Positions 1 through 64,000 of a stretch of DNA of 64,000 nt are shown here, piece after piece. The notes beneath the pieces are model-generated. The model was not told where the DNA came from. It saw nothing but the letters and a program-made list of their open reading frames with translations, and made no database searches. How positions within the stretch are numbered: position 1 is the stretch's first letter; each line of letters starts with the position of its first letter. The stretch covers positions 693 through 64,692 of IMG/VR virus record IMGVR_UViG_3300046167_000553. One strand, written 5' to 3'. This DNA comes from a virus (lineage: Duplodnaviria > Caudoviricetes). The position numbers were made by a program, and so were the translations under genes.

Positions 1-83
1 ACATAAGACACACCTGCTCCCGTCTCATCCAACAAAACGGTATAAGGAAAAGTCGTTGAGGACGTTATACTTACGCCGCTCAT
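1..83 (-). CDS. Partial ORF running off the window start (MSGVSITSSTTFPYTVLLDETGAGVSY...), probable structural protein
   Basis: ATG at 83, just after the stop of the 87..605 ORF; frame open to position 1. Confidence 0.55.
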   Translation of the reverse strand, partial: MSGVSITSSTTFPYTVLLDETGAGVSY

Positions 84-86
84 AGC

Positions 87-605
87 TTACCCCAGTTTTT
101 CTTTCAGTCGGCTTAGAGAAGCCTCTACAGAATCACGCTTAGCTACGAGTTTTTTAATTTCAGAATCTAAAGCCTTTTTCTCTTTAGAAAATCCCTCTTC
201 CAGCGCAGCTACTTTACTTCTGTAAACATCACTAAGCCCGTCTATTTGAGACTGTCTGCTACGTAAAGCTTTCTCAGTTTCAGCTTTAAGATTTGCGGTT
301 ACGCTGAGTGCATTAGCTGAGGCTTCACTAAGCGTAGTTTCCACTTCAGATAAGTCATTTAACGCTTCGGCTTTTTTAAGGTAAACCTCTTGTAACTTAT
401 CTTCAGCAATCTGCATGGACTTAGCTTTAGCAGCTAACTCTCGTTGGCAAACCTCTTCAATCTCCCTCAATCTATCCTCAGAAGAAGAGACAAGTTTTTC
501 GTAATCTTTTACCTTAGACGCAGCTTCAATTACAGCAGGTATGGCTTCGATAGCAGGGCCAAACGTCTCAGCGAACTTCTTAAGAGCGCTTTCGTTAATG
601 CTCAT
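87..605 (-). CDS. Coiled-coil hypothetical protein
   Basis: 172 aa, E/K/A/L-rich heptad pattern; coupled to the upstream ORF. Confidence 0.8.
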   Translation of the reverse strand: MSINESALKKFAETFGPAIEAIPAVIEAASKVKDYEKLVSSSEDRLREIEEVCQRELAAKAKSMQIAEDKLQEVYLKKAEALNDLSEVETTLSEASANALSVTANLKAETEKALRSRQSQIDGLSDVYRSKVAALEEGFSKEKKALDSEIKKLVAKRDSVEASLSRLKEKLG

Positions 606-931
606 TATACTGGCCCTCCTGATTGAATTACCGTCAAAGTAACATCGCCGCTAGCAATCGCAGATACATCTAGACGTACAGCAGTCACAGGGAACGCAAT
701 GTTTCCTGTTGCTGATGCCGCTCCACCTACACCCGCGATACTCGACCAGTTACCACTTGCAGGTGCGTATCCATTGGCATAAATATCATCAGTTGTGTAT
801 TGAGCGGCGTAAGTAACCGATACTCCGTTTACAAGAACATCGACAGTTACATTAGACGGACTAATGTAGTGGTCTAAAGGGATAGGATCGCTACTGGCAA
901 TCGAACTAACTGTTTTACGTATAGGTCGCAT
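605..931 (-). CDS. Small beta-rich virion protein
   Basis: 108 aa, S/T/G/V-rich, in the head operon. Confidence 0.75.
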   Translation of the reverse strand: MRPIRKTVSSIASSDPIPLDHYISPSNVTVDVLVNGVSVTYAAQYTTDDIYANGYAPASGNWSSIAGVGGAASATGNIAFPVTAVRLDVSAIASGDVTLTVIQSGGPV

Positions 932-943
932 TTAGACCCCCTA

Positions 944-1177
944 TTAAGACAGTGCAGCGCCAGAACAAACAAGCCAAGCTGATCCAGACCAAACAACAAC
1001 AGCGGTTTCGTCATTACCTACACCATTGTCAGTAACAACACGAAGAGTTCCGGTTGCTGCGTCTGTGATTGCGGTTGCTTCAGCCGTGGTTCCAACGGGC
1101 AGGGTTACAGCACCGCTTAAAGCGCCAGTAAAGCCACCTGCGGATACAATTGGGCCAGAAAAAGTAGTAGTTGCCAT
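944..1177 (-). CDS. Small virion protein (MATTTFSGP... type, downstream of the capsid gene)
   Basis: 77 aa ORF with GAGGA RBS; N-terminus typical of genes following this capsid class. Confidence 0.75.
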   Translation of the reverse strand: MATTTFSGPIVSAGGFTGALSGAVTLPVGTTAEATAITDAATGTLRVVTDNGVGNDETAVVVWSGSAWLVCSGAALS

Positions 1178-1182
1178 TGAGT

Positions 1183-1260
1183 TTTCCTCACATGCGAGTT
1201 AAGTATAACAGTCTGCATGTCGTCAGCCGGGACTGTCTGTTATACCGGAATGCCCGGAAC
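1183..1260 (-). ncRNA. Pseudoknotted structured RNA, candidate Mu-gpT-DE motif
   Basis: Minus-strand pairings GUAUAACAG/CUGUUAUAC, CCGGG/CCCGG and ACAUGC/GCAUGU; lies downstream of a Mu-gpT-like capsid gene, the context described for that motif. Confidence 0.6.
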
Positions 1261-1266
1261 TTACTA

Positions 1267-1295
1267 AGAGTACGTTATTTTGTGCTAAACAGCAA
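1267..1295 (-). promoter_or_regulatory. Sigma70-like promoter for the structured RNA and downstream genes
   Basis: Minus strand TTGCTG-17 bp-TACTCT. Confidence 0.5.
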
Positions 1296-1297
1296 AC

Positions 1298-1326
1298 AAA
1301 AAAAGGAGGCCGAAGCCCCCTTTTTC
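1298..1326 (-). terminator. Rho-independent terminator after the capsid gene (bidirectional shape)
   Basis: Minus strand GGGGGC-TTCG-GCCTCC followed by T7; a T-run on the other strand as well. Confidence 0.85.
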
Positions 1327-1340
1327 TACAAAGCTGAAAC

Positions 1341-2246
1341 TTAAGCTCCGGGCGAACCCCAGACAGCTAAAGGATCAGAAACACCAAACGAGTAACGCTC
1401 GCGGGCCTTGTAGCGGCTGTTGCCGGTATCAAAGTCGCCGTCCATTGAGGTCTGCATTGGCGTACGGACGAAGTGCTTAAGTCCGTTAGGAATGTCAGTC
1501 ATCAAGAACCATGCGTTAGTATCCGTCAGGTAATGGTTAATTGCATAACCTTCTGGGATAGAACCGTTACTCTTAAGAGCGTTCAGGTCATTATCCGCTG
1601 TTGCAACGCGACCTTCAGTTTCCAACAAGCGAGTTGCAACGAATTGCAATGCTGGTGGAACAATAAGCTTGCGAGGGCGAGCAGCAATTAACAAGCCGCG
1701 CTCGTCAGTCCACTGTGAAATCTGAATAACAGCAGCTTCCAAAGAAGTCTCATTCAGGTCAGCAGCAACCGTGGGGCGGTTAGAGTTAGTGCCACCGCTA
1801 ATCAGCGGGTGAGCAGTTGAACATAAGGTAGTACCGTCACCGTAGTTCACACCAGAAAAAGCGTTGTTCAATACTGACGCAGCTTTAACTTGCTTGGTGT
1901 AAGCCATTGCGCGAGCAAGTGCCTTGGTGTAGCGAGCAGAGAGAGAATCATAAAGATTATCTTCCATCGCCTCTTCAGTAATACTGAAGCCCATTGCAAC
2001 TGTTTCGTGCACATAACGAGCAGTCCACGCTTCTTGAGCATTATCATACTCAATGGCGGAACCTTCGTCTTTAACGGGAGCAGCGCTGAAACCGGACAAC
2101 TTGGTTTCTTCTTCAAATGAACGATCTGAGGATTCAGTCTCGAACATCTGCTTATGCTCTTCTTCATACTTAGAATACTCCATACCGAAAAGAGCGTTTA
2201 GCCCCGGCAAGAGTTCCTTTAGTAGTTGGGCGCGTGAAATAGCCAT
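1341..2246 (-). CDS. Major capsid protein (Mu gpT-like / HTVC010P-type)
   Basis: 301 aa; MAISRAQLLKELLPGLNALFG and C-terminal GDFDTGN.RYKARERYSFG..DP motifs; AAGGAG RBS; followed by a terminator. Confidence 0.92.
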   Translation of the reverse strand: MAISRAQLLKELLPGLNALFGMEYSKYEEEHKQMFETESSDRSFEEETKLSGFSAAPVKDEGSAIEYDNAQEAWTARYVHETVAMGFSITEEAMEDNLYDSLSARYTKALARAMAYTKQVKAASVLNNAFSGVNYGDGTTLCSTAHPLISGGTNSNRPTVAADLNETSLEAAVIQISQWTDERGLLIAARPRKLIVPPALQFVATRLLETEGRVATADNDLNALKSNGSIPEGYAINHYLTDTNAWFLMTDIPNGLKHFVRTPMQTSMDGDFDTGNSRYKARERYSFGVSDPLAVWGSPGA

Positions 2247-2258
2247 TAGTCAGTCTCC

Positions 2259-2855
2259 TTAAACGCCAGTTGTGTTGGTGTATTGATGACCAGCGTTCCA
2301 CTTAACCAACGCTTCGGTGAAGCCACCTGAAGAGTCTTTAGTCTCTTCAACGAAAGCTACGACCTTAACAGGCAGAGTGGCAGTTGTGGCAGTTGAATCA
2401 AGAACTGCTACGCTAGACTTACCGGTTGCGGTGTCACCAGAGTTGTCTACCAACTGAGCGTTACCGCCCAAATCAGTTTGCGCCATTGAGCCAATGGTAG
2501 TACCAGAGGAAACAACAGCTACCTTAAAGACAACGTTAGGATCGTCTACAACGTAAGCTACAATGTCAGACGCTACGGTATTTGCAGGGAGGTACTGACT
2601 GTGAATCGTGTACTTGAGTACAGGATCAGTGTAAGAACAACCTACAAAAATACCAATTACGTCCATTTGAGCATCGGCTGCTTCACGTACGACTGTTCCG
2701 GTTGAACCGTCAATTTTGACAGCATCACCATTGAAGATCGAAGTGTTGTAGCCACTTGCTACTTTAATCTGGCGGGTTGCGCCAGCGTACGGCATACCGT
2801 CTAGACGGTTTACCGGTACAAGCCCAGAAGGGGCTTCGATAGCGGGATAAGCCAT
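2259..2855 (-). CDS. Capsid-associated (decoration/cement-like) protein
   Basis: 198 aa, beta-rich, immediately upstream of the capsid gene. Confidence 0.7.
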   Translation of the reverse strand: MAYPAIEAPSGLVPVNRLDGMPYAGATRQIKVASGYNTSIFNGDAVKIDGSTGTVVREAADAQMDVIGIFVGCSYTDPVLKYTIHSQYLPANTVASDIVAYVVDDPNVVFKVAVVSSGTTIGSMAQTDLGGNAQLVDNSGDTATGKSSVAVLDSTATTATLPVKVVAFVEETKDSSGGFTEALVKWNAGHQYTNTTGV

Positions 2856-2867
2856 TTTTGACTCCTA

Positions 2868-3338
2868 TTAATTCCCAGACCCGAAAGTGACCTTAGACTT
2901 TCTCTCGTTAAAGAGAGGCATCCTAGCGTCATTTTCGCGCATTAAGTTGTTGTCAACAGAGTTAATTTGAGCTTGAGTCTGATCATTATAATAATCAGTT
3001 CGCTCAGTGACCATCTCTTGTGGAGCCTTGCACAGCATTAAGCCGCCCATTACAACGTTGTCCTTGAAACGCGAGTTTTCAACAACACCGCCCGTATACA
3101 GCTCCATTTCTGGATGATCTGCGCTTTTTACAGGTGTCCATCCTTCACGGATTTTCGCTGAAACATTGGTAGGATCAGGTTGATTGTTTGTGCTAACACG
3201 CACCCAATGAAAAGCCCAGCCTTCTTGGGGGTCAGGGGTAGGTAATACCTCTGGCTTACGCCAAGCTTGCTTTCTAGCTCCAGACTCTCGCGTTTCAACT
3301 TTGCGAGAATTGCGATTTTGTCGTGTTGAATCAACCAT
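2868..3338 (-). CDS. Conserved head-module protein
   Basis: 156 aa with WVR..T...D..N...K.REGW.PV and GGLMLCK motifs typical of this phage class. Confidence 0.8.
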   Translation of the reverse strand: MVDSTRQNRNSRKVETRESGARKQAWRKPEVLPTPDPQEGWAFHWVRVSTNNQPDPTNVSAKIREGWTPVKSADHPEMELYTGGVVENSRFKDNVVMGGLMLCKAPQEMVTERTDYYNDQTQAQINSVDNNLMRENDARMPLFNERKSKVTFGSGN

Positions 3339-4335
3339 TTTTAGCCTTCCTTATTTCATTAGCAACCTGTTTGGCGTATAAATCTATGGGGACTCCTAGC
3401 CGCTTAGCAATTGCTATTTGGCTTTTTTCCAACTTAACTTTTTTTGGTGCGCGGCTACGAGTAGCCGGTGCTACGTTGGTCTGGGACTTTTTGGTTTCAG
3501 ACGACTCCCCAAAGTAATCTGAAAACACTTCCCGCATACGGGAATTTATTTTCCCGTAGTACTCTTCACTTTTTGGATCGAACCCGCTTTTAACAAGTTT
3601 TTGATGCAGACCCAAAGCGAAGCTAGTCATTTCATCGTCGCTTCCGAACCAAGGGTTATCACTAGCCCAGTCTTCTGCTTTTTCATCCCTAACCGGTAAC
3701 TCCGCAGGTTGTGGATTTGATGAACTTTGCAAGTTCTCTTTTACACTATTATCTTCTTTTTGTAAAGGAGTTTTGATGTTCTCTACCCTTGCGTGCTTCA
3801 ATCTAGCACTGGATAGCTTTTCTTCTGCCGCCATGACCTTATCTGTATCACCGCTTTCATAGGCAGCAGCATATTCACGTTTTGCCGTCTCTATCTCTGT
3901 AGTTAGCATTCGCTTAACTTGTTCAATGATAGCGCTTCGACTTTTACCTACAGAAGTTTTTAAGGTCTTGTTCTCTTCTATAAGCTTCTTAGTGTAGTCC
4001 TCAAGTGCGACTCTTTCCCGGAGAGCAGCTTCTTTAGCTCTTCGCTCGTCATGGTAACCCTTACTAAAATGCTTGATCCTGTTAGCCACTTTCTCAGAGT
4101 AGTTTTCCAACTCTTCATCAGTCACATCTTCAGGTGGCGTTTTAGAGGGCTTGCGTCCTCTGTCTTCTACAGGGGTGTCGTCAACTACTTCAATTTCAAA
4201 TTCATCCTCAGCCTGTGTGCTATGGCTGGGCATGTTAATGGTTTCAGCACTAGACGGTTCAAGCTCAATTTCAATCTCAGAAGGATCGTCTTTGGCTTCA
4301 TGTGGAAAATTATATTTAACCTCTTCAAAAGGCAT
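3331..4335 (-). CDS. Capsid scaffolding protein (putative)
   Basis: 334 aa, acidic N-terminus, coiled coil, NPWFG and AKRLGVP..YAK C-terminus; position between portal and capsid genes. Confidence 0.75.
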   Translation of the reverse strand: MPFEEVKYNFPHEAKDDPSEIEIELEPSSAETINMPSHSTQAEDEFEIEVVDDTPVEDRGRKPSKTPPEDVTDEELENYSEKVANRIKHFSKGYHDERRAKEAALRERVALEDYTKKLIEENKTLKTSVGKSRSAIIEQVKRMLTTEIETAKREYAAAYESGDTDKVMAAEEKLSSARLKHARVENIKTPLQKEDNSVKENLQSSSNPQPAELPVRDEKAEDWASDNPWFGSDDEMTSFALGLHQKLVKSGFDPKSEEYYGKINSRMREVFSDYFGESSETKKSQTNVAPATRSRAPKKVKLEKSQIAIAKRLGVPIDLYAKQVANEIRKAKNG

Positions 4336-4345
4336 GGGCTACTCC

Positions 4346-4732
4346 TTAGACAGTAGTGACAGCAGTGGGGTTTTCGACAACAGCTTCAATGCTGTCATCA
4401 TTCATTAGGCGGAACTCCTTACCCTTAACTTTAAATCGGGTTCCAGAGTTTGAGCGAAACATTACGTAATCGCCCTCTTTACACCAAGCTCCGTTCGGAA
4501 ATCGGGAAGTATCGCTATAGGCTTCACCGCCCATATCAACAACCAGACCAACCATCGACAAGATAGACTCGTGATGAATGGTTGTATTGGATTTCAAGAT
4601 ACCGCTGCTAAAAGTCTCTTCGACTTCAGGCATAGCTATCAAAACGTGATACCCCACAGGTTTGGGAATGTCAGCCTCCAATACAGCTTCTTTCGGCTTA
4701 GGTGTTAAGTCCAACTTAATTGCGTCACTCAT
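4346..4732 (-). CDS. groES: GroES-like co-chaperonin
   Basis: P.GYHVLI, SGIL, WCKEGDYVMF, G.EFRLMNDD.I.AVV; probable start ATG 4732. Confidence 0.85.
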   Translation of the reverse strand: MSDAIKLDLTPKPKEAVLEADIPKPVGYHVLIAMPEVEETFSSGILKSNTTIHHESILSMVGLVVDMGGEAYSDTSRFPNGAWCKEGDYVMFRSNSGTRFKVKGKEFRLMNDDSIEAVVENPTAVTTV

Positions 4733-4922
4733 TATCTGAGTCCTCATAGTTTCGCGAGAGGTCTTCAATAGTCCTTATTGCGTACTCCAGACCTCGTATA
4801 GAGCCGCAGGATTCTTTATATTCTTCATAGCTAGAAAGCGTGCCTTTACTCATGGCTTCTTTGATTCTTTCTTGCTGCTGCTGACAATCAGCGACTAATA
4901 CTTGGAAAACAGACTTAGACAT
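4725..4922 (-). CDS. Hypothetical protein
   Basis: 65 aa with YEEYK..CG.IRGL motif, between portal and GroES. Confidence 0.75.
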   Translation of the reverse strand: MSKSVFQVLVADCQQQQERIKEAMSKGTLSSYEEYKESCGSIRGLEYAIRTIEDLSRNYEDSDNE

Positions 4923-7365
4923 TATTATTTCCTAGTAGTCCTTGTACTTGTTGGAGACGGAGCCTTGCTCGTTCAAATTCTTCCTCAGAAGCTAAAGAAC
5001 GTTGCTCCATTTGGTACTTAAGCGCCATCTCTTCCTGCTCAAGCTCAAGCCTTTGTTGCTCGGTAATAGACTTAACTTGGTCATTCGTTTCTTTACGCTG
5101 CTGCTCTCGCAACTTGAGTAGCTGATTGTCTTGCTGAGTCTTCTCTTTCAACATCTGCTCACGATCCTTACGGGCCGCGTCTTGTTGCTGAAGTTGAATG
5201 AGTGGGTCTTGCTGCTTAGCTTGGTTTTGCTGAGCTTGCATTTCCTGCTTCTTCTGCTCGGTTATCTGCATGGAAGCGTCTGCCAGTAGACGAGAAAGCT
5301 GAAGTTCAATCTCTTCAGGCATTTGCTCATCAGGCGGTGGTAACTCAACGCCCATCTTGGCTTCAATCTCGGCCCTGTACTTAAACGCTACGTGTTCCGT
5401 AATGTGCGCTTGCAACGACGACATAATCTGCGGCGTCATTGGGTTTTGACCAATAGCTTGCATGATTTGAGGGTTCTGCATCATGCTCGTATGGGTGGCA
5501 ATGTGAGCATCGTGGTCTTGATAAACAAACGCTTTGATAGGCTTACCTACCATAGCTGCCATGTTTTCACTTACGGGGTCTTTAGGTATGTGATCCTCTG
5601 TAAGCGGTATGATCTTGTCAGCGTTTTTAATACCAATAACATCAACCATTTGCCGGTGAAGCTGAGGCAGGTCATAGATTTGTGGAGCAGACTGTGCCAT
5701 TTGCATAACGGCTTGGTATTGAACAACCTTTTGAGCCATTGTCGCGCTGTTTGGATCACTAACAGGGATCACATCAACCGTAAGATAGTCAGACTTACGC
5801 GCTTTTTGTTCACCAGTGCTAGGTAAAAAGTCATAGTTATCTTGCGACCTGTCAGCGATCAAGTCCTTGATCAGCCTAAACTCCGTCTTCATGGCATAGT
5901 GCACACGAGACTGAACAGCGGTCATTGGCTTAAGCGTTCGCTCAAGTAGAGCTAGCGTTGTACCAACAGGTGCGTTTGCCGACATATCAGAAATATCTAT
6001 ATCTGAAATAGCGCCAAGCCTTCGACCTTCATTGGTGATTTTGTCCAGCAAAGCGAGCAATGTCTGACTAGGCTCTTTGTACGGGAGAGGCATTAAGTTC
6101 TCCCTAAGACTTCCAGAGGTAACATCAACGTCCTTCCACTCGCCGGGGGCAATTGGAGTGTCATCGCCGCGCACCCTCAAGTCTCGGGTTTTTAGACCCC
6201 CCGGCAAGTTAGCTAGCGTACCCGCGTCTACTAGCTGTCGGATCAGGCTGGTTCCAGCACGAGCATATCCCCCGATAATGTGGATCAGACCTAATCCATA
6301 AAAACCAAAACCTTGAGAGTAAACGTAATGGACAAAGTGCTGTCTTCGCTTGTATAGCGTGTCACCTTCTTCCCAGTTACGGTAGATAGCAAGAATCTCG
6401 TTGCTGCTAGTGTCTATAGTAACGATGTACGGCTTAACTTGGTTGTCGTCAGCGTCTATATCGTCAAAGGCTAGGTCAACGTGCACCTCAAACAGAGTGT
6501 GACGCCCATCCTCATTAATACTAAAACCGTCTGCTTCCGCCTTCTTCTCATCTATATCAGTCGTATAGGGGGCTGCATCGCCAAGATCAATGTCTCTATA
6601 GAACCCAGCTTGCATTAGGCGATCAACTTCGTTTGTCGTCTTACGCATAATGTGAGTTATGCGCTCTGCGTTTTTCAGATTGGACGCACCGTAGGGGACA
6701 ACAATTTCCTCAGCGGGGACGTACATCGCAACTTGCCGTGCAACGGTATCGTCGTAGTAGACCTTCTTGAACGCACTGCCGCTAAGACCCAGACTGTAAA
6801 GCATTCGCTCATGCTCACTCCGGTACTCGTCCATGACCTCAGTAAGCTGGTAGTTCATATCGGACTTAACACGTTCCGCAGCTTCGCGTGTTTCTTTGTC
6901 TTCGATACCAATAATTTTTGTCTTTACAGGCCCACTGGCGGGAAACGTCTCTGCCATTGTTTCCGCTTGGAAACGAATAGCCGCCTCACTTAAGAGGCTG
7001 GAGTAGACCCCACAAGCGCCGTCCCAAGGTTCTCCACGTTCCTCATGTTTAATTCCTAGTAAGTCTAAACCTTCGACAAAAGTATCTGACCATTCTTTAC
7101 GGCTAGTTATGTCAGATTCCACATCGCCAACAATCTCATCACCCAGCGATTGAAGTACGTCCTCTGAAACAAACTCAGCTAAGTTGGCCTCAAAGGGGAT
7201 ATTTTCAGCCATCATGCTGTCAGGAATTAGCGCAATTTCCATGCCACCATCGTCCAACATAACAGCGTCAGGCGTCTCAATTTCAATCTCAATATCCGTA
7301 TCCATCGAAGGCATTAAATCCCCCAGACCCATCGGCGCTTCGTATAAGCCTTTTTCAATAGCCAT
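4915..7365 (-). CDS. Portal protein
   Basis: 816 aa after TerL; EPWDGACGV, GSAFKKVYYD, GFGFYGLGLIH, Q-rich C-terminal coil. Confidence 0.9.
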   Translation of the reverse strand: MAIEKGLYEAPMGLGDLMPSMDTDIEIEIETPDAVMLDDGGMEIALIPDSMMAENIPFEANLAEFVSEDVLQSLGDEIVGDVESDITSRKEWSDTFVEGLDLLGIKHEERGEPWDGACGVYSSLLSEAAIRFQAETMAETFPASGPVKTKIIGIEDKETREAAERVKSDMNYQLTEVMDEYRSEHERMLYSLGLSGSAFKKVYYDDTVARQVAMYVPAEEIVVPYGASNLKNAERITHIMRKTTNEVDRLMQAGFYRDIDLGDAAPYTTDIDEKKAEADGFSINEDGRHTLFEVHVDLAFDDIDADDNQVKPYIVTIDTSSNEILAIYRNWEEGDTLYKRRQHFVHYVYSQGFGFYGLGLIHIIGGYARAGTSLIRQLVDAGTLANLPGGLKTRDLRVRGDDTPIAPGEWKDVDVTSGSLRENLMPLPYKEPSQTLLALLDKITNEGRRLGAISDIDISDMSANAPVGTTLALLERTLKPMTAVQSRVHYAMKTEFRLIKDLIADRSQDNYDFLPSTGEQKARKSDYLTVDVIPVSDPNSATMAQKVVQYQAVMQMAQSAPQIYDLPQLHRQMVDVIGIKNADKIIPLTEDHIPKDPVSENMAAMVGKPIKAFVYQDHDAHIATHTSMMQNPQIMQAIGQNPMTPQIMSSLQAHITEHVAFKYRAEIEAKMGVELPPPDEQMPEEIELQLSRLLADASMQITEQKKQEMQAQQNQAKQQDPLIQLQQQDAARKDREQMLKEKTQQDNQLLKLREQQRKETNDQVKSITEQQRLELEQEEMALKYQMEQRSLASEEEFERARLRLQQVQGLLGNNNV

Positions 7366-8915
7366 TAGTAGTATCCACCTTTACGCCGTTTAAAGTATTG
7401 AGTCTCTTCCGCTTCATCAGTGGGGAGGCGTATAAACCCACCTTGTCGGAAACGCATTAGAGCCATTACGGTTGAATCCACTCGGTCATCGTTCGACCCA
7501 AAAGGAAAGGCAGCGACTTCTTCAACTAGCTCGTCTGCCCAACGTGTTTCAGGAACCCACACCATACCTGATGATACTATATCGCTAACAGAATTTAACC
7601 TTGCTAGCTTATCACCCGTGCCACGGTGGGGCGTATACTCAGAAACAGGCAACCCTGCTCTACGCATTTCTTGATAAATCGCTGTACCTGCGCTCTTTTT
7701 CTCTACGATAAAGGCGTCAGGTTCCCAGTCTTCATAGTTAGCCATACACATCTGTTTAAGCTCTGGGAACTCGTACCGTTCACAAATACTGTTTAACAGG
7801 ATGATGTGGTATGCATCTTCTTGATCGTTAAAGAACACACCCCAAGTTGTCAATGATGTGAAGTCAGCACGGTTATGCTTCTCGGCGGCGGCGTCCAACG
7901 ACATGATGACGTATTCACAAGAGGGTGGGTTCTCGGCTCGCCAGCGTTGCCACCAATGGCGTTTTATGAGCGCAGCCTCTTCGGCGGTGGGGTTCTGTTG
8001 ATACTGAGCGTTCCACTGGAACACCGGCATACTTTCACGCGTACGGTGCAATGCCTTAAGATCAAAGAACTCAGGCCACAGAGGCACTTCCTTCTCTTTA
8101 CCCTTACGATCTACGCTAAGAATCGCTGGAAACTCTACAATCTCGTACTGATCAATGTCTTCGTTTTTCGCCATATCCCGCGTTAGTCGGCCTGTTAGGT
8201 CATCCAAGTGCCAACGTGTATGTACAATAGCGACTCGACCTCCGGGCATAAGACGCGTTCTTGCGCCATAACGGAACCAGTCGTACGCTTTGTCAAAAAT
8301 TTCGTAGTTACCGTTGAGGATTTCTTGCTCGTTGTGCGGGTCATCGACCAGTAGCAGATCAGCACCTCGTCCTGCCAAGGCTGAGCCAACGCCCGTTGCG
8401 TAGAACTCGCCACCGTGGTCTGTGTTCCAGCGTCCCGCTGATTTAGAATCGGACGCGAGCTTCACATCTTTAAAAATATCACGGTAAGCATCACTTGCGA
8501 TGATGTTTCGTACCTTTCGGCCAAAGTCCACAGCAAGGTCAGCCGTGTGCGAAATCAGCATAACTTTCTTGTCAGGGTTTCGACCCAAGAACCAAGCGGG
8601 ATAATAGGTCGATGTAAGCACAGACTTTCCGTGACGAGGGGGCATATTGATGCAAACACGATCTTTCGCTCCAGACTCGGTTGCCATGAGCATATCGGCA
8701 AGCTTCCGGTGATGCTTACCGACAAGATAATCATTTTGCATGTGCTTACAAAACTCAATCAAATCATCCTTACAGCTTTGTACATAGTCCCTTCTCTGTA
8801 ATTCATCAACCATTCGGTTGATTTCTTCTATCTCAGCCTCAGTATACTTATCGAGGTTGTTTAACATTATCTGAAGCTCAAGCTTCGTGAATGGCAGACC
8901 TTCACTCACTGTCAA
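7365..8915 (-). CDS. terL: Terminase large subunit
   Basis: Walker A PPRHGKS, Walker B LLVDDP, TRWH, nuclease C-terminus FP.G..DD.VDS. Confidence 0.95.
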   Translation of the reverse strand: MTVSEGLPFTKLELQIMLNNLDKYTEAEIEEINRMVDELQRRDYVQSCKDDLIEFCKHMQNDYLVGKHHRKLADMLMATESGAKDRVCINMPPRHGKSVLTSTYYPAWFLGRNPDKKVMLISHTADLAVDFGRKVRNIIASDAYRDIFKDVKLASDSKSAGRWNTDHGGEFYATGVGSALAGRGADLLLVDDPHNEQEILNGNYEIFDKAYDWFRYGARTRLMPGGRVAIVHTRWHLDDLTGRLTRDMAKNEDIDQYEIVEFPAILSVDRKGKEKEVPLWPEFFDLKALHRTRESMPVFQWNAQYQQNPTAEEAALIKRHWWQRWRAENPPSCEYVIMSLDAAAEKHNRADFTSLTTWGVFFNDQEDAYHIILLNSICERYEFPELKQMCMANYEDWEPDAFIVEKKSAGTAIYQEMRRAGLPVSEYTPHRGTGDKLARLNSVSDIVSSGMVWVPETRWADELVEEVAAFPFGSNDDRVDSTVMALMRFRQGGFIRLPTDEAEETQYFKRRKGGYY

Positions 8916-9465
8916 TTATAACCGCGTCTTCTATGTCATCTAGCGTTTCATCACCCACTAGCTTAGACAATTTGTTGCGTAAACTTTCTCGTAACTCGTC
9001 ACTGGTCTGGTGGGTCACGGTTATCTCGCGTTTTTCGGAAAACAAGCCCACATCAGAAATCTTACCTAGCAACTCCAATGCGCGTAACCGCACCTTGGCA
9101 TCGTCATGTTCGCTCTCCAGTAACAACTTGTTGGTAATAAGGTTACGAATCTTCACAGAGTCGGTAACAACTAGTCGTCCGAACTCATCTAATATGTTAC
9201 CGACGAGTATCATAGAACTCGGTGTCATAGAACTCATGCGCTGGTCGTTAACTTCTTTTGAAATTTTGTGAGGGTCTTCGGCGTAGCTACCGGCAAGTGT
9301 TGCAGCTAGCTCGTGATCAGCGTCGGTGAGGTTTGCAATGTCCAACCCGTACATCTCTAGCTGTTGGGCAGTCGCACAGGCAGCTTCAATCCGCTCTTTC
9401 AGGTCTAGATACCCGAGGTCATCAGGTATTTCCACGCCCAGTTCAGGGACTACCTCTATTGTCAT
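8902..9465 (-). CDS. Terminase small subunit (putative)
   Basis: 187 aa directly upstream of TerL; RLRALELLGKISDVGLF motif. Confidence 0.7.
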   Translation of the reverse strand: MTIEVVPELGVEIPDDLGYLDLKERIEAACATAQQLEMYGLDIANLTDADHELAATLAGSYAEDPHKISKEVNDQRMSSMTPSSMILVGNILDEFGRLVVTDSVKIRNLITNKLLLESEHDDAKVRLRALELLGKISDVGLFSEKREITVTHQTSDELRESLRNKLSKLVGDETLDDIEDAVIIDSE

Positions 9466-9503
9466 ACTAAATTTTTCGCAGGTTGTTCACCGATTCCAGT
9501 GAG

Positions 9504-9532
9504 TATATAGCAAAAATTATAGAAAGAGTAAA
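9504..9532 (-). promoter_or_regulatory. Possible promoter of the packaging/head operon
   Basis: Minus strand TTTACT-17 bp-TATATA with extended -10 TG. Confidence 0.35.
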
Positions 9533-9900
9533 GTAGTTAGGAGTCCCATAGGGGGGTACTTCCATATAAGAGGGGGTAGGTGCATCCCCCACCCCTGCGG
9601 AGCAGCCTCTTCCGCGAAATTTTTTATGGCCGACAGCATAACCTACTAGGGTCGCATCCGTTTTGAGAAAAATCGTAATCATTCGTCTGGAATAGTAATA
9701 GTAGATAGTAGATACAAAATTTGTATATCGCGGGGGTCGGTATACCGTGGGTTGCCCCGCGCCCCCTATATCGGGCTGGAGTCCCTACGTCCCAAGCGTT
9801 ACAGTAACAGGTTATGATAAAGTCGGCGATGTTGTTGTAAATGGTTGGCTGTTGTGAGTTAATGATCTCACTGGCGGCGCAGACTGCCAGTGTCATATAA

Positions 9901-9921
9901 AGTTATACATTTGGTATAACT
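9901..9921. repeat. Palindrome copy 1, AGTTATAC-ATTTG-GTATAACT
   Basis: Exact arms; ends 26 bp upstream of ORF 9948. Confidence 0.9.
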
Positions 9922-9947
9922 ATTGACAATCAATAGAGACTATTACT

Positions 9948-10574
9948 ATGGATAAGAAAGCAGAAAAGATCATTGTTACTGCGGCAGCTAAGCGTACTAT
10001 CAATGAAGTAGCAAACGCGTTCACCTCTGGTGAAATCAATATAACCAACGCGCTGAGAGACGCGCAGACCGGTGCAGAACGCGCTGCTAAGAAGCTACTG
10101 AAAGCCGGTGTGACGGCCAACATGATGGGCCTCAACAAGCAAGACCAACGCGCTCTCGAAATTGAGTTTGGCGGTAGCAAGTTAACGGTACTGCATGTTA
10201 GAAGCTTGATAGATCAGGCGATGGCCGAGGGCCTCTGCAAGTCTGGAGGTATATTCGGGGCGCACCATTTGAAGGCTTTTAACAAGCCCGCGAAAGAACG
10301 CACCGTCAACGAGGCTAAGGATGCCAAACTGGTACAGCAGCGCCTAGGCGTACTGAGAGCGCGGCTCAAGGCGACTATGGGAGCTAAGCCAACAAAATCG
10401 GCTGAGCCAAAGCAACCGGTGTCACCTTCTGAGAAACTACTGAAGCAAGTGACCGCGTTGATCAACGGTATGCAGAAACTTGAAACACCGGAGTTTGATG
10501 TGACCGAAGCGTGCAAGGCGGCATTTACACTCGCCTTCACAATTGATCCAACGTTCAAGATGGAAAGCAAGTAA
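9948..10574 (+). CDS. First early gene, basic helical hypothetical protein
   Basis: 208 aa, K/A-rich; GAGA RBS; followed by a terminator. Confidence 0.8.
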   Translation: MDKKAEKIIVTAAAKRTINEVANAFTSGEINITNALRDAQTGAERAAKKLLKAGVTANMMGLNKQDQRALEIEFGGSKLTVLHVRSLIDQAMAEGLCKSGGIFGAHHLKAFNKPAKERTVNEAKDAKLVQQRLGVLRARLKATMGAKPTKSAEPKQPVSPSEKLLKQVTALINGMQKLETPEFDVTEACKAAFTLAFTIDPTFKMESK

Positions 10575-10582
10575 CACCAACC

Positions 10583-10613
10583 AGCCACCTCCAAACGGGG
10601 GTGGCTTTTTTTT
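10583..10613 (+). terminator. Rho-independent terminator
   Basis: GCCACCTCC-AAAC-GGGGGTGGC followed by T8. Confidence 0.9.
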
Positions 10614-10703
10614 CGCCTCAATTTTGATGCCAGTAGGTTAGTGTAGCATGTAGTTTTTGCTGGCCGCGTTCGTCGCGTGTATACCGCACTGTTAGATACT
10701 TAT

Positions 10704-10724
10704 AGTTATACGTAATGTATAACT
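10704..10724. repeat. Palindrome copy 2, AGTTATAC-GTAAT-GTATAACT
   Basis: Exact arms. Confidence 0.9.
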
Positions 10725-10770
10725 TAATAACAGCATGAAACCAGTAGATCGTGTAGCATCGTGTAGCTGT

Positions 10771-11300
10771 AGGTTGTAGGTTGTTATCGGAGGTTGTAGG
10801 TTGTTATCGGTTTCGTTAGGTTGTTATCGGTATTGTTACCTTTTTTGGACTTCCCGATAACAAAATACCATTTATAGGAACAGCTCACTACATCCAATCA
10901 ACTGACTCTGATTACACTTATAAATGATTGCAGATAGTGAGTAGTAGTAGTAGTAATTTATTTATTTATTGTATTGTTATCGTTTTTTATTATTAAGCAA
11001 TTATTGGGGGATGCGCTAGACCCCGCTGGAATGCATTGCCATCCTCCGCACACCTCAGTTCCCACCCTATAGCCACGATAACGCGATAACAATATAACAA
11101 ATCAATGATTTCAACAACTTACACAAAAAAGCGATAACAATACAATAACAAAACGATAACAAAGCAAAAGTTATACAAAATGTATAACTAAATAACAATA
11201 CAATCGCCAACGATAACAATACAATCACGCTCAATAACAATACCCCGTCCACCAAATAACAAAAAGGTAACAATACAATCGCCAACGATAACAATACAAT
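10771..11300. repeat. Bipolar iteron-like array (TTGTTATCG / CGATAACAA), candidate replication origin
   Basis: TTGTTATCG at 10781, 10801, 10821, 10974; CGATAACAA at 10855, 11084, 11132, 11154, 11211, 11286 plus ATAACAA variants; AT-rich stretch about 10955-11005. Confidence 0.7.
11169..11189. repeat. Palindrome copy 3, AGTTATAC-AAAAT-GTATAACT
   Basis: Exact arms, inside the iteron array. Confidence 0.9.
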
Positions 11301-11351
11301 ACTGAGCCAATAACTAAAGAATTGGGCCTTGTTTAACTTGGTTGGTTTTAC

Positions 11352-11380
11352 TTGACTCTAACGTGTTCTCAGCGTATAAT
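11352..11380 (+). promoter_or_regulatory. Strong sigma70-type early promoter
   Basis: TTGACT-17 bp-TATAAT. Confidence 0.85.
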
Positions 11381-11386
11381 GGTTGT

Positions 11387-11790
11387 TCAATGGTAGTAAT
11401 TTGTGTTTGGACGCGTTGCTACCTATGCCGCATGACCCGCTTTTGGTTGTGCTGTGTTGTTGTTGTTATAGAGCCAGTGGTAGGGAGTGCGAAAGTTATA
11501 CATTTTGTATAACTTTTGGTCTGAAAGCCGTAGCAGCCATGCAGTTTGTGGTGATGCGCGATCCTATCCAACGCCGGTCAACGCAATACAGTTCCTCCCA
11601 TCTGCGACGATGCACTAACAATCCAAACTAGCCAGCGAAGACCGCGACGGGTACTGGCGAATCACGCAGCGAAAGCACATACCGAGTATGTGTGAGTTGC
11701 GCGTGGAGTGGCTATTCGATGAACCCTCGTTACCAATCCGAGTCAGTATCCAATGAGCCTCGCGCCAAGCGGTAACGCTGGCGAAAAAAA
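11387..11790 (+). ncRNA. Long structured leader / candidate ncRNA
   Basis: No credible ORF with an RBS; serial hairpins with G-U pairs (11392-11423, 11430-11452, 11676-11692, 11763-11783) and TAGCCA/TGGCTA closing 11629-11714. Confidence 0.45.
11494..11514. repeat. Palindrome copy 4, AGTTATAC-ATTTT-GTATAACT
   Basis: Exact arms. Confidence 0.9.
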
Positions 11791-11841
11791 CCTGTCCACG
11801 GTTTCTCAATACCGTGTTGATAAAGCCACAGCAGAAACAGG
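11791..11841 (+). ncRNA. Candidate type III hammerhead ribozyme (U3-A8 core variant)
   Basis: CCUGUC^ / stem I CACGGU-loop-ACCGUG / UUGAUAA / A-GC-CACA-GC-A / GAAA / CAGG closing stem III. Confidence 0.55.
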
Positions 11842-11848
11842 AGCAAAC

Positions 11849-12088
11849 ATGGATAAACAAAATCTGGAAGTACGTCGTACTCTAAACTCGTTAGAGCTAT
11901 GGCGCAAACGTGCCGTTGGCGAAAGCATCCGGTGCAGCAGTGTGATGCACGCGTTGTTTGATGTAAGGAAAGAGTTAGAAGAAGCAAAGAAAGCACTAAC
12001 AATGGGCGACGAGTCTTGGGCAGACGCGGCAGTTGATCGCGCACAGTCCCTTGTATCCGAAGCACTCACTAGGAGTAACCATGAATAA
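11849..12088 (+). CDS. Early hypothetical protein
   Basis: AGGAG RBS, ATG 11849, 79 aa helical. Confidence 0.7.
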   Translation: MDKQNLEVRRTLNSLELWRKRAVGESIRCSSVMHALFDVRKELEEAKKALTMGDESWADAAVDRAQSLVSEALTRSNHE

Positions 12089-12299
12089 GCTACGTAAACG
12101 TTCGTATCAGCACGCTTGCTTTGGGCGCAGTACCGCAGCAATACCGAGCGCACCCATCGCACCGTTCAACCCCGAGGCCGAAGGTAGGGTAACCCATCAG
12201 ACCTACACCGGTTCCTTGGTTAAAGGTATTGCCACCATGCACAAATCAAACCTGATCCCTGTTACTGAGGGTATCGGCACCAATCCTAAAATTACGTAA
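12081..12299 (+). CDS. Conserved small phage protein (YTGSLVKGIATMHKSN motif)
   Basis: AGGAG RBS; motif recalled from aquatic phage proteins. Confidence 0.75.
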   Translation: MNKLRKRSYQHACFGRSTAAIPSAPIAPFNPEAEGRVTHQTYTGSLVKGIATMHKSNLIPVTEGIGTNPKIT

Positions 12300-12306
12300 A
12301 GCCAAT

Positions 12307-12327
12307 AGTTATACATTTTGTATAACT
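12307..12327. repeat. Palindrome copy 5, AGTTATAC-ATTTT-GTATAACT
   Basis: Between stop 12299 and the next RBS. Confidence 0.9.
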
Positions 12328-12328
12328 T

Positions 12329-12416
12329 TTAAGGAGACACATGGGAACAAGAAGAAGCAACAACATTCAGTATCCAATGAGCTTAAGGAGACACATGGGA
12401 ACAAGAAGAAGCAACA
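12329..12416 (+). repeat. 34-bp direct duplication of an RBS plus N-terminus (54-bp period)
   Basis: TTAAGGAGACACATGGGAACAAGAAGAAGCAACA at 12329-12362 and 12383-12416. Confidence 0.95.
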
Positions 12417-12748
12417 TGGCGCGTGCGAAACTTACAAGGCCGTCGCATCTAGCCACCATCAGCAAGAACTTGCCTTGCCCAAGCGAATCAGTCATCAGCC
12501 AATCGCGTGACAACATGACGGTACTCGACGCCGTGCTGTTATGGGACTTATATGATGACTGGGCGTACGAGTTGCACATAGAGAACTATGAGCGGCGATC
12601 ACGAAGGCTGAGCAACGCGTGTGATGTACTCGCGAAGTGGCTCAGCAATGAGTATGGCATAACGCCAATTGACTGTCTGATTCCTGATCGGACACCTGAA
12701 CCCATAAACAACCCATTCAAAAAAATCTTTGGAGAAAACCATGACTGA
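12341..12748 (+). CDS. Early hypothetical protein with two in-frame starts (12341 and 12395)
   Basis: AAGGAG RBS before both ATGs. Confidence 0.7.
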   Translation: MGTRRSNNIQYPMSLRRHMGTRRSNMARAKLTRPSHLATISKNLPCPSESVISQSRDNMTVLDAVLLWDLYDDWAYELHIENYERRSRRLSNACDVLAKWLSNEYGITPIDCLIPDRTPEPINNPFKKIFGENHD

Positions 12749-13643
12749 ATTAAACTTCAACACCCCTGACATTCAAACCGATGTATCCCTCGCAACCTCA
12801 GCGTGTCTTGTAAGCTGGAATGTATCGTCTTGGTCTGGACGTAAGAAGGACTCTAAAGCTGCTGACAGTTTATCAGTAGCTACCGGCGCACGATCCAAGG
12901 CCGTGTCTGTTCACAAGAAGCTGATCACACTGCCTGAGTTTGAGGCCATCGGTAAGCACGTTGGCTGGGTACGTAATAACTTCCACTACTCTAAGACGCT
13001 ACCGTGGTCTGATACAGGCTTGCGATTGCTAGCCACTGAAGAGTTATTTGAGTACAAGCCTCAAATGGAGGAGCATCAGCAGGAGTTCGATAGGCTTGTC
13101 AGTGAGTTCTTCTCAGTATATCTAGACGCGATCAACCGAGGCCGTAACGAATTAGGCACGTTGTTTGATGAGACGCAGTACCCCACGCTTGACGAGCTTG
13201 CGGGTAAGTTCTCTTGGCGTACGACGTTTATCCCTGTACCCACGAGTAATGACTTCCGCATTGATGTATCGCAGGTGCAGAAGGACACCCTAGCAAGTGA
13301 GTATGAAGATTTCTACCAAGCTGAGATGAAGCGTGCAATGGATACCGTGTGGGTAGACTTGCATACGTCACTGGTAGAGCTAAGCCAGAAACTAGACTTT
13401 GAGGCTTCCGGTAAGAAAAACAAGCTGTTCGCATCACGGCTGGATACCATACGCCAGCTAACCCGATTGCTGGGGTCATGTAACTTTACCAACGATCCCA
13501 AGATGGCAACGATGCAGCGCAAACTGGCATCAGCGTTTGACGGCTTGACGGTCGAGCAGCTTCGCCATAGTGATTCATTGCGTGTCGAAACCAAGGCTGA
13601 GCTTGACGATGCCATCCGACAACTTCCTAGCTTGGACTTCTAA
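12741..13643 (+). CDS. DUF3150-like early protein
   Basis: SWSGRKKD, TLPWSD.G.RLL and LG.LF....YP motifs; GGAGA RBS; typical partner of the AAA/vWA pair. Confidence 0.7.
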   Translation: MTELNFNTPDIQTDVSLATSACLVSWNVSSWSGRKKDSKAADSLSVATGARSKAVSVHKKLITLPEFEAIGKHVGWVRNNFHYSKTLPWSDTGLRLLATEELFEYKPQMEEHQQEFDRLVSEFFSVYLDAINRGRNELGTLFDETQYPTLDELAGKFSWRTTFIPVPTSNDFRIDVSQVQKDTLASEYEDFYQAEMKRAMDTVWVDLHTSLVELSQKLDFEASGKKNKLFASRLDTIRQLTRLLGSCNFTNDPKMATMQRKLASAFDGLTVEQLRHSDSLRVETKAELDDAIRQLPSLDF

Positions 13644-13664
13644 AGTTATACATTTTGTATAACT
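13644..13664. repeat. Palindrome copy 6, AGTTATAC-ATTTT-GTATAACT
   Basis: Directly abuts TAA 13641-13643. Confidence 0.9.
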
Positions 13665-13671
13665 TTTTAAC

Positions 13672-13878
13672 ATGAAGTATTACGTTGAAGCTTACTACGA
13701 GGATGGTGGTCAAATCCTCGGCAACTGCGACGGGCAAACGGTGCTTAGGTGCCGTAACCCCCGTCGAACAAAGCACTACCGTCATCTACGTGACGTTATT
13801 GCTAACCGCAAGTACCCCAAAGTCTCTTACTACAAGATAGTAGACGACAAGGGCCGACTGTTTGAAACCATCCTATAA
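13672..13878 (+). CDS. Small basic hypothetical protein
   Basis: 68 aa filling the intergenic gap; no Shine-Dalgarno sequence. Confidence 0.6.
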   Translation: MKYYVEAYYEDGGQILGNCDGQTVLRCRNPRRTKHYRHLRDVIANRKYPKVSYYKIVDDKGRLFETIL

Positions 13879-13893
13879 TCTTTGGAGAAAACC

Positions 13894-14982
13894 ATGAATG
13901 CATTAAAAACTTACGCAGTAAATTTTGAAGAAGCTGTCGCAGCTATCGTGAACCTTGGCGATGAGGTCACCTATGTTTTTGAGGGTGATATGGGTATTGG
14001 CAAATCTGCCATGTTGAAAATGGTCGCGGCGCAACTGCCTGACCACGTACCCTGCTACTTCGATTGTAATACTAAGGACGTAGCCGATGCCTTTGTACCT
14101 GACATTTCCTCAGCGCAAACTGAGAATGTGGTACGTATGGTGCCTAATGCTGAGTTCGGTATTCAACACGGTAAACCTGTTATCCTGATGATCGACGAGG
14201 TGGGCAAGGCTGAGGGTGCTTTACTTAAAGCATTGTTTGCAACGTTCCACGAGCGCAGCATTGGCATGACCCCGTTACCTGAAGGCTCTATCGTCTTTGC
14301 AACAACTAACCTAGGTGCCGAGAATCTTGGTGACCTGATCCCTCCGCATGGCTTAGACCGTGTAACTAAAGTACGACTCCGAAAGCCGACCCCTACCGAA
14401 TGGATGGAGTGGGGCTTCAACAATGACATTCACCCTACCGTTCTGGCGTGGGTAAAAGACAATCCTCAGTTATTCAACTCCTTCGACGATGTATCATCCC
14501 CTGAAGATAATCACTACATCTACCATCCCAACGTTGTTCGCGACGGCTTCGTTACCCCTCGTGGTTTGGAGCGTGCGTCTAAGATCATTCACAAGATGGA
14601 CTTGATTGGTGAGACTATGACTCGTAGCTCATTGATCGGCACGCTAGGCTCTCATGGTGCCGGTGATCTTATGGCGTTTGTGACATTGTTTAATCAAATC
14701 CCCTCGCATGACGCAATACTATCTAGTCCGACTACAGCCATCGTACCCACCGACGCAGCAGCAGCGTGCATGGTGGTGGCGCGTGCGCTTGTCAAGCTGG
14801 AAGCTAAGGACGTATCTAAGTGGATGAACTACCTAGTACGTTTGGACAAAGGTGCACAAGTATTGTTTGGCTTGCAAGCTAAGGCCAAAACCTACAAGCG
14901 TCAGAAGGCTGTCGTTACTAATGCTGACTTCAACAAGTGGGCCTTGGACAACAGCTACATCTTCAGTGCTGACAAGCGATAG
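13894..14982 (+). CDS. AAA+ ATPase (MoxR/dynein-related-like)
   Basis: Walker A GDMGIGKS, Walker B LMIDE, sensor ATTN, TPR. Confidence 0.88.
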   Translation: MNALKTYAVNFEEAVAAIVNLGDEVTYVFEGDMGIGKSAMLKMVAAQLPDHVPCYFDCNTKDVADAFVPDISSAQTENVVRMVPNAEFGIQHGKPVILMIDEVGKAEGALLKALFATFHERSIGMTPLPEGSIVFATTNLGAENLGDLIPPHGLDRVTKVRLRKPTPTEWMEWGFNNDIHPTVLAWVKDNPQLFNSFDDVSSPEDNHYIYHPNVVRDGFVTPRGLERASKIIHKMDLIGETMTRSSLIGTLGSHGAGDLMAFVTLFNQIPSHDAILSSPTTAIVPTDAAAACMVVARALVKLEAKDVSKWMNYLVRLDKGAQVLFGLQAKAKTYKRQKAVVTNADFNKWALDNSYIFSADKR

Positions 14983-15001
14983 TTATACAAAATGTATAAC
15001 T
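14981..15001. repeat. Palindrome copy 7, AGTTATAC-AAAAT-GTATAACT
   Basis: Overlaps the TAG stop of the ATPase gene. Confidence 0.9.
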
Positions 15002-15005
15002 TTGT

Positions 15006-15035
15006 GGGGTGACAATTTGTGTCACCCTTTTTTTT
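15006..15035 (+). terminator. Rho-independent terminator between the ATPase and vWA genes
   Basis: GGGTGACA-loop-TGTCACCC followed by T8. Confidence 0.8.
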
Positions 15036-15052
15036 ATCAATGGAGAGTTAAC

Positions 15053-16327
15053 ATGAACATGTTAAATATAGGCATGAAGTTCACACTCGAACAGCGTCTC
15101 GATAAAGCCTTGGGCGATCTAATGGACGGCCCCAATGGTGAAGCACGTTACCGTGCAATGGCTGGCATCTTTATGCTGGGCAACTGTTCGGTCAGTGACG
15201 AAGCCGATGTTACTGCATACACCAATGGTATTGATGAGGTGTATGGTCGTAAGTTCTTTGAGACGTTGAGTGACGCGCAACTGCGCTACGTACGTGTGCA
15301 CGAGAACAAACACAAGATGTATAAGCATCCGTCTTTGTTCAAGTGGCTGTTTGATATAGATGCATCAGCAGCAGGTCAAGCTACAGATCACTATATCAAC
15401 TTACAGATAAACGCTGAGAACCCTGACGGCTTTTGCACAATGCCTACCGATGACGCAGGTAACCCTGTAGGCTTTGCCGATCCCAAGTACAAGGGCAAAG
15501 ACCCAGTGGCTATATTCTGGGACATTGTTAACGAGAAGAAAGCTAGTGGTGGCAGTGGTAGCAATGACGATGATGCCGACCAGCAGCAAGGTAGTGGTAG
15601 TCAGCAATCTGACGATGACAACTTCGACGATCACGGACACTTCGATGACACCCTAAGTGCCGAACAAGAAAAGCAAGTGGAGCGTGCTGTCGAGGACGCA
15701 ATCCGTCAAGGGCTACTGGCATCAGAGAAGAGCGGTCACGGCGACGTACTGGGGCTAGCTAATCTAGTGGAACCCAAAGTCGATTGGAAAGTAGCGCTTA
15801 GGGACTTCATACAAGCTAACTGTAAAGGTCGTAGGTTAACAACATACCGCAGACCAAACCGGCGTTTCATGGGTGCGCGTATCTACCTACCAAGTTTGTA
15901 TGATCAGCGTGTCGATGACCTGATCATCGCACCGGACTGTTCTGGTTCAATGCTGTCGGCCCGTCAGTGGTCAACTATGATTACCGAGCTACACGCGGCT
16001 ATTAAAATGGTAACACCCAAACGTGTTCACATCTTGTACTGGGACTCCAAAGTACGTGCACATGAAACGTACACCGATCAAACGGCTGATGATATTCTTA
16101 AGAGTGTACGGCCCAAGGGTGGCGGTGGCACTGACCCTCAATGCATACCTGAGTACATACTTGAGAACAAGATCAAAGGTCAATGTGCGGTAGTGCTGAC
16201 CGATGGTTATTTCTTTTATGGTCAAGGTGAGTGGACTATGCCTGTGCTGTGGGGCGTTATTGACAACAAAGCCTTTCAAGCTAACAAGGGTAAAGCCTTG
16301 CACATTGAGTCGAGTAGCATACGATGA
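15053..16327 (+). CDS. Metallopeptidase-like plus vWA domain protein (DUF2201-like)
   Basis: HENKH zincin motif; MIDAS DCSGS, GGGGT, LTDGY; GGAG RBS before ATG 15053. Confidence 0.88.
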   Translation: MNMLNIGMKFTLEQRLDKALGDLMDGPNGEARYRAMAGIFMLGNCSVSDEADVTAYTNGIDEVYGRKFFETLSDAQLRYVRVHENKHKMYKHPSLFKWLFDIDASAAGQATDHYINLQINAENPDGFCTMPTDDAGNPVGFADPKYKGKDPVAIFWDIVNEKKASGGSGSNDDDADQQQGSGSQQSDDDNFDDHGHFDDTLSAEQEKQVERAVEDAIRQGLLASEKSGHGDVLGLANLVEPKVDWKVALRDFIQANCKGRRLTTYRRPNRRFMGARIYLPSLYDQRVDDLIIAPDCSGSMLSARQWSTMITELHAAIKMVTPKRVHILYWDSKVRAHETYTDQTADDILKSVRPKGGGGTDPQCIPEYILENKIKGQCAVVLTDGYFFYGQGEWTMPVLWGVIDNKAFQANKGKALHIESSSIR

Positions 16328-16551
16328 AACAACCTATTGTTAAAAAACTTCCTACCCACAAAAAAGTCAAGTACATGATTGATAACCCCGAGCTTGCGGG
16401 AGTATTATTAGATCACTGGGCAGGTAGCAGCACCAAAGCCTTTTCTGTAAAAGACGCTAAGAGGTTCAGCAAAGACGTACGTTCGTCTCCGCTTACTATG
16501 GGAGAATGGATGGACATTCAGTGGGAGGGTATGGCTGATGACAAAAGCTGA
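16324..16551 (+). CDS. Hypothetical protein
   Basis: ATGA coupling with the vWA gene. Confidence 0.6.
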   Translation: MKQPIVKKLPTHKKVKYMIDNPELAGVLLDHWAGSSTKAFSVKDAKRFSKDVRSSPLTMGEWMDIQWEGMADDKS

Positions 16552-16717
16552 AATGCAAATGTTTCACGACGTTAATGATAAGTGTCAAGAGTTAATCCGT
16601 GAAAACAATGCGCTGAAGAAAAGCCTGAAAGAAGTAACCCATGCCAACGAAGCGTGCCAGTCACTTTCTAGGCATCTAATAAAAATAGTTAGGACTAGGA
16701 GAGATAAAGATGCCTAA
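16538..16717 (+). CDS. Small coiled-coil hypothetical protein (59 aa, MTKAEMQMF...)
   Basis: Read by hand; overlaps the upstream stop; GGAGG upstream. Confidence 0.45.
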   Translation: MTKAEMQMFHDVNDKCQELIRENNALKKSLKEVTHANEACQSLSRHLIKIVRTRRDKDA

Positions 16718-16789
16718 AGATTGTGTGTACGCCCTGTCGTTTTTGTTCGCGTTGATTTCTATTTACTCAATCGTTGCTGAGCTACCGTA

Positions 16790-17086
16790 ATGAAAGTGGA
16801 GGAGCGAGAGAAGGCAGAGGCCATTATTGCGGCGGCTGATCAGGTGTTGGAAGAGAACTATTACAGGAAGTGGTGTCGAGATTTCGCCACGTTCTGTGGC
16901 ATGACGCCCGATGAAATGCATGATGAGTTGCTGTGTCAAACCTTCGGCAGCGGGATGCGTCGGCGTCCTGCAAAGCGATCATCCAAGGCGGCAAGAACTG
17001 ATTACAGTGAACTTGTTGAGACCTTGTGCCGAGTGGCTGCGGAGACCGGATACTACATCCCACCCCCGCATGAGGATAGGGAATGA
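16790..17086 (+). CDS. NinB-like protein (putative)
   Basis: YYRKWC....FCG.TPDEMH..L and SS......YSELVE.....AAE.GY.IP pattern. Confidence 0.5.
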   Translation: MKVEEREKAEAIIAAADQVLEENYYRKWCRDFATFCGMTPDEMHDELLCQTFGSGMRRRPAKRSSKAARTDYSELVETLCRVAAETGYYIPPPHEDRE

Positions 17087-17259
17087 AAGTTATACAAATG
17101 TATAACTTAGCATACGGATATGCTGTTCAGTTACTAGAAGCTGGTTACACATTGGACGAAGCTGGATCAGCAGCATGTATCATGCACAACTTAGATGAGT
17201 TTCAGTCTGAAGATTTGTGCATAAGACTTAATCGTTTCTTTGGAGAAAACACTGTATGA
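17083..17259 (+). CDS. Small hypothetical protein (58 aa, MKVIQMYNLAYG...)
   Basis: ATGA overlaps with neighbours at both ends; not in the ORF track. Confidence 0.55.
   Translation: MKVIQMYNLAYGYAVQLLEAGYTLDEAGSAACIMHNLDEFQSEDLCIRLNRFFGENTV
17088..17107. repeat. Palindrome copy 8 with a 4-bp spacer, AGTTATAC-AAAT-GTATAACT
   Basis: Exact arms, starts 2 bp after stop 17086. Confidence 0.85.
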
Positions 17260-17450
17260 AAAATAACACGGTCATTGGAAAGCTTGCACACCCTGAGACT
17301 ATGGGTAGAGCAAAACCTGTGGACGACATTATTTCAATTGACAGACTAGAAAAGTTTGTTAACAGGACGTTTCATTGGAAAGGTCTAACAACTTCTGACC
17401 AGATGAAAATGGCTAAGGAGTTACTACTAAGGAGGCTGGCAGATGATTGA
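17256..17450 (+). CDS. Hypothetical protein
   Basis: GGAGA RBS, 64 aa. Confidence 0.6.
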   Translation: MKNNTVIGKLAHPETMGRAKPVDDIISIDRLEKFVNRTFHWKGLTTSDQMKMAKELLLRRLADD

Positions 17451-17528
17451 AGGTGCACCTGAAGTAATCCTTTTTTATGGAATGATCGCTGGAATAATTC
17501 TTTGGGCGTTCTTTGAAGCGAGGGGTAA

Positions 17529-17759
17529 ATGATGGAAAACGATGTGGTCAACAGGCCCAATCATTACATGGTAGCTGGCATTGAAGTTAGGGATATACAA
17601 AAGGAGTTATGTTCACCCTTCCTAGGTCAAGAAGCAGCAGACCTGAGCAATGCAATCAAGTACCTACTGCGATCCCCGAGAAAGGGAAAGCTTGTAGAAG
17701 ATTTGAAGAAGTGCCGCAAGCACATTGACTGGCTAATACAATCAATGGAGGGAAAATGA
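17529..17759 (+). CDS. DUF3310 family protein
   Basis: DVVNRPNHY, NAIKYL.R...K, EDLKK motifs. Confidence 0.85.
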   Translation: MMENDVVNRPNHYMVAGIEVRDIQKELCSPFLGQEAADLSNAIKYLLRSPRKGKLVEDLKKCRKHIDWLIQSMEGK

Positions 17760-17989
17760 AAACTAAGATTCATGTTAACCAACATGTGATAAGAAGAAAC
17801 AACAAGTTAAAAGACCCAGACGCTTTCCATGAACCGCCTATTACTGTCAAGCAGGGTACGTTAAATACCTACTGCAAAGCAGTGGAGGTCACAGGGCCGT
17901 GCGTCATAAAGTATTCACCCGACAAGCCACTATCTTGTGGTGCGAAGGTTTGGATAGAAACCGATTCATCCATCATCTATATAAGTTAA
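17756..17989 (+). CDS. Conserved phage hypothetical protein
   Basis: IHVNQHVIR and YSPDKPLSCGAKVWIET motifs. Confidence 0.8.
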   Translation: MKTKIHVNQHVIRRNNKLKDPDAFHEPPITVKQGTLNTYCKAVEVTGPCVIKYSPDKPLSCGAKVWIETDSSIIYIS

Positions 17990-17997
17990 GGAGGTAT

Positions 17998-18249
17998 ATG
18001 AAATCCAAGAAAGCTGATAACCCTGACATACCACTAGACGCCTACCTGTATGGTAGTCCTGAATGGAGAGTAGCAACGTCTAGTTTAGAGTTTGACATAT
18101 TGCTGGCTGTTGAAGCAGCAGAAGTTACAAGTGAACACAGAAAAACAAATATGGCTGTTCTTGATGACTTACGTGTTGTACCAATGGACGAAGTAACACC
18201 AGAGGAACGATCACGTATTGTTGAAATCGTAAAATATCACTTTAGTTAA
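17998..18249 (+). CDS. Hypothetical protein
   Basis: AGGAGG RBS before ATG 17998. Confidence 0.7.
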   Translation: MKSKKADNPDIPLDAYLYGSPEWRVATSSLEFDILLAVEAAEVTSEHRKTNMAVLDDLRVVPMDEVTPEERSRIVEIVKYHFS

Positions 18250-18266
18250 TTAATAGGAAACTAACC

Positions 18267-19349
18267 ATGACTTCATTTGAACAAATGCAAATTAATAGCC
18301 GACTGGTATCAAGCTTAGCGCTACCTTGTGAACACCAAAGCGAGGAATCTAAGCACATGTCATTGAAATCCGGTTGGGTCGTTGACTGTCTGCCGGTCAC
18401 CCAAGAACTTCACGACTACTGCAACGAACTTAGGAAGGCAATGCCCAGTCTACGTTTTGGTGTTGACAGATATGAGTTAGAAGTAGCGCAATCACGCAAC
18501 GGTGCACGGCCATTTTCAAAGTGCTTTGTCTACAGGGCAGATGACATTTATGTAATGGGCGCGTTGGGTTTTGGTACTCTAGGTTGTGCTGACCAAGACA
18601 AATATCTAATCAAGTCTCCGCATATTGAAAACAATATGTTCTGTGCATGGAACCATGCTCACCGATGTAAAGCTACAAAGAACTTAAGGCCAGCCGTAGG
18701 CAATGCGTTGACCTACCTGAGACGGCCAGCTGACAGCGAAGTACTTAACAGTACCATTAGCTCTTATGTGCAAGCAGTGTCTAATTTCCTAGAAAGTGAG
18801 CGTCATGGAATTGCTAAACAAATGCACGAGTTTTACTCAAAGGCTACTGGCATAATGTTTGGTAAGCACTGGGAGGCCAATGAATCTAGGCACGACTTCA
18901 TTGCTATGTTGGGTGCGTATCGTTCAAGGCCCGAAAATTGTAGGCCAGCGGCGGGGTCACCTTGGGTTGACGATCCGATGATTCGTCCTATTAACGAGCT
19001 AGCTAATAGTTATTACAAGCTGGTCGATACTAAAACTGATGTGTGTTTGGTTCACCCTGTTAAAAATGTTGATAATGAATTAATAGGCTACAACATCACG
19101 ACTCTGTTTGAACAGGAAGCGCGTAAGAATCTCAGCATGCATGAAAGCACGGATGTTACGGTTAAAAAGAATTTAGTGACAAGTGACAACGTTGACCAAG
19201 AAATAGCAACCAAAGTGGCTACTCTGTCTATGCTTGAAGAGCGCGATTACACGCCGTTGCTTGGCATGAAGCTGGACGGTGACATTTACTACGTAGAAAC
19301 TAATGTCGAAGCGTTACCTGATGACTACTATGAAAGGGAGGCTGGCTGA
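18267..19349 (+). CDS. Hypothetical protein
   Basis: 360 aa ORF with AGGA RBS. Confidence 0.8.
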   Translation: MTSFEQMQINSRLVSSLALPCEHQSEESKHMSLKSGWVVDCLPVTQELHDYCNELRKAMPSLRFGVDRYELEVAQSRNGARPFSKCFVYRADDIYVMGALGFGTLGCADQDKYLIKSPHIENNMFCAWNHAHRCKATKNLRPAVGNALTYLRRPADSEVLNSTISSYVQAVSNFLESERHGIAKQMHEFYSKATGIMFGKHWEANESRHDFIAMLGAYRSRPENCRPAAGSPWVDDPMIRPINELANSYYKLVDTKTDVCLVHPVKNVDNELIGYNITTLFEQEARKNLSMHESTDVTVKKNLVTSDNVDQEIATKVATLSMLEERDYTPLLGMKLDGDIYYVETNVEALPDDYYEREAG

Positions 19350-19657
19350 TGGCTATGACTCCAGAGGCAAAAGTTAAGCGCAAGGTAACTGACATTCTTA
19401 AGAAGTTAGAATGTTACTACTTTTATCCTGCTACCGGCGGCTATGGTAAGAGCGGTGTGCCTGATATTGTGGCTTGTTACCGAGGTTTGTTTATTGGTAT
19501 CGAATGTAAAGCAGGTAAAAACAAACCCACGATGCTGCAAGAGCGCAACTTGGATCAGATAAGAACGGCTGGGGGACTGGCCGTTGTTGTTAATGAAAAC
19601 AACATAGATGCATTGACTGCTCTGATTATTAATTTAAGGATTGATGTATGCGGGTGA
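19349..19657 (+). CDS. VRR-NUC domain nuclease
   Basis: TPEAKVK, GVPDI, IECKAG..KPT.LQ. Confidence 0.9.
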   Translation: MAMTPEAKVKRKVTDILKKLECYYFYPATGGYGKSGVPDIVACYRGLFIGIECKAGKNKPTMLQERNLDQIRTAGGLAVVVNENNIDALTALIINLRIDVCG

Positions 19658-21567
19658 TAACGTTAGACACTGAATGCTATGTTAATTACTTTCTTATGGT
19701 GTTCACCAATCAATCTGGAAAGTCTAAATCATTTGAGATATTTAATGACGATGACTCTACGTTTGATAAGGGTGAGATTGCTAAGATTCTGCTAAACCCT
19801 GAACACGAGATTGTAACGTTTAACGGGAATGGCTACGACATGCCGATTGTTAATCTTGCATTGACAGGCAGGGCATCCAACTCCGATCTTAAAAGAGTTA
19901 GCGACGACATAATCGTAAACAACCAAAGGTCTTGGCAGGTTTACAGGAAGTACGGCATTGAACCTTTGCCCGTGAATCACATTGACCTGCAAGAAGTAGC
20001 GATCGGTATGGTCAGCCTGAAGATATACGGAGGTAGGATGCACAGCAAAAAGCTGCAAGACCTACCGCTTGAACCTGATACCGTAATCCAACCGGAACAC
20101 TTGTCTGATATGCGTAAGTACTGCAAGAACGATACGCTATTAACTCTTGATCTGTATAACACGTTAGAGAAACAAGTAGAGTTAAGACGAACCATGAGTG
20201 CCGAGTATAAAACAGACCTGCGCTCAAAATCAGATGCTCAGATAGCAGAGGCCGTATTAAAAGCTGAGTATAAACGTATACACGGTGACTTCCCTGAGCG
20301 AGTGCCGTTAGACTACAAAGAGTTTTACTATGCGCCGCCGAGCTATATTAAGTTTATATCACAAGAACTTAAGGACATGCTCAATACCGTAGTGTCTGCA
20401 AAGATGGAAATATCAGATACCGGTCACGTTGCAATGCCCAAAGAGATTGCCAAGCTGAAAATAAAGATAGGCAATGGCACATACAAGATTGGTATTGGGG
20501 GATTGCACAGTCAAGAGTCTGAAGTATCTCATCACGAGGATGAAGATTATATACTTCTTGATAGAGATGTAGCCTCTTACTATCCCACCCTCATGCTCAA
20601 TCTCAAGCTATTTCCCAGCGCCTTTGGCGACACTTTCCAAACAGTTTACCGTAATATCCTAGAGACAAGACTGAAAGCCAAGGCTGATGGCAACAAGACT
20701 GTTGCTGACTCATTGAAGATTGTTCTCAATGGTACGTTTGGTAAAACTTCAAACGTTTATTCCAGCCTGTATAGTCCTGACTTAATGATAGCTACTACTC
20801 TGACAGGTCAGTTGTCGTTACTTATGTTAATAGAAGCTATTGAATACATCGGGTGCGAGGTCGTATCAGCCAATACAGATGGTGTGGTTATTAAATCAGC
20901 ACGTAGTTTAAAACCTACACTTGATAACTTAGTCGCTCAGTGGGAGAGACGCACCAATCTTGAGACAGAAGAGACGCTATATACTTCTTTGTATTCCAGA
21001 GATGTTAATAACTACATAGCGATAAAGCCTGATGGTGTAAAGACCAAAGGAGTGTACGCCCCAGACGGTTTAAACAAAAACCCCCAAGCACCTATCTGCG
21101 TCGAGGCTGCTACCCAATACCTTTTAAATGGAATACCTTATGAGGAAACCATAACGTCATCCGGGGACATGACACGTTTTGTAACCGTGAGAAGAGTTAC
21201 GGGTGGTGCAGTCAAAGACGGAACCAATCTAGGAAAAGCTATACGCTGGTACTACAGCACCGACAACAAGAACCCCATAACATATTTAAAGAATGGCAAC
21301 ATCGTTCCGCGTTCCGAGGGTGCAAAGCCTTGCCTAGATTTACCTACCGAGTTTCCAACAGACATTGATTACCAATGGTATATTGCCGAAACCAAAGATA
21401 TACTGGTATCAATTGGCGCTTTGCCTAGACCTGTGTATGAAAAGCTACCACGTAAAAATAGCAAGAAGTGGAAAGAGTTATTTCAAGCAGGTGAAATACA
21501 ATTAGACGTTAAAGGTAAATCGCAATGGGTACACCCCGAGCAGCACCTTGGAGTTTCAGCAAGATAA
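19648..21567 (+). CDS. DNA polymerase, family B-like, with 3'-5' exonuclease
   Basis: Exo I DTECY, Exo II FNGNGYD, Exo III YCKND; polymerase motifs DVASYYP, KIVLNGTFG, SANTDG. Confidence 0.9.
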   Translation: MRVITLDTECYVNYFLMVFTNQSGKSKSFEIFNDDDSTFDKGEIAKILLNPEHEIVTFNGNGYDMPIVNLALTGRASNSDLKRVSDDIIVNNQRSWQVYRKYGIEPLPVNHIDLQEVAIGMVSLKIYGGRMHSKKLQDLPLEPDTVIQPEHLSDMRKYCKNDTLLTLDLYNTLEKQVELRRTMSAEYKTDLRSKSDAQIAEAVLKAEYKRIHGDFPERVPLDYKEFYYAPPSYIKFISQELKDMLNTVVSAKMEISDTGHVAMPKEIAKLKIKIGNGTYKIGIGGLHSQESEVSHHEDEDYILLDRDVASYYPTLMLNLKLFPSAFGDTFQTVYRNILETRLKAKADGNKTVADSLKIVLNGTFGKTSNVYSSLYSPDLMIATTLTGQLSLLMLIEAIEYIGCEVVSANTDGVVIKSARSLKPTLDNLVAQWERRTNLETEETLYTSLYSRDVNNYIAIKPDGVKTKGVYAPDGLNKNPQAPICVEAATQYLLNGIPYEETITSSGDMTRFVTVRRVTGGAVKDGTNLGKAIRWYYSTDNKNPITYLKNGNIVPRSEGAKPCLDLPTEFPTDIDYQWYIAETKDILVSIGALPRPVYEKLPRKNSKKWKELFQAGEIQLDVKGKSQWVHPEQHLGVSAR

Positions 21568-22208
21568 AAGCTTTTGAGCAATGCCCTAGACAGTTTCACC
21601 AAGTCAAGGTTATAAAAGCTTATCCACAAGAAGAAACAGATGCCATGTTATATGGCACGGCCTACCACGAGGCGGCTGAGTTTTATGTTAGAGATAACAC
21701 GCCGCTCCCTCCGCAGTTTGAGTTCTCTCAAAAACTTCTTGATTCATTAAATGCAAAGACAGGTAAAAAGCTCTGCGAGTACGAGTTGGGTTTAACCGCT
21801 GATCTTGAGCCTTGCACATTCAAGGCAGACGATGTTTGGTTCAGAGGTATCGTTGACCTACTTATATTAGATGAGGAAAACGAGTTAGCGTGGGTCATTG
21901 ACTACAAGACGGGTCGGAACACAAAGTATGCCGATACGGGTCAGTTGGAGCTTATGGCACTTGCAACCTTCAAACACTTCCCTCAAATCAAAAAGGTAAG
22001 AGCAGGGCTGCTCTTTGTTGTAGCTGATAAGTTAATAAAAACAAGTTACGATAAAGAAGATAGCATTAAGTTGTGGCAAAAATGGTTGTCTGACTACAGT
22101 AGAATGGAAAAATCGTTTGACAATGACGTTTGGAACGCCCATCCTAGTGGCTTATGTCGTAGGCATTGCCCAGTAAAGGAATGCCCACACAACGGGGCTT
22201 ATGGTTAA
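21525..22208 (+). CDS. PD-(D/E)XK (Cas4/RecB-like) exonuclease
   Basis: WSFS....FEQCP, G.VDL, IDYKTG, QL, C..C.....C. Confidence 0.88.
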   Translation: MGTPRAAPWSFSKIKAFEQCPRQFHQVKVIKAYPQEETDAMLYGTAYHEAAEFYVRDNTPLPPQFEFSQKLLDSLNAKTGKKLCEYELGLTADLEPCTFKADDVWFRGIVDLLILDEENELAWVIDYKTGRNTKYADTGQLELMALATFKHFPQIKKVRAGLLFVVADKLIKTSYDKEDSIKLWQKWLSDYSRMEKSFDNDVWNAHPSGLCRRHCPVKECPHNGAYG

Positions 22209-22465
22209 TGGCTAGAGATTACAAAAAAGAGTACCAGACGCAAAAGAAACGGGGCGAAACCCCTGATCGGATGGAACGTCAGCGTGCACGCAGGGCCATT
22301 GATAAGCGCGATACAGGGACAGTTACAAAGAAGTCTCCCAAGCGTAAAGGTAAAGATGTAAGTCACAACAAAATGCTCAGCAAAGGCGGCAGCAATAAAG
22401 ACGGCTACCGCTTAGAAAGCCCTTCAAAGAATAGGGCAAGGAACGGCCAAAAGAAAAAGAAGTAA
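22208..22465 (+). CDS. Small basic HNH-like protein
   Basis: RDYKKEY, KDVSH....KGGSN, NR.RN. Confidence 0.7.
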   Translation: MARDYKKEYQTQKKRGETPDRMERQRARRAIDKRDTGTVTKKSPKRKGKDVSHNKMLSKGGSNKDGYRLESPSKNRARNGQKKKK

Positions 22466-22486
22466 AGTTATACATTATGTATAACT
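22466..22486. repeat. Palindrome copy 9, AGTTATAC-ATTAT-GTATAACT
   Basis: Directly abuts TAA 22463-22465; upstream of the helicase. Confidence 0.9.
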
Positions 22487-22543
22487 TTAGTATCTGAGTG
22501 ACGCACACGCGTTTCGCTCCGCTCTGTTATGCAAGGAGACTGC

Positions 22544-24079
22544 ATGGAGATTATAAAAGATAAAGCACTTAAGCTTAAAGTGAAGCATCCAAAACGAATT
22601 ACCGAGGTTATACCAAAGAGCAAACAAGTATCCGAACATGAAGTCCTAGTTAATTGGGGCGTACCGGAAACCAAGGTGCTTCGTAACCTAAACATAAACG
22701 CCCCTTCCCCTATCGAACGTCAGTATAATTGGACAGGTAAATACTCACCGTTTGATCATCAAGTTGTAACCTCTTCATTCTTCACCATGCACTCGCGATG
22801 TTTCTGTTTCAACGAAATGGGTACAGGTAAAACGGCTAGTGTGATATGGGCCTCTGACTTCCTTCTAAATCAAAAAGAAATTAACAGGGTCTTAATTGTA
22901 TGCCCGCTGTCCATCATGGATTCCGCTTGGCGTGCTGATCTTTTCACCTTTGCGATGCACAGACGAGTTGACATTGCACACGGCACACCCACCAAGCGCA
23001 AAGCAATCATAAACGGCGATGCCGAGTACGTAATCATAAACTATGAGGGTATTGAGATTGTTCTTGATGAGCTTCTTAACGGTGGCTTTGATCTTGTTGT
23101 AGTTGATGAAGCAAACGCTTACAAAAACGCTAAGTCTAAAAGATGGAAAGTTCTTAATCGTTTAATAGATAGGGATACCCGCCTATGGATGATGACCGGT
23201 ACACCGGCAGCGCAGTCCCCGCTTGATGCGTATGGGTTAGCAAAGCTAGTTAATCCCTCAGCAGTGCCGCAGTTCTTCGGATCATGGCGTGATCAAGTTA
23301 TGAACAAAGTCACTCAGTTTAAATACGTGCCTAAAGCCGACGCTACTGATACGGTGTTTAGAGTTTTGCAGCCAGCCATACGGTACACCAAAGAGGAATG
23401 TCTTGACCTGCCAGAAGTTACGATGGTCAAGCGTAAGGTAGACCTGACGCCACAGCAATCCAAGTACTACAAAGATATTAAGAATAAGATGGTGATAGCC
23501 GCTGATGGCGAAGAAGTTACCGCAGCCAACGCAGCCATTGTGATGAACAAGCTACTGCAAATTAGTTCCGGTGCTGTCTACAGTGACAACGGCGAGTCGC
23601 TGATGTTCGATATAAAGAACAGATACAAAGTTCTTAAAGAGGTGATAGACGAGTCAAGTCAAAAGGTTTTAATCTTTGCTCCGTTTAAGCATGTGATCAG
23701 TTCCCTTTCTGATAAGCTACGTGCAGATGGTTTGTCGTGCGATGTAATTTCCGGTGCCGTCAACGTGTCCAAGCGCACAGAAATATTTAAGTCGTTTCAG
23801 CAAAACCCCGACCCCCAAGTACTGATAATCCAACCGCAAGCTGCCGCGCACGGTGTTACGCTAACCGCAGCCAACACAGTTGTTTGGTGGGGGCCAACGT
23901 CGTCTCTAGATATTTTCTATCAAGCTAACGCTAGGATTCATAGAGCAGGGCAGAAACACAAGTGTACAGTGGTACAGCTAATTGGATCAGCAGTTGAAGA
24001 TCATGTGTACTCGTTATTAGATCAGAGAATTGATGTTCACTCAAAAGTTGTCGATCTTTATAAACAATTACTTGACTAG
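22544..24079 (+). CDS. SNF2-like superfamily 2 helicase
   Basis: EMGTGKT, VVDEA, MTGTP, HGVTLT, QANARIHRAGQ; AAGGAG RBS before ATG 22544. Confidence 0.92.
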   Translation: MEIIKDKALKLKVKHPKRITEVIPKSKQVSEHEVLVNWGVPETKVLRNLNINAPSPIERQYNWTGKYSPFDHQVVTSSFFTMHSRCFCFNEMGTGKTASVIWASDFLLNQKEINRVLIVCPLSIMDSAWRADLFTFAMHRRVDIAHGTPTKRKAIINGDAEYVIINYEGIEIVLDELLNGGFDLVVVDEANAYKNAKSKRWKVLNRLIDRDTRLWMMTGTPAAQSPLDAYGLAKLVNPSAVPQFFGSWRDQVMNKVTQFKYVPKADATDTVFRVLQPAIRYTKEECLDLPEVTMVKRKVDLTPQQSKYYKDIKNKMVIAADGEEVTAANAAIVMNKLLQISSGAVYSDNGESLMFDIKNRYKVLKEVIDESSQKVLIFAPFKHVISSLSDKLRADGLSCDVISGAVNVSKRTEIFKSFQQNPDPQVLIIQPQAAAHGVTLTAANTVVWWGPTSSLDIFYQANARIHRAGQKHKCTVVQLIGSAVEDHVYSLLDQRIDVHSKVVDLYKQLLD

Positions 24080-24100
24080 CTCACAGCCCTCACCTATATT
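24072..24100 (+). promoter_or_regulatory. Sigma70-type promoter for the replication genes
   Basis: TTGACT-17 bp-TATATT. Confidence 0.7.
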
Positions 24101-24142
24101 AACCAACCCCGAGTAATTTTCGGTGCGCGAAAGGAGAGTAAG

Positions 24143-24535
24143 ATGGATGTTTCTGTCGAGAAGTTAACTGATATATACCTTAAAATAAAAGGTAAAAGAG
24201 ATATTTTATCTCGCGATTTCAAGCAGGAAGATGAACGCTTGAAGACACAGCAAGAACGGATCAAACGGGCCTTGCTGGATTACTGCAAAGAAAACGATAT
24301 TGAGTCTGTTCGCACAGAAGCAGGTACTTTTTATCGGTCTATAAAAACTAAGTACTGGACAAATGACTGGGCATCTATGCATCAGTTCATACTCCAGCAT
24401 GAAGTTCCTGAGTTCTTAACGAAGTCTTTGAATCAAGCTAACGTTAAGCAGTTCATGGATGAAAACCCCACCCTTGTACCCGCTGGACTCAATGTTGATT
24501 CCGAGTATGTGGTATCAGTGCGAAAAGCTAAATAG
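24143..24535 (+). CDS. Conserved replication-module protein
   Basis: 130 aa, coiled coil, SVRT..GT.YR and YW..DW motifs. Confidence 0.8.
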   Translation: MDVSVEKLTDIYLKIKGKRDILSRDFKQEDERLKTQQERIKRALLDYCKENDIESVRTEAGTFYRSIKTKYWTNDWASMHQFILQHEVPEFLTKSLNQANVKQFMDENPTLVPAGLNVDSEYVVSVRKAK

Positions 24536-24544
24536 GAGGCAGAA

Positions 24545-24808
24545 ATGTCTGATAAAGAACAACCGGCCACAAGCCCTTTTGAAACTACAGAGGGCGTTGC
24601 ACAGTATTTTAACGTGTCTGTCTGGACAGTTAGAGACTGGGTTAAACGTGGCATCATACCCTCATCAGCTTACATAAAGGTAGCTAAGACTACTCGCTTT
24701 AAGCTGGATCAAGTGGAAGCTGCATTGGTATCAGTAATGTCTCAAGACGAAACTGAAACCGAAGCAGACGACGAGCCTGTAACTGTAGAACCCATTTACC
24801 TTAACTAA
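24545..24808 (+). CDS. Helix-turn-helix DNA-binding protein (excisionase/MerR-like)
   Basis: T.EGVAQYFNVS.WTVRDWVKRG.IP...RF. Confidence 0.85.
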   Translation: MSDKEQPATSPFETTEGVAQYFNVSVWTVRDWVKRGIIPSSAYIKVAKTTRFKLDQVEAALVSVMSQDETETEADDEPVTVEPIYLN

Positions 24809-24819
24809 GAGAGACTATT

Positions 24820-25713
24820 ATGAGTACGAACATGACAACTTGGAAAGACGGTTTAGGTGCAAACCTAAAAGATTTCGAGGAAGCAAGCAGTAATCTTTCA
24901 GATGCAAGCGGTGGCGGTAAGTCACGGCGCATCAGTGTGAACGGCAGTCGGTTTAGGAAGATTGTAGGTGGTGAGCAGGTTGAGGTCAGCAATTCAAGCT
25001 CAATGAATATCATCATTGTGAATGCCGCTCCGGTATCACGTACCTACTACGAGGGAACGTACGATCCAGAAAACCCCGCTCCTCCTGCCTGTTGGTCACA
25101 GGACGCAAACGGTGGCGTACCTGCTAAAGATGTAACAGATGAAGGCCGACAGTCCTCACGTTGCGGTGACTGCCCTCAGAACGTCAAGGGATCAGGTCAA
25201 GGCCAGTCTCGTGCGTGTCGTTTTAACCAGCGACTAGCGGTAGCCATAGAAGGTGATTTAGATAATATCTATCAGCTTCAACTTGCAGCGACTAGCATCT
25301 TTGGTCAGGCTATTAATGGCAACATGCCGATGGGTGCTTATGCTAAGTACTTAAAGGAACACAGTGCGCCAGCTTCAGCCATCGTTACGCAGATGTACTT
25401 CGATGAGTCGGCCTCTGTTCCTAAGTTATTCTTCAAACCCGTCCGTCCTTTGGAAGAGGCTGAGCTTGACCAAATAAGAGCAAAGCTTAAGTCTGAAGAT
25501 ACGATGCGTGCCATTGAGCTTACCGTGGCTCAGACCGATGGGGTAGAGAAGAAGCCTCAGCTTGAAGCACCTGTAAAAAAGGCACCTGTAAAAGAAGCTC
25601 CGAAAGAAGAAGTGATCGAAGAACCCAAGAAAGCAGTTAAGTCAAGCAATGCTGTTGATAAAGAAAGTTTAGGTTCAGCACTAGACGAAGTGATTGATGA
25701 ATGGGACGATTGA
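24820..25713 (+). CDS. ssDNA-binding/annealing-like replication protein
   Basis: RTYY.G.YD, P.CWS, C..CPQN.KGSG...RAC; acidic tail DEWDD. Confidence 0.65.
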   Translation: MSTNMTTWKDGLGANLKDFEEASSNLSDASGGGKSRRISVNGSRFRKIVGGEQVEVSNSSSMNIIIVNAAPVSRTYYEGTYDPENPAPPACWSQDANGGVPAKDVTDEGRQSSRCGDCPQNVKGSGQGQSRACRFNQRLAVAIEGDLDNIYQLQLAATSIFGQAINGNMPMGAYAKYLKEHSAPASAIVTQMYFDESASVPKLFFKPVRPLEEAELDQIRAKLKSEDTMRAIELTVAQTDGVEKKPQLEAPVKKAPVKEAPKEEVIEEPKKAVKSSNAVDKESLGSALDEVIDEWDD

Positions 25714-25722
25714 TCTGACCCC

Positions 25723-25751
25723 CGCCCCTGCCATGTAGGTGGGGGCATTTT
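25723..25751 (+). terminator. Terminator/attenuator-like hairpin just upstream of the primase RBS
   Basis: GCCCCTGCC-ATGTA-GGTGGGGGC followed by ATTTTT. Confidence 0.55.
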
Positions 25752-25763
25752 TGGAGACATACC

Positions 25764-28607
25764 ATGAACGCTTTAGATTTCTTTAAGGCGGTGCTGGGGG
25801 ACTCTGGTTGGTATTGCGCGTTTAGTAAAGACCCGATAGTGCAAAAGTTCTATCAGACCATAGAAGAACTTGACCACGTAACTAAACAGTTTAGCCAGAA
25901 TGAAAAAGATTCCTACTTCGCACTAGCTACATTTAAGAACGGAGATTTAAGAGAAAGCAGCAATGCCTTGCAGATTAAATCTTTCTTTGTAGACATTGAT
26001 GCAGACCACGGAGCAATACGCTATGACAACAAGCAGGAAGCAGTAAAAGAGTTAAGAGGATTCTGTAAAGCACTCAGTCTACCTAAGCCGGTTATTGTAG
26101 ATTCAGGCGGCGGTATTCACGCTTATTGGATTCTTGACGAACCGGTGTCGATGGATGATTGGAAGCCGGTGGCTCTCAGTTTTCGGCAAGCTTGTATAGA
26201 TCACGGATTACGTATTGACCCCAAAGTTACAGGCGACGGCGCTAGGGTGTTACGTACACCTAATACGTATAACACACGGTCGGATACGTATAGCAAGTTT
26301 TTAAGTGACACTGTTAACTACGTACCCTTTTCCCTGTTTGCTGATAAGTTTGATACAGCACCCGCGCCGGTACTGGTATCAGATAACATTGACCAAGCAG
26401 ACAGCGCGTTACTTGATTTACTGCAAAGTAACGTACAAGGAAGCTTCGCCAAAATAGAAGAAAAGAATGAAGTCGGTCAAGGCTGCGCTCAGCTTGACTA
26501 CATACTTAAGCATCAAGACGAAGTTAGCGAACCTTTATGGAGAGCAGGTTTATCTATCGCTAAGTTTTGTGAAGAGTATGACGAAGTAATGCACCGTATG
26601 TCAGAAAATCACCCTGAGTACGATCCTTCAGAAACCGAATACAAGTTATCAAGAATTAAAGGCCCGTACAGGTGTAGTTCTTTTGAAGAAGAGCGCCCTG
26701 AAGGTTGCGAAGATTGTCCCCACAAAGGGCAGATAAATACCCCTTGGTCGCTGGGCAGGAAGATAGCTGAGGCTGAAGGCGAAGAAGTGGTTTCTGATCT
26801 GTTTGATGATCAAGTAACTTATACAATCCCTGAATACCCTAAGCCTTACTTTAGAGGGTTGAACGGCGGCGTGTATATTCGTTCGCAAACTCTGGCTGAT
26901 GATGAGCCTGAAGAACGATTAGTTTATCATAACGACATATATGTAACCCGTAGGATACGTGACCCTGAGCTTGGTGAATCTATAATTGTCAATTTCATCT
27001 TACCACAAGACGGCAAGAAGGAGTTTGTACTACCTCTGACAGCAGCAACGTCACGAGAAGAGTTTAGAAAAGCTATGTCACATCACGGCGTAGTAATGAT
27101 GAAGATGGAAAACCTTATGGCCTATATACAAAAGTGGGTGGAGGAATTGCAATTGAAAAGCAAAGCTGATGAGTCTAGACGACAATTTGGTTGGACTAAG
27201 GGCTTAGACGGTTTTGTAGTCGGCGCTGAAGAAATCACTAAAGACGAGATATTGATAAATCACCCTTCGCCCCCTACAGCTAGGTTCTTTCCAGCGTTTG
27301 AGCCTAAAGGTACTTACGAGAAGTGGCAGGAAATGATCGAAACGTACAATCGACCCGATCTTGATGTGCACCAATTCTGTTTAGCCTTCTGCTTGGGATC
27401 ACCCCTGTTTGAGTTTATACCGAAGATTCAAGGCGGTGGTGTCCATTTGTTCAGTGGTGACAGCGGTTTTGGTAAAACGTCTGTTATGGACGCAGGGAAC
27501 TCTATTTGGGGTGGCCCCAGCTTGCGGATTAAGGGTAAGGATACAGGTAACTTCACAATGAACAGGGCGGAGATATGGAAGAACCTGCCTTTGCTGATAG
27601 ATGAAGTTGGAGATGTGCCGCCTCACGAACTAAGTGCACTTGCTATGGTTATGACCGATGGTGAGCAGAAAGGTCGAATGTCAAGCGGGGCTAACCAAGA
27701 ACGTATCAGGGGCGAACCTTGGTCACTGGGCGTGATGACCAACGGTAATAACAGCTTCATTGAACGTGTATCTACCTTTAAGAATGTACCTCGCGCTGAA
27801 GCACAAAGGATTCTAGAGTGGGAGTGTGACGGTGTTAACTTCAACCAAAACGCCGAAGGGGGAGAAGAATCGGACAGGTTCAATGACCTGCTTGAGAAAA
27901 ACTACGGGTGGGCAGGGCCGATCTTTATTAGATACATATTAAATAACAAGGAAGAAGTACAGAAACTTGTTACAAAGACCAGTCAGGTGCTTAACAAAAA
28001 GCTCAGGCTGGCAGTGCAGAATAGGGTGTGGAAAGCCAATCTAACCGTTGCAATTGCTGCAAATATCATCGCTAACCGTTTAGGGATTTGGTCGTTCGAT
28101 ACCAATTTAATGCTTACGACTAGCGCCAAAATCGTCAAGTATAATCGTGAGAAAGTAGTGACCATTACGCGTAACGCAACAGAAACTATAAATGAATATG
28201 TGGCAGAGAATATACGTAACATATATATCATTAACAGCAAAAAGGATTTACGTAAGCAAGGCATTCATAACAACGCATTGGACAGCTTGGTAAAGAGTGT
28301 TGATCCTTACAAGGTCGTGGGTCGGCTAGAGCCTGATACCGAAATGCTGTACTTGGCAGTCAGCCCTCTGCGTAAATGGTGTTTAGATCAAAGAGTGAAT
28401 TACTCTGAGTTAGACCGTGATCTATGCCGAAACCATAACGCCCATAGAAAGAACAAACGATTACTGGCAGGGCATAATCTTGACACAGGCCCAGTCAAAG
28501 CTTTATGGGTTAACGTTAAGGATATTCTAGACTTGCAGGACGAAGATGCATTACGTGAACTAGAAAAAATAGCCAGCCTAGCAGAAAATGAAGACGATCA
28601 ATCCTGA
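25764..28607 (+). CDS. Primase-helicase (RepB/AEP-like N-terminus, DUF927 and P-loop)
   Basis: FVDID, DSGGGIHAYW, RVLRTP; C...C..C; GDSGFGKT and LIDE. Confidence 0.88.
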   Translation: MNALDFFKAVLGDSGWYCAFSKDPIVQKFYQTIEELDHVTKQFSQNEKDSYFALATFKNGDLRESSNALQIKSFFVDIDADHGAIRYDNKQEAVKELRGFCKALSLPKPVIVDSGGGIHAYWILDEPVSMDDWKPVALSFRQACIDHGLRIDPKVTGDGARVLRTPNTYNTRSDTYSKFLSDTVNYVPFSLFADKFDTAPAPVLVSDNIDQADSALLDLLQSNVQGSFAKIEEKNEVGQGCAQLDYILKHQDEVSEPLWRAGLSIAKFCEEYDEVMHRMSENHPEYDPSETEYKLSRIKGPYRCSSFEEERPEGCEDCPHKGQINTPWSLGRKIAEAEGEEVVSDLFDDQVTYTIPEYPKPYFRGLNGGVYIRSQTLADDEPEERLVYHNDIYVTRRIRDPELGESIIVNFILPQDGKKEFVLPLTAATSREEFRKAMSHHGVVMMKMENLMAYIQKWVEELQLKSKADESRRQFGWTKGLDGFVVGAEEITKDEILINHPSPPTARFFPAFEPKGTYEKWQEMIETYNRPDLDVHQFCLAFCLGSPLFEFIPKIQGGGVHLFSGDSGFGKTSVMDAGNSIWGGPSLRIKGKDTGNFTMNRAEIWKNLPLLIDEVGDVPPHELSALAMVMTDGEQKGRMSSGANQERIRGEPWSLGVMTNGNNSFIERVSTFKNVPRAEAQRILEWECDGVNFNQNAEGGEESDRFNDLLEKNYGWAGPIFIRYILNNKEEVQKLVTKTSQVLNKKLRLAVQNRVWKANLTVAIAANIIANRLGIWSFDTNLMLTTSAKIVKYNREKVVTITRNATETINEYVAENIRNIYIINSKKDLRKQGIHNNALDSLVKSVDPYKVVGRLEPDTEMLYLAVSPLRKWCLDQRVNYSELDRDLCRNHNAHRKNKRLLAGHNLDTGPVKALWVNVKDILDLQDEDALRELEKIASLAENEDDQS

Positions 28608-28791
28608 TGGTATTCAGGTAAACGTTTACTGGGATGCCGCTGTTCGCGGCAGTTCTTTCTTTATACCTTGTATAAACGTAAGCAAAGCAAAGCTACAAGT
28701 TAAGCGGGTGGCTAAAGAAAAAGAGTTACAAATAAAGAGTAAGACTGTAATAGAGCATGGTATTATTGGGTTGCGCGTTTGGATTCAATAA
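28588..28791 (+). CDS. Small hypothetical protein
   Basis: GSSFFIPC and GLRVW motifs, last gene of the replication arm. Confidence 0.75.
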   Translation: MKTINPDGIQVNVYWDAAVRGSSFFIPCINVSKAKLQVKRVAKEKELQIKSKTVIEHGIIGLRVWIQ

Positions 28792-28800
28792 GGCTATAAT
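28771..28800 (+). promoter_or_regulatory. Sigma70-like promoter for a small RNA
   Basis: TTGCGC-18 bp-TATAAT with no ORF downstream. Confidence 0.6.
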
Positions 28801-28806
28801 CGGATA

Positions 28807-28875
28807 CCGCTCTTGTCATGGGGAGGGGTTATTCATGGTAGTCTCCTTTTAGCCCCCCTAACAGGGGGCTTTTTT
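28807..28875 (+). ncRNA. Candidate trans-acting anti-RBS small RNA (~70 nt)
   Basis: Bounded by a promoter and a terminator; contains UUCAUGGUAGUCUCCU, complementary to phage translation-initiation regions. Confidence 0.55.
28851..28875 (+). terminator. Rho-independent terminator at the convergence of the two arms
   Basis: GCCCCC-CTAACA-GGGGGC followed by T6. Confidence 0.88.
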
Positions 28876-31800
28876 ATATCTCCAGTGCGTCCTTAGCCAT
28901 CTGCGCTTGATCTTTGTCCTTGTACCTTATCCCCATAACTCTCTCTTCGACGGCCTTCATCCTGCTTCTAAATGATCGGTCAAAGGTTCCGTCTTTACCA
29001 ATATCAATTCTAAACTTAGAGTTTGCAGGTAGCGAGCGATTAAATTCAATAGCCTCCTTAATCTCATCTGAGTATCCAACCCCGTCACCCATTCGGTATG
29101 CAAGCCAAGCTCTCTTCAGAATCATTGATCGGTCTTGTGCACGCTCAGTCTCTATGCGTTTCTGATTAGATGTAAACCGCTGAGACTCTGTAACCGATGT
29201 AGGCGCAAAGCCTAAGAATTGCCCAGCCAGTGACAATCCTCCGAAGTCATTAGTAATCATATCCCCGCTTGTGGTTTTCGCACCAGACGATCCATACCTT
29301 ATAGCTTTTAAAGGGTTACTAATCGCTGGAGGCAAAAAGCTTTCAGCAGCTCTTGCATAATCGTTTCTCTCCAACGCGCTAAATGCTCTTGGGACTCTAC
29401 TCACTACTCCCCATACAGGGCCAAGGGCCAAGGTTGCGTACAGTTCAGAAGGAGTCTGATCGTAGTTACGGTTGCTACGATAGAGCATATCAGTCAGCGA
29501 GATTCTGTCGGCAACGTTTACTCCCGCAAAGGTGTTTACAAGACCAGTCGATAAGCCAACGCCGATTTTCTTACGTAGCATGTTATCAAAATCGTCCTCG
29601 TCATCGTCAGTCAATATCATATCCCACAGAAAAGCAAATATGCCTATCATTGGAATACCTCTAACTCCCGCAAAAGCAACCGACGCAAGATAAACGTTAA
29701 ATATATGGTTCCGCGCTGCCTCTCTAGCTTCAGGGGTTTCTCCCCCCAGTGCGGCCTTAAACATTTTAAGCTGTAGGTACATCATGCGCGTACCATAGCT
29801 CTTATACATAAAGGCCATTGACATTAGCGGTTTTTGTCCGAAGCGCGTGTTAGACAAGGTGGACATTGCACCGTTCACCATCTGACTATCAGTGATGGCT
29901 TCTCGTGCGGCCTTTTCGTAATCTACCTTATCCCCTGCCTTTCTTTGATCCTCCAGCCTCATCCGATAGCTGGCTAAAATCGTAGCTTCTCTTCGCACTC
30001 TTTCACTGCCTTGCATCAGTGAACCCATTAAGTTGTTAAAAAAAGAAAGTATCGGTCTGCTAGTTTCACCCGTCATTTCACCACTGTCTTGTGTCCATGC
30101 CGTTTGGTGAATCTGACCGTAGTTACGCATGGCATCGACAAGCGGCCTTAGCTCTCTTGAGTTTCTATCGTTACCGCTCAAATCCATATTAGCTAAAGAA
30201 TACCAAGCTCTTTTTTCGCGAACATCCCTTTTTTCAAGACCGCTTTCTTCAATCTCTTTATCGCTTAGCCCTTTAGTGGTGTAGCTTTCCACCGTCGTTT
30301 TCATGGGTGTACTCATAACATCTTTGACGGCTTTTAAAAGTATCTTGTTGGTATTTACAATACCTCTGTCAAACTTAGCATTTAGATGCGGAGCAATGAC
30401 CATCGGCAAAGAAAAGGTATCAATGAGCGCCGAGGATGCGTTTACTCCTAACGTATAGCCATAGGCCACTGTTTTAGCTATGTTCGCTGCGTCTGTAACA
30501 GTTCCCGTAATAGGATTCCGTGCCAGCGCTATACGATTTTTTAATTCTTCACCTATAATCAGCTTTCTTTCGTTTTCTGGGCTGTTGTTTTCGGCTGCAA
30601 TGATCTTCATTTCAGCATCCAACTCAGCCTCAGTTCTAGAAAGCTCATCCCTCATCTTCATGCTATTGATCTTTCTTGCAAGATCAGTCAAAGAAGAGCC
30701 ATAGACATTAACAACGTCATCGTTATATCCAGCTTTGCCTGTACGCTTCTTTAACGCATTCAAGACAGTTCGCTGCGGAGCAGCTTCAATAGCTGTCCTT
30801 ATCAGTTCTTCTTTGATCACTTCAATCTCAGGGGTATTACCCAACCTATTGATAAGGGATAAGCTCTTACCTACAAAGCTGTAAGGTATTTTGTCCCCTG
30901 TGAGATAGTCTGTTAGCTTTGTCGGTGTTCTGATCAGAGGAATTTGCTCTGGTTCTAACAGGTTTTCCTTCAAGAATGCGACACGCGAATCTCGTTCGGT
31001 TGCATTGGGGAACATCTCAAAAGCATCCCTAGCTTTACCTTCTGCATCAGTAAATGTGTAAGACAGAAGATATTTACCTCTGCGCTGCAAGGGGAAGTAA
31101 CCTTCAAGTGCGTTGTTCTTAAAGTGTTCGTACAGTTCGCTGTATATCTTAGTTCCAGTTTCGGGATCAATAGCCCCAAGTGCTACCTCTAACTGACTAA
31201 GCAAATCCTTGTACATTCGGTCATAGTTAGACCTGACCTTTTTGTATTCAAGCTGCCCTCCGTTGTCCTTCAGGCTATTCCATATCGGCTCTAGCTTTTC
31301 GTATGCCGCCCTCTGCTCACCTCTGTACTCATTCTTAGCTTTTCTGAAATCAATCTGAGCCAAAGTGCCGTCCAGTAAAATCTGCTTTAGGTCGGTTAAA
31401 GCTTCGGTGTTTTTCTGTCCCCACTCTTGCAAGTCCTTAGCTGCCGTTACTGCAATTGCTTGCTGATCGCCATACAAACGACCTTCGTACTCACTGATTG
31501 TGTTTTGTATGGGAATAGCTGACTTAAATGCATCTTTAGCGGTATCGACAACTAGTGATAGCTGCAAAGAACCTAACATAGAAGGGAGCGCTTTATTGTT
31601 AAGTCTTTTTATCGCTGCCATCCCTTCTTCTTTTGTTGTTGTTACATCTTGATTTATTATCTTAAGCACTCGCTCATTGTCGGTGATCAAGTTATAGACC
31701 TTGGAAGTAGCAGCAGTAGCACTAGGAGCAAGCAACTGTTCCATTGTATCGTTAAGATCACCACGCGTTGCTATGTTTCCGAATAGTCGTTTTATCGCAT

Positions 31801-34800
31801 CTGTCAAGCGTTGGAAAATACTTTTTCTTTGGCTATCTCTCGGGAACATAAAGCTGAGTTCCCTACGAAAATTAGAATTACCAAAGTATTCAGCGACAAA
31901 TTCATGTATAGTTGATGTTGCGTAACTAGCAGGAAGTTCAGCCTTGGCTTGTTTGTATAGCTTTGTTATTTTTTTAGTAGTTGGGTTTGCTTTACTCTTA
32001 AGTGTTTTATGAGTTAAAGCATGAGCGATTTCATGTAAGACGCCGTGATTAGTTATCGGCTCGTCTTCAAGCAGATATACTGTGTTGGTGCTAACCCGAT
32101 ATTGACCCTTAATTAAAACGCCGTCTTTTTTACCCAAGTCGTCAACAAACTCAATCTTAAGGTCATCCACTAATCCAGAAAACAACTTAGCAATACGTGA
32201 AAGTGCGCCAGTTTCCCGGTTAGACATTATTGTTAACGCTTCTTGCACATCACCACTTCTAAGTGCAGTGGCAGCAGTGCTATCCATAGGCGCGGCTAGT
32301 TCTAACAAACCCTCATGCGCTAGCATATTGAAATCAGACTCAGACAGACCGAATGCTGCTAGGTCACTTTCGGCATCACTCAATGCGCCGGTTTCTTCAG
32401 CGGTAAGGTCTACGGCATCGTCAATTATCTTCTGCTGTTTCTTGGCGGCTTGGCGCTCTCTTCGGTTTTCTTGAGCTTCTTCAGACTCACTCCTACGCTG
32501 CCTTTCTTCAACCTGCCTCTGCTCCATCGCTTTTCTAGCAGCAACGCGATCATCAAAAGATTGGCGTTGTTCAGCTTGACCCTTGTTGGCCTCTACCAGT
32601 ACATCAACTTCTTTCTGCGCTTTAGCAAGGGCTTTCTTTTGAGACTCAGTGCCGCTCTTTTCTATAAACTTAACAGCAAGTTTGGCGCGTTGTTTTGACG
32701 TACCCTCTAGTTCTTTACTGACTCTTGGGCTACCTTCTTCTTTGATTCTGTTAGCTGTTTCGTTGCTGGTGTACCCAAGCTCAGACGCATCAAACGCCAG
32801 TCGCCTAGCCGCAACATCAGGCTCAAACTTACTATAGTAAGTCTTGATGACGTTCACATCTTTAACAGAACCTTTCTTGCTTGCTTGTACCTGCTTAACG
32901 TCCTTGATCTTCTTGTCGGCTACAACAGCAGCGACCTTATCTTCAGGATCGACAGGTTTGGCAACTTTTACTTTAGGCTTGGGGGCTAGTGGAGCAGACT
33001 TAGTTCTTTTTCTGCTTCTAGTATCTGGTACGTCACTCCGAGTACTTGCCACGCTAGGCCGTCCAGTTTGTCCAGCGGCGGGGGCAGTTCGCTCTGTAGT
33101 AGGTATAGCTCGTCTTCGTTGCTGTGTGACGCTTCCGCTAGTACCTTTAGCGCCATCTCCATCTGTTCCTGTGTCAAGTTTAACAGGGCTTTCGACATTA
33201 GCGGTTTCCGTTACTTTTTTTTTACTGACAGGAGCTTTAGGTGCAGCAGATTTAGCTGCCTTTGGAGCTTTCTTTTTTGCAGCTATTTGCGCTGCGGCCT
33301 TAACCGCTGCGTCCCGAGCTACTTTTCTATTAGGTACTGCATTTCCGCTCTTATCGACGCCGAACAGTCCTACATTAGAACCGAACTCACTCTTATCGTC
33401 AAAGAACTTTGTAGTTAACAACTTAGTTCTGTTGTTACCGCTCTTGTTCGCAAAGGCTTGTAGTTCTCTTTTTACGAAAGCCTTTTCTATTGGCTTGTTT
33501 AAGTCCTTGCCCTTAACTCTGGCTCGCACGCGCGCATACTTTGGAACGCTAAGCGCATTTAACATCTCATCGTTTACTACAACCGGCGTTGCTGCTGGTG
33601 TAGCTTCGGATTTGGCTTGAGGTACAACAGGAGCTTTAGCTTTTGCGCCCCTAAACTTATCTTGAACGCGTCCCAAAGGCTGACCTTTTTGACTAAGCAT
33701 TCGCCCTTGTACTGGGGCTGGGGTCTGATCGGTAGTAACAGGCAACTCGCCTTGAACCGCTTGTGTGGGCAGCTTTGTCTGTGGCTCTGCTTTCGGTGCA
33801 GTCACGGCATCTAAACGTTCGCTAGGAAATAAATCACCCTGTCCATCTGAGTCTTTAAGTAGTTCTGATAAAAGGGCAATTTGCTCTGTAGGCTCTTTTA
33901 CGTTTTCTATCTGAGCGAGGGCTGCGTCTAGAGTAGAATCATCAACAGGACGCTGAGGCATGTTCATTTGAGCGGGTCTGTCTTTTCTAGGTTCGTTCAA
34001 CTCCAAAGAGTCAAGTCTGTCTAGTAGACTATCAAGATCGTCTATCTCAGCAGGGCGCTGAGGCATGTTCATTTGTGAAGGTCGGGCTGATCTAGGCTCG
34101 TTTAACTCTAAAGAGTCAAGTCTGTCTAGTAGGCTATCAAGATCGTCTATCTCAACAGGGCGCTGAGGCATGTTCATTTGTGAAGGTCTAGCTCGCCCTT
34201 CGGTTAAAGGGGGCGGGGTCATATCGCTCATAGGATCAAAAGCTGATGGCTGCAAAGGAGCGTCATCCATTGGAGCGTCAGACAACTCCGATTCTATATC
34301 AGGAGCGTCTTCAGACGACGAGACTCTTCCTCTTGAGGGAATCAGTACACTTACGATAGCACCTACAGCCGCGCCAATACCGCCCGACTCTAAAACGCCC
34401 TCCATCAGCGATTCTAATTCAGGATTGTAAATTTTACGCTCGGTTACGTTTTGCAGGTACTCGTAAACAGCTTCTTGTGCACCTTCGTAAGAACCGCCTC
34501 GGATAGCTTTGACTGCTTTACCTTTAATGCCGTTAGGTAATGCCTGTGTAAGTTTAAGTATCCTATTAATAGGAAGGGCTTGCGTAGCACCAATAAGGCT
34601 ACCACTCATAGCAGCTTGATTTCGTTGTTCCTCTGTAGCGCCAGCGGCTCTAGCTCTCTCCGATGCATCACCTGTACCGGCGGCGGCACCCAAACCTGCT
34701 GCTCCCGCAAAACCCGCTACGGGGCCACCTACCATACCGGCAGCTAAATACGGGCCAATTGAACCTAGACCTTCAACAACTTTAGTTAAAGTATCATCTT

Positions 34801-35122
34801 CAAGTCCCGGCTCTCGCTCTGGTCTTAGAGTTTCTGCTGAACTCCTAATGAAATCTCTGGCCTTGTCTTCATATTCTTCTGGCAGCAGAGTCGCTAGACC
34901 CAAAGCACCAAGCTCACCAGTGTTTACTGCCCCGCGACCTAACGCGGGAAAAAAGTCACCAGCCCGTTCGCCAAGCGTAACCTCTTCAGCATCTCTGATT
35001 CTTGCTCTTTCTTTTATGTCTTTTTGACGAACTAATGAAGCAAGCTCTCTGCGACCAATACCCGATGGCCCTTCAACTTCAACAACTTGTCCATTCTGCT
35101 TAGTGACTTCATAGATTGGCAT
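28874..35122 (-). CDS. Very large internal virion / DNA-ejection protein
   Basis: 2082 aa; Gly/Ala-rich hydrophobic N-terminus, low-complexity linker, HEIAH zincin motif; last gene of the virion arm. Confidence 0.8.
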   Translation of the reverse strand: MPIYEVTKQNGQVVEVEGPSGIGRRELASLVRQKDIKERARIRDAEEVTLGERAGDFFPALGRGAVNTGELGALGLATLLPEEYEDKARDFIRSSAETLRPEREPGLEDDTLTKVVEGLGSIGPYLAAGMVGGPVAGFAGAAGLGAAAGTGDASERARAAGATEEQRNQAAMSGSLIGATQALPINRILKLTQALPNGIKGKAVKAIRGGSYEGAQEAVYEYLQNVTERKIYNPELESLMEGVLESGGIGAAVGAIVSVLIPSRGRVSSSEDAPDIESELSDAPMDDAPLQPSAFDPMSDMTPPPLTEGRARPSQMNMPQRPVEIDDLDSLLDRLDSLELNEPRSARPSQMNMPQRPAEIDDLDSLLDRLDSLELNEPRKDRPAQMNMPQRPVDDSTLDAALAQIENVKEPTEQIALLSELLKDSDGQGDLFPSERLDAVTAPKAEPQTKLPTQAVQGELPVTTDQTPAPVQGRMLSQKGQPLGRVQDKFRGAKAKAPVVPQAKSEATPAATPVVVNDEMLNALSVPKYARVRARVKGKDLNKPIEKAFVKRELQAFANKSGNNRTKLLTTKFFDDKSEFGSNVGLFGVDKSGNAVPNRKVARDAAVKAAAQIAAKKKAPKAAKSAAPKAPVSKKKVTETANVESPVKLDTGTDGDGAKGTSGSVTQQRRRAIPTTERTAPAAGQTGRPSVASTRSDVPDTRSRKRTKSAPLAPKPKVKVAKPVDPEDKVAAVVADKKIKDVKQVQASKKGSVKDVNVIKTYYSKFEPDVAARRLAFDASELGYTSNETANRIKEEGSPRVSKELEGTSKQRAKLAVKFIEKSGTESQKKALAKAQKEVDVLVEANKGQAEQRQSFDDRVAARKAMEQRQVEERQRRSESEEAQENRRERQAAKKQQKIIDDAVDLTAEETGALSDAESDLAAFGLSESDFNMLAHEGLLELAAPMDSTAATALRSGDVQEALTIMSNRETGALSRIAKLFSGLVDDLKIEFVDDLGKKDGVLIKGQYRVSTNTVYLLEDEPITNHGVLHEIAHALTHKTLKSKANPTTKKITKLYKQAKAELPASYATSTIHEFVAEYFGNSNFRRELSFMFPRDSQRKSIFQRLTDAIKRLFGNIATRGDLNDTMEQLLAPSATAATSKVYNLITDNERVLKIINQDVTTTKEEGMAAIKRLNNKALPSMLGSLQLSLVVDTAKDAFKSAIPIQNTISEYEGRLYGDQQAIAVTAAKDLQEWGQKNTEALTDLKQILLDGTLAQIDFRKAKNEYRGEQRAAYEKLEPIWNSLKDNGGQLEYKKVRSNYDRMYKDLLSQLEVALGAIDPETGTKIYSELYEHFKNNALEGYFPLQRRGKYLLSYTFTDAEGKARDAFEMFPNATERDSRVAFLKENLLEPEQIPLIRTPTKLTDYLTGDKIPYSFVGKSLSLINRLGNTPEIEVIKEELIRTAIEAAPQRTVLNALKKRTGKAGYNDDVVNVYGSSLTDLARKINSMKMRDELSRTEAELDAEMKIIAAENNSPENERKLIIGEELKNRIALARNPITGTVTDAANIAKTVAYGYTLGVNASSALIDTFSLPMVIAPHLNAKFDRGIVNTNKILLKAVKDVMSTPMKTTVESYTTKGLSDKEIEESGLEKRDVREKRAWYSLANMDLSGNDRNSRELRPLVDAMRNYGQIHQTAWTQDSGEMTGETSRPILSFFNNLMGSLMQGSERVRREATILASYRMRLEDQRKAGDKVDYEKAAREAITDSQMVNGAMSTLSNTRFGQKPLMSMAFMYKSYGTRMMYLQLKMFKAALGGETPEAREAARNHIFNVYLASVAFAGVRGIPMIGIFAFLWDMILTDDDEDDFDNMLRKKIGVGLSTGLVNTFAGVNVADRISLTDMLYRSNRNYDQTPSELYATLALGPVWGVVSRVPRAFSALERNDYARAAESFLPPAISNPLKAIRYGSSGAKTTSGDMITNDFGGLSLAGQFLGFAPTSVTESQRFTSNQKRIETERAQDRSMILKRAWLAYRMGDGVGYSDEIKEAIEFNRSLPANSKFRIDIGKDGTFDRSFRSRMKAVEERVMGIRYKDKDQAQMAKDALEI
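33945..34197 (-). repeat. Intragenic 114-bp tandem repeats (RPSQMNMPQRP.EIDDLDSLLDRLDSLELNEPR)
   Basis: Two full copies and one partial copy in the translation. Confidence 0.85.
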
Positions 35123-35140
35123 TGTATTATTTACCTAAGC

Positions 35141-36883
35141 TTATTTGACAGTTACTTGTGCTATACCTTGACCGCTTAGCGCGTCATTCTCTTCGTAATA
35201 CGCTGCCCAGTAAGGCGAAGATTGTTCTAACGCAGCGCGAACTAGCTCTTGTTGCATTTCTGGAGACTGCTCTGCGTAACCCTCACTCATCATTAAGGTC
35301 TGCTGTGCAAACTCTCGTGCTTCTCTGAAAGCTTCCTCTCTTTCAATTCTTCCTTTTTGAGCGTCTAGCGCAAGCTGTTTCATTTGTATATCTAACGCAG
35401 CTCTGGCGTCTCTTTGTTTTATTATCTGTGCTGATTCTTCTAGGTCTAACTTTCGATTCTCTCTCGCAACTGCGCTATCGTACTTGTCTTTGTCTTGAAG
35501 TGCAGCGCTTCCCGCCGTCATAATTCTTCCAAAGTTGCGGTTGTTACTATTAACAGCACCTCTTGCAAAAGTCTTGAACTCGTCAGAACGTAACCCTTCT
35601 AAGAATTTTGCAATACCGGTCTTAGGGGCAGGGGTAGTTGCTGATGTTGCTATGCCTTCTTTAGCTGCGGTCTTAGGGTCTAACGTGGTGTCTTGACCGC
35701 TAATTGCATCTAAGCTGTCAAATGGCGTACCCCTAACAACATCTCTACCAAAGTCAGTACCCATAAGATCAAGAAGCTCTTGGTCTTCCTTCGGCAAATC
35801 CTTTTCAACGGCAGGGCCGGTAGTAGTGTCAGCGCTTTCTTGGCTAACCTGTTTGGTTTCACCTTCTTCAGAACTCGTTTCTCTTTCGACACCGTTCAAA
35901 TCCATCATGCGAGCGCCAACGTCTTCAAGATCAATGTCACCTAAGAAGTCAAGAGCGGAACTCCCTGCACTTGCTATATCTTTAAACACATTGTCAGAAC
36001 CTTCAGGCCCGCCAGCAGTCATATATTGCAGCGCCTTGAGTACGGCGTCTTCATCTGAGGTTTTACTATCCTCTTCTTTTCTTTCCGCTATCTTATCTCT
36101 ACCGCTCAGTAATTCGTCTTCTGTGGGTGACGTTAGAAGCTCATCTTTCAAAACACCAGTTTGTTCGTCATCAGGCGTTAGAATAGCCATAAGCTCTGCA
36201 ACGATAGCTGGCTCCAAGTCGCCAATTCTTTCTAAAAGAACATCGCCGTCTTGCTCGTCACGAAGGCTAGGCGCGAAGTAGTACTCGTCATCTTGAGAAA
36301 GTGGGTCGCCAGAATTAGTTATAATTTCGGAAAGAGGGTCATCTGCTCTGTAAGGGGTTATCTTCTGTTCTTCGTCAACGTCACCACCTACTTTAAAGTT
36401 AACAATACCACCACTTGCCATGCCCATAGGACGCGTAGGTAATCCTGCAACACCGCCCATTGGATTAGGACGTTGGCCTTGTGCACCAGCTATGCCTTGA
36501 GGTGCGCCTTGCATGGGAGGACGAGGACGAGCGCCAGCAATACCAGCGGGAGGCATACCGCCCATAGGAGGCCGACCACCCATAGCGGGATTAGGCATAC
36601 CACCCATAGGGGGGCGAGGAACAGACATACCCATTTGTTGAGCAACTTCTTGCTGAGTCCTCTGTTGAATCTCTTTCTCACGTTGCCCCTTTATGGTGTC
36701 AGTGGGAATGTTACCTGCGGCAGCGGCTTGCATTTGCTTAGCAACCGCATTTTTATCCGATTGTAGTTTTTGCAAAGTAAGAAGATCAAGCAAATCTTTA
36801 CTGTAGCTGTAACGCTGTGCAAGCTTAGCGGGGTTTCCAGAAAACGCTCTAACCCTGTCGTTAATTTGCTGGTCGATGCTCAT
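35141..36883 (-). CDS. Internal virion protein
   Basis: 580 aa; P/M/G-rich segment, MASGGIV.F motif, acidic middle. Confidence 0.75.
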   Translation of the reverse strand: MSIDQQINDRVRAFSGNPAKLAQRYSYSKDLLDLLTLQKLQSDKNAVAKQMQAAAAGNIPTDTIKGQREKEIQQRTQQEVAQQMGMSVPRPPMGGMPNPAMGGRPPMGGMPPAGIAGARPRPPMQGAPQGIAGAQGQRPNPMGGVAGLPTRPMGMASGGIVNFKVGGDVDEEQKITPYRADDPLSEIITNSGDPLSQDDEYYFAPSLRDEQDGDVLLERIGDLEPAIVAELMAILTPDDEQTGVLKDELLTSPTEDELLSGRDKIAERKEEDSKTSDEDAVLKALQYMTAGGPEGSDNVFKDIASAGSSALDFLGDIDLEDVGARMMDLNGVERETSSEEGETKQVSQESADTTTGPAVEKDLPKEDQELLDLMGTDFGRDVVRGTPFDSLDAISGQDTTLDPKTAAKEGIATSATTPAPKTGIAKFLEGLRSDEFKTFARGAVNSNNRNFGRIMTAGSAALQDKDKYDSAVARENRKLDLEESAQIIKQRDARAALDIQMKQLALDAQKGRIEREEAFREAREFAQQTLMMSEGYAEQSPEMQQELVRAALEQSSPYWAAYYEENDALSGQGIAQVTVK

Positions 36884-36893
36884 TTATTAATCC

Positions 36894-38240
36894 TCAATCT
36901 GGAAACAGTATGTCTAAAATATCGCCTACGCCCGAAGCCCCGCCAAGTATTTCTTGTAGGAGGTTAATATCACCATACTCGTTTTGCCTAGCCGTAATGG
37001 GCAGACCTTGCAATAAAGACTGTTGAAACAGTAATTGCTCGTAAGGGAAGTCGCGCTCTTGCTGGAACTGAGCGTAATCGGCAGAAAGGGCTTCCTGCTG
37101 CATATCTCTTTCTGTACTACCTAGCATGGCTTGCTGATTAATCAAGTCACTTTGGGCAGCTAAGTTACGAAGTCCTGCTGTACCTGCTTTATCATAAGCA
37201 CCTAACTGAGAAGTCAAAGCATCTAGTCCAAACGCAGACTCGTATTGTCGATCTTTCTGACTCAGTTGATCTGCGGTCACACCGTACTTAGCTGCTAAGT
37301 CGCGATCTTTCAAGCCCATCTCATCGGCAGCTAAGCCATACTTAGCGGCTAAATCACGATCTTTCAAGCCCATCTCATCGGCAGACAGGCCGTACTTAGC
37401 GGCTAAGTCGCGATCTTTCATGCTCATTTCGTCAGCGGCCAAGCCAAACTTAGCACGCTGCGCTGCCGATTCAAGACCTTGTTGCCCTGCTACTTGCATA
37501 GAGCGGTCTTGTGCAATTTGAGCTTGTAGGTCGCGACCTTGATCTGCACCGAAAGCACTCAAGGCTTTATCGTAGGCAGTGTTGTAGCCTTGTGTCAGCA
37601 TTTGGTTTTGCTTATCCATTAGGTTTCGGTTTAGTTCCGAATCCATAATAGCTTGGCGTGATCCACCGAAAGCACCGGCTTGTGTCAATCTACTGGCATC
37701 ACCTAACCTAGATACCTCTGCCTGTCGCCTAGACTCATCCAACATTGGATTAAGTGCGCTCTGAACATAAGGGTTCATGTATTGCTGAGCGTAGTCTTGG
37801 TTAAATGCGTCGGTGCTAATATTACCGGCTTGGTACATACCATCAGGTACTTCATACTGACTTTGATAGCCGCCATCTTGCGCTTGATACTGACTGCTGT
37901 ATGGGGTATTGGCTTGCTGAAACTGACTGCCGTACGTACCTTGACCTTGGAACTGACTGGCATAGTCCTGAGCATCGTAATCCATCGCACCCATCTGATT
38001 GGCAACGTTGGTCATCGAATCAGCGCCATACATTGCAGCGTCAGGAACGGCCAAACCCGCAATGCCAGAAAAGGCATCTTGCAGGTTTTGATTCATTTCA
38101 GGAGTAAGTTGACCGCCGTAGGACTGATAGGGTGTTTCTGATAAACCCCATCCTTTTCCAAGCATATCAGCAATATACGGGCCAATCCATTCAGCTAACG
38201 TAGATTGTGTGCCAACGAGAGGGGCATCGCCTTCTGCCAT
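36894..38240 (-). CDS. Internal virion / DNA transfer protein
   Basis: Q/A-rich; YMNPY, GAFGGSRQA; 18-aa repeats ADEMGLKDRDLAAKYGL. Confidence 0.8.
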   Translation of the reverse strand: MAEGDAPLVGTQSTLAEWIGPYIADMLGKGWGLSETPYQSYGGQLTPEMNQNLQDAFSGIAGLAVPDAAMYGADSMTNVANQMGAMDYDAQDYASQFQGQGTYGSQFQQANTPYSSQYQAQDGGYQSQYEVPDGMYQAGNISTDAFNQDYAQQYMNPYVQSALNPMLDESRRQAEVSRLGDASRLTQAGAFGGSRQAIMDSELNRNLMDKQNQMLTQGYNTAYDKALSAFGADQGRDLQAQIAQDRSMQVAGQQGLESAAQRAKFGLAADEMSMKDRDLAAKYGLSADEMGLKDRDLAAKYGLAADEMGLKDRDLAAKYGVTADQLSQKDRQYESAFGLDALTSQLGAYDKAGTAGLRNLAAQSDLINQQAMLGSTERDMQQEALSADYAQFQQERDFPYEQLLFQQSLLQGLPITARQNEYGDINLLQEILGGASGVGDILDILFPD

Positions 38241-38252
38241 AATGATTTACCT

Positions 38253-39092
38253 TTAGTTTGGTAAGAACTTGTTTGGTTTAATTTCAGTACCTTGGCTTTT
38301 CTGACCTGTACGAGCTTGCCGTATACGATCCATCATATCATAAAGTTCTTTAGCACCAGCATTGGAATTACCGTTGCCTAAGTGACTTACTACATCAGCA
38401 GGGACTACAAACTCACCGTCGCTAAGAGCAGCTTCTTGTGCGCCACCAATATTGGCCGGTATCTGATCAGCCATACCGTCTGTAACGCCGCCAAGATAAT
38501 AGCCTTGCGCGGGCTGCATTGATGCTAAGCCGCCTTGAGCAAACGTTAAGTCTTGAGGAACTTGACCTAAATCTTCAGTTATTCCATATTCGCTTAATCT
38601 TTCAAGTAACCTACTTAGGAAGTCACCACTGTACTGATCTTGGCTTTGTTGGACTTCTGAAGTGGTGGGAGTATAGCCGTAATCTATCGGAGTTGAAAAA
38701 GGATTGTCTGCCAAATCAACGCCAGCAACAATGTCTTGCGCCTGTTGATTTACAAAAGCATCGGCTTCTTCGTAAGTAGGTATTTGCAAGCCTTCAGGAA
38801 CGTCATCTTGATTCTTCTGAACACCCTTTGGTAAAGAATACACCATATCGCTAAAGTAGCGTCGTCCCAAGTTACCTACGCCTCTGTTCATTGCTTCACT
38901 TTCGTAGTCGTAAGGAGCTTGCTCACGGTTAGCTTTGAATTTCTCAATCTTACCTTGATAGCCGACTGGGCGTGTATTTTCTTGAGAAAGCCCCAATAAC
39001 GGTATAATTGCACCTAGACCTGCGCCTATTGCATCTTTGTTATCCCCAAATATATCAAAGGCTTTATCAATTACGTCGTCAAACCAACTCAT
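38253..39092 (-). CDS. Internal virion-associated protein
   Basis: G.TDGMAD.IPA, LSDGEFVVPADVVSHLGNG.S.AGA motif. Confidence 0.8.
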   Translation of the reverse strand: MSWFDDVIDKAFDIFGDNKDAIGAGLGAIIPLLGLSQENTRPVGYQGKIEKFKANREQAPYDYESEAMNRGVGNLGRRYFSDMVYSLPKGVQKNQDDVPEGLQIPTYEEADAFVNQQAQDIVAGVDLADNPFSTPIDYGYTPTTSEVQQSQDQYSGDFLSRLLERLSEYGITEDLGQVPQDLTFAQGGLASMQPAQGYYLGGVTDGMADQIPANIGGAQEAALSDGEFVVPADVVSHLGNGNSNAGAKELYDMMDRIRQARTGQKSQGTEIKPNKFLPN

Positions 39093-42000
39093 ATCTGTAT
39101 TCCCATTGAGTTAAGAAAGTCATCAACATCTGAGTCCGTATCGTAGTCGTATGATGTATCTGAACCGTTGCCGTAAAGCAAATCGTCTATATACGAGTCC
39201 AGTTCGGCTTCTTGTTGACTTGCACCTACAGACTGAACTGTTGGTGCTTGCCCTCCTGCAACGCCCAATTCTCTCATTAACTCATCAAGAGGGCCACTAT
39301 ATTCGTAACTTTCTATGTTTGTTACATTTTCAGGAGCAGTGCTTGTATTGGTGCGTGAAGCACCCGAAACCTGAGTAGCAGTCCCATCACCGTCACCGTT
39401 ACGTCGGTGTCACCGTCACCGTTACCGTCACCGTCACCCACACAACGTTCTAGGGTGAAATCAAAGGTAAATCCAGCCTTACAGTCGCCACAGCCACCTT
39501 CGTCTAATTGAACGGCATTGGGATCATTACATTCTCCAACGCAATTTCCCGTAGCTCCACCGCCTAAACTTAGACCTGTTCTGACAAAACCCTCTTCACA
39601 TGGGCCGCAGCTTCCATCGTCATTGACGGTAGCATTAACATCTTCACAAGTTCCAGTTCCGTCGCCGCCTTCTTGGCATATACCGTTAGCGTCTTTTTCG
39701 TAGCCCTCGTTGCAGTCCCCGCAAGCGCCTTGCTGCCCATAGGTTGTGCTGTTGGGATCACCGCATTCTCCGGTGCCTTGGCAATTGCCATCGGCGTCCT
39801 TTACATATCCTGATTTACAGGGGCCGCACTCTCCCTCTTGTTCATAGGTAGTGCTATTAGGATCACCACAAGTACCATCACCAGTACCATCACCAGTGTC
39901 ACCCTTACAACCGCCGTTAGGGTCTTGATTATTGGGATCATCGCAAGCCCCCACACACAGTCCAGTAGTTTGGTTCTTTACAAATCCCTCTTTGCATGGG
40001 CCGCAGCTTCCATCGTCATTGGTGGTGGCGTTCGCATCGCCACAAGTTTCACCCTCACCGTCAACAGGGCCATCGCCACCGCCGGTACTAGCTACACACA
40101 GTCCCGTCTCATCATCTTTTACGTAACCTGATATACAGTCACCGCACGCCCCGAAAGCTCCTTCTAACGCGTTAGGGTCATCACAAACGGCTGTACAGTT
40201 GCCGTCTATATCTTTTGTAAAACCTTCATTACAGTCGCCACACGCGCCATTTTGGCCGTAAGTAGAGCTATTGACATCATTACAAGTTTGTCCAGCTGGG
40301 CCTTCAGTGGTATCTGCAATGCAGTCGCCATCTTCATTTTCAGTGTATCCAGCCTTACAGCCTAGACAGCCTCCATTTGGGTCTTCATCTCTATTTAATT
40401 CGGTACAGTCAGGGCCTTCTCCACCGTCAACAGGGCCATCTATAGTTGTGTCTGTTTCTTCGCACAGACCTGTTTCTATGCTTTTGGTAAATCCTTCTTT
40501 ACAAGGGCCGCATCGCTTAGTCTCAGGATTGACGGTTGCATTAGGATCGCCGCACAAAGAAGTAGTTTCTTCAACTGACTCACACTGTCGGCTGTTAGGA
40601 TCGCGTTCAAAGCCCGCATTACAAGGGCCACACTCACCGGCAGTCCCGTAAGTGCTGCTGTTTGGGTCTGAGCAAACAGGTTCAACTACAGGTGGATTAA
40701 TAACTGTAGTGGTGCCGTCTTCTTCACAGACACCCGTTTCTGTATTTTTTGTAAATCCAGCATTACAAGGGCCGCATTCACCCGCTTCTCCATAAGTAGT
40801 GCTATCGGGATCAGTGCATCTTGTTACACAGTTACCATCCGAGTCTTCAACAAGATCACCGGCACATTCTCCACAACCCCCTGCTGGATTTTGCAACCTA
40901 GTAGGGTCATCGCACTCTTCTATGCAGTTTCCGTTACCATCGTCAAATGAACCGGCTGGACAACCGCTAGGTGGAGGGTCTACGCAGTTGCCGTTACCGT
41001 CATCAATTTTACCGGCTGGGCAACCTTCATTTGGGTTTCCATCTGGGTTTGTTGGGCCATCGCCGTTTCCGTCAGGGCAAAGATCAAAATACTGACCTGT
41101 AGGTTTATAGCGAATAATGCAGTCGGTTATTGTTTCGTAACAATCGCTATTGTTTATATCACCCCCGTCAGGACAGGGTGTATCACCAGTTGAGACTTCT
41201 AGATTTGATTCACAAACTTGATATTCTTTCCCGTCGTTTTCTCCCCCATCTTTACATCGGGCAGTGAAACATCCATCAGCGTCTATTTCTGAAATACGCT
41301 CATAGTCGCCACATAGCTGATTAATTTGCTCGCCTTCTTCTAATACCGTAGTACCATCGCCGTTTCCGTCAGGGCAAACGTCATACTCAACACCTGTAGG
41401 TTTATAGCGAATAGTGCAGTCGTCTATTGCTTCGTAACAATTGCTATTGTATATATCACCGCCGTCAGGACAGGGTGTATCACCAGTAACATCAACCGAA
41501 TCATCACCTACGGTTCCGCTACCTTCTACGGGGTTTATTGTAGTAGGCACACATATAAGGGGTGCAGTTCCGCCGAACCCTAAATAGTCTGGGTCGGGCT
41601 GCAAAGTGCCTCTAACGCCGTTAGTTACACAAGGATCACCTGCCTTTGGGTCGTCTTCGGTAACTGGGTCGTCTTCGGTAACTGGGTCTTCAACTTGGCC
41701 TTCAACTACTACTATTTCTTCGCACATATCCCATACAAGACCGTTGGGTTTATAGCGAATATAGCAATCGTTACCTTCTACTGGTTCCCAGCAATCGGGA
41801 TCGCTAAGCTCATTACTACACTCTCCATCAGATATGGGGTCTAGCGTCTCGTTATCGGGGTCTGGGTCTGGGGTGTAAGTCGTGCCACTTAGTACCTCAT
41901 ATTCTTCAAGTAAATCATTGACTCTATCAAAGTCTCCCGATTGTTCTGCTTCTAGAAGCTCATCAAGAATTTGATCTAACGTTCTATCGCCACCGGATTC

Positions 42001-42633
42001 ACTAGAGGGGCTAGAGTCTTCAGTCGCTTCTTCAGTCGCTTCTTCATTAGTTTCTTCATCACTAGATTCACTAGATTCTTCAGTCTCTTCTTCTTCTTCT
42101 GCCGGTGGTATGCCTATAATAATTTCTTGAGTTTCGTTATTAAGGACTATGGGATCGCCGTTTGAAATGCCCGTTACCGTGTAAAGCTCTGGATCAAACA
42201 ACGCATCAATTTGTGCTTCATAATCGTCAATGAGTTCTTGGTTGGGATCAATCTCAACGACTTCGGTTGTTTCTTCTGTATCAGGGCCAGTTCCAGCGTC
42301 CGTACCTTCGTAGTAATCGGCAAGCCAGTCTTGAGCGCGATCATAAGCGGGTGCGTTTTCGCCAATATTGGTAACTTTATCGACAGCATCTTGACCAAAG
42401 TAACAAACTAAGTTATCACCGCTTCCGTGGTGAAAACCTCCGTTAGCGGTGCAACCTTGTTTAAAAGCTCTTACAGCGGCCCTATATGAAGCGTTAGCGC
42501 TTTGTGCGTCTCCCGGCCCTGTAGGTAATTCAGGCGTGCTTTGACCTATGTTGGGATCAAACGTAGACGTATTCTTATCATTTAAAGCGTCGTAATATTC
42601 TTGATCTAGTGTTTGACTGTTATCGGCTGGCAT
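39089..42633 (-). CDS. Large acidic Cys-rich repeat protein (one gene with a 1-bp deletion near 39402)
   Basis: About 12 four-Cys repeats; restoring one base in a GGTAAC repeat joins 39322..42633 to 39089..39277 in a single frame. Confidence 0.75.
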
Positions 42634-42653
42634 TATTTATTCCTTAGCATCCA

Positions 42654-43257
42654 TTAGCCATTACTCACAAACGATAACGATGCATATACTGAAGGCACTC
42701 CGCCGTGAACCCCATCGTCAGCTTCGGCTGTTAGACTTAAGCTAGTGTTGTCTACATCAGCAGCAATTTCAATGTAATCACCCGCACTCAAAGCAAGCTG
42801 TTCAGTCAAGGTAATCGACCCTGAGACGGCGTTATTAAACTCTCTAGTAGCGGCTGTCATTGGCATTGTTACTCCGTTCTTTTGAACAAAAATATAAGCC
42901 GAAGTGTTACCGCTAGATGTGTTGAAATGGCAGTTAACGTGCAATGCAAACACACCATCGTCAGTCACATTTAGCCTACTGGCGTTTGTAAGAAACACAC
43001 CGCTGGATAAGTTAGTATCAGTAAACGTTAACGGCTGGGCGAACGTTAGAGGCTACAAAAGTCTGAGTAACATCACTAAAAAACGCACCGTGAGGCTTAT
43101 AAATAAAACGACCTCCCCCGCCAGCTACATCTGGCTCAGTTAGCGTAACCAGAACTGCTGTAATTCTATTAAAAAACAGTCGTAATACGTTGTTATAGCC
43201 AGTTGCCGAAGTCTCTGGTAACGCGGGTGACTGTGGCTTATTTAACAGATTTGCCAT
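42654..43257 (-). CDS. Tail-associated protein with a C1q-like beta C-terminus (1-bp insertion near 43041)
   Basis: NVLRLFFN N-terminus; removing one base joins the two track ORFs (604 = 603+1 bp). Confidence 0.7.
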
Positions 43258-45144
43258 TAACGTCTACCGTCAGTCCGTATGTCAATGCGAGGTAAGCCCA
43301 ACTGCCAAGAAACGCCAATGTCGTCAGAGTCAAGCTGAAACACAAGCTGTCTGCCTCTGACTCTTATATTTAACTGTTCTGTAAACTTCTCTACAGTACC
43401 GCCTGAGCTTTTAATTATCTCACCAGCGCTAAGTCCACCTTCCGAAGCAGGGGATTGATAACCGGCTCCAGCGTTTTTAAGACCTTGCACCCTTACATTT
43501 ACACTAGGGTCAGGAATAGTTGACCCGTCGAACGTCACATCAGGCAGCATTCTCCACATAAAGGAAAACTGATCGCCGTCACCAATGTCTGTCTGTGCAG
43601 AGGTAATATGAGATGAAATCGCTACAGCAGTATTTCCTGTTTGATCGTCATAACCGACTTCATGCTCTACAATCTTTTGACTGTAAGTGGCAGCTAAAAC
43701 CGCTGATTTGTCTTCCCATGCACTACGTTCTAAATTACCGTGATACCACAAGCCTTCTGCATAGTTAAAGATAACGTACTTGTCAGGTCGATCACTGTTT
43801 GCTGAAGGGTAGAACCACCAAACTTCACCAAATTCGTCATTAGTCCCGGCGAATACTTGTTCAAGCTGAGAAGTGTTTATGTCGTTAAATACATAGCGCA
43901 ATAGAGAACAAGGAAGAGCCTTTACTTGGCCGCTGTAGGCATAAAACTCATTAACACCCATCCAGTAGGTAACACCATCAGCATAAATAGCTGAGTTTTT
44001 TGAAGCTATTGTTAGGTTATCGCCCACAATCTGAGAACCCCAAACAATAGGTGCACCTAAATACTGTAAAGAATATAAAGAGGTGTCAGTCCAGACCAAT
44101 AGTTCCTGCCGTGCTTGCACCGCACTGACGATGCGACTGCCTCTAGACAAACGTAAGCTGCCCGCTTGATTAGTAGCACTAGGTTGCCACTGCAAATAGC
44201 TTTCTTGGTCTGACCAACGAACAAGAAGGGGGTCTTTTATCGAAGTAAACACATCGTTAGTACCCAAGCAGAATACGAATCGGCTTACATCAGATACGAA
44301 AACTAGGTTTTGACTAAGTGGAACCTGATTGGCGCCCGGGCAAGGTATCTATTTTAACTGCCCTGCTATTTACACCAGCAGACAAATCCCAAAGAAACAA
44401 TGACCCTTCAGAGGGTGATAATATTAAGTCTTCTCCAAAGTTAAACAGCGACCATGTTCTCGCTCGCTGAAACAAGTTCTCATCTTCAGATTCACCCCAA
44501 CCCAAATTGTTCCACGGCCCAGCGCCCCAACCAGAAACAGGCTGATTAATTGGTACACCACTTAGTATCTGATACTCTGCAATTGTTGCAGCGCCCCCAC
44601 CAGATGCCACAGTGCCATCAGCCACTAAGGTATCGCCATTGCTGTCAGTAGCTAAAATTTTGTAATTAGAGCCATCAACAATCTCAATGATTTGATACTC
44701 TTTATTCAACACTGAGGCAAGTATGTTAGTAGCACCTAGCCCTACGGCGTTGCTAAAAGTAACGAAATCGTTAACAGATGCAGTGTGACCTATATCAGTA
44801 ACTAAAATCTCAGCACTTCCTGATGTAGAACTAAAAGTAGCTTCACCAGAAGTAGTCGTGTCTCTGATAGGCGTAATGTCGTAAAACGCACCACCTATGT
44901 CTATATAAAGTTTAGTGTGCGTACCATAGGCTCTAAATAGGACGCCGCTAAGAGAGTTCCAAGAAAAGATAGATCGGCACACACCGTTATAAGTTGCTTG
45001 ACTTACGCTAGACCAACCACCTATTTTCTCAGGCAAACCTTGTCTAAAGCGAACCTTGTCACTGTCATACCAACCGCCTTCTGCGGCATACCGCGTAGTT
45101 TCTTTATTGATACCCGCCTTAAACTGTAGCTTCTGCAAGGGCAT
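43257..45144 (-). CDS. Tail nozzle / DNA-stabilisation-like protein (1-bp insertion near 44337)
   Basis: MPLQKLQFKAGINKE.T, DPLLVRWSDQE, TNQAGSLRL, DGRR end; span 1888 = 1887+1 bp. Confidence 0.8.
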
Positions 45145-45500
45145 TAGTAGCTCCAAATACGAGGATAAGGTAAGTCCAAGTCGTGATCTAAATGGATAAA
45201 CCTACTGTTCCCTTTTTGATTAATACCAATACGGGGAATGTTATGTTGTATCGCTACTTGCAGTAACCGGTATGCTTTTTGTCCAGAAACGGCTATGTCA
45301 ACAGCCTTGCCAGAGGCGTGTGCGCCAACAGTATCTTTGGCTACCTCAATGGGGTGGTTAGGGCATCTATAACCAGAGCTAATGGGTAAAGGGAAACCGC
45401 AATCATGGCGAATGCTGTTGAGTATGCTTTTAAAATCGTCATCGAAAACCAGACCTCCACAATGCTGGCATTTTAGCTCGTCGTCGCTAAAGTAATTCAT
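45144..45500 (-). CDS. Endolysin, peptidase M15 family
   Basis: YFS..EL.C.HCG, SSGYRC..H, H..G.AVDI, FIHLD; probable ATG 45500. Confidence 0.88.
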   Translation of the reverse strand: MNYFSDDELKCQHCGGLVFDDDFKSILNSIRHDCGFPLPISSGYRCPNHPIEVAKDTVGAHASGKAVDIAVSGQKAYRLLQVAIQHNIPRIGINQKGNSRFIHLDHDLDLPYPRIWSY

Positions 45501-45892
45501 TGCTTCATAATCTTGGCTATTTTCTCCGCACTGCGACCAACAACGTAACCACCGAGGCCCAGTTCTAAAAGAACCCATGCCTCTTTTTTAAGCTCGTTTG
45601 GTAGCCAGCCCAGAGAATCGCCAACGACGAGGACTAGAAAGGTCAGCATTGTGATGGGTCGCCAGTTCGCCGTCAACCAATGTTTTGACGAAGCTTCAGC
45701 ATGTACGTTTTTTGCTCTAGTTTCTAGAATTTCACGCTCATAAGTGAACGCTTGTTGCATAGCTGCGGCCTGTACGTCAAGTAGATGGGATTTGGCTGTC
45801 AGCTTTTCCTCAGTGCTAGTGTGCAGGTTGTCAACCAGATCGGCGGCAGGTTTAAAAATTCCCGCGATTAAGTCTGTGACACCTAAAGACAT
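45497..45892 (-). CDS. Holin (GTA-type 3TM holin-like)
   Basis: EEKL.AK, WL..NWRP, hydrophobic helices, LGGYVVGRS.EK. Confidence 0.8.
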   Translation of the reverse strand: MSLGVTDLIAGIFKPAADLVDNLHTSTEEKLTAKSHLLDVQAAAMQQAFTYEREILETRAKNVHAEASSKHWLTANWRPITMLTFLVLVVGDSLGWLPNELKKEAWVLLELGLGGYVVGRSAEKIAKIMKQ

Positions 45893-46146
45893 TACTTATC
45901 AGCCTTCTTATCTAGCTTGTGATCTATTGAGTCTAACTTGTTGAATATTCTATTAAACTCTTGACGTAATTCGTCGCGAGTGGGGTAAACTTCAGCTACT
46001 CTTACTTCAAGTTCATTGATTTTTTCGGACAACTTATCATCTACTTTTTGCAAATCTCTAACAGCTTCCCAGATAGATTTCAGAATCCACCCGAACACGC
46101 CGCCGCATAAACCTAACAATATATTTATAAAACTCTGAGATTCCAC
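45892..46146 (-). CDS. Single-TM plus coiled-coil lysis-module protein
   Basis: N-terminal TM; FNKLDSIDHKLDKKADK C-terminus. Confidence 0.7.
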   Translation of the reverse strand: MESQSFINILLGLCGGVFGWILKSIWEAVRDLQKVDDKLSEKINELEVRVAEVYPTRDELRQEFNRIFNKLDSIDHKLDKKADK

Positions 46147-46188
46147 AACAACGTCCTCAAAACTGATTAATAGATTCGCTGATTGTAC

Positions 46189-46365
46189 CTAATCGTCGCT
46201 ACCTAATCCAGACAAGGGGTAAACTTCCCCACACTCAGCGCACTCCAAGGCGTGTAAAAGGTCGCACTGGTCATAGGTCTGCCAAGTAAAGATACTTGAG
46301 CCACACTCGCCACATGATCGGTCATAAGCTTCTGATTTATCAGGAAAATCTATAACATTAGCCAT
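46189..46365 (-). CDS. Small Zn-ribbon protein (58 aa)
   Basis: Hand translation MANVIDFP...CGECG...CAECG; overlaps the upstream stop. Confidence 0.65.
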   Translation of the reverse strand: MANVIDFPDKSEAYDRSCGECGSSIFTWQTYDQCDLLHALECAECGEVYPLSGLGSDD

Positions 46366-47527
46366 ATCTAGCCATCCTTATGTCACATCGGTATCTAGCT
46401 ATTTCTCCGAAATCCTTATGTAAAACGATAGCATTCATATCCCGCCCTGCGCGGTAACCTTTACCAGCGTGCCACGCGTCTTTGGCGGCGAGGGTACGGA
46501 AGCTCTCTACAGTACAGCCCCGAAGCTCCATTTTACGGGAATTGTGTATGTGACCACAATACCAATATCTATGCTCAGAAGCCCCCCATTCTTCGGCTTT
46601 ATCTGTAGCCATCAGGGAACCTAAATCGGCGTGCTTTACAGTATCGCCGTGTGTTACACCTATTAGGTTTTTACCAAAAGCAAAGTAATGGAACTTAGAA
46701 GTTGTAGGTTGAATAGTGACCCGAGGCTCGTTACTGAAATAGGCATCCATAAATGCTGCTAACATCACACTAGAATGATCGTCGTGGTTACCGATGGCGT
46801 TAATGACTTCTACCTTTGGGTGCTTCTTTAACGCTAGCTTAACTACGTCCACCATTAACATGCAGCCTAGCTTTAAGACTTTGGCCCATCGGGTATCAAC
46901 GTCAAGCGCGTGACCGCTACGAGAAGTTGTGTTAGACATATTATCGGCGTGAAAGAAATCACCTAGATTTATGATTAGGCAGGTGCTAGCAGGGGGCGTA
47001 GCTTTAACAAGCTGGTTTGCAGCGGAAAGTAGGTCTTCTCGGGCAATGTTTATATCGAAGTCTTCGCCTGATTCCTCAGCCCACGCATACATACCGATAT
47101 GGGGATCACCCATAGGGATGGCGACAACAATATCATCAGTAGAGGATTTAGGCATTTTGGTGGGCTTAGCCACGCCTTTGTAATCAGCCATCATTTCGTC
47201 AATGGCTTCTTTCATCGCAAGTAGACGTTGCTCTTCAGCGAGTTTAGACTTTACCCACTGGCCTGTCGGCACACCGTCTTCGTTGTAATAAGTCGATACC
47301 CCTGAGACTACAAACCCGTCTGGGACGGGTCGGGTCATATCGTTACTAGGGGCATAACCCTGCTTTGCGGCTTTCTTACGTATCCCTGCAAAAGAAGCGC
47401 GTGCTGTTCGCTCACCAATACCTATAACTCTAGCGGCTTTAGCAATCGAACCTTGTTTAATAGCTTCTTCGACGAGTTTTTTTTGCTTCGGCGTACAATA
47501 GGGCAACAGCCCCTTTAAATCAGACAA
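46358..47527 (-). CDS. Calcineurin-like metallophosphoesterase with N-terminal HTH-like region
   Basis: GDPHIG, LGDFFH, GNHD, THGD, GHIH motifs. Confidence 0.88.
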   Translation of the reverse strand: MSDLKGLLPYCTPKQKKLVEEAIKQGSIAKAARVIGIGERTARASFAGIRKKAAKQGYAPSNDMTRPVPDGFVVSGVSTYYNEDGVPTGQWVKSKLAEEQRLLAMKEAIDEMMADYKGVAKPTKMPKSSTDDIVVAIPMGDPHIGMYAWAEESGEDFDINIAREDLLSAANQLVKATPPASTCLIINLGDFFHADNMSNTTSRSGHALDVDTRWAKVLKLGCMLMVDVVKLALKKHPKVEVINAIGNHDDHSSVMLAAFMDAYFSNEPRVTIQPTTSKFHYFAFGKNLIGVTHGDTVKHADLGSLMATDKAEEWGASEHRYWYCGHIHNSRKMELRGCTVESFRTLAAKDAWHAGKGYRAGRDMNAIVLHKDFGEIARYRCDIRMARYG

Positions 47528-47549
47528 ACTTGCCCCCTTACGATAACCG

Positions 47550-47816
47550 TTACTGTCGTCTTAGAGTTTGACTTGCCCTCTCTATGTCTGCTCTATAAGC
47601 AGCGCGACAGTGGTTATCTTGCCATAAAAATAAGTAGTTTATAGCAATTTGTAATAAATACCAGAAGGTACTTATCTTACGCATACGGTACGCTCTACCG
47701 CTTACTGACTCGTTAGGGTTGTCACTTAGGAATATAACCACGTTAAGCAACTGCGAAAGCGCATCGCCAATACGGACAATATAATCAAAGAGTGGCTGCA
47801 AGCTTGAAAAGGTCAT
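47550..47816 (-). CDS. Hypothetical protein
   Basis: ALSQLLN, PNES.SGRAYR and NHC..A motifs. Confidence 0.7.
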   Translation of the reverse strand: MTFSSLQPLFDYIVRIGDALSQLLNVVIFLSDNPNESVSGRAYRMRKISTFWYLLQIAINYLFLWQDNHCRAAYRADIERASQTLRRQ

Positions 47817-48414
47817 CTAGCTGTGTCTCCGTTAATCCAAGAGCGCCACCCAAGGACGCAACCAGCGGCGAGTTACGCTCTACCTGTGCAGCGTACTCCC
47901 ATTCAATTTGGCTTTCTTCTGGCATCTGAGAAATATTGCCTTCGACTGTGGCTAATAAGCCTTGCTCTTTTAAAGCAAGTCGGGCTTGCCGCATAGTGAC
48001 ATTGGCTTGAGTGCGCCACTGCGCTAAAAACGCAGACTGTTCAGCCGCCGAAAGCGCGACTATATCCCAGCCCTGTATGATTTGCGTATCAGTCTCACTT
48101 GCCGTTTCTTCTAAACGCTGAGTAAATTCATCATAAACAGGCGGATCGGTAGGCACAAACTCTTTCGTTACAGGCGCTACATACGAGCCTGAACCAGCAG
48201 GAGGCAATTCAACACTTTCTGGCGCGGCGTCAACAGCTTGCCAATACGCTACTACGCTTGCAGCATTGCGTTCAACTAGCTCATTAAGACCTTCTACAGA
48301 AAAATCATTTGCCCTAAGATTTCTATACTGGGATTCTCGCCCTTCAGAGCTGTACTCTACTTGTACAAATAGCTGCTTAGGTTCTATTTTTAAAAACTCA
48401 TACGTGTAATTCAT
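47785..48414 (-). CDS. Tail fibre assembly-like protein
   Basis: VTMRQARLAL, IEWEYA, LD.LF..A C-terminus; downstream of the fibre genes. Confidence 0.7.
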   Translation of the reverse strand: MNYTYEFLKIEPKQLFVQVEYSSEGRESQYRNLRANDFSVEGLNELVERNAASVVAYWQAVDAAPESVELPPAGSGSYVAPVTKEFVPTDPPVYDEFTQRLEETASETDTQIIQGWDIVALSAAEQSAFLAQWRTQANVTMRQARLALKEQGLLATVEGNISQMPEESQIEWEYAAQVERNSPLVASLGGALGLTETQLDDLFKLAATL

Positions 48415-48422
48415 TTATCCGC

Positions 48423-49220
48423 CTATATTATAAATGCGATTTTGCTTACGTCGATTCTAAACGATGAGTCGCCAATATATCGAAGGTAGTCAAAATTACC
48501 TCCCGTAGCTATGTAAAGGCGTAGCTCTATTGTTTGACTGTTATCTATAAAATCTTGGACTGTGTTTGTGGTCGTAACTGTGCCGCCACCGCCGAACCAT
48601 TCACCCCCGCTGCCCGTGCTATAAGCAGTTAAACTAGTTGTCGGCAAGTCATAATAAGCGGCGTGAGTTGGAGTTCCACTTCCATTGTCGTCAGCAGGAA
48701 AACTTACGCTAGTAGTTATTTCAATCCTACACAGCAAGTCGGTATCTATAACGCTGAAGTTAGAAGGACTCCATACAATTTTCTGCTTAGGATTATAAAA
48801 CCGAGTAAATGCACTTCCGCTTATTGAATTTACGTTAAGCCTGTACTGCATCGAATAATAGGTGCCACTAATAACGGTTTGGGTAAAGCTTGTCGTTGTG
48901 CTGGCAATATTATCTGGACTGCCACTCGGCCTTATAGCGTTAGCTACCACCGAATTAGTGCCTACCGCGCCTACAGTAGAGGGATTAGTGGTAGTATTTG
49001 ACTCCCAAAGAGTTCTAGCTACAGGGTCAGGAATACTAGAAGCACCATAAAAGTCATTAATGCTTACAGTCGTTCCTGATCCGGTATTAATAGTTTTTCC
49101 AGCAGCAGGGGTAAGACCACGAATATCAGAGTCATTGATGGTACACGCGGTTTGCGAAGTACCGCCAGCCTCTATGTGAATGTCATTAAGACTCAACGCT
49201 CCGTTTGTTGGTAATACCAT
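48423..49220 (-). CDS. Fibre-tip / receptor-binding-associated protein
   Basis: LP..GALSLNDIHIE.GG and DFYG N-terminus, S/T-rich body. Confidence 0.65.
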   Translation of the reverse strand: MVLPTNGALSLNDIHIEAGGTSQTACTINDSDIRGLTPAAGKTINTGSGTTVSINDFYGASSIPDPVARTLWESNTTTNPSTVGAVGTNSVVANAIRPSGSPDNIASTTTSFTQTVISGTYYSMQYRLNVNSISGSAFTRFYNPKQKIVWSPSNFSVIDTDLLCRIEITTSVSFPADDNGSGTPTHAAYYDLPTTSLTAYSTGSGGEWFGGGGTVTTTNTVQDFIDNSQTIELRLYIATGGNFDYLRYIGDSSFRIDVSKIAFII

Positions 49221-52049
49221 TATTTAGCTGCCTTTAAAGTGTCAACTTCAGCTTTTAGTTCTTTTACTGCTTCGATCAGCACAGCCGACCATTTTTGAGT
49301 AATCAACGGTAAGGTGTGTTTGATCTTCTTCACCCATTGTCTGAGCCTCTACAACTAGCTCGGGCAATACTGATTGAACCTCTTGCGCTATTAGGCCAAT
49401 GTCTTTTTTACCTTCTCGCTTGGTTTTTTCATTCCAAGTGAAACTTACACCGCGCAACGCTTGTACTGTATCTAACGGATTTTCTAGCGTCAATACATCG
49501 TCTTTAAATCGCGCATCAGAAGTAAACGCTGCCGTATACGCTGTAATGTTCCCGGCTACGTCCCAAGAAGCTTCATTTGACCCTGTTCCCGTAAGCCTTG
49601 CACCTTCGTCACCATTAACGTACAGACGATGATATGCAGTTGACCCGTCTTGGTAACGCACATAGGTATCAGAGCCGCCAGCATAAACACTAAGCCCTGA
49701 ACCAAGGCGCTGGTCAGTCGCTAGACCTACTGTATCTGCTGCTACGGATATTCCTGTTCCCGCACCTACGTTAAAAGACCTGTCTGCTGTTAGATTACCG
49801 CCTCCGGTAAGGCCGTTACCTGCGGTTAGAGATAGTGTGTTAACAGCAAAACGTCCGTCAATATCTACGGTAGCCCCTGCGTTACCGACACCCGTAAGTG
49901 TAATTATGCCGTTCCCTGAATTGAAAGAAGCGCCACTTACGTAGTCAACACTGTTGGTGTCAGTATTGGTGTCAGTAGAGCTTATTGTAATGGTATTCCC
50001 GCTACGACTAATGGTAGTGGCACCGGCTTCTTGAAACGTTATTGTCTCATCAGCACTTATATTCGTGCTAGTACCTGCGTTAGCTTTAATGTTAAAGCTT
50101 GTGGTGTCGGTATCAACATAATTTGAAGTCAATAGATAACGATTATCTAAGTTAACAGTGGCTCCTGCATTACCGGCACCTGAAAGGGTTAACAAGCCGG
50201 TGGAAGTGTTAAAAGAAGCGTTGTTTATGTAGTCAATCGCATTCGGCGCACTTGTAAGGTAGCGATCATCTAAGTTAACAACTACGTCGCTTAAGCTTGA
50301 CGTTCCTCCACGACCAAGGGTTAGATTGCCGTTTGTGTCGTCAAATGTGGCACTTGTAACGTAGTTGTTAGTGTCAGCAGCCGCGTAACGACCATCAAGA
50401 TTTACTGTTAAATCAGATAACCCTGTCCTTCCTATTGTTAAAACACCAGTACCCGAACTAAAAGCTAAAGTGTCAGCATAGTTATTAGTGTCACTGTAAG
50501 ATGCAATGGGTAAATAGCGCCCATCCATACTAAAAACAATGTCACTTAAGCTACTACTACCTGTTCGACCTAGTGTTACGTTTCCAGTAGCAGAGCTAAA
50601 AGAGGCACTGTTAACATAGTCGTTGGTGTCTGCCGCTGCGCTTGTAAGATAACGGCCATCTAAGTCAACAGTGGCCCCTGCGTTACCTTGCCCTGTGAGC
50701 GTTAACAAGCCGGTGGAAGTGTTAAAAGAAGCACTATTTATATAGTCAACAGCATTCGGTGCACTTATAAGGTAGCGATCATCTAGATTTACTGTTACAT
50801 CAGAAAGAGAGCTAGTCCCTCCAAGACCAAGGGTTAGATCGCCGGTTGTGTCGTCAAATGTGGCACTTGTAACGTAGTTGTTATTATCAGTGTCAGTGTC
50901 AGTTGAGCTTATTACAAACGTACTACCGGTACGACTAATTGACGTAGCACCCCCTTCCTCAAATTCAAGAACATCGTTAGCATTAAGAGTTACGGCTGTT
51001 CCTTCACTTGCAACCTTTGCTTGAAGATCGGTGGTGTTGACGTTTTGATCTGCATATATAGTTACTGTGCCGTTGGTTTGTGTAACAACAGCACTACCGG
51101 AAGTGTTGAAACGAATTTCATCTCCAGCGTCAATTTGAAAACCAGAATCAAGGTTAGTAGCTAACAGAAAGTCAGTAGTATTGGTGTCGGTCTGCGAGTA
51201 CCTTCCGTCTAAGTTTGTGACTATTGTTCCCGCATCTTGTTGAGTTAGGGTAAGGTCACCATTAACAAAAGTAGCTGAGGTTATTGTGTCGCTATACGCT
51301 GCGTTCCAGTTAGCATTGTTGTAACCGGTTTTAGGCGTTGAACCGTCAAAGAAGTCATCAATCTGAGACTCAGTAAAGTACCTGTCATCGTGGTTGTGGC
51401 TATTGTTCGTTACTTGCAGGTTGTCATAAGTGCCTGAAACGTCACCACCAAAGGTAGTGCTTGTCGTTAAACCATCGGTGGCTAGTTGAAAAGCAGAAGC
51501 TTGCAAACCATCAACAGTATCAGCGTCAAGGCCGTTGTTTTCACCCGTATCAGCTTCAGTAAGTACCCTATCTCCAGACACCGTTAGCGCTGTAACGTCT
51601 AAGGCACTGTTAACATCAGTAACACTGGATGCGTTACCCGTACCGCTAAACTTAATAAGAGCGTTAGCGCCGTTACGCAGCGTATAGAACACGCCACCGC
51701 CGAAGTTGCCTTGAAAAAACACTATATCCCTAGAACCGGATAGGTTGTTTTTAACGTTAACTATCTTTTCAGCCAAAGACGGGGTTAGTTGCACGTAAGC
51801 TGTGCCACCTAAGTCCCCTGCATCAGTAAACTCAATAAACGCATTACGCCCTTCAGACACGGAGTTATTATCAATAGGCAGTGCGTTAGGCGAACCTTGT
51901 GACCCTGTATCAGTCAGAGTTTTTACTAAAACCCCTGAAATCGCCTGATCAATCAAGTCCATGTTGGTGTTAACTGTCTGCCCCCAAGTACCGGTTTGAG
52001 AGCCATCAGCGGGTTTCTGAATACCTAAATTAGTTGTATTGGTAGTCAT
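49220..52049 (-). CDS. Tail fibre with C-terminal intramolecular chaperone (peptidase S74-like; 1-bp insertion near 49285)
   Basis: Repeats Y..SA.F....G.LTL......VNLD.RY; SDARFK, GLIAQEV, VDY; removing one base restores MVAVLIEAVKELK and a TAATG overlap. Confidence 0.85.
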
Positions 52050-52060
52050 TTATAACTCCA

Positions 52061-52588
52061 TTAATCCTTATCAACATCACTGTATATTGGGCTTTGGTTT
52101 GAATCAGTTTCAGTCCAAAGATTAACCTGTTCGTTGGGTACGCTAGCGTAACTACCTAAAGCGGGGCCAGTTACGATAGAATAGCTACCGGATTGACCGT
52201 CCAACACTACCGTCCAGAAACTTAAACTTCCAACTGAACCTGTTAGACTGAAACCAGTAGTTTCCATTAATGCGTTAGCTTGTACATTGTACCCTTCAAA
52301 ACTTAAAGATAACAATAAATCGTTAACCGTAGCTCCTGCTTTAGCCAACACATTAACATCATCTAAGGATAAAGCTAACTGCTGCCCAGTAAGGTTAAAT
52401 CGCGAGGATGCCGTTACAATTTCATCACCTGTCGCAATATTTAAAGCCTGTCCAACTATGGGACTTCTACTATTAGCCCCGACAAGGACTGAATTTAAAA
52501 TTAAAGCAGCCTCAACTCCAGCAACAGTAATGCCCGTATCAAGCTGACTTGAAAAAGGACGGCTCGCAAATGAAGCATTACCAAGCAT
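52061..52588 (-). CDS. Tail-associated beta protein
   Basis: MLG..SFAS.PFS N-terminus; between the two fibres. Confidence 0.7.
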   Translation of the reverse strand: MLGNASFASRPFSSQLDTGITVAGVEAALILNSVLVGANSRSPIVGQALNIATGDEIVTASSRFNLTGQQLALSLDDVNVLAKAGATVNDLLLSLSFEGYNVQANALMETTGFSLTGSVGSLSFWTVVLDGQSGSYSIVTGPALGSYASVPNEQVNLWTETDSNQSPIYSDVDKD

Positions 52589-55500
52589 TAGGGTGTGTTG
52601 TTCATGTGAATAAGCTTGCTAACCATATCTTTAAGTTCTTCTATTTCACCTTGCTGCTCTTTAATTGCTTCTATTAACAGTGGCACAAGCCTTTCATATC
52701 TAACAGTTTTATACTCATCGCCAGAAATTGAGTTCCCGTCAATATCCCTATCAAAAGGCGCATCACATACTGCGTCAGGCACTACCGTTTCGATTTCCTG
52801 AGCTATAACACCGTGTTCATGTACGTTCGCTGGCTTAAAGCCTAGGCTATCGCACTTGTCCATATCCCAGTCAAAAGTATAACCACCTATAGACATAATC
52901 TTATTTAATGCGCCGTCTATAGGCGTCTGGTTAAGCTTTAACCTAGAGTCGGATGAATACGCTGTAACATTACCTGCGGAAACTATAGAGCTAGTAGCAG
53001 AAACCGTAGGAACGACTAGAGTGTTATTACTGGTGTTGAAGTACAAAGAATTTCCACTGTCTTTGTATAAAGTAGCCGTATTGTCAGTAGTGCCGTTTGC
53101 CACGGTAAGGACTAAAGCCCTATTGCCAGCAGCATCGCCAACCACCCTAACTTCCGTAGCACTAGCTGAGTTACCTGTACACGAAGCAGCAGTGGTAGCT
53201 GAAGTGGCACTACCTGATATGTTCATCGTTGAACCGCTGATAAACGTGGCTATGGCCGCTGCGGTTCCGTGACGTATAAAGCCGTCATTGCCGGTTTCAA
53301 CGCAAACTTGAGTTACACCACTAGTAACTGTGTTTGGTGTCGTATTAAAGTAGTTCGCGTAGATATACCCGTTACCAGTGCGCTGAACCACAGTGCTATT
53401 GCCAGCGGAAGAGCTTACCGTGAATGGAAAAGAATAGTTGTTTGCGTTAGTGTCACCCGTATAACCAAGATTAGCTAATGTAAGCGTTCTAGTAGAGACT
53501 GTACCATTTGCATCTGTTACGTGACCTAAAGTATCAGTAGTCACGTTTATGTCTATGTCGCTAACAACCGTTGCATTGGTTAATGCGCCTGTATCTACGC
53601 TGAAGTCGTCGCCGTTATAGCTTGGGTGTACGTAAGCATTAGCGTTAGTCGCACCCGTATAACCAAGATTAGCTAATGTAAGCGTTCTAGTCGTCGTACC
53701 TGTTACGTGGCCTAAAGTGTTTATGGATACGTCTGAATAAACATTTGCGCCTGTAAGTGCTGTTTGGTTACCGCCACCGTCGTTGGGATGGACGTAAGCA
53801 TTGGCGTTAGTCGCACCCGTATAACCAAGATTAGCTAATGTTAAGTTTCTAGTGGCAACAGTTCCATTTGCATCTGTTACGTGACCTAAAGTATTAGTAG
53901 TAATATTAAAATCAAGATCACTAATAACCGTTGCACCGGTTAACGCACCCGTATCTATATTAATGTCATCGCCAGTAGCGGAAGGGTGTACGTAAGCATT
54001 AGCGTTAGTCGCACCCGTATAACCAAGATTAGCTAATGTAAGCGTTCTAGTGGCAACAGTTCCGTTAGCATCTGTTACGTGACCTAAAGTATTAGTACTA
54101 ATATTAAAATCAAGATCACTAATAACCGTTGCACCGGTTAACGCACCCGTATCTATATTAATGTCATCGCCAGCAGCGGCGGGATGGGTGTAGTTATTTG
54201 CGCTAGGAGCTATGGTATCTAGCTTTGCTCCGTCGGAAGCAACATCCCTGCCGTCTACCGTTCCAGTTAAGGTTATATTGCCGGGAAAATCAGAATTACC
54301 ACTAGCGTTGTTAATAACTGCGGTTTTGCGTCCAGCCCATCCTGAACCCCAGTTATCGGGAGATGAGGTAACAGTTAGACCTGATTCGGCGTTAATGTAG
54401 ACCGCTTCGGCGGTTTGACCCGTAGCCTGACCGTTAGATTCACCTCCGTTTATTACAAGCGCTCCGCCAGAATAATTAGTTACCTTATCGGTTACAACGC
54501 CAGCATCGGCGGTTAGTACGTTAGCAAGCCAGTTAGTACCTAAAGAGCCTCCTGCGGGAGCATAACTGCCTACAGGTTGTTTGCCATCTAGAGCAGTTTG
54601 CAGTCCATCTACGTTAGCAATTATGTGATTATGGCTGTCGTCAGCCACTACAATGGCGTTATACGCACCACTTACATCACCACCAAATGCAGTAGATGTA
54701 GTTAGATAATTTCCTGAAGGTTGATAACTACCTACAGGTTGTTTGCCGTCTAGAGCAGTTTGCAGTCCATCTACGTTAGCAATTATGTGATTATGGCTGT
54801 CGTCAGCCACTACAATGGCGTTATACGCACCACTTACGTCACCACCAAATGTAGTAGATGTAGTTAGATAGCTACCTGTAGCCTGTTTGCCATCTAGAGC
54901 AGTTTGTAGTCCATCTACGTTACCAATTGTATGATTGTGGCTGTCATCAGCTACTACAATCGCATCATAAGTTCCACTTACGTCACCGCCAAATCCAGTA
55001 GATGTAGTTAGATAGCTACCTGTAGCCTGTTTGCCATCTAGAGCAGTTTGTAGTCCATCTACGTTACCAATTGTATGATTGTGGCTGTCATCAGCTACTA
55101 CAATCGCATCATAAGTGCCTGAAACATCACCACCAAAGCTATCGGCTGTAGTTAGATAGCTACCTGTAGCCTGTTTGCCGTCTAGAGCAGTTTGCAGTCC
55201 ATCTACGTTAGCAATTATGTGATTATGGCTGTCATCAGCTACTACAATCGCATCATAAGTTCCACTTACGTCACCGCCAAAGCTATCGGCTGTAGTTAGA
55301 TAGCTACCTGTAGCCTGTTTGCCGTCTAGAGCAGTTTGCAGTCCATCTACGTTAGCAATTATGTGATTATGGCTGTCATCAGCTACTACAATCGCGTTAT
55401 ACGCACCACTTACGTCACCACCAAATGTAGTAGATGTAGTTAATCCGTCTGTAATTAAGCTTTGAGCTTCATCGGCAGGAAGGTCTACAAATACTGCTTT

Positions 55501-55764
55501 TTCGCCAGCAGCAAAATTAACCAATGCGCCGTTGTTACTAGAAGACTTTACCGTGGTACGAGCTAGTGTTGAGGCATTGTATGTACCCTCACCCACTTCC
55601 CATTCATTAGCAATTTCGTCTACGATGACGTAGAACGTAGTGTCTCCGTTAGAAAGGTAAGAAGAAAAAGCAACAAAACCCGTAACGGCACCTGATAAGG
55701 TTATTGACCCTGTGCCAGTTGAAGTTGTGGTTTCTTGAACCCTATCAGCTAATACAAAAGCCAT
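52588..55764 (-). CDS. Long tail fibre with tandem repeats and S74-like chaperone
   Basis: MAFVLADRVQETTT.TGTG N-terminus; SDSRLK, GVIAQE, YERLVPLLIEAIKE. Confidence 0.9.
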   Translation of the reverse strand: MAFVLADRVQETTTSTGTGSITLSGAVTGFVAFSSYLSNGDTTFYVIVDEIANEWEVGEGTYNASTLARTTVKSSSNNGALVNFAAGEKAVFVDLPADEAQSLITDGLTTSTTFGGDVSGAYNAIVVADDSHNHIIANVDGLQTALDGKQATGSYLTTADSFGGDVSGTYDAIVVADDSHNHIIANVDGLQTALDGKQATGSYLTTADSFGGDVSGTYDAIVVADDSHNHTIGNVDGLQTALDGKQATGSYLTTSTGFGGDVSGTYDAIVVADDSHNHTIGNVDGLQTALDGKQATGSYLTTSTTFGGDVSGAYNAIVVADDSHNHIIANVDGLQTALDGKQPVGSYQPSGNYLTTSTAFGGDVSGAYNAIVVADDSHNHIIANVDGLQTALDGKQPVGSYAPAGGSLGTNWLANVLTADAGVVTDKVTNYSGGALVINGGESNGQATGQTAEAVYINAESGLTVTSSPDNWGSGWAGRKTAVINNASGNSDFPGNITLTGTVDGRDVASDGAKLDTIAPSANNYTHPAAAGDDINIDTGALTGATVISDLDFNISTNTLGHVTDANGTVATRTLTLANLGYTGATNANAYVHPSATGDDINIDTGALTGATVISDLDFNITTNTLGHVTDANGTVATRNLTLANLGYTGATNANAYVHPNDGGGNQTALTGANVYSDVSINTLGHVTGTTTRTLTLANLGYTGATNANAYVHPSYNGDDFSVDTGALTNATVVSDIDINVTTDTLGHVTDANGTVSTRTLTLANLGYTGDTNANNYSFPFTVSSSAGNSTVVQRTGNGYIYANYFNTTPNTVTSGVTQVCVETGNDGFIRHGTAAAIATFISGSTMNISGSATSATTAASCTGNSASATEVRVVGDAAGNRALVLTVANGTTDNTATLYKDSGNSLYFNTSNNTLVVPTVSATSSIVSAGNVTAYSSDSRLKLNQTPIDGALNKIMSIGGYTFDWDMDKCDSLGFKPANVHEHGVIAQEIETVVPDAVCDAPFDRDIDGNSISGDEYKTVRYERLVPLLIEAIKEQQGEIEELKDMVSKLIHMNNTP
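53440..54190 (-). repeat. Four fibre repeats (HP...TGALTGATV.SD......LGHVT......TRTLTLANLGYTG.TNAN.Y)
   Basis: Seen in both translation and DNA. Confidence 0.85.
54570..55450 (-). repeat. Six tandem ~141-bp fibre repeats (FGGDVSG.Y.AIVVADDSHNH.I.NVDGLQTALDGKQ)
   Basis: Near-identical at DNA level. Confidence 0.9.
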
Positions 55765-56183
55765 TAGACTATCCTAATAATAGCGCTAGTTGCGTCCCCT
55801 ACTGGAAGCTGTACTTCAAAATCACCTGTCGTTGAAGTCTTATCTTCACCAAAGTCTAAAACAGCAATTGCTCGGTTACCTTTACTAGAGTTGTAAATTA
55901 AAGCGCCTCTAGCAGTAAGACTTACATTAGAGAAAATAACATTATCAAAATCAACAAAAGCTGTATTTCCTGTTAAAGAAATAACAACATTGGTAATGTT
56001 GGCTCCCCCTGCGGTATAATTAGTACCTGAAGTTTCACCACTTGTGGTATACGCAGTCGTCGATGAGCTTAGAGATGCACTATCTAGGAAGAGCGCCATT
56101 TTAAGCTGATCTGTGTCAAGATCGTGAATGCCGCCAAAGAGTTCTTCTTTGAATGACCCACACATAGATTGCACTATTGCCAT
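55764..56183 (-). CDS. Tail-associated structural protein
   Basis: SFK.EL, TTAY, ARGALIYN, VLDFG.DK motifs. Confidence 0.8.
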   Translation of the reverse strand: MAIVQSMCGSFKEELFGGIHDLDTDQLKMALFLDSASLSSSTTAYTTSGETSGTNYTAGGANITNVVISLTGNTAFVDFDNVIFSNVSLTARGALIYNSSKGNRAIAVLDFGEDKTSTTGDFEVQLPVGDATSAIIRIV

Positions 56184-56195
56184 TACGTTCTCCTA

Positions 56196-56825
56196 TTAAA
56201 TAACGCTAGCTACGGTTTCACCAAAACGATAAGTGTCTTGTCGTAGCTTACCATCACCTAAAGATTTTAGCATCAAAACTGCTTGATCGCGCATTTGCTG
56301 ATACGTTCCCATAGTGTCGGGGTCAGATTTCATAAATCTAGCTGCTTCCACAAGGCAAGTATTCAATAGAGCGTTATCAAAATTGTCTCCAACCCAAGAC
56401 GTTCCAGCAGTGACAATGCTTTCAGGACGATAGCCGTAATGAACCTCCACTGAATAGTCAGAATCAGGGGTAGGGCCAATAATAAGAGAGTCTGTATCAA
56501 AAATGCCGTAGTGTTTAGGAAATCCTACACTGGTGGCGTTAGGGTAAGCTTCTCTTATAAAGTTAACGTCTTTAAATAACAAAAAATTAGTATTTCCCGA
56601 ACTGTCTACCGCTGAGACGCTATATAAATATAGAAAATCACTAGGCAAGGACAAATATGAGTTGTTTTGCGATACATTACCTAACTGATTTTTACGTAAA
56701 GCGGGTATCTGCACGGATTCGTACAGAAACTTCTCAGCCTGTCGCGTAAACAGCGCCAACTGAGCAGCGGTGTACGTGTTTTCAGTAATATCCTGAATGT
56801 TGTCAGTCAGTTCGGAATAATTCAT
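56196..56825 (-). CDS. Head-tail adaptor / tail tubular A-like protein
   Basis: MNYSEL...IQ...EN, FIREAYP, PKHY, GPTPD. Confidence 0.75.
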   Translation of the reverse strand: MNYSELTDNIQDITENTYTAAQLALFTRQAEKFLYESVQIPALRKNQLGNVSQNNSYLSLPSDFLYLYSVSAVDSSGNTNFLLFKDVNFIREAYPNATSVGFPKHYGIFDTDSLIIGPTPDSDYSVEVHYGYRPESIVTAGTSWVGDNFDNALLNTCLVEAARFMKSDPDTMGTYQQMRDQAVLMLKSLGDGKLRQDTYRFGETVASVI

Positions 56826-56834
56826 AAGAACACC

Positions 56835-56972
56835 TTATGCCATTGGCCCACGGCATGTTTTTCCTCGCTTAGCGGCACCAGCGCCGCGCATTACCACGCC
56901 ACCGCTCTTCATTTTTTTACATGAACACTTGGCGCTTCCGCAATTAGTGCACTTTTTAGAGGATTTTTTCAT
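56835..56972 (-). CDS. Small basic protein (45 aa)
   Basis: Hand translation ending MRGAGAAKRGKTCRGPMA. Confidence 0.65.
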   Translation of the reverse strand: MKKSSKKCTNCGSAKCSCKKMKSGGVVMRGAGAAKRGKTCRGPMA

Positions 56973-56979
56973 AATACAC

Positions 56980-57297
56980 CTATGTTGTTTGTACGTTTAC
57001 GGAGTTTAGGAACATCGCAGTAGCTATTTTGCTACTGTTAACAGCAATAATGTGCGCTCTACTTGCAGCGTAACCCGCATAATCGGGTCGTGGGTCACGA
57101 ATAGCTTGAGGATCGTAAATTGGCTTTTCGCCTAAATGGCGCTGAGGGTGATCTTTCTCCCAGCACTCGCTACAAACCTTAGTATTCGTATCTTTACCTT
57201 TTATAACTAGCTTTTTTAAGTCCTTTAGCTTGTAACGAAAGCCGCAGCGATCACATTCAGCTAACGCTCGCTTAGTCGAAGCGTAAATTTTACCCAC
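56980..57297 (-). CDS. Zn-binding neck-region protein
   Basis: CDRCGFRY...VC.EC....HPQ...DPQA..DPRPD; GTG start 57297. Confidence 0.75.
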   Translation of the reverse strand: MGKIYASTKRALAECDRCGFRYKLKDLKKLVIKGKDTNTKVCSECWEKDHPQRHLGEKPIYDPQAIRDPRPDYAGYAASRAHIIAVNSSKIATAMFLNSVNVQTT

Positions 57298-57964
57298 GAG
57301 CAGGAACCAACCTAAAGGTAGCTTTCTCTCTGTCCTGTTCCGCTGCCAATTGAAACTGCTGCTCGTATTCAGACTTAAGCATTTGACCGCGAGCAAACAG
57401 ATCAGGGTCTTTCATACTAATGTAATAGGCTAAACCAGAAACAAGTGCCGGGAGAAATCTAAAGTTTGCGTCGGCAGTCTCAATTCCACTACCTGCGTCT
57501 TCAATTCTACGTAGATACCAGTATGCGAAGGTATAGGAATCATCGTTTGGAACAGGCCATACCACTATTTTAGGGTTATCACGAAGTCTGCGAACCCACA
57601 CTTGAATAGGACGGCCCTCTACGTTCTTATTCGGGATAGAAGCATAGCTGCTAGCACTGATTCTATTGATTGTTACGTCGCTTTGGTTCTGCCCAGAGCC
57701 TCGTCTAACAACATGATCCATTACATCAATAGCATCAGCAGGTAGATCATACTCTTCTACCCCTGATGTTAGCGCTAGCGTTCCAGAATCAATAGTCCAC
57801 ATATTGATTCCACGGTTCTGCCACTCAATTGTCATTAAATTCATAGACCGTCGAGCAGTTTTCAGATCATAACCGCTACGCATAGCGCGACCCGCTCGTT
57901 CCCAAGCTTCCTCAGCTATTTCCGTAAAGTCTAGATTAAAGTTTGAAGTGCCAGAAGTTGCCAT
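57290..57964 (-). CDS. Neck / head-tail connector-like protein
   Basis: MATSGT..FNLD, GYDLKTARRS.N, W.NRGIN.WT, RFLP..V.GLAYY. Confidence 0.8.
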   Translation of the reverse strand: MATSGTSNFNLDFTEIAEEAWERAGRAMRSGYDLKTARRSMNLMTIEWQNRGINMWTIDSGTLALTSGVEEYDLPADAIDVMDHVVRRGSGQNQSDVTINRISASSYASIPNKNVEGRPIQVWVRRLRDNPKIVVWPVPNDDSYTFAYWYLRRIEDAGSGIETADANFRFLPALVSGLAYYISMKDPDLFARGQMLKSEYEQQFQLAAEQDREKATFRLVPARG

Positions 57965-57965
57965 A

Positions 57966-58379
57966 TCAACCTCGCATTAGCTTAGAAAGCAACATACGCT
58001 TCTGAGCAGTGGACATTCCTTTAGGGCCACGCATATTTGCCATACCGCCTCTAGCGTAGCCTCGCTGCTGCGGAGGACGACCTGCGGATTCTTTCATCTG
58101 CTTATCCATCATCTGCTGCTTAAGCATGTTCTTGAGCTTCTGTATGTCTTGAGGGGCCATCTTTGAAGAGTCCCTGCTTTGCTCAGTACGTTGAGTCTTC
58201 TTTAGTTGCTGTGCTGACGGGTTAGGTCGCATCATTTCAGCAGGAGGCATATCGGGTCTAGCGCCTATATCCTTGGGCTGACCGCCCTTGGCATAACGCT
58301 TGACCTTTCCCCCACAGGACATTCTATAGCCCTTGCCTTTAGTTTGAGGCTTTGCACACTTAGACCTAGTTTTCTTCAT
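57966..58379 (-). CDS. Small basic protein
   Basis: K/R/M/Q-rich with YAKGG-type motifs. Confidence 0.7.
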   Translation of the reverse strand: MKKTRSKCAKPQTKGKGYRMSCGGKVKRYAKGGQPKDIGARPDMPPAEMMRPNPSAQQLKKTQRTEQSRDSSKMAPQDIQKLKNMLKQQMMDKQMKESAGRPPQQRGYARGGMANMRGPKGMSTAQKRMLLSKLMRG

Positions 58380-58660
58380 TTTTTCTTCCCTTTACGTTTC
58401 AAAGCCTTAACTCTTTTAGGCTTACCGGCGGGTTGCCCAAGCTTGTTCTTTTGGGCGATTCTACTTTTTTTCTCACTAGAAGTCATCTCAGAAGATGTTT
58501 TAGGGGTCTTTGACGACACTCTTTTGGTGGGCCTACAGTAAGGTGTACTGCGCCCGTCGCCTTTTTTACGACCACATGACTTTCCAGTTTTAACGTCCTT
58601 CCAGTCTTCCTTAAACCAACGCTTCAGGGCTGCGCCCTTTTCGGTCTTTCTGACCGCCAT
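58376..58660 (-). CDS. Small basic protein
   Basis: LKRWFKEDW.DV, CGR, PYCRP motifs. Confidence 0.8.
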   Translation of the reverse strand: MAVRKTEKGAALKRWFKEDWKDVKTGKSCGRKKGDGRSTPYCRPTKRVSSKTPKTSSEMTSSEKKSRIAQKNKLGQPAGKPKRVKALKRKGKKK

Positions 58661-58800
58661 TACTTTTTGCCGCCCTTATTTTTTCGGCATTTTGCAATAG
58701 CACCAGACGCATACGCAGAGGGAAAAACCTTGTAGTTCGCTTTGACCTTCTTATAACAGGCATCTTTTACAGTTCCGCCTTTCTTGTAATAACAACGCAT
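58660..58800 (-). CDS. Small basic protein (46 aa)
   Basis: KDACY.KVK..YKVFPSAYASGAIAKCRK; TAATG coupling on both sides. Confidence 0.75.
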   Translation of the reverse strand: MRCYYKKGGTVKDACYKKVKANYKVFPSAYASGAIAKCRKNKGGKK

Positions 58801-59093
58801 TAGCATTTCCACCTTTTTCTAGCTTGACGTAAACGGGAATTGGGGTCTTTGGCGGCTTTTGGAAACTGCTTCATCTGTCCCGCTGACCTAGCACAGTAAG
58901 ATTTTCGGCGTTTTGCGTCCTTGCTTCCTGCTTTTACCTTACCAGTAACAGCAGTCTTTAGCTTAGAGCCGGGATTTGCTTTGCGGTGAGCAGCTACGCC
59001 CTTCTTAGTCATCCCCGCACCTGATTTGGTTTTACGGTAGTTACCGCCCTTACCAGTGGTTTTAGCTATAGGTTTGTCTTTCTTACTAGCCAT
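58800..59093 (-). CDS. Small basic protein
   Basis: NPGSKLKTAVT, RRKSYCARS.GQ, NSRLRQARKRWKC. Confidence 0.8.
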   Translation of the reverse strand: MASKKDKPIAKTTGKGGNYRKTKSGAGMTKKGVAAHRKANPGSKLKTAVTGKVKAGSKDAKRRKSYCARSAGQMKQFPKAAKDPNSRLRQARKRWKC

Positions 59094-59095
59094 GA

Positions 59096-59584
59096 TTAAT
59101 CCTTAAGAGCGATAAACTGTTCAAGAGTTAACGCATTTATAGCCGCTGCTATTGTTTCAGGAGAACCACTTACCACGTTTTCTGTGTTAGTGACTGTACT
59201 TACCAGAGACGATATTTGCGCGGGGAACACCGCTGACCCGTCTTCCACAAAGTAGTAAGGAGTAGGGTAGTCGTCTGAGAATAAAACTCCTGTTACGGCG
59301 ACAACTCTAGGGTCATATAGTAACTTCCAGTTGTTAATTAAAAAGTAACTGTCCCCTGTAAAACCACCGGGAATTGGATCAAGTCCAGTAAACCGTAGAG
59401 CGAAGTAATATCGCTCGTTGTCGGCCCGCTCAACCCATCTAACCCAAGCCGAGTAAACCTCACTACGTATATCTAGGTTAGTAACACCCTCGTTAACTCG
59501 GATTATGCGCGTTTCGCCGTTGAAGCTGACTTTATCAGCATCCAGCCATTCTTCGCCATGCGCCGCCCAGAGTGGTACTGACAT
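59096..59584 (-). CDS. Putative structural protein
   Basis: V.F.G..R.I, YSAW..W, G.DP, YFL.N.W motifs. Confidence 0.75.
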   Translation of the reverse strand: MSVPLWAAHGEEWLDADKVSFNGETRIIRVNEGVTNLDIRSEVYSAWVRWVERADNERYYFALRFTGLDPIPGGFTGDSYFLINNWKLLYDPRVVAVTGVLFSDDYPTPYYFVEDGSAVFPAQISSLVSTVTNTENVVSGSPETIAAAINALTLEQFIALKD

Positions 59585-61570
59585 TTACTGAATTATCTCT
59601 TTCCAGTTGACGGTTACCATTATCTTGGCGTTAGGGTAGTAAGCCGTTCGTGTCTTAGCAAAGAAGCTCCATACAACCCTAGAACCTTGAAAGCCTTTGA
59701 TATTGCCGCCAGTTGCCGCGCCCAAGGATATGGGTGTCGTTAATCCAGCGTCCGAGTAAAGCTCCGCGCTATTGACGCTGACAGGTTTAACATAGACAGT
59801 TAGATCATCGTAGCTAGCGTTGTCAGTACCCGTAATTGTGTACCCGCCAGCGTTGAATGGGAAAGTAACCGTCATAGGCTCTCTGACGTTAATCCGTCCT
59901 GTTGTCGTCATAACAGCGGGTGATCCCGCAGAGATTGCCGCTATCGTGTTCTCAACCGTACCGCCATCATCGGGGAAGTTCTTAACCGCGCCATACTGCA
60001 AGTTGTTAAACGTGTCAGTAAGAATGCTGTCGTACCGACCTTTAAACATATCCTGAAGAATTATCTTGCCGCCTTCAAAGCTGGCTCCAGCCGTTGATAT
60101 TTCGACATTAGTGCCAGTAACGGTAGAAAAAACATTGTCGTTATCGACGCTGTTAATTTCCATCTTCAGATCAATGATTGCATCGGCACCGTCGAATTGA
60201 CCTACAGCAGCGCCCGTGTCGTTAAACGCATACGCGTTAATGGATGTAGGCACATACAGACTATGGTTGACCTCTCCATTTGCATGAAGCTCTCTTGGAC
60301 TCAGTGCGAACAAGCGCTGCCAGTTATCACTGATGTTTGCTGTGACCGTCGTGTGGGGCGAAGCGTAAGTCGCGGGTGAGCCGTAGGCCCGAAGATCAAT
60401 GTCACTCTCAGTCCATACTGCCGCAGACCATGATTCAACATACAAGTTAGTAGACGAGCCACCCGTAGATTTACAAGAGTAACAAGCTGGCAGAGAAGCT
60501 GTTTGGCTCATCGCCTGAGCATATTCATTACCCTGATAATAGCTATGACATACAACTCTCTGTCCTTCCTCGTACACACCGAAGCGTACACGACCAGCGC
60601 CGTGCCACTGTACGTCGATCCACCACAAGTTTACCTTTGCCAGATCAAGAACAACCTGACTGTCGCCGGTTCCATCCAGCTTATCACCGTTCCACGACGA
60701 CCTTGGGATAATTGTGTCTTTCTGTGCTGCCTCGGGAATGCTTGACCTGATTACAACAGAAAGTCCGGTAGCGTCAGTGGCGTCAACACCGCCAGTGCCA
60801 ACGCGGAACAGGAACCCGTTGTTAGCGTCGAACAATCCCCATTGACGAATGTTACCTGTCGTAGCAGGGGCGTTTAAAAGCGCAGTACCCGCCCAGAGAT
60901 GGCTAGAGCCAGCTACATAATGGTGGTACTGGTTGGATGACGAAGACGCAAACCCATTGGCAGCGTCAACGGTGTTGTCCACACCTATCTTTATAGAGTG
61001 CCGTGTGTTGCTGTAATCGGCATAGCCTCCAGATAACTCGACAGGCGAGAAGTTGGCCGTAAATACTTCTTCCTGACCAAATACATAGTCGCCTAACTGA
61101 GTGCCGCCACTGACACGTAACTTACCCCAAGCATCTAGCTGAGGCAGTCCCTCGGCAAATCGAATGTTTGCAGAGCCAGTAATGTCTACGTCCAAGCCAT
61201 ATTCAGGGTTATCGAAACCCATAATGTTTGCGCTGGGAATATAAACATCGTAAGCAGCTACGACTGTACCAACAACGGCAGAAGTATCGGGGTCAAGAAT
61301 ATCTTGACCCGCTATAGGTTGCCTGTCCTCAGTGTACCTATCCACGTTACTGTAGTGCACGGATAAATGCCCTGCGGAGTCAGTACCTTGGCGACCATGC
61401 AGATGCACCATCATAGTGGGGCCACCGGCCCCGCTTATCGTGTACATACGCCCAATCTTCCAAGGCCCAACACCACCAGCGAACTCTACTTCGGCGGTAT
61501 GGACATGATAAATCCTATCGCCCTGTCCTCTCGGTGGTAGTTGAGTATTCCTTCTTTCGTTGTTAGGCAT
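59585..61570 (-). CDS. Large beta-rich virion protein
   Basis: 661 aa; DAWGKLRVS, WNGDKLDGTG.S, WHGAGRVRFG. Confidence 0.8.
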   Translation of the reverse strand: MPNNERRNTQLPPRGQGDRIYHVHTAEVEFAGGVGPWKIGRMYTISGAGGPTMMVHLHGRQGTDSAGHLSVHYSNVDRYTEDRQPIAGQDILDPDTSAVVGTVVAAYDVYIPSANIMGFDNPEYGLDVDITGSANIRFAEGLPQLDAWGKLRVSGGTQLGDYVFGQEEVFTANFSPVELSGGYADYSNTRHSIKIGVDNTVDAANGFASSSSNQYHHYVAGSSHLWAGTALLNAPATTGNIRQWGLFDANNGFLFRVGTGGVDATDATGLSVVIRSSIPEAAQKDTIIPRSSWNGDKLDGTGDSQVVLDLAKVNLWWIDVQWHGAGRVRFGVYEEGQRVVCHSYYQGNEYAQAMSQTASLPACYSCKSTGGSSTNLYVESWSAAVWTESDIDLRAYGSPATYASPHTTVTANISDNWQRLFALSPRELHANGEVNHSLYVPTSINAYAFNDTGAAVGQFDGADAIIDLKMEINSVDNDNVFSTVTGTNVEISTAGASFEGGKIILQDMFKGRYDSILTDTFNNLQYGAVKNFPDDGGTVENTIAAISAGSPAVMTTTGRINVREPMTVTFPFNAGGYTITGTDNASYDDLTVYVKPVSVNSAELYSDAGLTTPISLGAATGGNIKGFQGSRVVWSFFAKTRTAYYPNAKIMVTVNWKEIIQ

Positions 61571-61582
61571 TACTAACTCCTA

Positions 61583-63001
61583 TCAGTCCGTATATGCTCT
61601 ATCTTGCTCAGCAGTTAGTGTAACAACGTTGGACTTACTTCGCTCAACTGTAGCCGTAGCTACCACTGGCTTAGCTACGCCCTTGTTACCCGCGATAACT
61701 GTGATCGGTATGGTTGCGGAGTTTTCGTCTGCATCCACTCGACCGCCTTGCGTATTGTTATCGAAGTCGATAGAGAACGTCAACGACGCAGCGTTGATCG
61801 TGCCTGATATATCTGTATCAGTATTATCGTCTAGGACAATCGCGGTAGCTGTTCCGTAGTCATCTGTTCCACTAACCGAGTCTGTGATGTAAGCAACGAA
61901 GTAGCCTGTGCTGCCTGTTTGTAGGAAGCTGTTAAAGTTAAGCTGCAACGTAGCGGCGAAGTCAAAGATTCGCTTGGTGCCAGCGTTATCGAAGAAGTCT
62001 ACGTTGTTCTTGTCTTGAGGACGTAGGTTCTCAATAAACACACTGTTTGAGCAGATTAGCTGGTTACCCTCAAACCGCATAAGCAGGTCTTGAATATCAC
62101 CGCGCTTTGTGCCGTCGTCACCAGCAGTGTTTATGTCAGTCGTCTGCCGTAGCAGATATTGGACTTTGGTGTAAATCTGCTGGAGCGTTTTATTGTCCCC
62201 ATCAATAATGATTCGGAAATCAAAATCGTCGGCAGCGTCGTTAATGTCGATTGACTGAGAAGAAGTGTAGTAGCTTACGTCAATGTTGGCGTAGGTGGCT
62301 GATTGTGACCCAGTAATCTCTGCGTCAGTGTTGACAACGTTGGAGTCAACAGCGTTAGACAGCAGTGCGTTAACGATAAACGCGCCTGTACTTGTCTGAC
62401 CTGTATCAGAAAGAATAGAGTCGTCGTACGTAAAACCTTCCTCTCGGATATAGCCTTTAAAGAACGTCTGAGAGTCAAAGTTTCCGTTTGTCGCATCCCC
62501 GAAAATCTGGATAGCTTGGTTAGGCTCGTCGTCAAAAACAAAGTCAGCAGGAGTCGCGCCTGAGACAAGCTGATAATACGCTTGACCGCCGGTATTGAAC
62601 TCTCCCAAGCTCACCAAGCCTACATAACGACGCTTTAGGTTTCCTGTATCGGAAGTCCCTGCAATGTCGGGAGTACCTGCGGCTTCGTATTCGTTAAAAC
62701 CACCGTCACGAATCGCGTTTCGCGTTGCGTCGTTAGCTGGCCCCCAGTCGTTGAACCTAGAACCGTCAAAACCAAATTCAAACTGACCAGATTTTGCGTC
62801 AATTGCGTACATAGGGAACGGGAAGCTGTTATAAGCAGAGGTTTCCCAAAGCTTAATAAACTTAGAATACAGCGCTTGGGCTGTAACACCGTCTTTAAAG
62901 ACAAGGTTACCCGCCTCTAAAAGTGTGAAAGTACGGGCGGTGGTGTCAATCGTAATCTCGGTGCCAACAACAAGATCATCACCATCAATAATTTTAGCCA
63001 T
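61583..63001 (-). CDS. Putative virion structural protein
   Basis: 472 aa, acidic/T-rich; DGVT.QALYS.....W and FPFPM motifs. Confidence 0.8.
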   Translation of the reverse strand: MAKIIDGDDLVVGTEITIDTTARTFTLLEAGNLVFKDGVTAQALYSKFIKLWETSAYNSFPFPMYAIDAKSGQFEFGFDGSRFNDWGPANDATRNAIRDGGFNEYEAAGTPDIAGTSDTGNLKRRYVGLVSLGEFNTGGQAYYQLVSGATPADFVFDDEPNQAIQIFGDATNGNFDSQTFFKGYIREEGFTYDDSILSDTGQTSTGAFIVNALLSNAVDSNVVNTDAEITGSQSATYANIDVSYYTSSQSIDINDAADDFDFRIIIDGDNKTLQQIYTKVQYLLRQTTDINTAGDDGTKRGDIQDLLMRFEGNQLICSNSVFIENLRPQDKNNVDFFDNAGTKRIFDFAATLQLNFNSFLQTGSTGYFVAYITDSVSGTDDYGTATAIVLDDNTDTDISGTINAASLTFSIDFDNNTQGGRVDADENSATIPITVIAGNKGVAKPVVATATVERSKSNVVTLTAEQDRAYTD

Positions 63002-63015
63002 TTGTTAATCCCCCT

Positions 63016-64000
63016 TTAAGGAACGTAGTTTCTATCAAGTTGTTGCGCTACGGGCAGCGTAGCACTGGCCGATCCAAGCTCAAATCCGTATATGAAGAAC
63101 GGTGTGTACCCTTCCGCGTATACTTTTATGTCTACGAATGTTCCCGCAGAGAAAGTGTACGTGTAGGTAGACGTAGTTCCAGATATATCCTGATCGTCTT
63201 GCAGTTTTGTAATAGAACCGGCGGTATATATTACCACATCAGAGCCAGCTATTACCCCACTAATTGTCAGGGTAGCTAGTCCTGATTGAACAGTTACCGT
63301 GCCTGTGTACGCCGCATCCAGCTTCACTGACGGAATAGTTGCGCCAGCCGACACACTAATTGTCAAATCATTCGATGTGCTTGCGGTAACTAGAATATGG
63401 GCATCGTTGTTTGTAGTCGTTACCGTAGCAGGGGAGCCAGATGTATACCCAGTAGCACTACAATTCCACGTTTGCGTTTCTCCGTTAGTTGCAACTGTAG
63501 TTAGCTCTACAGCGTGACTTGTGTTGTCACCGGTAAAAACACACGCATCAACTTGGGAAAGATTAGAAACAACAACGGCAGACGTACTGGCCGTATCGTT
63601 AATGGTGCACTCCGACAGCGTTGCCCCGTTTGTCGTAATTGCAAAGCAGTCTGTAAACGTCCAACTGTTTATAGTCTGACTTGACCCAAAACTAATTGCT
63701 GCTGCTCGTTGCAAAACGCAACCCACATTAGTCAAAGTAAAATTGTCTGCACTCAAATCAAAGATAAAGCGGGTATCGTCTGTAGTTCCGGTTGATTGAA
63801 AAAGTGAATTTCGCAACTCGGCATTGACCCCAGTACCGTCAATTACAAATCTATACAGGCCAGCGTTTACTTCTTGGTCTGTGTATATAAGAACGTTACC
63901 GTCCATATCAAAATCGGTCGCAGCAGCACCATTCCCTATTTGCAATTCGCCCGTACAGAAAAACGCACCATCTATATCTGTAACTACGCCCAAAGAGCTA
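63016..64000 (-). CDS. Partial beta-rich structural protein (starts beyond the window)
   Basis: Open frame to the window end; C-terminus Q..DRNY. Confidence 0.75.
   Translation of the reverse strand, partial: SSLGVVTDIDGAFFCTGELQIGNGAAATDFDMDGNVLIYTDQEVNAGLYRFVIDGTGVNAELRNSLFQSTGTTDDTRFIFDLSADNFTLTNVGCVLQRAAAISFGSSQTINSWTFTDCFAITTNGATLSECTINDTASTSAVVVSNLSQVDACVFTGDNTSHAVELTTVATNGETQTWNCSATGYTSGSPATVTTTNNDAHILVTASTSNDLTISVSAGATIPSVKLDAAYTGTVTVQSGLATLTISGVIAGSDVVIYTAGSITKLQDDQDISGTTSTYTYTFSAGTFVDIKVYAEGYTPFFIYGFELGSASATLPVAQQLDRNYVP

Follow-up and report, generated by a model that had tools for sequence, protein, structure and literature searches.

Processed or structured leader RNAs are found in the early operons of phages, as in P1 C4, P4 CI and HK022 put. 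The other class of RNA element that is close to the locus described here is the hammerhead ribozyme, whose natural variants were surveyed by Perreault et al. (2011; PMC3088659). That survey describes covariation to U3-A8 in nature, examples in which stem II has only two base pairs or a single one, and one natural U10.1-U11.1 mismatch, U-U being the best-tolerated mispair at a position that is the most conserved pair after 15.1-16.1 and at which mispairs were rejected in the authors' screen. It also describes frequent pseudoknots between the stem-loops, hammerheads that occur between phage genes, a weakly active A6C variant from phage Bcep176, and a halovirus hammerhead for which the mapped 5' end of a transcript lies no more than 3 nt from the cleavage site. 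Approximately 1,300 minimal hammerheads with U3-A8 and low in vitro activity were reported in Schistosoma by Cervera and de la Peña (2014; PMC4209133), and U3-A8 also occurs in the hammerheads of PLEs. In a full double-mutant scan of one type III hammerhead, Roberts et al. (2023; PMC9901934) found that only the C3G/G8C swap rescued activity, the remaining double mutants in the 3/8 region being low.

The locus studied here lies in a 64,000-nt stretch of DNA (hereafter the window) from a complete virus record of 64.7 kb from seawater-type samples. The terminase, portal and structural genes of this phage are on the minus strand, and the plus strand carries an early/replication block encoding a DUF3150-like protein, an ATPase, a DNA polymerase, a helicase and a primase. 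Two related genomes were found, L087 and L002 (also L086 and L090), of which L087 is 97–98% identical to the window and L002 is ~84% identical in the leader region. Beyond these, positions 11300-12400 gave no blastn match in the phage collection, and a profile of the leader (nhmmer) had no match in 82 phage loci encoding a DUF3150 protein or in 79 loci that carry a homologue of the 72-aa gene lying downstream of the leader.

The hexamers of the sigma-70-like promoter (Table 1) are unchanged in L087 and L002, with differences at 2–3 spacer positions, and the leader transcript is predicted from this consensus match to start near 11388. There is no conserved ORF between the promoter and the ATG at 11849, and indels of 1, 8 and 17 nt between the relatives break every frame in the leader. 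A protein-coding reading of 11753-11848 was considered and rejected, as four of the six substitutions there change a residue and upstream indels break the frame. RNAalifold, run on the three genomes, predicts 136 pairs; 98.8% of cells are paired, and 8 of the pairs have changed on both sides. That level of compensatory change was reached in 0 of 500 shuffles, and slid controls gave 0–3, for a model that was derived from the same three sequences on which it is scored. The minimum free energy (MFE) of the leader has a z-score of -3.39 on the plus strand, with 1 of 100 shuffles as good, and of -0.80 on the minus strand. The leader is noncoding, lies on the sense strand past the promoter and shows compensatory changes (in three sequences, from which the structure was itself derived), as structured cis-acting leader RNAs do. 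It is a structured noncoding RNA of the plus strand. An earlier, sequence-only reading of this locus had placed its candidate element in a noncoding leader upstream of the first early gene, and the promoter, the compensatory pairs and the z-score bear this out. Rfam, applied at the gathering score to 22 related loci (280 kb), returned no family, and the leader itself is without an Rfam family.

The clearest helices in the model are 11675-93, 11763-85 and a long-range pairing of 11458-65 with 11579-90. In the first of these hairpins, G11675-U11693 is replaced by G-C in L087, the loop has an 8-nt insertion in L002, and contigs from two sequencing runs (X12 and X18) carry A11677G and T11693C, by which pairing is kept. 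In the second, which ends directly upstream of the candidate element, the substitutions other than those in Table 1 fall in the bulge or loop; this hairpin was considered as an intrinsic terminator and rejected, as it is followed by A7 and not by a U run. One of the sequencing runs (X20) is from an RNA library of depth ~4, in which DNA carry-over is possible. Its contigs cover 11442-11677 and 11802-11844, the latter joined to 12077-12212, and leave 11678-11801 uncovered. The four sequencing runs were compared as assembled contigs, which cannot show RNA ends.

During our studies of the leader, we noted several kinds of repeat in its surroundings. The palindrome GTTATAC-N5-GTATAAC is present in eight exact copies of 19 nt each, at 9902, 10705, 11170, 11495, 12308, 13645, 14982 and 22467 (0.25 expected). 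All of these are in the plus-strand early/replication region, mostly just upstream of genes, and L002 keeps the half-sites with a changed spacer. The palindrome resembles an operator or promoter at which a phage regulator would act, and the copy within the leader may serve as a DNA operator instead of an RNA hairpin. Between a strong terminator at 10583-10606 and the early promoter, a 20-nt unit (AGGTTGTAGGTTGTTATCGG) occurs as three exact tandem copies, and iteron-like repeats of the CGATAACAATACAAT type occur at least seven times, at 10771-10830 and 11084-11317. This repeat region may represent a replication origin or a partition-like site.

Table 1. Features of the leader and of the genes that follow it; positions are those of the window.
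Feature	Position	Strand	Details or basis
Sigma-70-like promoter	11352-11380	+	TTGACT-17-TATAAT; 11 of 12 consensus positions; consensus match only
Structured noncoding 5' leader RNA of the early operon, ~460 nt (5' end predicted)	11388-11848	+	RNAalifold, z-score, frame-breaking indels
Palindrome copy in leader	11495-11513	+	GTTATAC-N5-GTATAAC; 11-bp hairpin in the RNA model
Leader hairpin with covariation	11675-11693	+	C11678-G11690 to U-A in L002, to U-G in L087
Leader hairpin with covariation, directly upstream of candidate	11763-11785	+	G-C to A-U in L002, C-G to U-G in L087
Hammerhead-like three-way junction, type III topology	11791-11841	+	Letters, fold, descriptor
Stem III	11791-95 with 11837-41	+	CCUGU with ACAGG; read in sequence
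Candidate cleavage triplet	11794-96	+	GUC; predicted cut after C11796
Stem I	11797-802 with 11811-16	+	CACGGU with ACCGUG; 8-nt loop
Core	11817-23	+	UUGAUAA; U3-A8 form
Stem II	G11825-C11832, C11826-G11831	+	Loop CACA; A11824/A11833 mismatch at flank
G12-A13-A14	11834-36	+	GAA, then A11837; read in sequence
Competing extended hairpin	11793-11822	+	UGUC 11793-96 with GAUA 11819-22 across a UU bulge, lengthening stem I
Shine-Dalgarno	11839-11843	+	AGGAG; 5 nt upstream of ATG 11849
ORF79	11849-12088	+	79 aa; variable accessory first gene, no known family
72-aa gene	12081-12299	+	phrog_27048; next after leader in L087 and L002

The 51 nt at 11791-11841, in the 3'-terminal part of the leader, had been read from the letters as a candidate type III hammerhead ribozyme. 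When the sequence was re-read, all of the hammerhead elements were indeed present, in order and at the coordinates claimed. Three helices surround a junction, with stems I and II closed by loops and stem III open. The N-U-H triplet is G11794-U11795-C11796, in which U11795 pairs with A11837 as the A15.1-U16.1 pair, and GAA supplies G12-A13-A14. The core holds five of the six specified letters of C3-U4-G5-A6-N7-G8-A9, counting positions 3 and 8 as one covarying U-A pair. That this pair is a natural variant is documented (PMC3088659, PMC4209133), but in the scan of one type III hammerhead in PMC9901934 the C3G/G8C swap was the only double change reported to rescue. The two weak spots that the sequence-only reading had itself named also stand: stem II has 2 bp, the least that a hammerhead description with at least 2 bp would accept, and at 10.1/11.1, usually a G-C pair, A11824 faces A11833. 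In addition, a Watson-Crick pseudoknot between loops I and II is impossible, because loop I (UUCUCAAU) has no G for the C residues of loop II, which is CACA or CAUA. The proposed sequestration of the ribosome-binding site by stem III holds in two of the three genomes. In the window the AGGAG shares 3 nt with stem III, and L087 keeps the AGGAG, where it serves a different gene, the 72-aa gene that directly follows. It does not hold in L002, where 22 bases of different sequence precede the 72-aa gene and supply a GGAG of their own; this Shine-Dalgarno is further downstream than the AGGAG and lies outside stem III.

To estimate how readily such a motif arises by chance, we wrote our own type III descriptor and applied it to dinucleotide shuffles of the whole window, on both strands (n = 1500). 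In its strict form, meant to find the candidate or better, the descriptor accepts C3-G8 or U3-A8, a stem I of at least 6 bp, a free 10.1/11.1 position plus at least 2 bp in stem II, a stem III of at least 5 bp and loops of 3–20 nt. None of the 1500 shuffles matched. A relaxed form (stems I and III of at least 4 bp) matched in 19 of 1500 shuffles, a mean of 0.0127 per window, and a canonical-core form in 7 of 1500; in the real window the candidate is the only match. A match of this kind in the window is therefore not trivially explained by chance. Because the descriptor was written after the candidate had been seen, the shuffles nonetheless understate the true rate. Allowing for other deviations that might have been excused, we estimate a rate of 0.005–0.025 per window, which is not negligible over many windows.

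A descriptor search of related phages had been suggested in the sequence-only reading, and its outcome counts against a hammerhead. A still looser descriptor (stem III of at least 3 bp, longer loops), applied to real phage DNA, found three poor matches in the 82 DUF3150-protein loci, none of them at an equivalent place, and none in the 79 loci with homologues of the 72-aa gene. Because the motif is absent from all of the more distant relatives examined (82 + 79 loci), no family can be demonstrated. A pattern scan with free stem I matched the L002 genome alone among viral contigs and had no match in genome contigs. A 14-base pattern of core plus stem II had at least 112 matches in viral contigs; among those listed, seven have a 2-bp stem II and two (L175 and L254) have a loose full architecture, which we judged to be at chance level.

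Comparison of the window with its close relatives revealed that the block is unusually constant. Of 509 leader positions, 80 vary among the three genomes, and the 51-nt block has a single variable site, C11829U, the third base of loop II. It is among the nine of 452 leader windows of 51 nt that carry no more than one variable site, and contigs from two sequencing runs that span it (X6 and X12) list no change there. Consequently the core letters are kept in the homologues, as the sequence-only reading had expected, although these homologues are close relatives only. No stem position is variable in any relative (window, L087, L002, and the X6 and X12 contigs), and for this reason there is no covariation evidence for or against a hammerhead. 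The constancy of the whole block, including the 8-nt loop I and both stems, points to constraint at the level of sequence. Homology to L002 ends exactly after ACAGG, the 3' end of stem III.

What follows the block is far more variable. ORF79 is absent from L087, L002 and the X6 and X20 contigs, the two contig sets joining 11844 to 12077; X12 has the gene, shortened in frame by a 24-nt deletion at 11860. It has no PHROG or Pfam match and no relatives in viral or genome contigs. The block thus remains fixed as the gene after it changes, being followed by ORF79 in the window and X12 and by the 72-aa gene in L087 and L002. The 72-aa protein, of unknown function, has a C-terminal motif found very widely among marine viral contigs (at least 562 tblastn relatives), and many unrelated contigs from the sequencing runs pile up on 12199-12260. 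Further downstream, a 54-nt tandem duplication at 12329-12436, with 34 nt exactly repeated (12329-62 and 12383-416), doubles the Shine-Dalgarno and first codons of a 135-aa ORF (12341-12748); in L087 the duplicated segment is present once. Nearly the same translation-start cassette (AATCTTTGGAGAAAACCATGA...) recurs before three early genes (12724-12754, 13877-13907 and 17235-17265).

We consider it about an even chance that the 51 nt are the 3'-terminal module of the ~460-nt structured leader, that is, a leader hairpin and ribosome-loading tract in the early operon of an uncultured marine tailed phage. The conservation data could also be explained without any function for the block beyond its carrying the Shine-Dalgarno. 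In that case, near-identity would result from recent recombination at a module boundary, where the gain or loss of ORF79 and the divergence of L002 meet, and the likeness to a hammerhead would be pure chance. Consistent with such a boundary, the homology break is immediately 3' of the block and the endpoints of ORF79 presence or absence sit in a pair of similar SD-ATG stretches. The similarity of the genomes is also uneven, with identities of 0.6–0.98 per 100 nt, and the same leader has a second invariant run, of 47 nt, at 11386-11432. We nevertheless find this explanation unlikely. The block keeps its sequence, the loop II site aside, in every variant that covers it (window, L087, L002, X6 and X12), in lineages that are 16% apart in the leader, and the motif is rarely produced by chance. 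Selection for structure is evident elsewhere in the leader, and neutrality of its last 50 nt is therefore not the default expectation.

Searches with models of known hammerheads did not recognise the element. Rfam at the gathering score found neither a hammerhead nor any other family in the window. The hammerhead families had no match at E<=10 on segments of 401, 1301 and 64 nt containing the element, although on the 64-nt segment unrelated matches of 7–16 bits were listed. The best RF00008 match in the genome scores 10.9 bits and is elsewhere; RF02276 and RF00163 found nothing in this genome or in that of L002, and RF00008 found nothing in the latter. As a calibration, the same models were applied to the genome of Burkholderia phage Bcep176 (L089, NC_007497), in which the published A6C element was itself not located by us, and RF00008, RF00163 and RF02276 had no match at E<=10, nor did cmscan list a hammerhead at E<=1. 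Given that Bcep176 was also missed, a miss by these models does not exclude a core variant.

Folding predictions revealed a competitor for the three-way junction. For the isolated 51 nt, the MFE structure (-12.2 kcal/mol) is exactly the proposed junction, and the junction is also the MFE structure, with a probability of ~0.93, for transcripts 11760-11841 and 11786-11848. It is the best fold only up to transcripts of ~82 nt. In long contexts it is 1.5 to 4.1 kcal/mol less favorable, as UGUC is then paired with GAUA, and extending the transcript by more than ~100 nt upstream or more than ~20 nt downstream lowers the probability of stem III to 0.003–0.12. The resulting extended hairpin is predicted to bury the cleavage site and core positions G5 to A8. 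In a series of eight contexts, five start upstream of 11760, and four of these give UGUC:GAUA a probability of 0.72–0.89; in a separate series of five contexts, the longest gives it 0.73–0.86. Stem I has a probability of at least 0.95 in seven of the eight contexts of the first series (0.063 in the eighth) and in one of the five of the second, in which three intermediate contexts give 0.02–0.58. Both the consensus fold of the three genomes and the MFE structure of the entire leader contain the extended hairpin. Since the junction is the MFE structure of local transcripts of up to ~82 nt, it could form co-transcriptionally. A hammerhead fold thus appears to be accessible, perhaps as the RNA is being made, and the predicted resting state is a different one.

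How the 3'-terminal module might work can be outlined from these predictions. It would consist of a very stable hairpin (11797-11816), usually lengthened by UGUC:GAUA, followed by an A-rich, mostly unpaired tract that runs into the Shine-Dalgarno. Hairpin and tract together would form a portable end-of-leader element that loads ribosomes onto whichever gene is first, and the helices upstream would keep the long untranslated RNA folded. The resemblance to a hammerhead would then be coincidental or vestigial, and we infer that self-cleavage is probably not the working mechanism. This reading is supported by the near-consensus promoter, by a noncoding leader with stability specific to the plus strand and eight compensatory pairs, and by the preference for the extended hairpin in long contexts. 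It also agrees with the lack of a match to the hammerhead models, with the mismatch at 10.1/11.1, and with a block that is invariant even in parts that a hammerhead leaves free and is kept as the first gene is swapped. Against it are the rarity in shuffles of hammerhead letters in this order and spacing (0 of 1500 strict, 19 of 1500 relaxed), the place of the block among the nine least-variable of 452 windows, and the end of L002 homology at the end of stem III. The ~0.93 probability of the junction in transcripts of up to ~82 nt also argues against it, as do the U3-A8 cores and 2-bp stems II described in active natural hammerheads (PMC3088659).

The same observations have to be weighed for an active type III hammerhead of an unusual subclass, with U3-A8, a purine-purine 10.1/11.1 and a 2-bp stem II, that would cut the early transcript after C11796. 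The cut would release a structured leader RNA of ~410 nt and leave a 5'-OH mRNA with the stem I hairpin as its cap; once the 5-bp stem III falls apart, the AGG of the Shine-Dalgarno would be freed in the window and L087. The presence of every element, the empty result of the strict descriptor in shuffles, the near-invariance of the block up to the stem III edge in L002, and an MFE structure that is the junction, both for the element by itself and for local transcripts, all favor this reading. So does the location between genes, on the sense strand, in a phage, for which there are described counterparts, as there are for U3-A8, stems II of 2 or 1 bp and a U-U at 10.1/11.1 (PMC3088659), with U3-A8 again in PLEs (PMC4209133). 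The failure of the Rfam models carries little weight here, as they missed Bcep176 too.

We still regard an active hammerhead as improbable. Its stems show no variation and hence no covariation, and its 10.1/11.1 mismatch is A-A, whereas U-U is the best-tolerated mispair and the published screen rejected mispairs there (PMC3088659). In the type III hammerhead that was scanned exhaustively, double changes in the 3/8 region other than the C3G/G8C swap were low (PMC9901934). There is no Watson-Crick pseudoknot between loops I and II, although short stems II usually rely on such contacts, and no hammerhead family appeared at E<=10 on 64 nt, where even matches of 7–16 bits were listed. The junction is costly in long contexts, loop I and the stems vary less than a hammerhead would allow, the overlap with the ribosome-binding site is absent in L002, and a similar motif is absent from the 82 + 79 loci. 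Our estimates for biologically meaningful self-cleavage are equally low, and range from negligible to low but appreciable according to how rare triple-deviant hammerheads are taken to be in nature. The more specific proposal, that the element belongs to an unrecognised minimal subclass (U3-A8, A-A at 10.1/11.1, a 2-bp stem II and no pseudoknot) and works by a co-transcriptional cut with the products given above, ncRNA and hairpin-capped mRNA, seems if anything slightly less probable.

Finally, a protein binding site, either a CACGGT-N8-ACCGTG operator in DNA or a hairpin target of a translational repressor or RNase, could be suspected from the perfect 6-bp inverted repeat with an equally invariant 8-nt spacer 33 nt upstream of the start codon, but is very unlikely, as the repeat is unique in the window (three matches with up to two mismatches vs 1.43 expected, the two others poor), the evident regulatory palindrome of this phage has a different sequence and eight copies, and no candidate binding protein was found.

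Whichever reading is correct, the ~460-nt leader is a structured phage RNA that Rfam does not cover. If the hairpin and ribosome-loading tract are all that the block provides, the locus is a caution that a conserved motif with the full letters of a hammerhead, rare in shuffles, can arise in such a setting. If the element does cleave, it would widen the sequence space accepted for natural hammerheads and would be a clear case of ribozyme processing at the boundary of early leader RNA and mRNA. Its mismatched 10.1/11.1 and U3-A8 would also mean that surveys based on models or consensus undercount phage ribozymes; that model-based screens can miss core variants is suggested by the case of Bcep176.

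How the locus compares with known systems depends on which of its features are considered. In keeping the 3-8 pair as U-A and in its 2-bp stem II, the candidate is like described natural hammerhead variants (PMC3088659, PMC4209133). The portions of the literature that we drew on hold a natural precedent for each of its deviations except the A-A, and none for their combination. Like the intergenic hammerheads of phages and prophages (PMC3088659), it lies in the sense orientation within a polycistronic transcript and immediately precedes a gene. Those described hammerheads nearly all match the consensus core or have been shown to cleave, and form gene-flanking sets (PMC3088659), whereas the candidate is a single copy with three core-adjacent deviations. 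From type III hammerheads in general, the candidate differs in having A-A at 10.1/11.1, no Watson-Crick loop-loop contact, no covariation and no match to RF00008, RF00163 or RF02276 at E<=10. It resembles type III hammerheads (RF00008) in having a three-way junction whose stems I and II end in loops and whose stem III is open, in the GUC triplet and the A15.1-U16.1 pair, and in having the U-turn U-G-A, A9 and G12-A13-A14 in the correct order and spacing. With P1 C4, P4 CI and HK022 put the leader has no similarity in sequence or model, the sole c4-related Rfam line being of 8.5 bits and on the minus strand. Like them, it occupies the interval from an early promoter to the first gene as a long, structured RNA that is noncoding.

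Follow-up and report, generated by a model that had tools for sequence, protein, structure and literature searches.

A probable small RNA gene at the convergent replication/late junction of an uncultured marine tailed-phage lineage

In an uncultured marine tailed phage, the junction where replication genes meet late genes very probably holds a genuine small RNA gene, read from the plus strand. The architecture of this element, its strand, its conservation among related phages and a lineage-matched complementarity to early-gene start sites are apparent from sequence comparison. Chances appear even that the predicted RNA acts on early-gene start sites of the phage itself.

Results and discussion

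Genome setting

The window, i.e. the whole stretch of 64,000 nt analysed here, covers a virus record of 64.7 kb almost completely. The phage was detected in the runs of 12 studies, most of them labelled seawater or marine metagenome, with detection meaning at least part of one 9-kb stretch of its genome. No nucleotide-level relative of the window was found among GenBank phages, and its DNA polymerase is 46–48% identical to siphovirus polymerases from Alteromonas, Pseudomonas and Burkholderia phages. The gene layout is as follows.

87-10621 and 28874-63993, minus strand: genes including terminase, portal, head, tail fibres and lysis
~11380 to 28791, plus strand: early/replication block with ATPase, DNA polymerase, exonuclease, helicase and DUF927 primase
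25764-28607, plus strand: primase gene (DUF927, 947 aa)
28588..28791, plus strand: conserved 67-aa ORF, whose final codons (G-L-R-V-W) contain the −35 element described below

The start of the 67-aa ORF overlaps the 3′ end of the primase gene, and the sRNA locus lies where replication and late genes converge: an 82-nt spacer separates the stop of the 67-aa ORF from the stop codon (28874-28876) of a 2082-aa minus-strand ORF. No tRNA or tmRNA was found in the window, and its 58 ORFs gave no match to an integrase, antirepressor or phage RNA polymerase family at E ≤ 1e-5. The description of the phage in an earlier note on this DNA, as one with no integrase or obvious repressor, thus holds for the integrase. 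Its second half is doubtful, given a 19-bp palindrome repeated upstream of early genes and a small regulator-like ORF, which suggest that early genes may be under protein-based control as well.

The predicted RNA gene in the window

The earlier note had placed a promoter (TTGCGC-18-TATAAT) and a terminator around ~70 nt lacking an ORF. The following elements bear out this arrangement, and the 63 distinct junctions compared below strengthen it.

28771-28776, plus strand: −35-like hexamer TTGCGC, read from the sequence, with 3/6 consensus matches
28795-28800, plus strand: −10 hexamer TATAAT, at an 18-nt spacer from the −35 and 3 nt past the 67-aa ORF stop
28806..28829, plus strand: 5′ stem-loop SL1, which begins at the predicted transcription start
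28830..28850, plus strand: single-stranded seed region, with an anti-AUG CAU at 28834-28836 and the anti-SD GUCUCCUUUU at 28841-28850; includes 28832-28846
28851..28876, plus strand: intrinsic terminator, a stem-loop (28851-28870) of 7 pairs, 6 of them G-C, followed by the T-run TTTTTT, which extends to 28876

The two hexamers have the marks of a sigma-70 promoter, namely a −10 of the form TAnnnT and a −35 of the form TTGnnn at a distance of 16–18 nt, both positionally conserved. An automated promoter scan of the window did not list the pair because the −35 matches the consensus at only 3/6 positions. TATAAT itself is rarer in the window than expected (22 vs 37.5). The only plus-strand ORFs that touch the RNA stretch encode 31 aa (28757-28852) and 27 aa (28813-28896), and neither their frame nor their end is kept in the 95%-identical relative L002. 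The terminator, a G+C-rich stem-loop with a U-run, is common to the predicted RNA and the primase/67-aa operon, and it is one-directional, as the hairpin on the minus strand is followed by AAAAGGAG.

The predicted fold has a minimum free energy of −25.1 kcal/mol (z −1.37), unexceptional for a single sequence. The seed stretch reads UUCAUGGUAGUCUCCUUUU, which amounts to an anti-AUG plus an anti-Shine-Dalgarno. A hairpin presenting a CAU in its loop had been proposed before. A first CAU is indeed found in the SL1 loop, and the anti-AUG CAU at 28834-28836 instead occupies the single-stranded linker.

Metatranscriptome contigs of one RNA library (X20) include five of low depth over 25600-29100, among them one of 156 nt at 28799-28954 (depth 3.8). 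It should be noted that this contig spans the terminator, is strandless and possibly reflects DNA carry-over, that the ends of a contig prove nothing, and that stretches left uncovered in this library carry no meaning. Strain variants (X4) show 26 differences in 3.5 kb and none in 28686-28892 or in the primase site, a divergence too small to be informative.

Conservation across related junctions

A profile search with the 67-aa ORF recovered relatives in 434 of 595 candidate IMG/VR stretches, and the best 80 of the 434 were retained. Enough downstream sequence was available for 77 loci, which represent 63 distinct junctions. Five of these (L045, L061, L068, L083 and L085) have no strong terminator, lack the element and are left out of the later counts. 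The remaining 58/63 junctions keep the full layout, i.e. a 64–67-aa ORF, TAnnnT, a 5′ hairpin, a single-stranded CUCCUU-type tract and a terminator. The TAnnnT, with its fixed spacing to the stop codon and to the 5′ hairpin, persists across lineages with just 34–50% identity in the adjacent protein.

The −10 element stands out in particular. TAnnnT is found no more than 12 nt from the stop codon in 60/63 distinct junctions, as compared to 13.7% of random windows handled alike, and over all 63 the outer positions are nearly invariant (T1 in 61, A2 in 63 and T6 in 61) with the middle positions free (TATAAT, TATACT, TAAACT, TACACT, TAGAAT and others). The −35 of relatives reads TTGCGA, TTGCGT or TTTACG, 17–18 nt 5′ of the −10 and inside the G-L-R-V-W codons. 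The first paired base of the 5′ hairpin falls within nt 1–3 of the position 7 nt past the −10 end in 47/58 loci. A strong terminator, again a G+C-rich stem-loop with a U-run, follows 25–79 nt further downstream in the 58 junctions, and the predicted RNA length has a median of 74 nt (range 50–109). The most conserved feature of the RNA body is CTCCT or TCCTT, present somewhere in it in 52/58 loci. Within 22 nt of the terminator, CTCC, CCTC or TCCC occurs in 43/58 loci vs 3/18 other terminators from six genomes.

In the closest relative, L002, the primase is 95% and the junction 96% identical to the window, and the 15-nt segment 28832-28846 is unchanged; the seed region 28830..28850 as a whole is identical in L002 and L124. 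The RNA body of L002 carries only two substitutions, both of which fit SL1 (G·G to G-C and C-G to U·G), and the terminator stems of the two phages differ by paired changes. Within the G-L-R-V-W codons the one change is synonymous (CGC to CGT). The more distant L126 (70% identity) retains the anti-SD and the anti-AUG with a different spacer.

The 67-aa protein itself had no Pfam or PHROG match, and tblastn against GenBank phages gave no match either. In a set of 185,579 species genomes, 0/143 stretches held a relative of the ORF. At the corresponding junction of Pseudomonas phage Rollin, whose primase is the closest from a cultured phage (25% identity), the genes leave no gap between them. An AF2 model of the protein reached a pLDDT of 89.3; no convincing PDB match to its fold was obtained (Foldseek best E 0.19, VIA-align best Z 5.5), and its profile retrieved nothing with E < 1 from PDB sequences.

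Which strand is the functional one

The RNA body folds better as the plus strand, by −1.5 kcal/mol on average (Wilcoxon p 3e-5), a result that is indicative only because the loci are related and not independent. A second line of evidence comes from the arms of SL1 in one clade, which read GTCGG/CCGAC, GTTGG/CCAAC (four sequences), GTTGG/CCGAC, ATCGGC/GCCGAT and GTCGGC/GCTGAC. Two positions are thus changed on both sides and two have G-U intermediates. As G-U intermediates could not pair if read from the opposite strand, they point to a plus-strand RNA. The arms were compared by eye; the MAFFT alignment left the 5′ arms out of register. RNAalifold on the MAFFT alignment of 14 RNAs recovered the terminator alone, since loop lengths differ. 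Taken together, the compensatory and G-U changes and the lower plus-strand folding energy point to a plus-strand RNA, as judged from these comparisons.

Complementarity to early-gene start sites

The initiation regions that the earlier note had paired with the segment 28832-28846 are the following.

12071..12088, plus strand: initiation region of the 72-aa ORF (12081), AGGAGTAACCATGAATAA; candidate target, with ACCATGAATAA at 12078-12088 as an 11-nt exact complement
12731..12745, plus strand: initiation region of the 300-aa ORF (12741), GGAGAAAACCATGAC; candidate target
13884..13898, plus strand: initiation region of the 362-aa ATPase gene (13894), GGAGAAAACCATGAA; candidate target
25753..25768, plus strand: primase initiation region, GGAGACATACCATGAA; candidate target in the window phage only, with a duplex of −23.7 kcal/mol

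All four pairings are reproduced. Read on the opposite strand, 28832-28846 gives GGAGACTACCATGAA, and the claimed 15 bp with the primase site GGAGACATACCATGAA form as 6 + 9 bp around one bulged A. Among the other three, the 11-nt complement at the 72-aa ORF is exact, and GGAGAAAACCATGA(C/A) is present at 12731 and 13884. The ortholog of the 72-aa ORF in the related genome G001 carries GGAGACTTACCATGAAT and is the best match in that genome.

Within a single genome the evidence of pairing beyond chance is modest. The 15-mer has 4 matches with up to 3 mismatches vs 1.27 expected, and 6/100 shuffles reach 4; for ACCATGAA the figures are 4 matches vs 1.84 expected and 8/100 shuffles. Antisense copies of the window phage's real start sites pair equally well with some other start site in 24% of cases; the 15-nt segment is therefore generically "anti-start-site", and its match to the primase means little by itself. 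Contiguous complementary 8-mers are at chance genome-wide (21 vs ~36 for shuffled seeds, G000).

The comparison was extended to ten larger records (G000–G008 and G010); G009 was left out, as its contig yielded a single plus-strand gene call. Genes and start sites were called by a simple heuristic rule, and the duplex of each RNA with every site was evaluated from −30 to +15, with energies computed without accessibility. Neither measure of the single best duplex is distinctive: the fraction of antisense start-site copies that do at least as well as the best duplex of a genome is 0.24, 0.09, 0.24, 0.19, 0.54 and 0.48, and the best duplex in the own genome is no better than the best in foreign genomes. 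In G000–G005 the seed favours early (plus-strand) over late (minus-strand) sites with p values of 5.5e-4, 0.13, 0.0037, 0.11, 0.30 and 0.02, i.e. not significantly in G001, G003 and G004 (rank test); a 16S-like anti-SD control gave no early/late difference in G000. When CTCC was held fixed and its flanks shuffled, the observed value was reached in 0/60 cases for G000 and G002 and in 2/60 for G001 and G003, and the same test was not significant in G004 (fraction 0.12) and G005 (0.28).

When the assignment of RNAs to genomes was permuted, pairing each RNA with its own genome gave a lower early-site energy than nearly every alternative. At early sites, hand-picked seeds gave p 0.007 for six genomes and 0.017 without a close pair, a rule-based 25-nt seed gave p 0.023 and 0.038, and the whole body (10 genomes, 9 lineages) gave p 0.0003 and 0.00036. 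Nothing comparable was found at late sites (p 0.31–0.55 and 0.10–0.12). The effect sizes are small, at 0.1–2.5 kcal/mol. Individual matches illustrate the pattern. In G010 the RNA sequence UUAGUUCCU matches AGGAACUAA at 3 plus-strand sites, with 0 plus-strand occurrences in the remaining nine genomes, in G008 GCUAGCUCCUUA matches the start site UAAGGAGCUAGC-AUG, and in G004 GUUAGCUCCU matches two AGGAGCUAACaAUG sites. Lineage specificity is weakened by AGGAGCTAA, which is found in G003, G005, G007 and G010 too. The significance of the RBS complementarity thus comes from the family-level tests, not from a single genome.

No single gene emerges as the target. When 33 ortholog groups were ranked, the best mean ranks belonged to the helicase (0.30), the ATPase (0.32, 8 lineages) and a 130-aa protein (0.33), and none of the 33 passes multiple testing. 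One conserved target gene across the family was rejected on this basis, no group standing out in the ranking.

The primase as a candidate target

The primase had been given first place among the targets. In most relatives its start site, located via the conserved N-terminus, is without SD (e.g. aaataaataaATG), and across all start sites the mean rank of the primase ortholog group is 0.50. An RNA pairs slightly better with the primase site of its own genome than with foreign ones (−11.3 vs −10.3 kcal/mol), with a permutation p of 0.016 that includes related pairs. In L002 the primase site has changed (GGAGACACACATGATC) and the RNA segment is identical to that of the window. The compensatory changes between sRNA and primase RBS that the earlier note had looked to relatives for are accordingly not seen in this pair. 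The primase was thus rejected as the conserved target of the family, and we hold it improbable that it is the main target at all. It is one possible target in the window lineage. The earlier proposal of an sRNA directed at primase and early genes therefore survives in its second part, through the own-genome preference at early sites and the lack of one at late sites, and fails for the primase in the key role.

Relation to known RNAs

Type I 3′UTR-derived sRNAs, such as DapZ and MicL, carry a promoter of their own inside the upstream ORF or at its end and a terminator common with the mRNA; these two are encoded on the chromosome, depend on Hfq and target host mRNAs. The predicted RNA shows the same layout, with the −35 in the G-L-R-V-W codons, the −10 three nt past the stop and one terminator.

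Nowhere in the window did an Rfam family attain its gathering score. The best match, RF02278 at 28840-28877 on the plus strand, scored 23.5 bits (E 0.0053) against a gathering score of 50, and the predicted RNA is therefore not a member. The Burkholderia RNAs of RF02278 (ncS03, ncS05, ncS27 and ncS62) are described as 57–92 nt long with two hairpins, the second being the terminator, and with unpaired CU-rich stretches complementary to the RBS, most predicted interactions falling over start regions (PMC5688073, PMC4603805). Both these RNAs and the predicted phage RNA combine two hairpins with an unpaired, CU-rich, RBS-complementary stretch. The RF02278 RNAs are chromosomal and present in 3–5 copies per Burkholderia genome, whereas the predicted RNA is phage-borne, beside the 67-aa ORF, with one locus per phage genome analysed, as located by exact match to the junction RNA. 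Unlike the RF02278 RNAs, it has an anti-AUG in some lineages.

Among phage RNAs, sar of P22 (68/69 nt) and c4 of P1/P7 (77 nt) are reported to pair around an RBS and block translation; both regulate ant, the antirepressor gene, in temperate phages, and sar overlaps its target in cis (PMC12197685). The predicted RNA resembles them in its complementarity to RBS regions of phage mRNAs. It differs in having several candidate targets 3–17 kb away, in a phage where no integrase or ant was found. The OOP RNA of lambda, listed at 77 nt (PMC12197685), is likewise small, encoded next to replication genes and equipped with a promoter and a terminator of its own, but OOP is cis-antisense to the 3′ end of cII, whereas the predicted RNA is without an annotated overlapping partner gene and has an anti-SD seed. 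The phage sRNAs tabulated in this 2025 review come mostly from temperate phages or prophages (PMC12197685, Table 1). No description of the predicted RNA family was found in the literature searched, although supplementary lists, e.g. the 38 phage sRNAs without described function in Table S1 of PMC12197685, could contain a similar RNA. By the available descriptions, the element is best classed as a new RNA family and a new form of RBS-occluding sRNA, set apart from sar, c4 and the 3′UTR sRNAs.

Proposed function and alternative explanations

In the mechanism we propose, host sigma-70 RNA polymerase would transcribe a ~70-nt RNA from the promoter straddling the stop of the 67-aa ORF, and the transcript would end at the terminator shared with the primase operon. 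The predicted RNA would consist of a hairpin at its extreme 5′ end, a single-stranded pyrimidine-rich stretch and the terminator hairpin with its U tail. We infer that the pyrimidine-rich stretch pairs with the initiation regions of several early/replication mRNAs, in the window phage possibly those of the ORFs starting at 12081, 12741, 13894 and 25764. Such pairing would block binding of the 30S subunit, and early-gene translation would therefore fall as the RNA accumulates.

A more far-reaching version takes T4 as its model. RegA is a protein translational repressor of many early T4 mRNAs and acts via their initiation regions; the likeness is one of proposed logic only, the effector being an RNA here and a protein in T4. 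In a widespread lineage of marine tailed phages, a constitutive sRNA might take RegA's role, its seed co-evolving with an early-gene "address" that would be the lineage-specific SD, spacer and AUG common to early start sites. Rising genome copy number and RNA level would then silence the entire early regulon, resulting in a dosage-coupled early-to-late timer that works by base pairing. The always-adjacent 67-aa basic protein could then be a dedicated RNA partner. We put this forward as a tentative picture, with the odds leaning against it.

Alternatively, a real RNA could have mainly host mRNAs as its targets, serving as a generic anti-SD that damps host translation or metabolism, as is proposed for the CU-rich Burkholderia RNAs, with the phage matches secondary. 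The strong conservation of CUCCUU, which exceeds that of any other body feature (CTCCT or TCCTT in 52/58 loci), would fit such a role, as would the sub-threshold likeness to RF02278, one of whose members, ncS27, is reported to slow growth when overexpressed (PMC5688073), and the failure of any phage ortholog to be targeted consistently. A purely host-directed RNA does not predict flanks beyond CTCC that are tuned to the phage's own early sites, and the 67-aa ORF had relatives in 0/143 stretches of the 185,579 species genomes; overall we regard host targets as unlikely to be the main ones. Somewhat less probable still is that the junction holds no RNA gene of its own, just the 3′ UTR of the primase/67-aa mRNA with silent hexamers, in which the CU-rich tract acts in cis, either as a stabiliser of the 3′ terminus or by pairing back to initiation sites on that polycistronic message. 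The terminator common to the upstream operon, the weak −35 (3/6) missed by the promoter scan and the lack of a mapped transcript start all agree with this, yet TAnnnT is kept at a fixed distance from the stop and from the 5′ hairpin at 34–50% protein identity, and the fixed spacing over such distant lineages is hard to explain without promoter function.

Were the minus strand the functional one, the CU-rich tract would be the complement of an SD with an ATG (GGAGACTACCATG, ATG 28838-28836), used on late read-through to translate the mini-ORF MNNPSP. On that strand it looks like a textbook initiation region, SD and ATG are kept in the window clade (window, L002 and L126), and the RNA-library contig at 28799-28954 spans the terminator, which is inactive on the minus strand, so that late transcripts may read through. 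Over the 58 loci, however, an ATG lies 4–10 nt after the SD-like core in only 16 and any start codon in 21, and the ORFs vary in length between 1 and 82 codons and share no peptide. Even within the clade the product changes, from MNNPSP in the window to MNNRSP in L002 and 16 codons in L126, and the G-U pairs and the T-run mark the plus strand. With start codon, frame and peptide all unconserved, a minus-strand protein gene was rejected, which also disposes of the real minus-strand ORF at 28836 that the earlier note had set against its own idea; function on this strand is very unlikely. As for chance, i.e. an ordinary terminator region with promoter-like and RBS-like words, the weak word statistics in the single window would allow it, and the pattern over 58/63 junctions, with controls, makes it barely credible. 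A plus-strand sRNA gene thus remains the best explanation of the junction.

Significance

The element defines, by sequence, a family of RNA genes among uncultured marine phages of a lineage without a detected integrase, with at least 434 related IMG/VR stretches. Covariation between the sRNA and the start sites of its regulon could serve target prediction in uncultured viruses. If the proposed function is true, the family would be a simple, testable case of RNA-based temporal control in a phage without a detected integrase.

Repeats and start sites of the early block

The intergenic gaps of the early block, i.e. the plus-strand replication genes, carry repeated copies of a 19-bp palindrome, AAAGTTATACA-WWW-TGTATAACTTT, placed mostly directly upstream of a start site.

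Copies of the 19-bp palindrome (window 9902-22485)
9902, variant
10716, half site
11170, copy
11495, copy
12308, copy
13645, copy
14982, copy
17089, copy
20153, half site
22467, copy

Where 2.5 occurrences of TGTATAAC would be expected, there are 17, a number reached in none of 100 shuffles. The palindrome has the appearance of an operator or early promoter; at comparable places, other lineages apparently have a palindrome of another sequence, CTAACA-n-TGTTAG. The first full copy (11170) is flanked by iteron-like direct repeats (ATAACAATACAAT and CGATAACAA, 11125-11260) in the divergent stretch that separates the early genes from the minus-strand late genes; this region may be a replication origin.

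A nearly identical start-site cassette is common to early genes, being present at 12721-12745 and 13874-13898 and also at 17240-17258 and 25750-25766, with the sequences atctTTGGAGAAAACCATGA (twice), TTTGGAGAAAACACTGTATG and TTTGGAGACATACCATGA. Three of the cassette-bearing genes encode proteins starting with Met-Asn. In the cassette at 13874, TATAAT lies 4 nt upstream of the Shine–Dalgarno (SD) sequence. Over the whole window this hexamer is rarer than expected (22 vs. 37.5 occurrences, with at least 22 in all of 100 shuffles), which is consistent with selection against stray −10 elements. Immediately upstream of the primase SD sequence, a G+C-rich hairpin is followed by TTTTT (25718-25752). 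The same hairpin, with paired changes, is found in L002, the closest relative, and it may act as a terminator or attenuator separating a 297-aa ORF from the primase.

Proteins flanking the RNA gene

The last protein of the late block (2082 aa, 28874-35122, minus strand) contains about 2.5 copies of a tandem peptide repeat, RPSQMNMPQRP.EIDDLDSLLDRLDSLELNEP, together with long low-complexity stretches of Ala, Lys and Pro, and its sole match is an unnamed PHROG.

The constant upstream neighbour of the RNA gene encodes a basic protein of 64–67 aa (28588-28791 in the window). Within this ORF, a terminator-like hairpin followed by a T-rich run (TGCCGCTGTTCGCGGCA GTTCTTTCTT, 28635-28660) is also present in L002; the T-run corresponds to the codons of a conserved S-F-F-I motif. 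The invariant residues of the protein are W15, G21, F25, P27, C28, G61, R63 and W65. A confident AF2 model of the 67-aa copy (pLDDT 89.3) displays the order beta-beta-beta-alpha-beta-beta; comparison with the PDB gave no clear match, and the sequence matched no Pfam or PHROG family. The protein might bind nucleic acids and act as a partner of the RNA.
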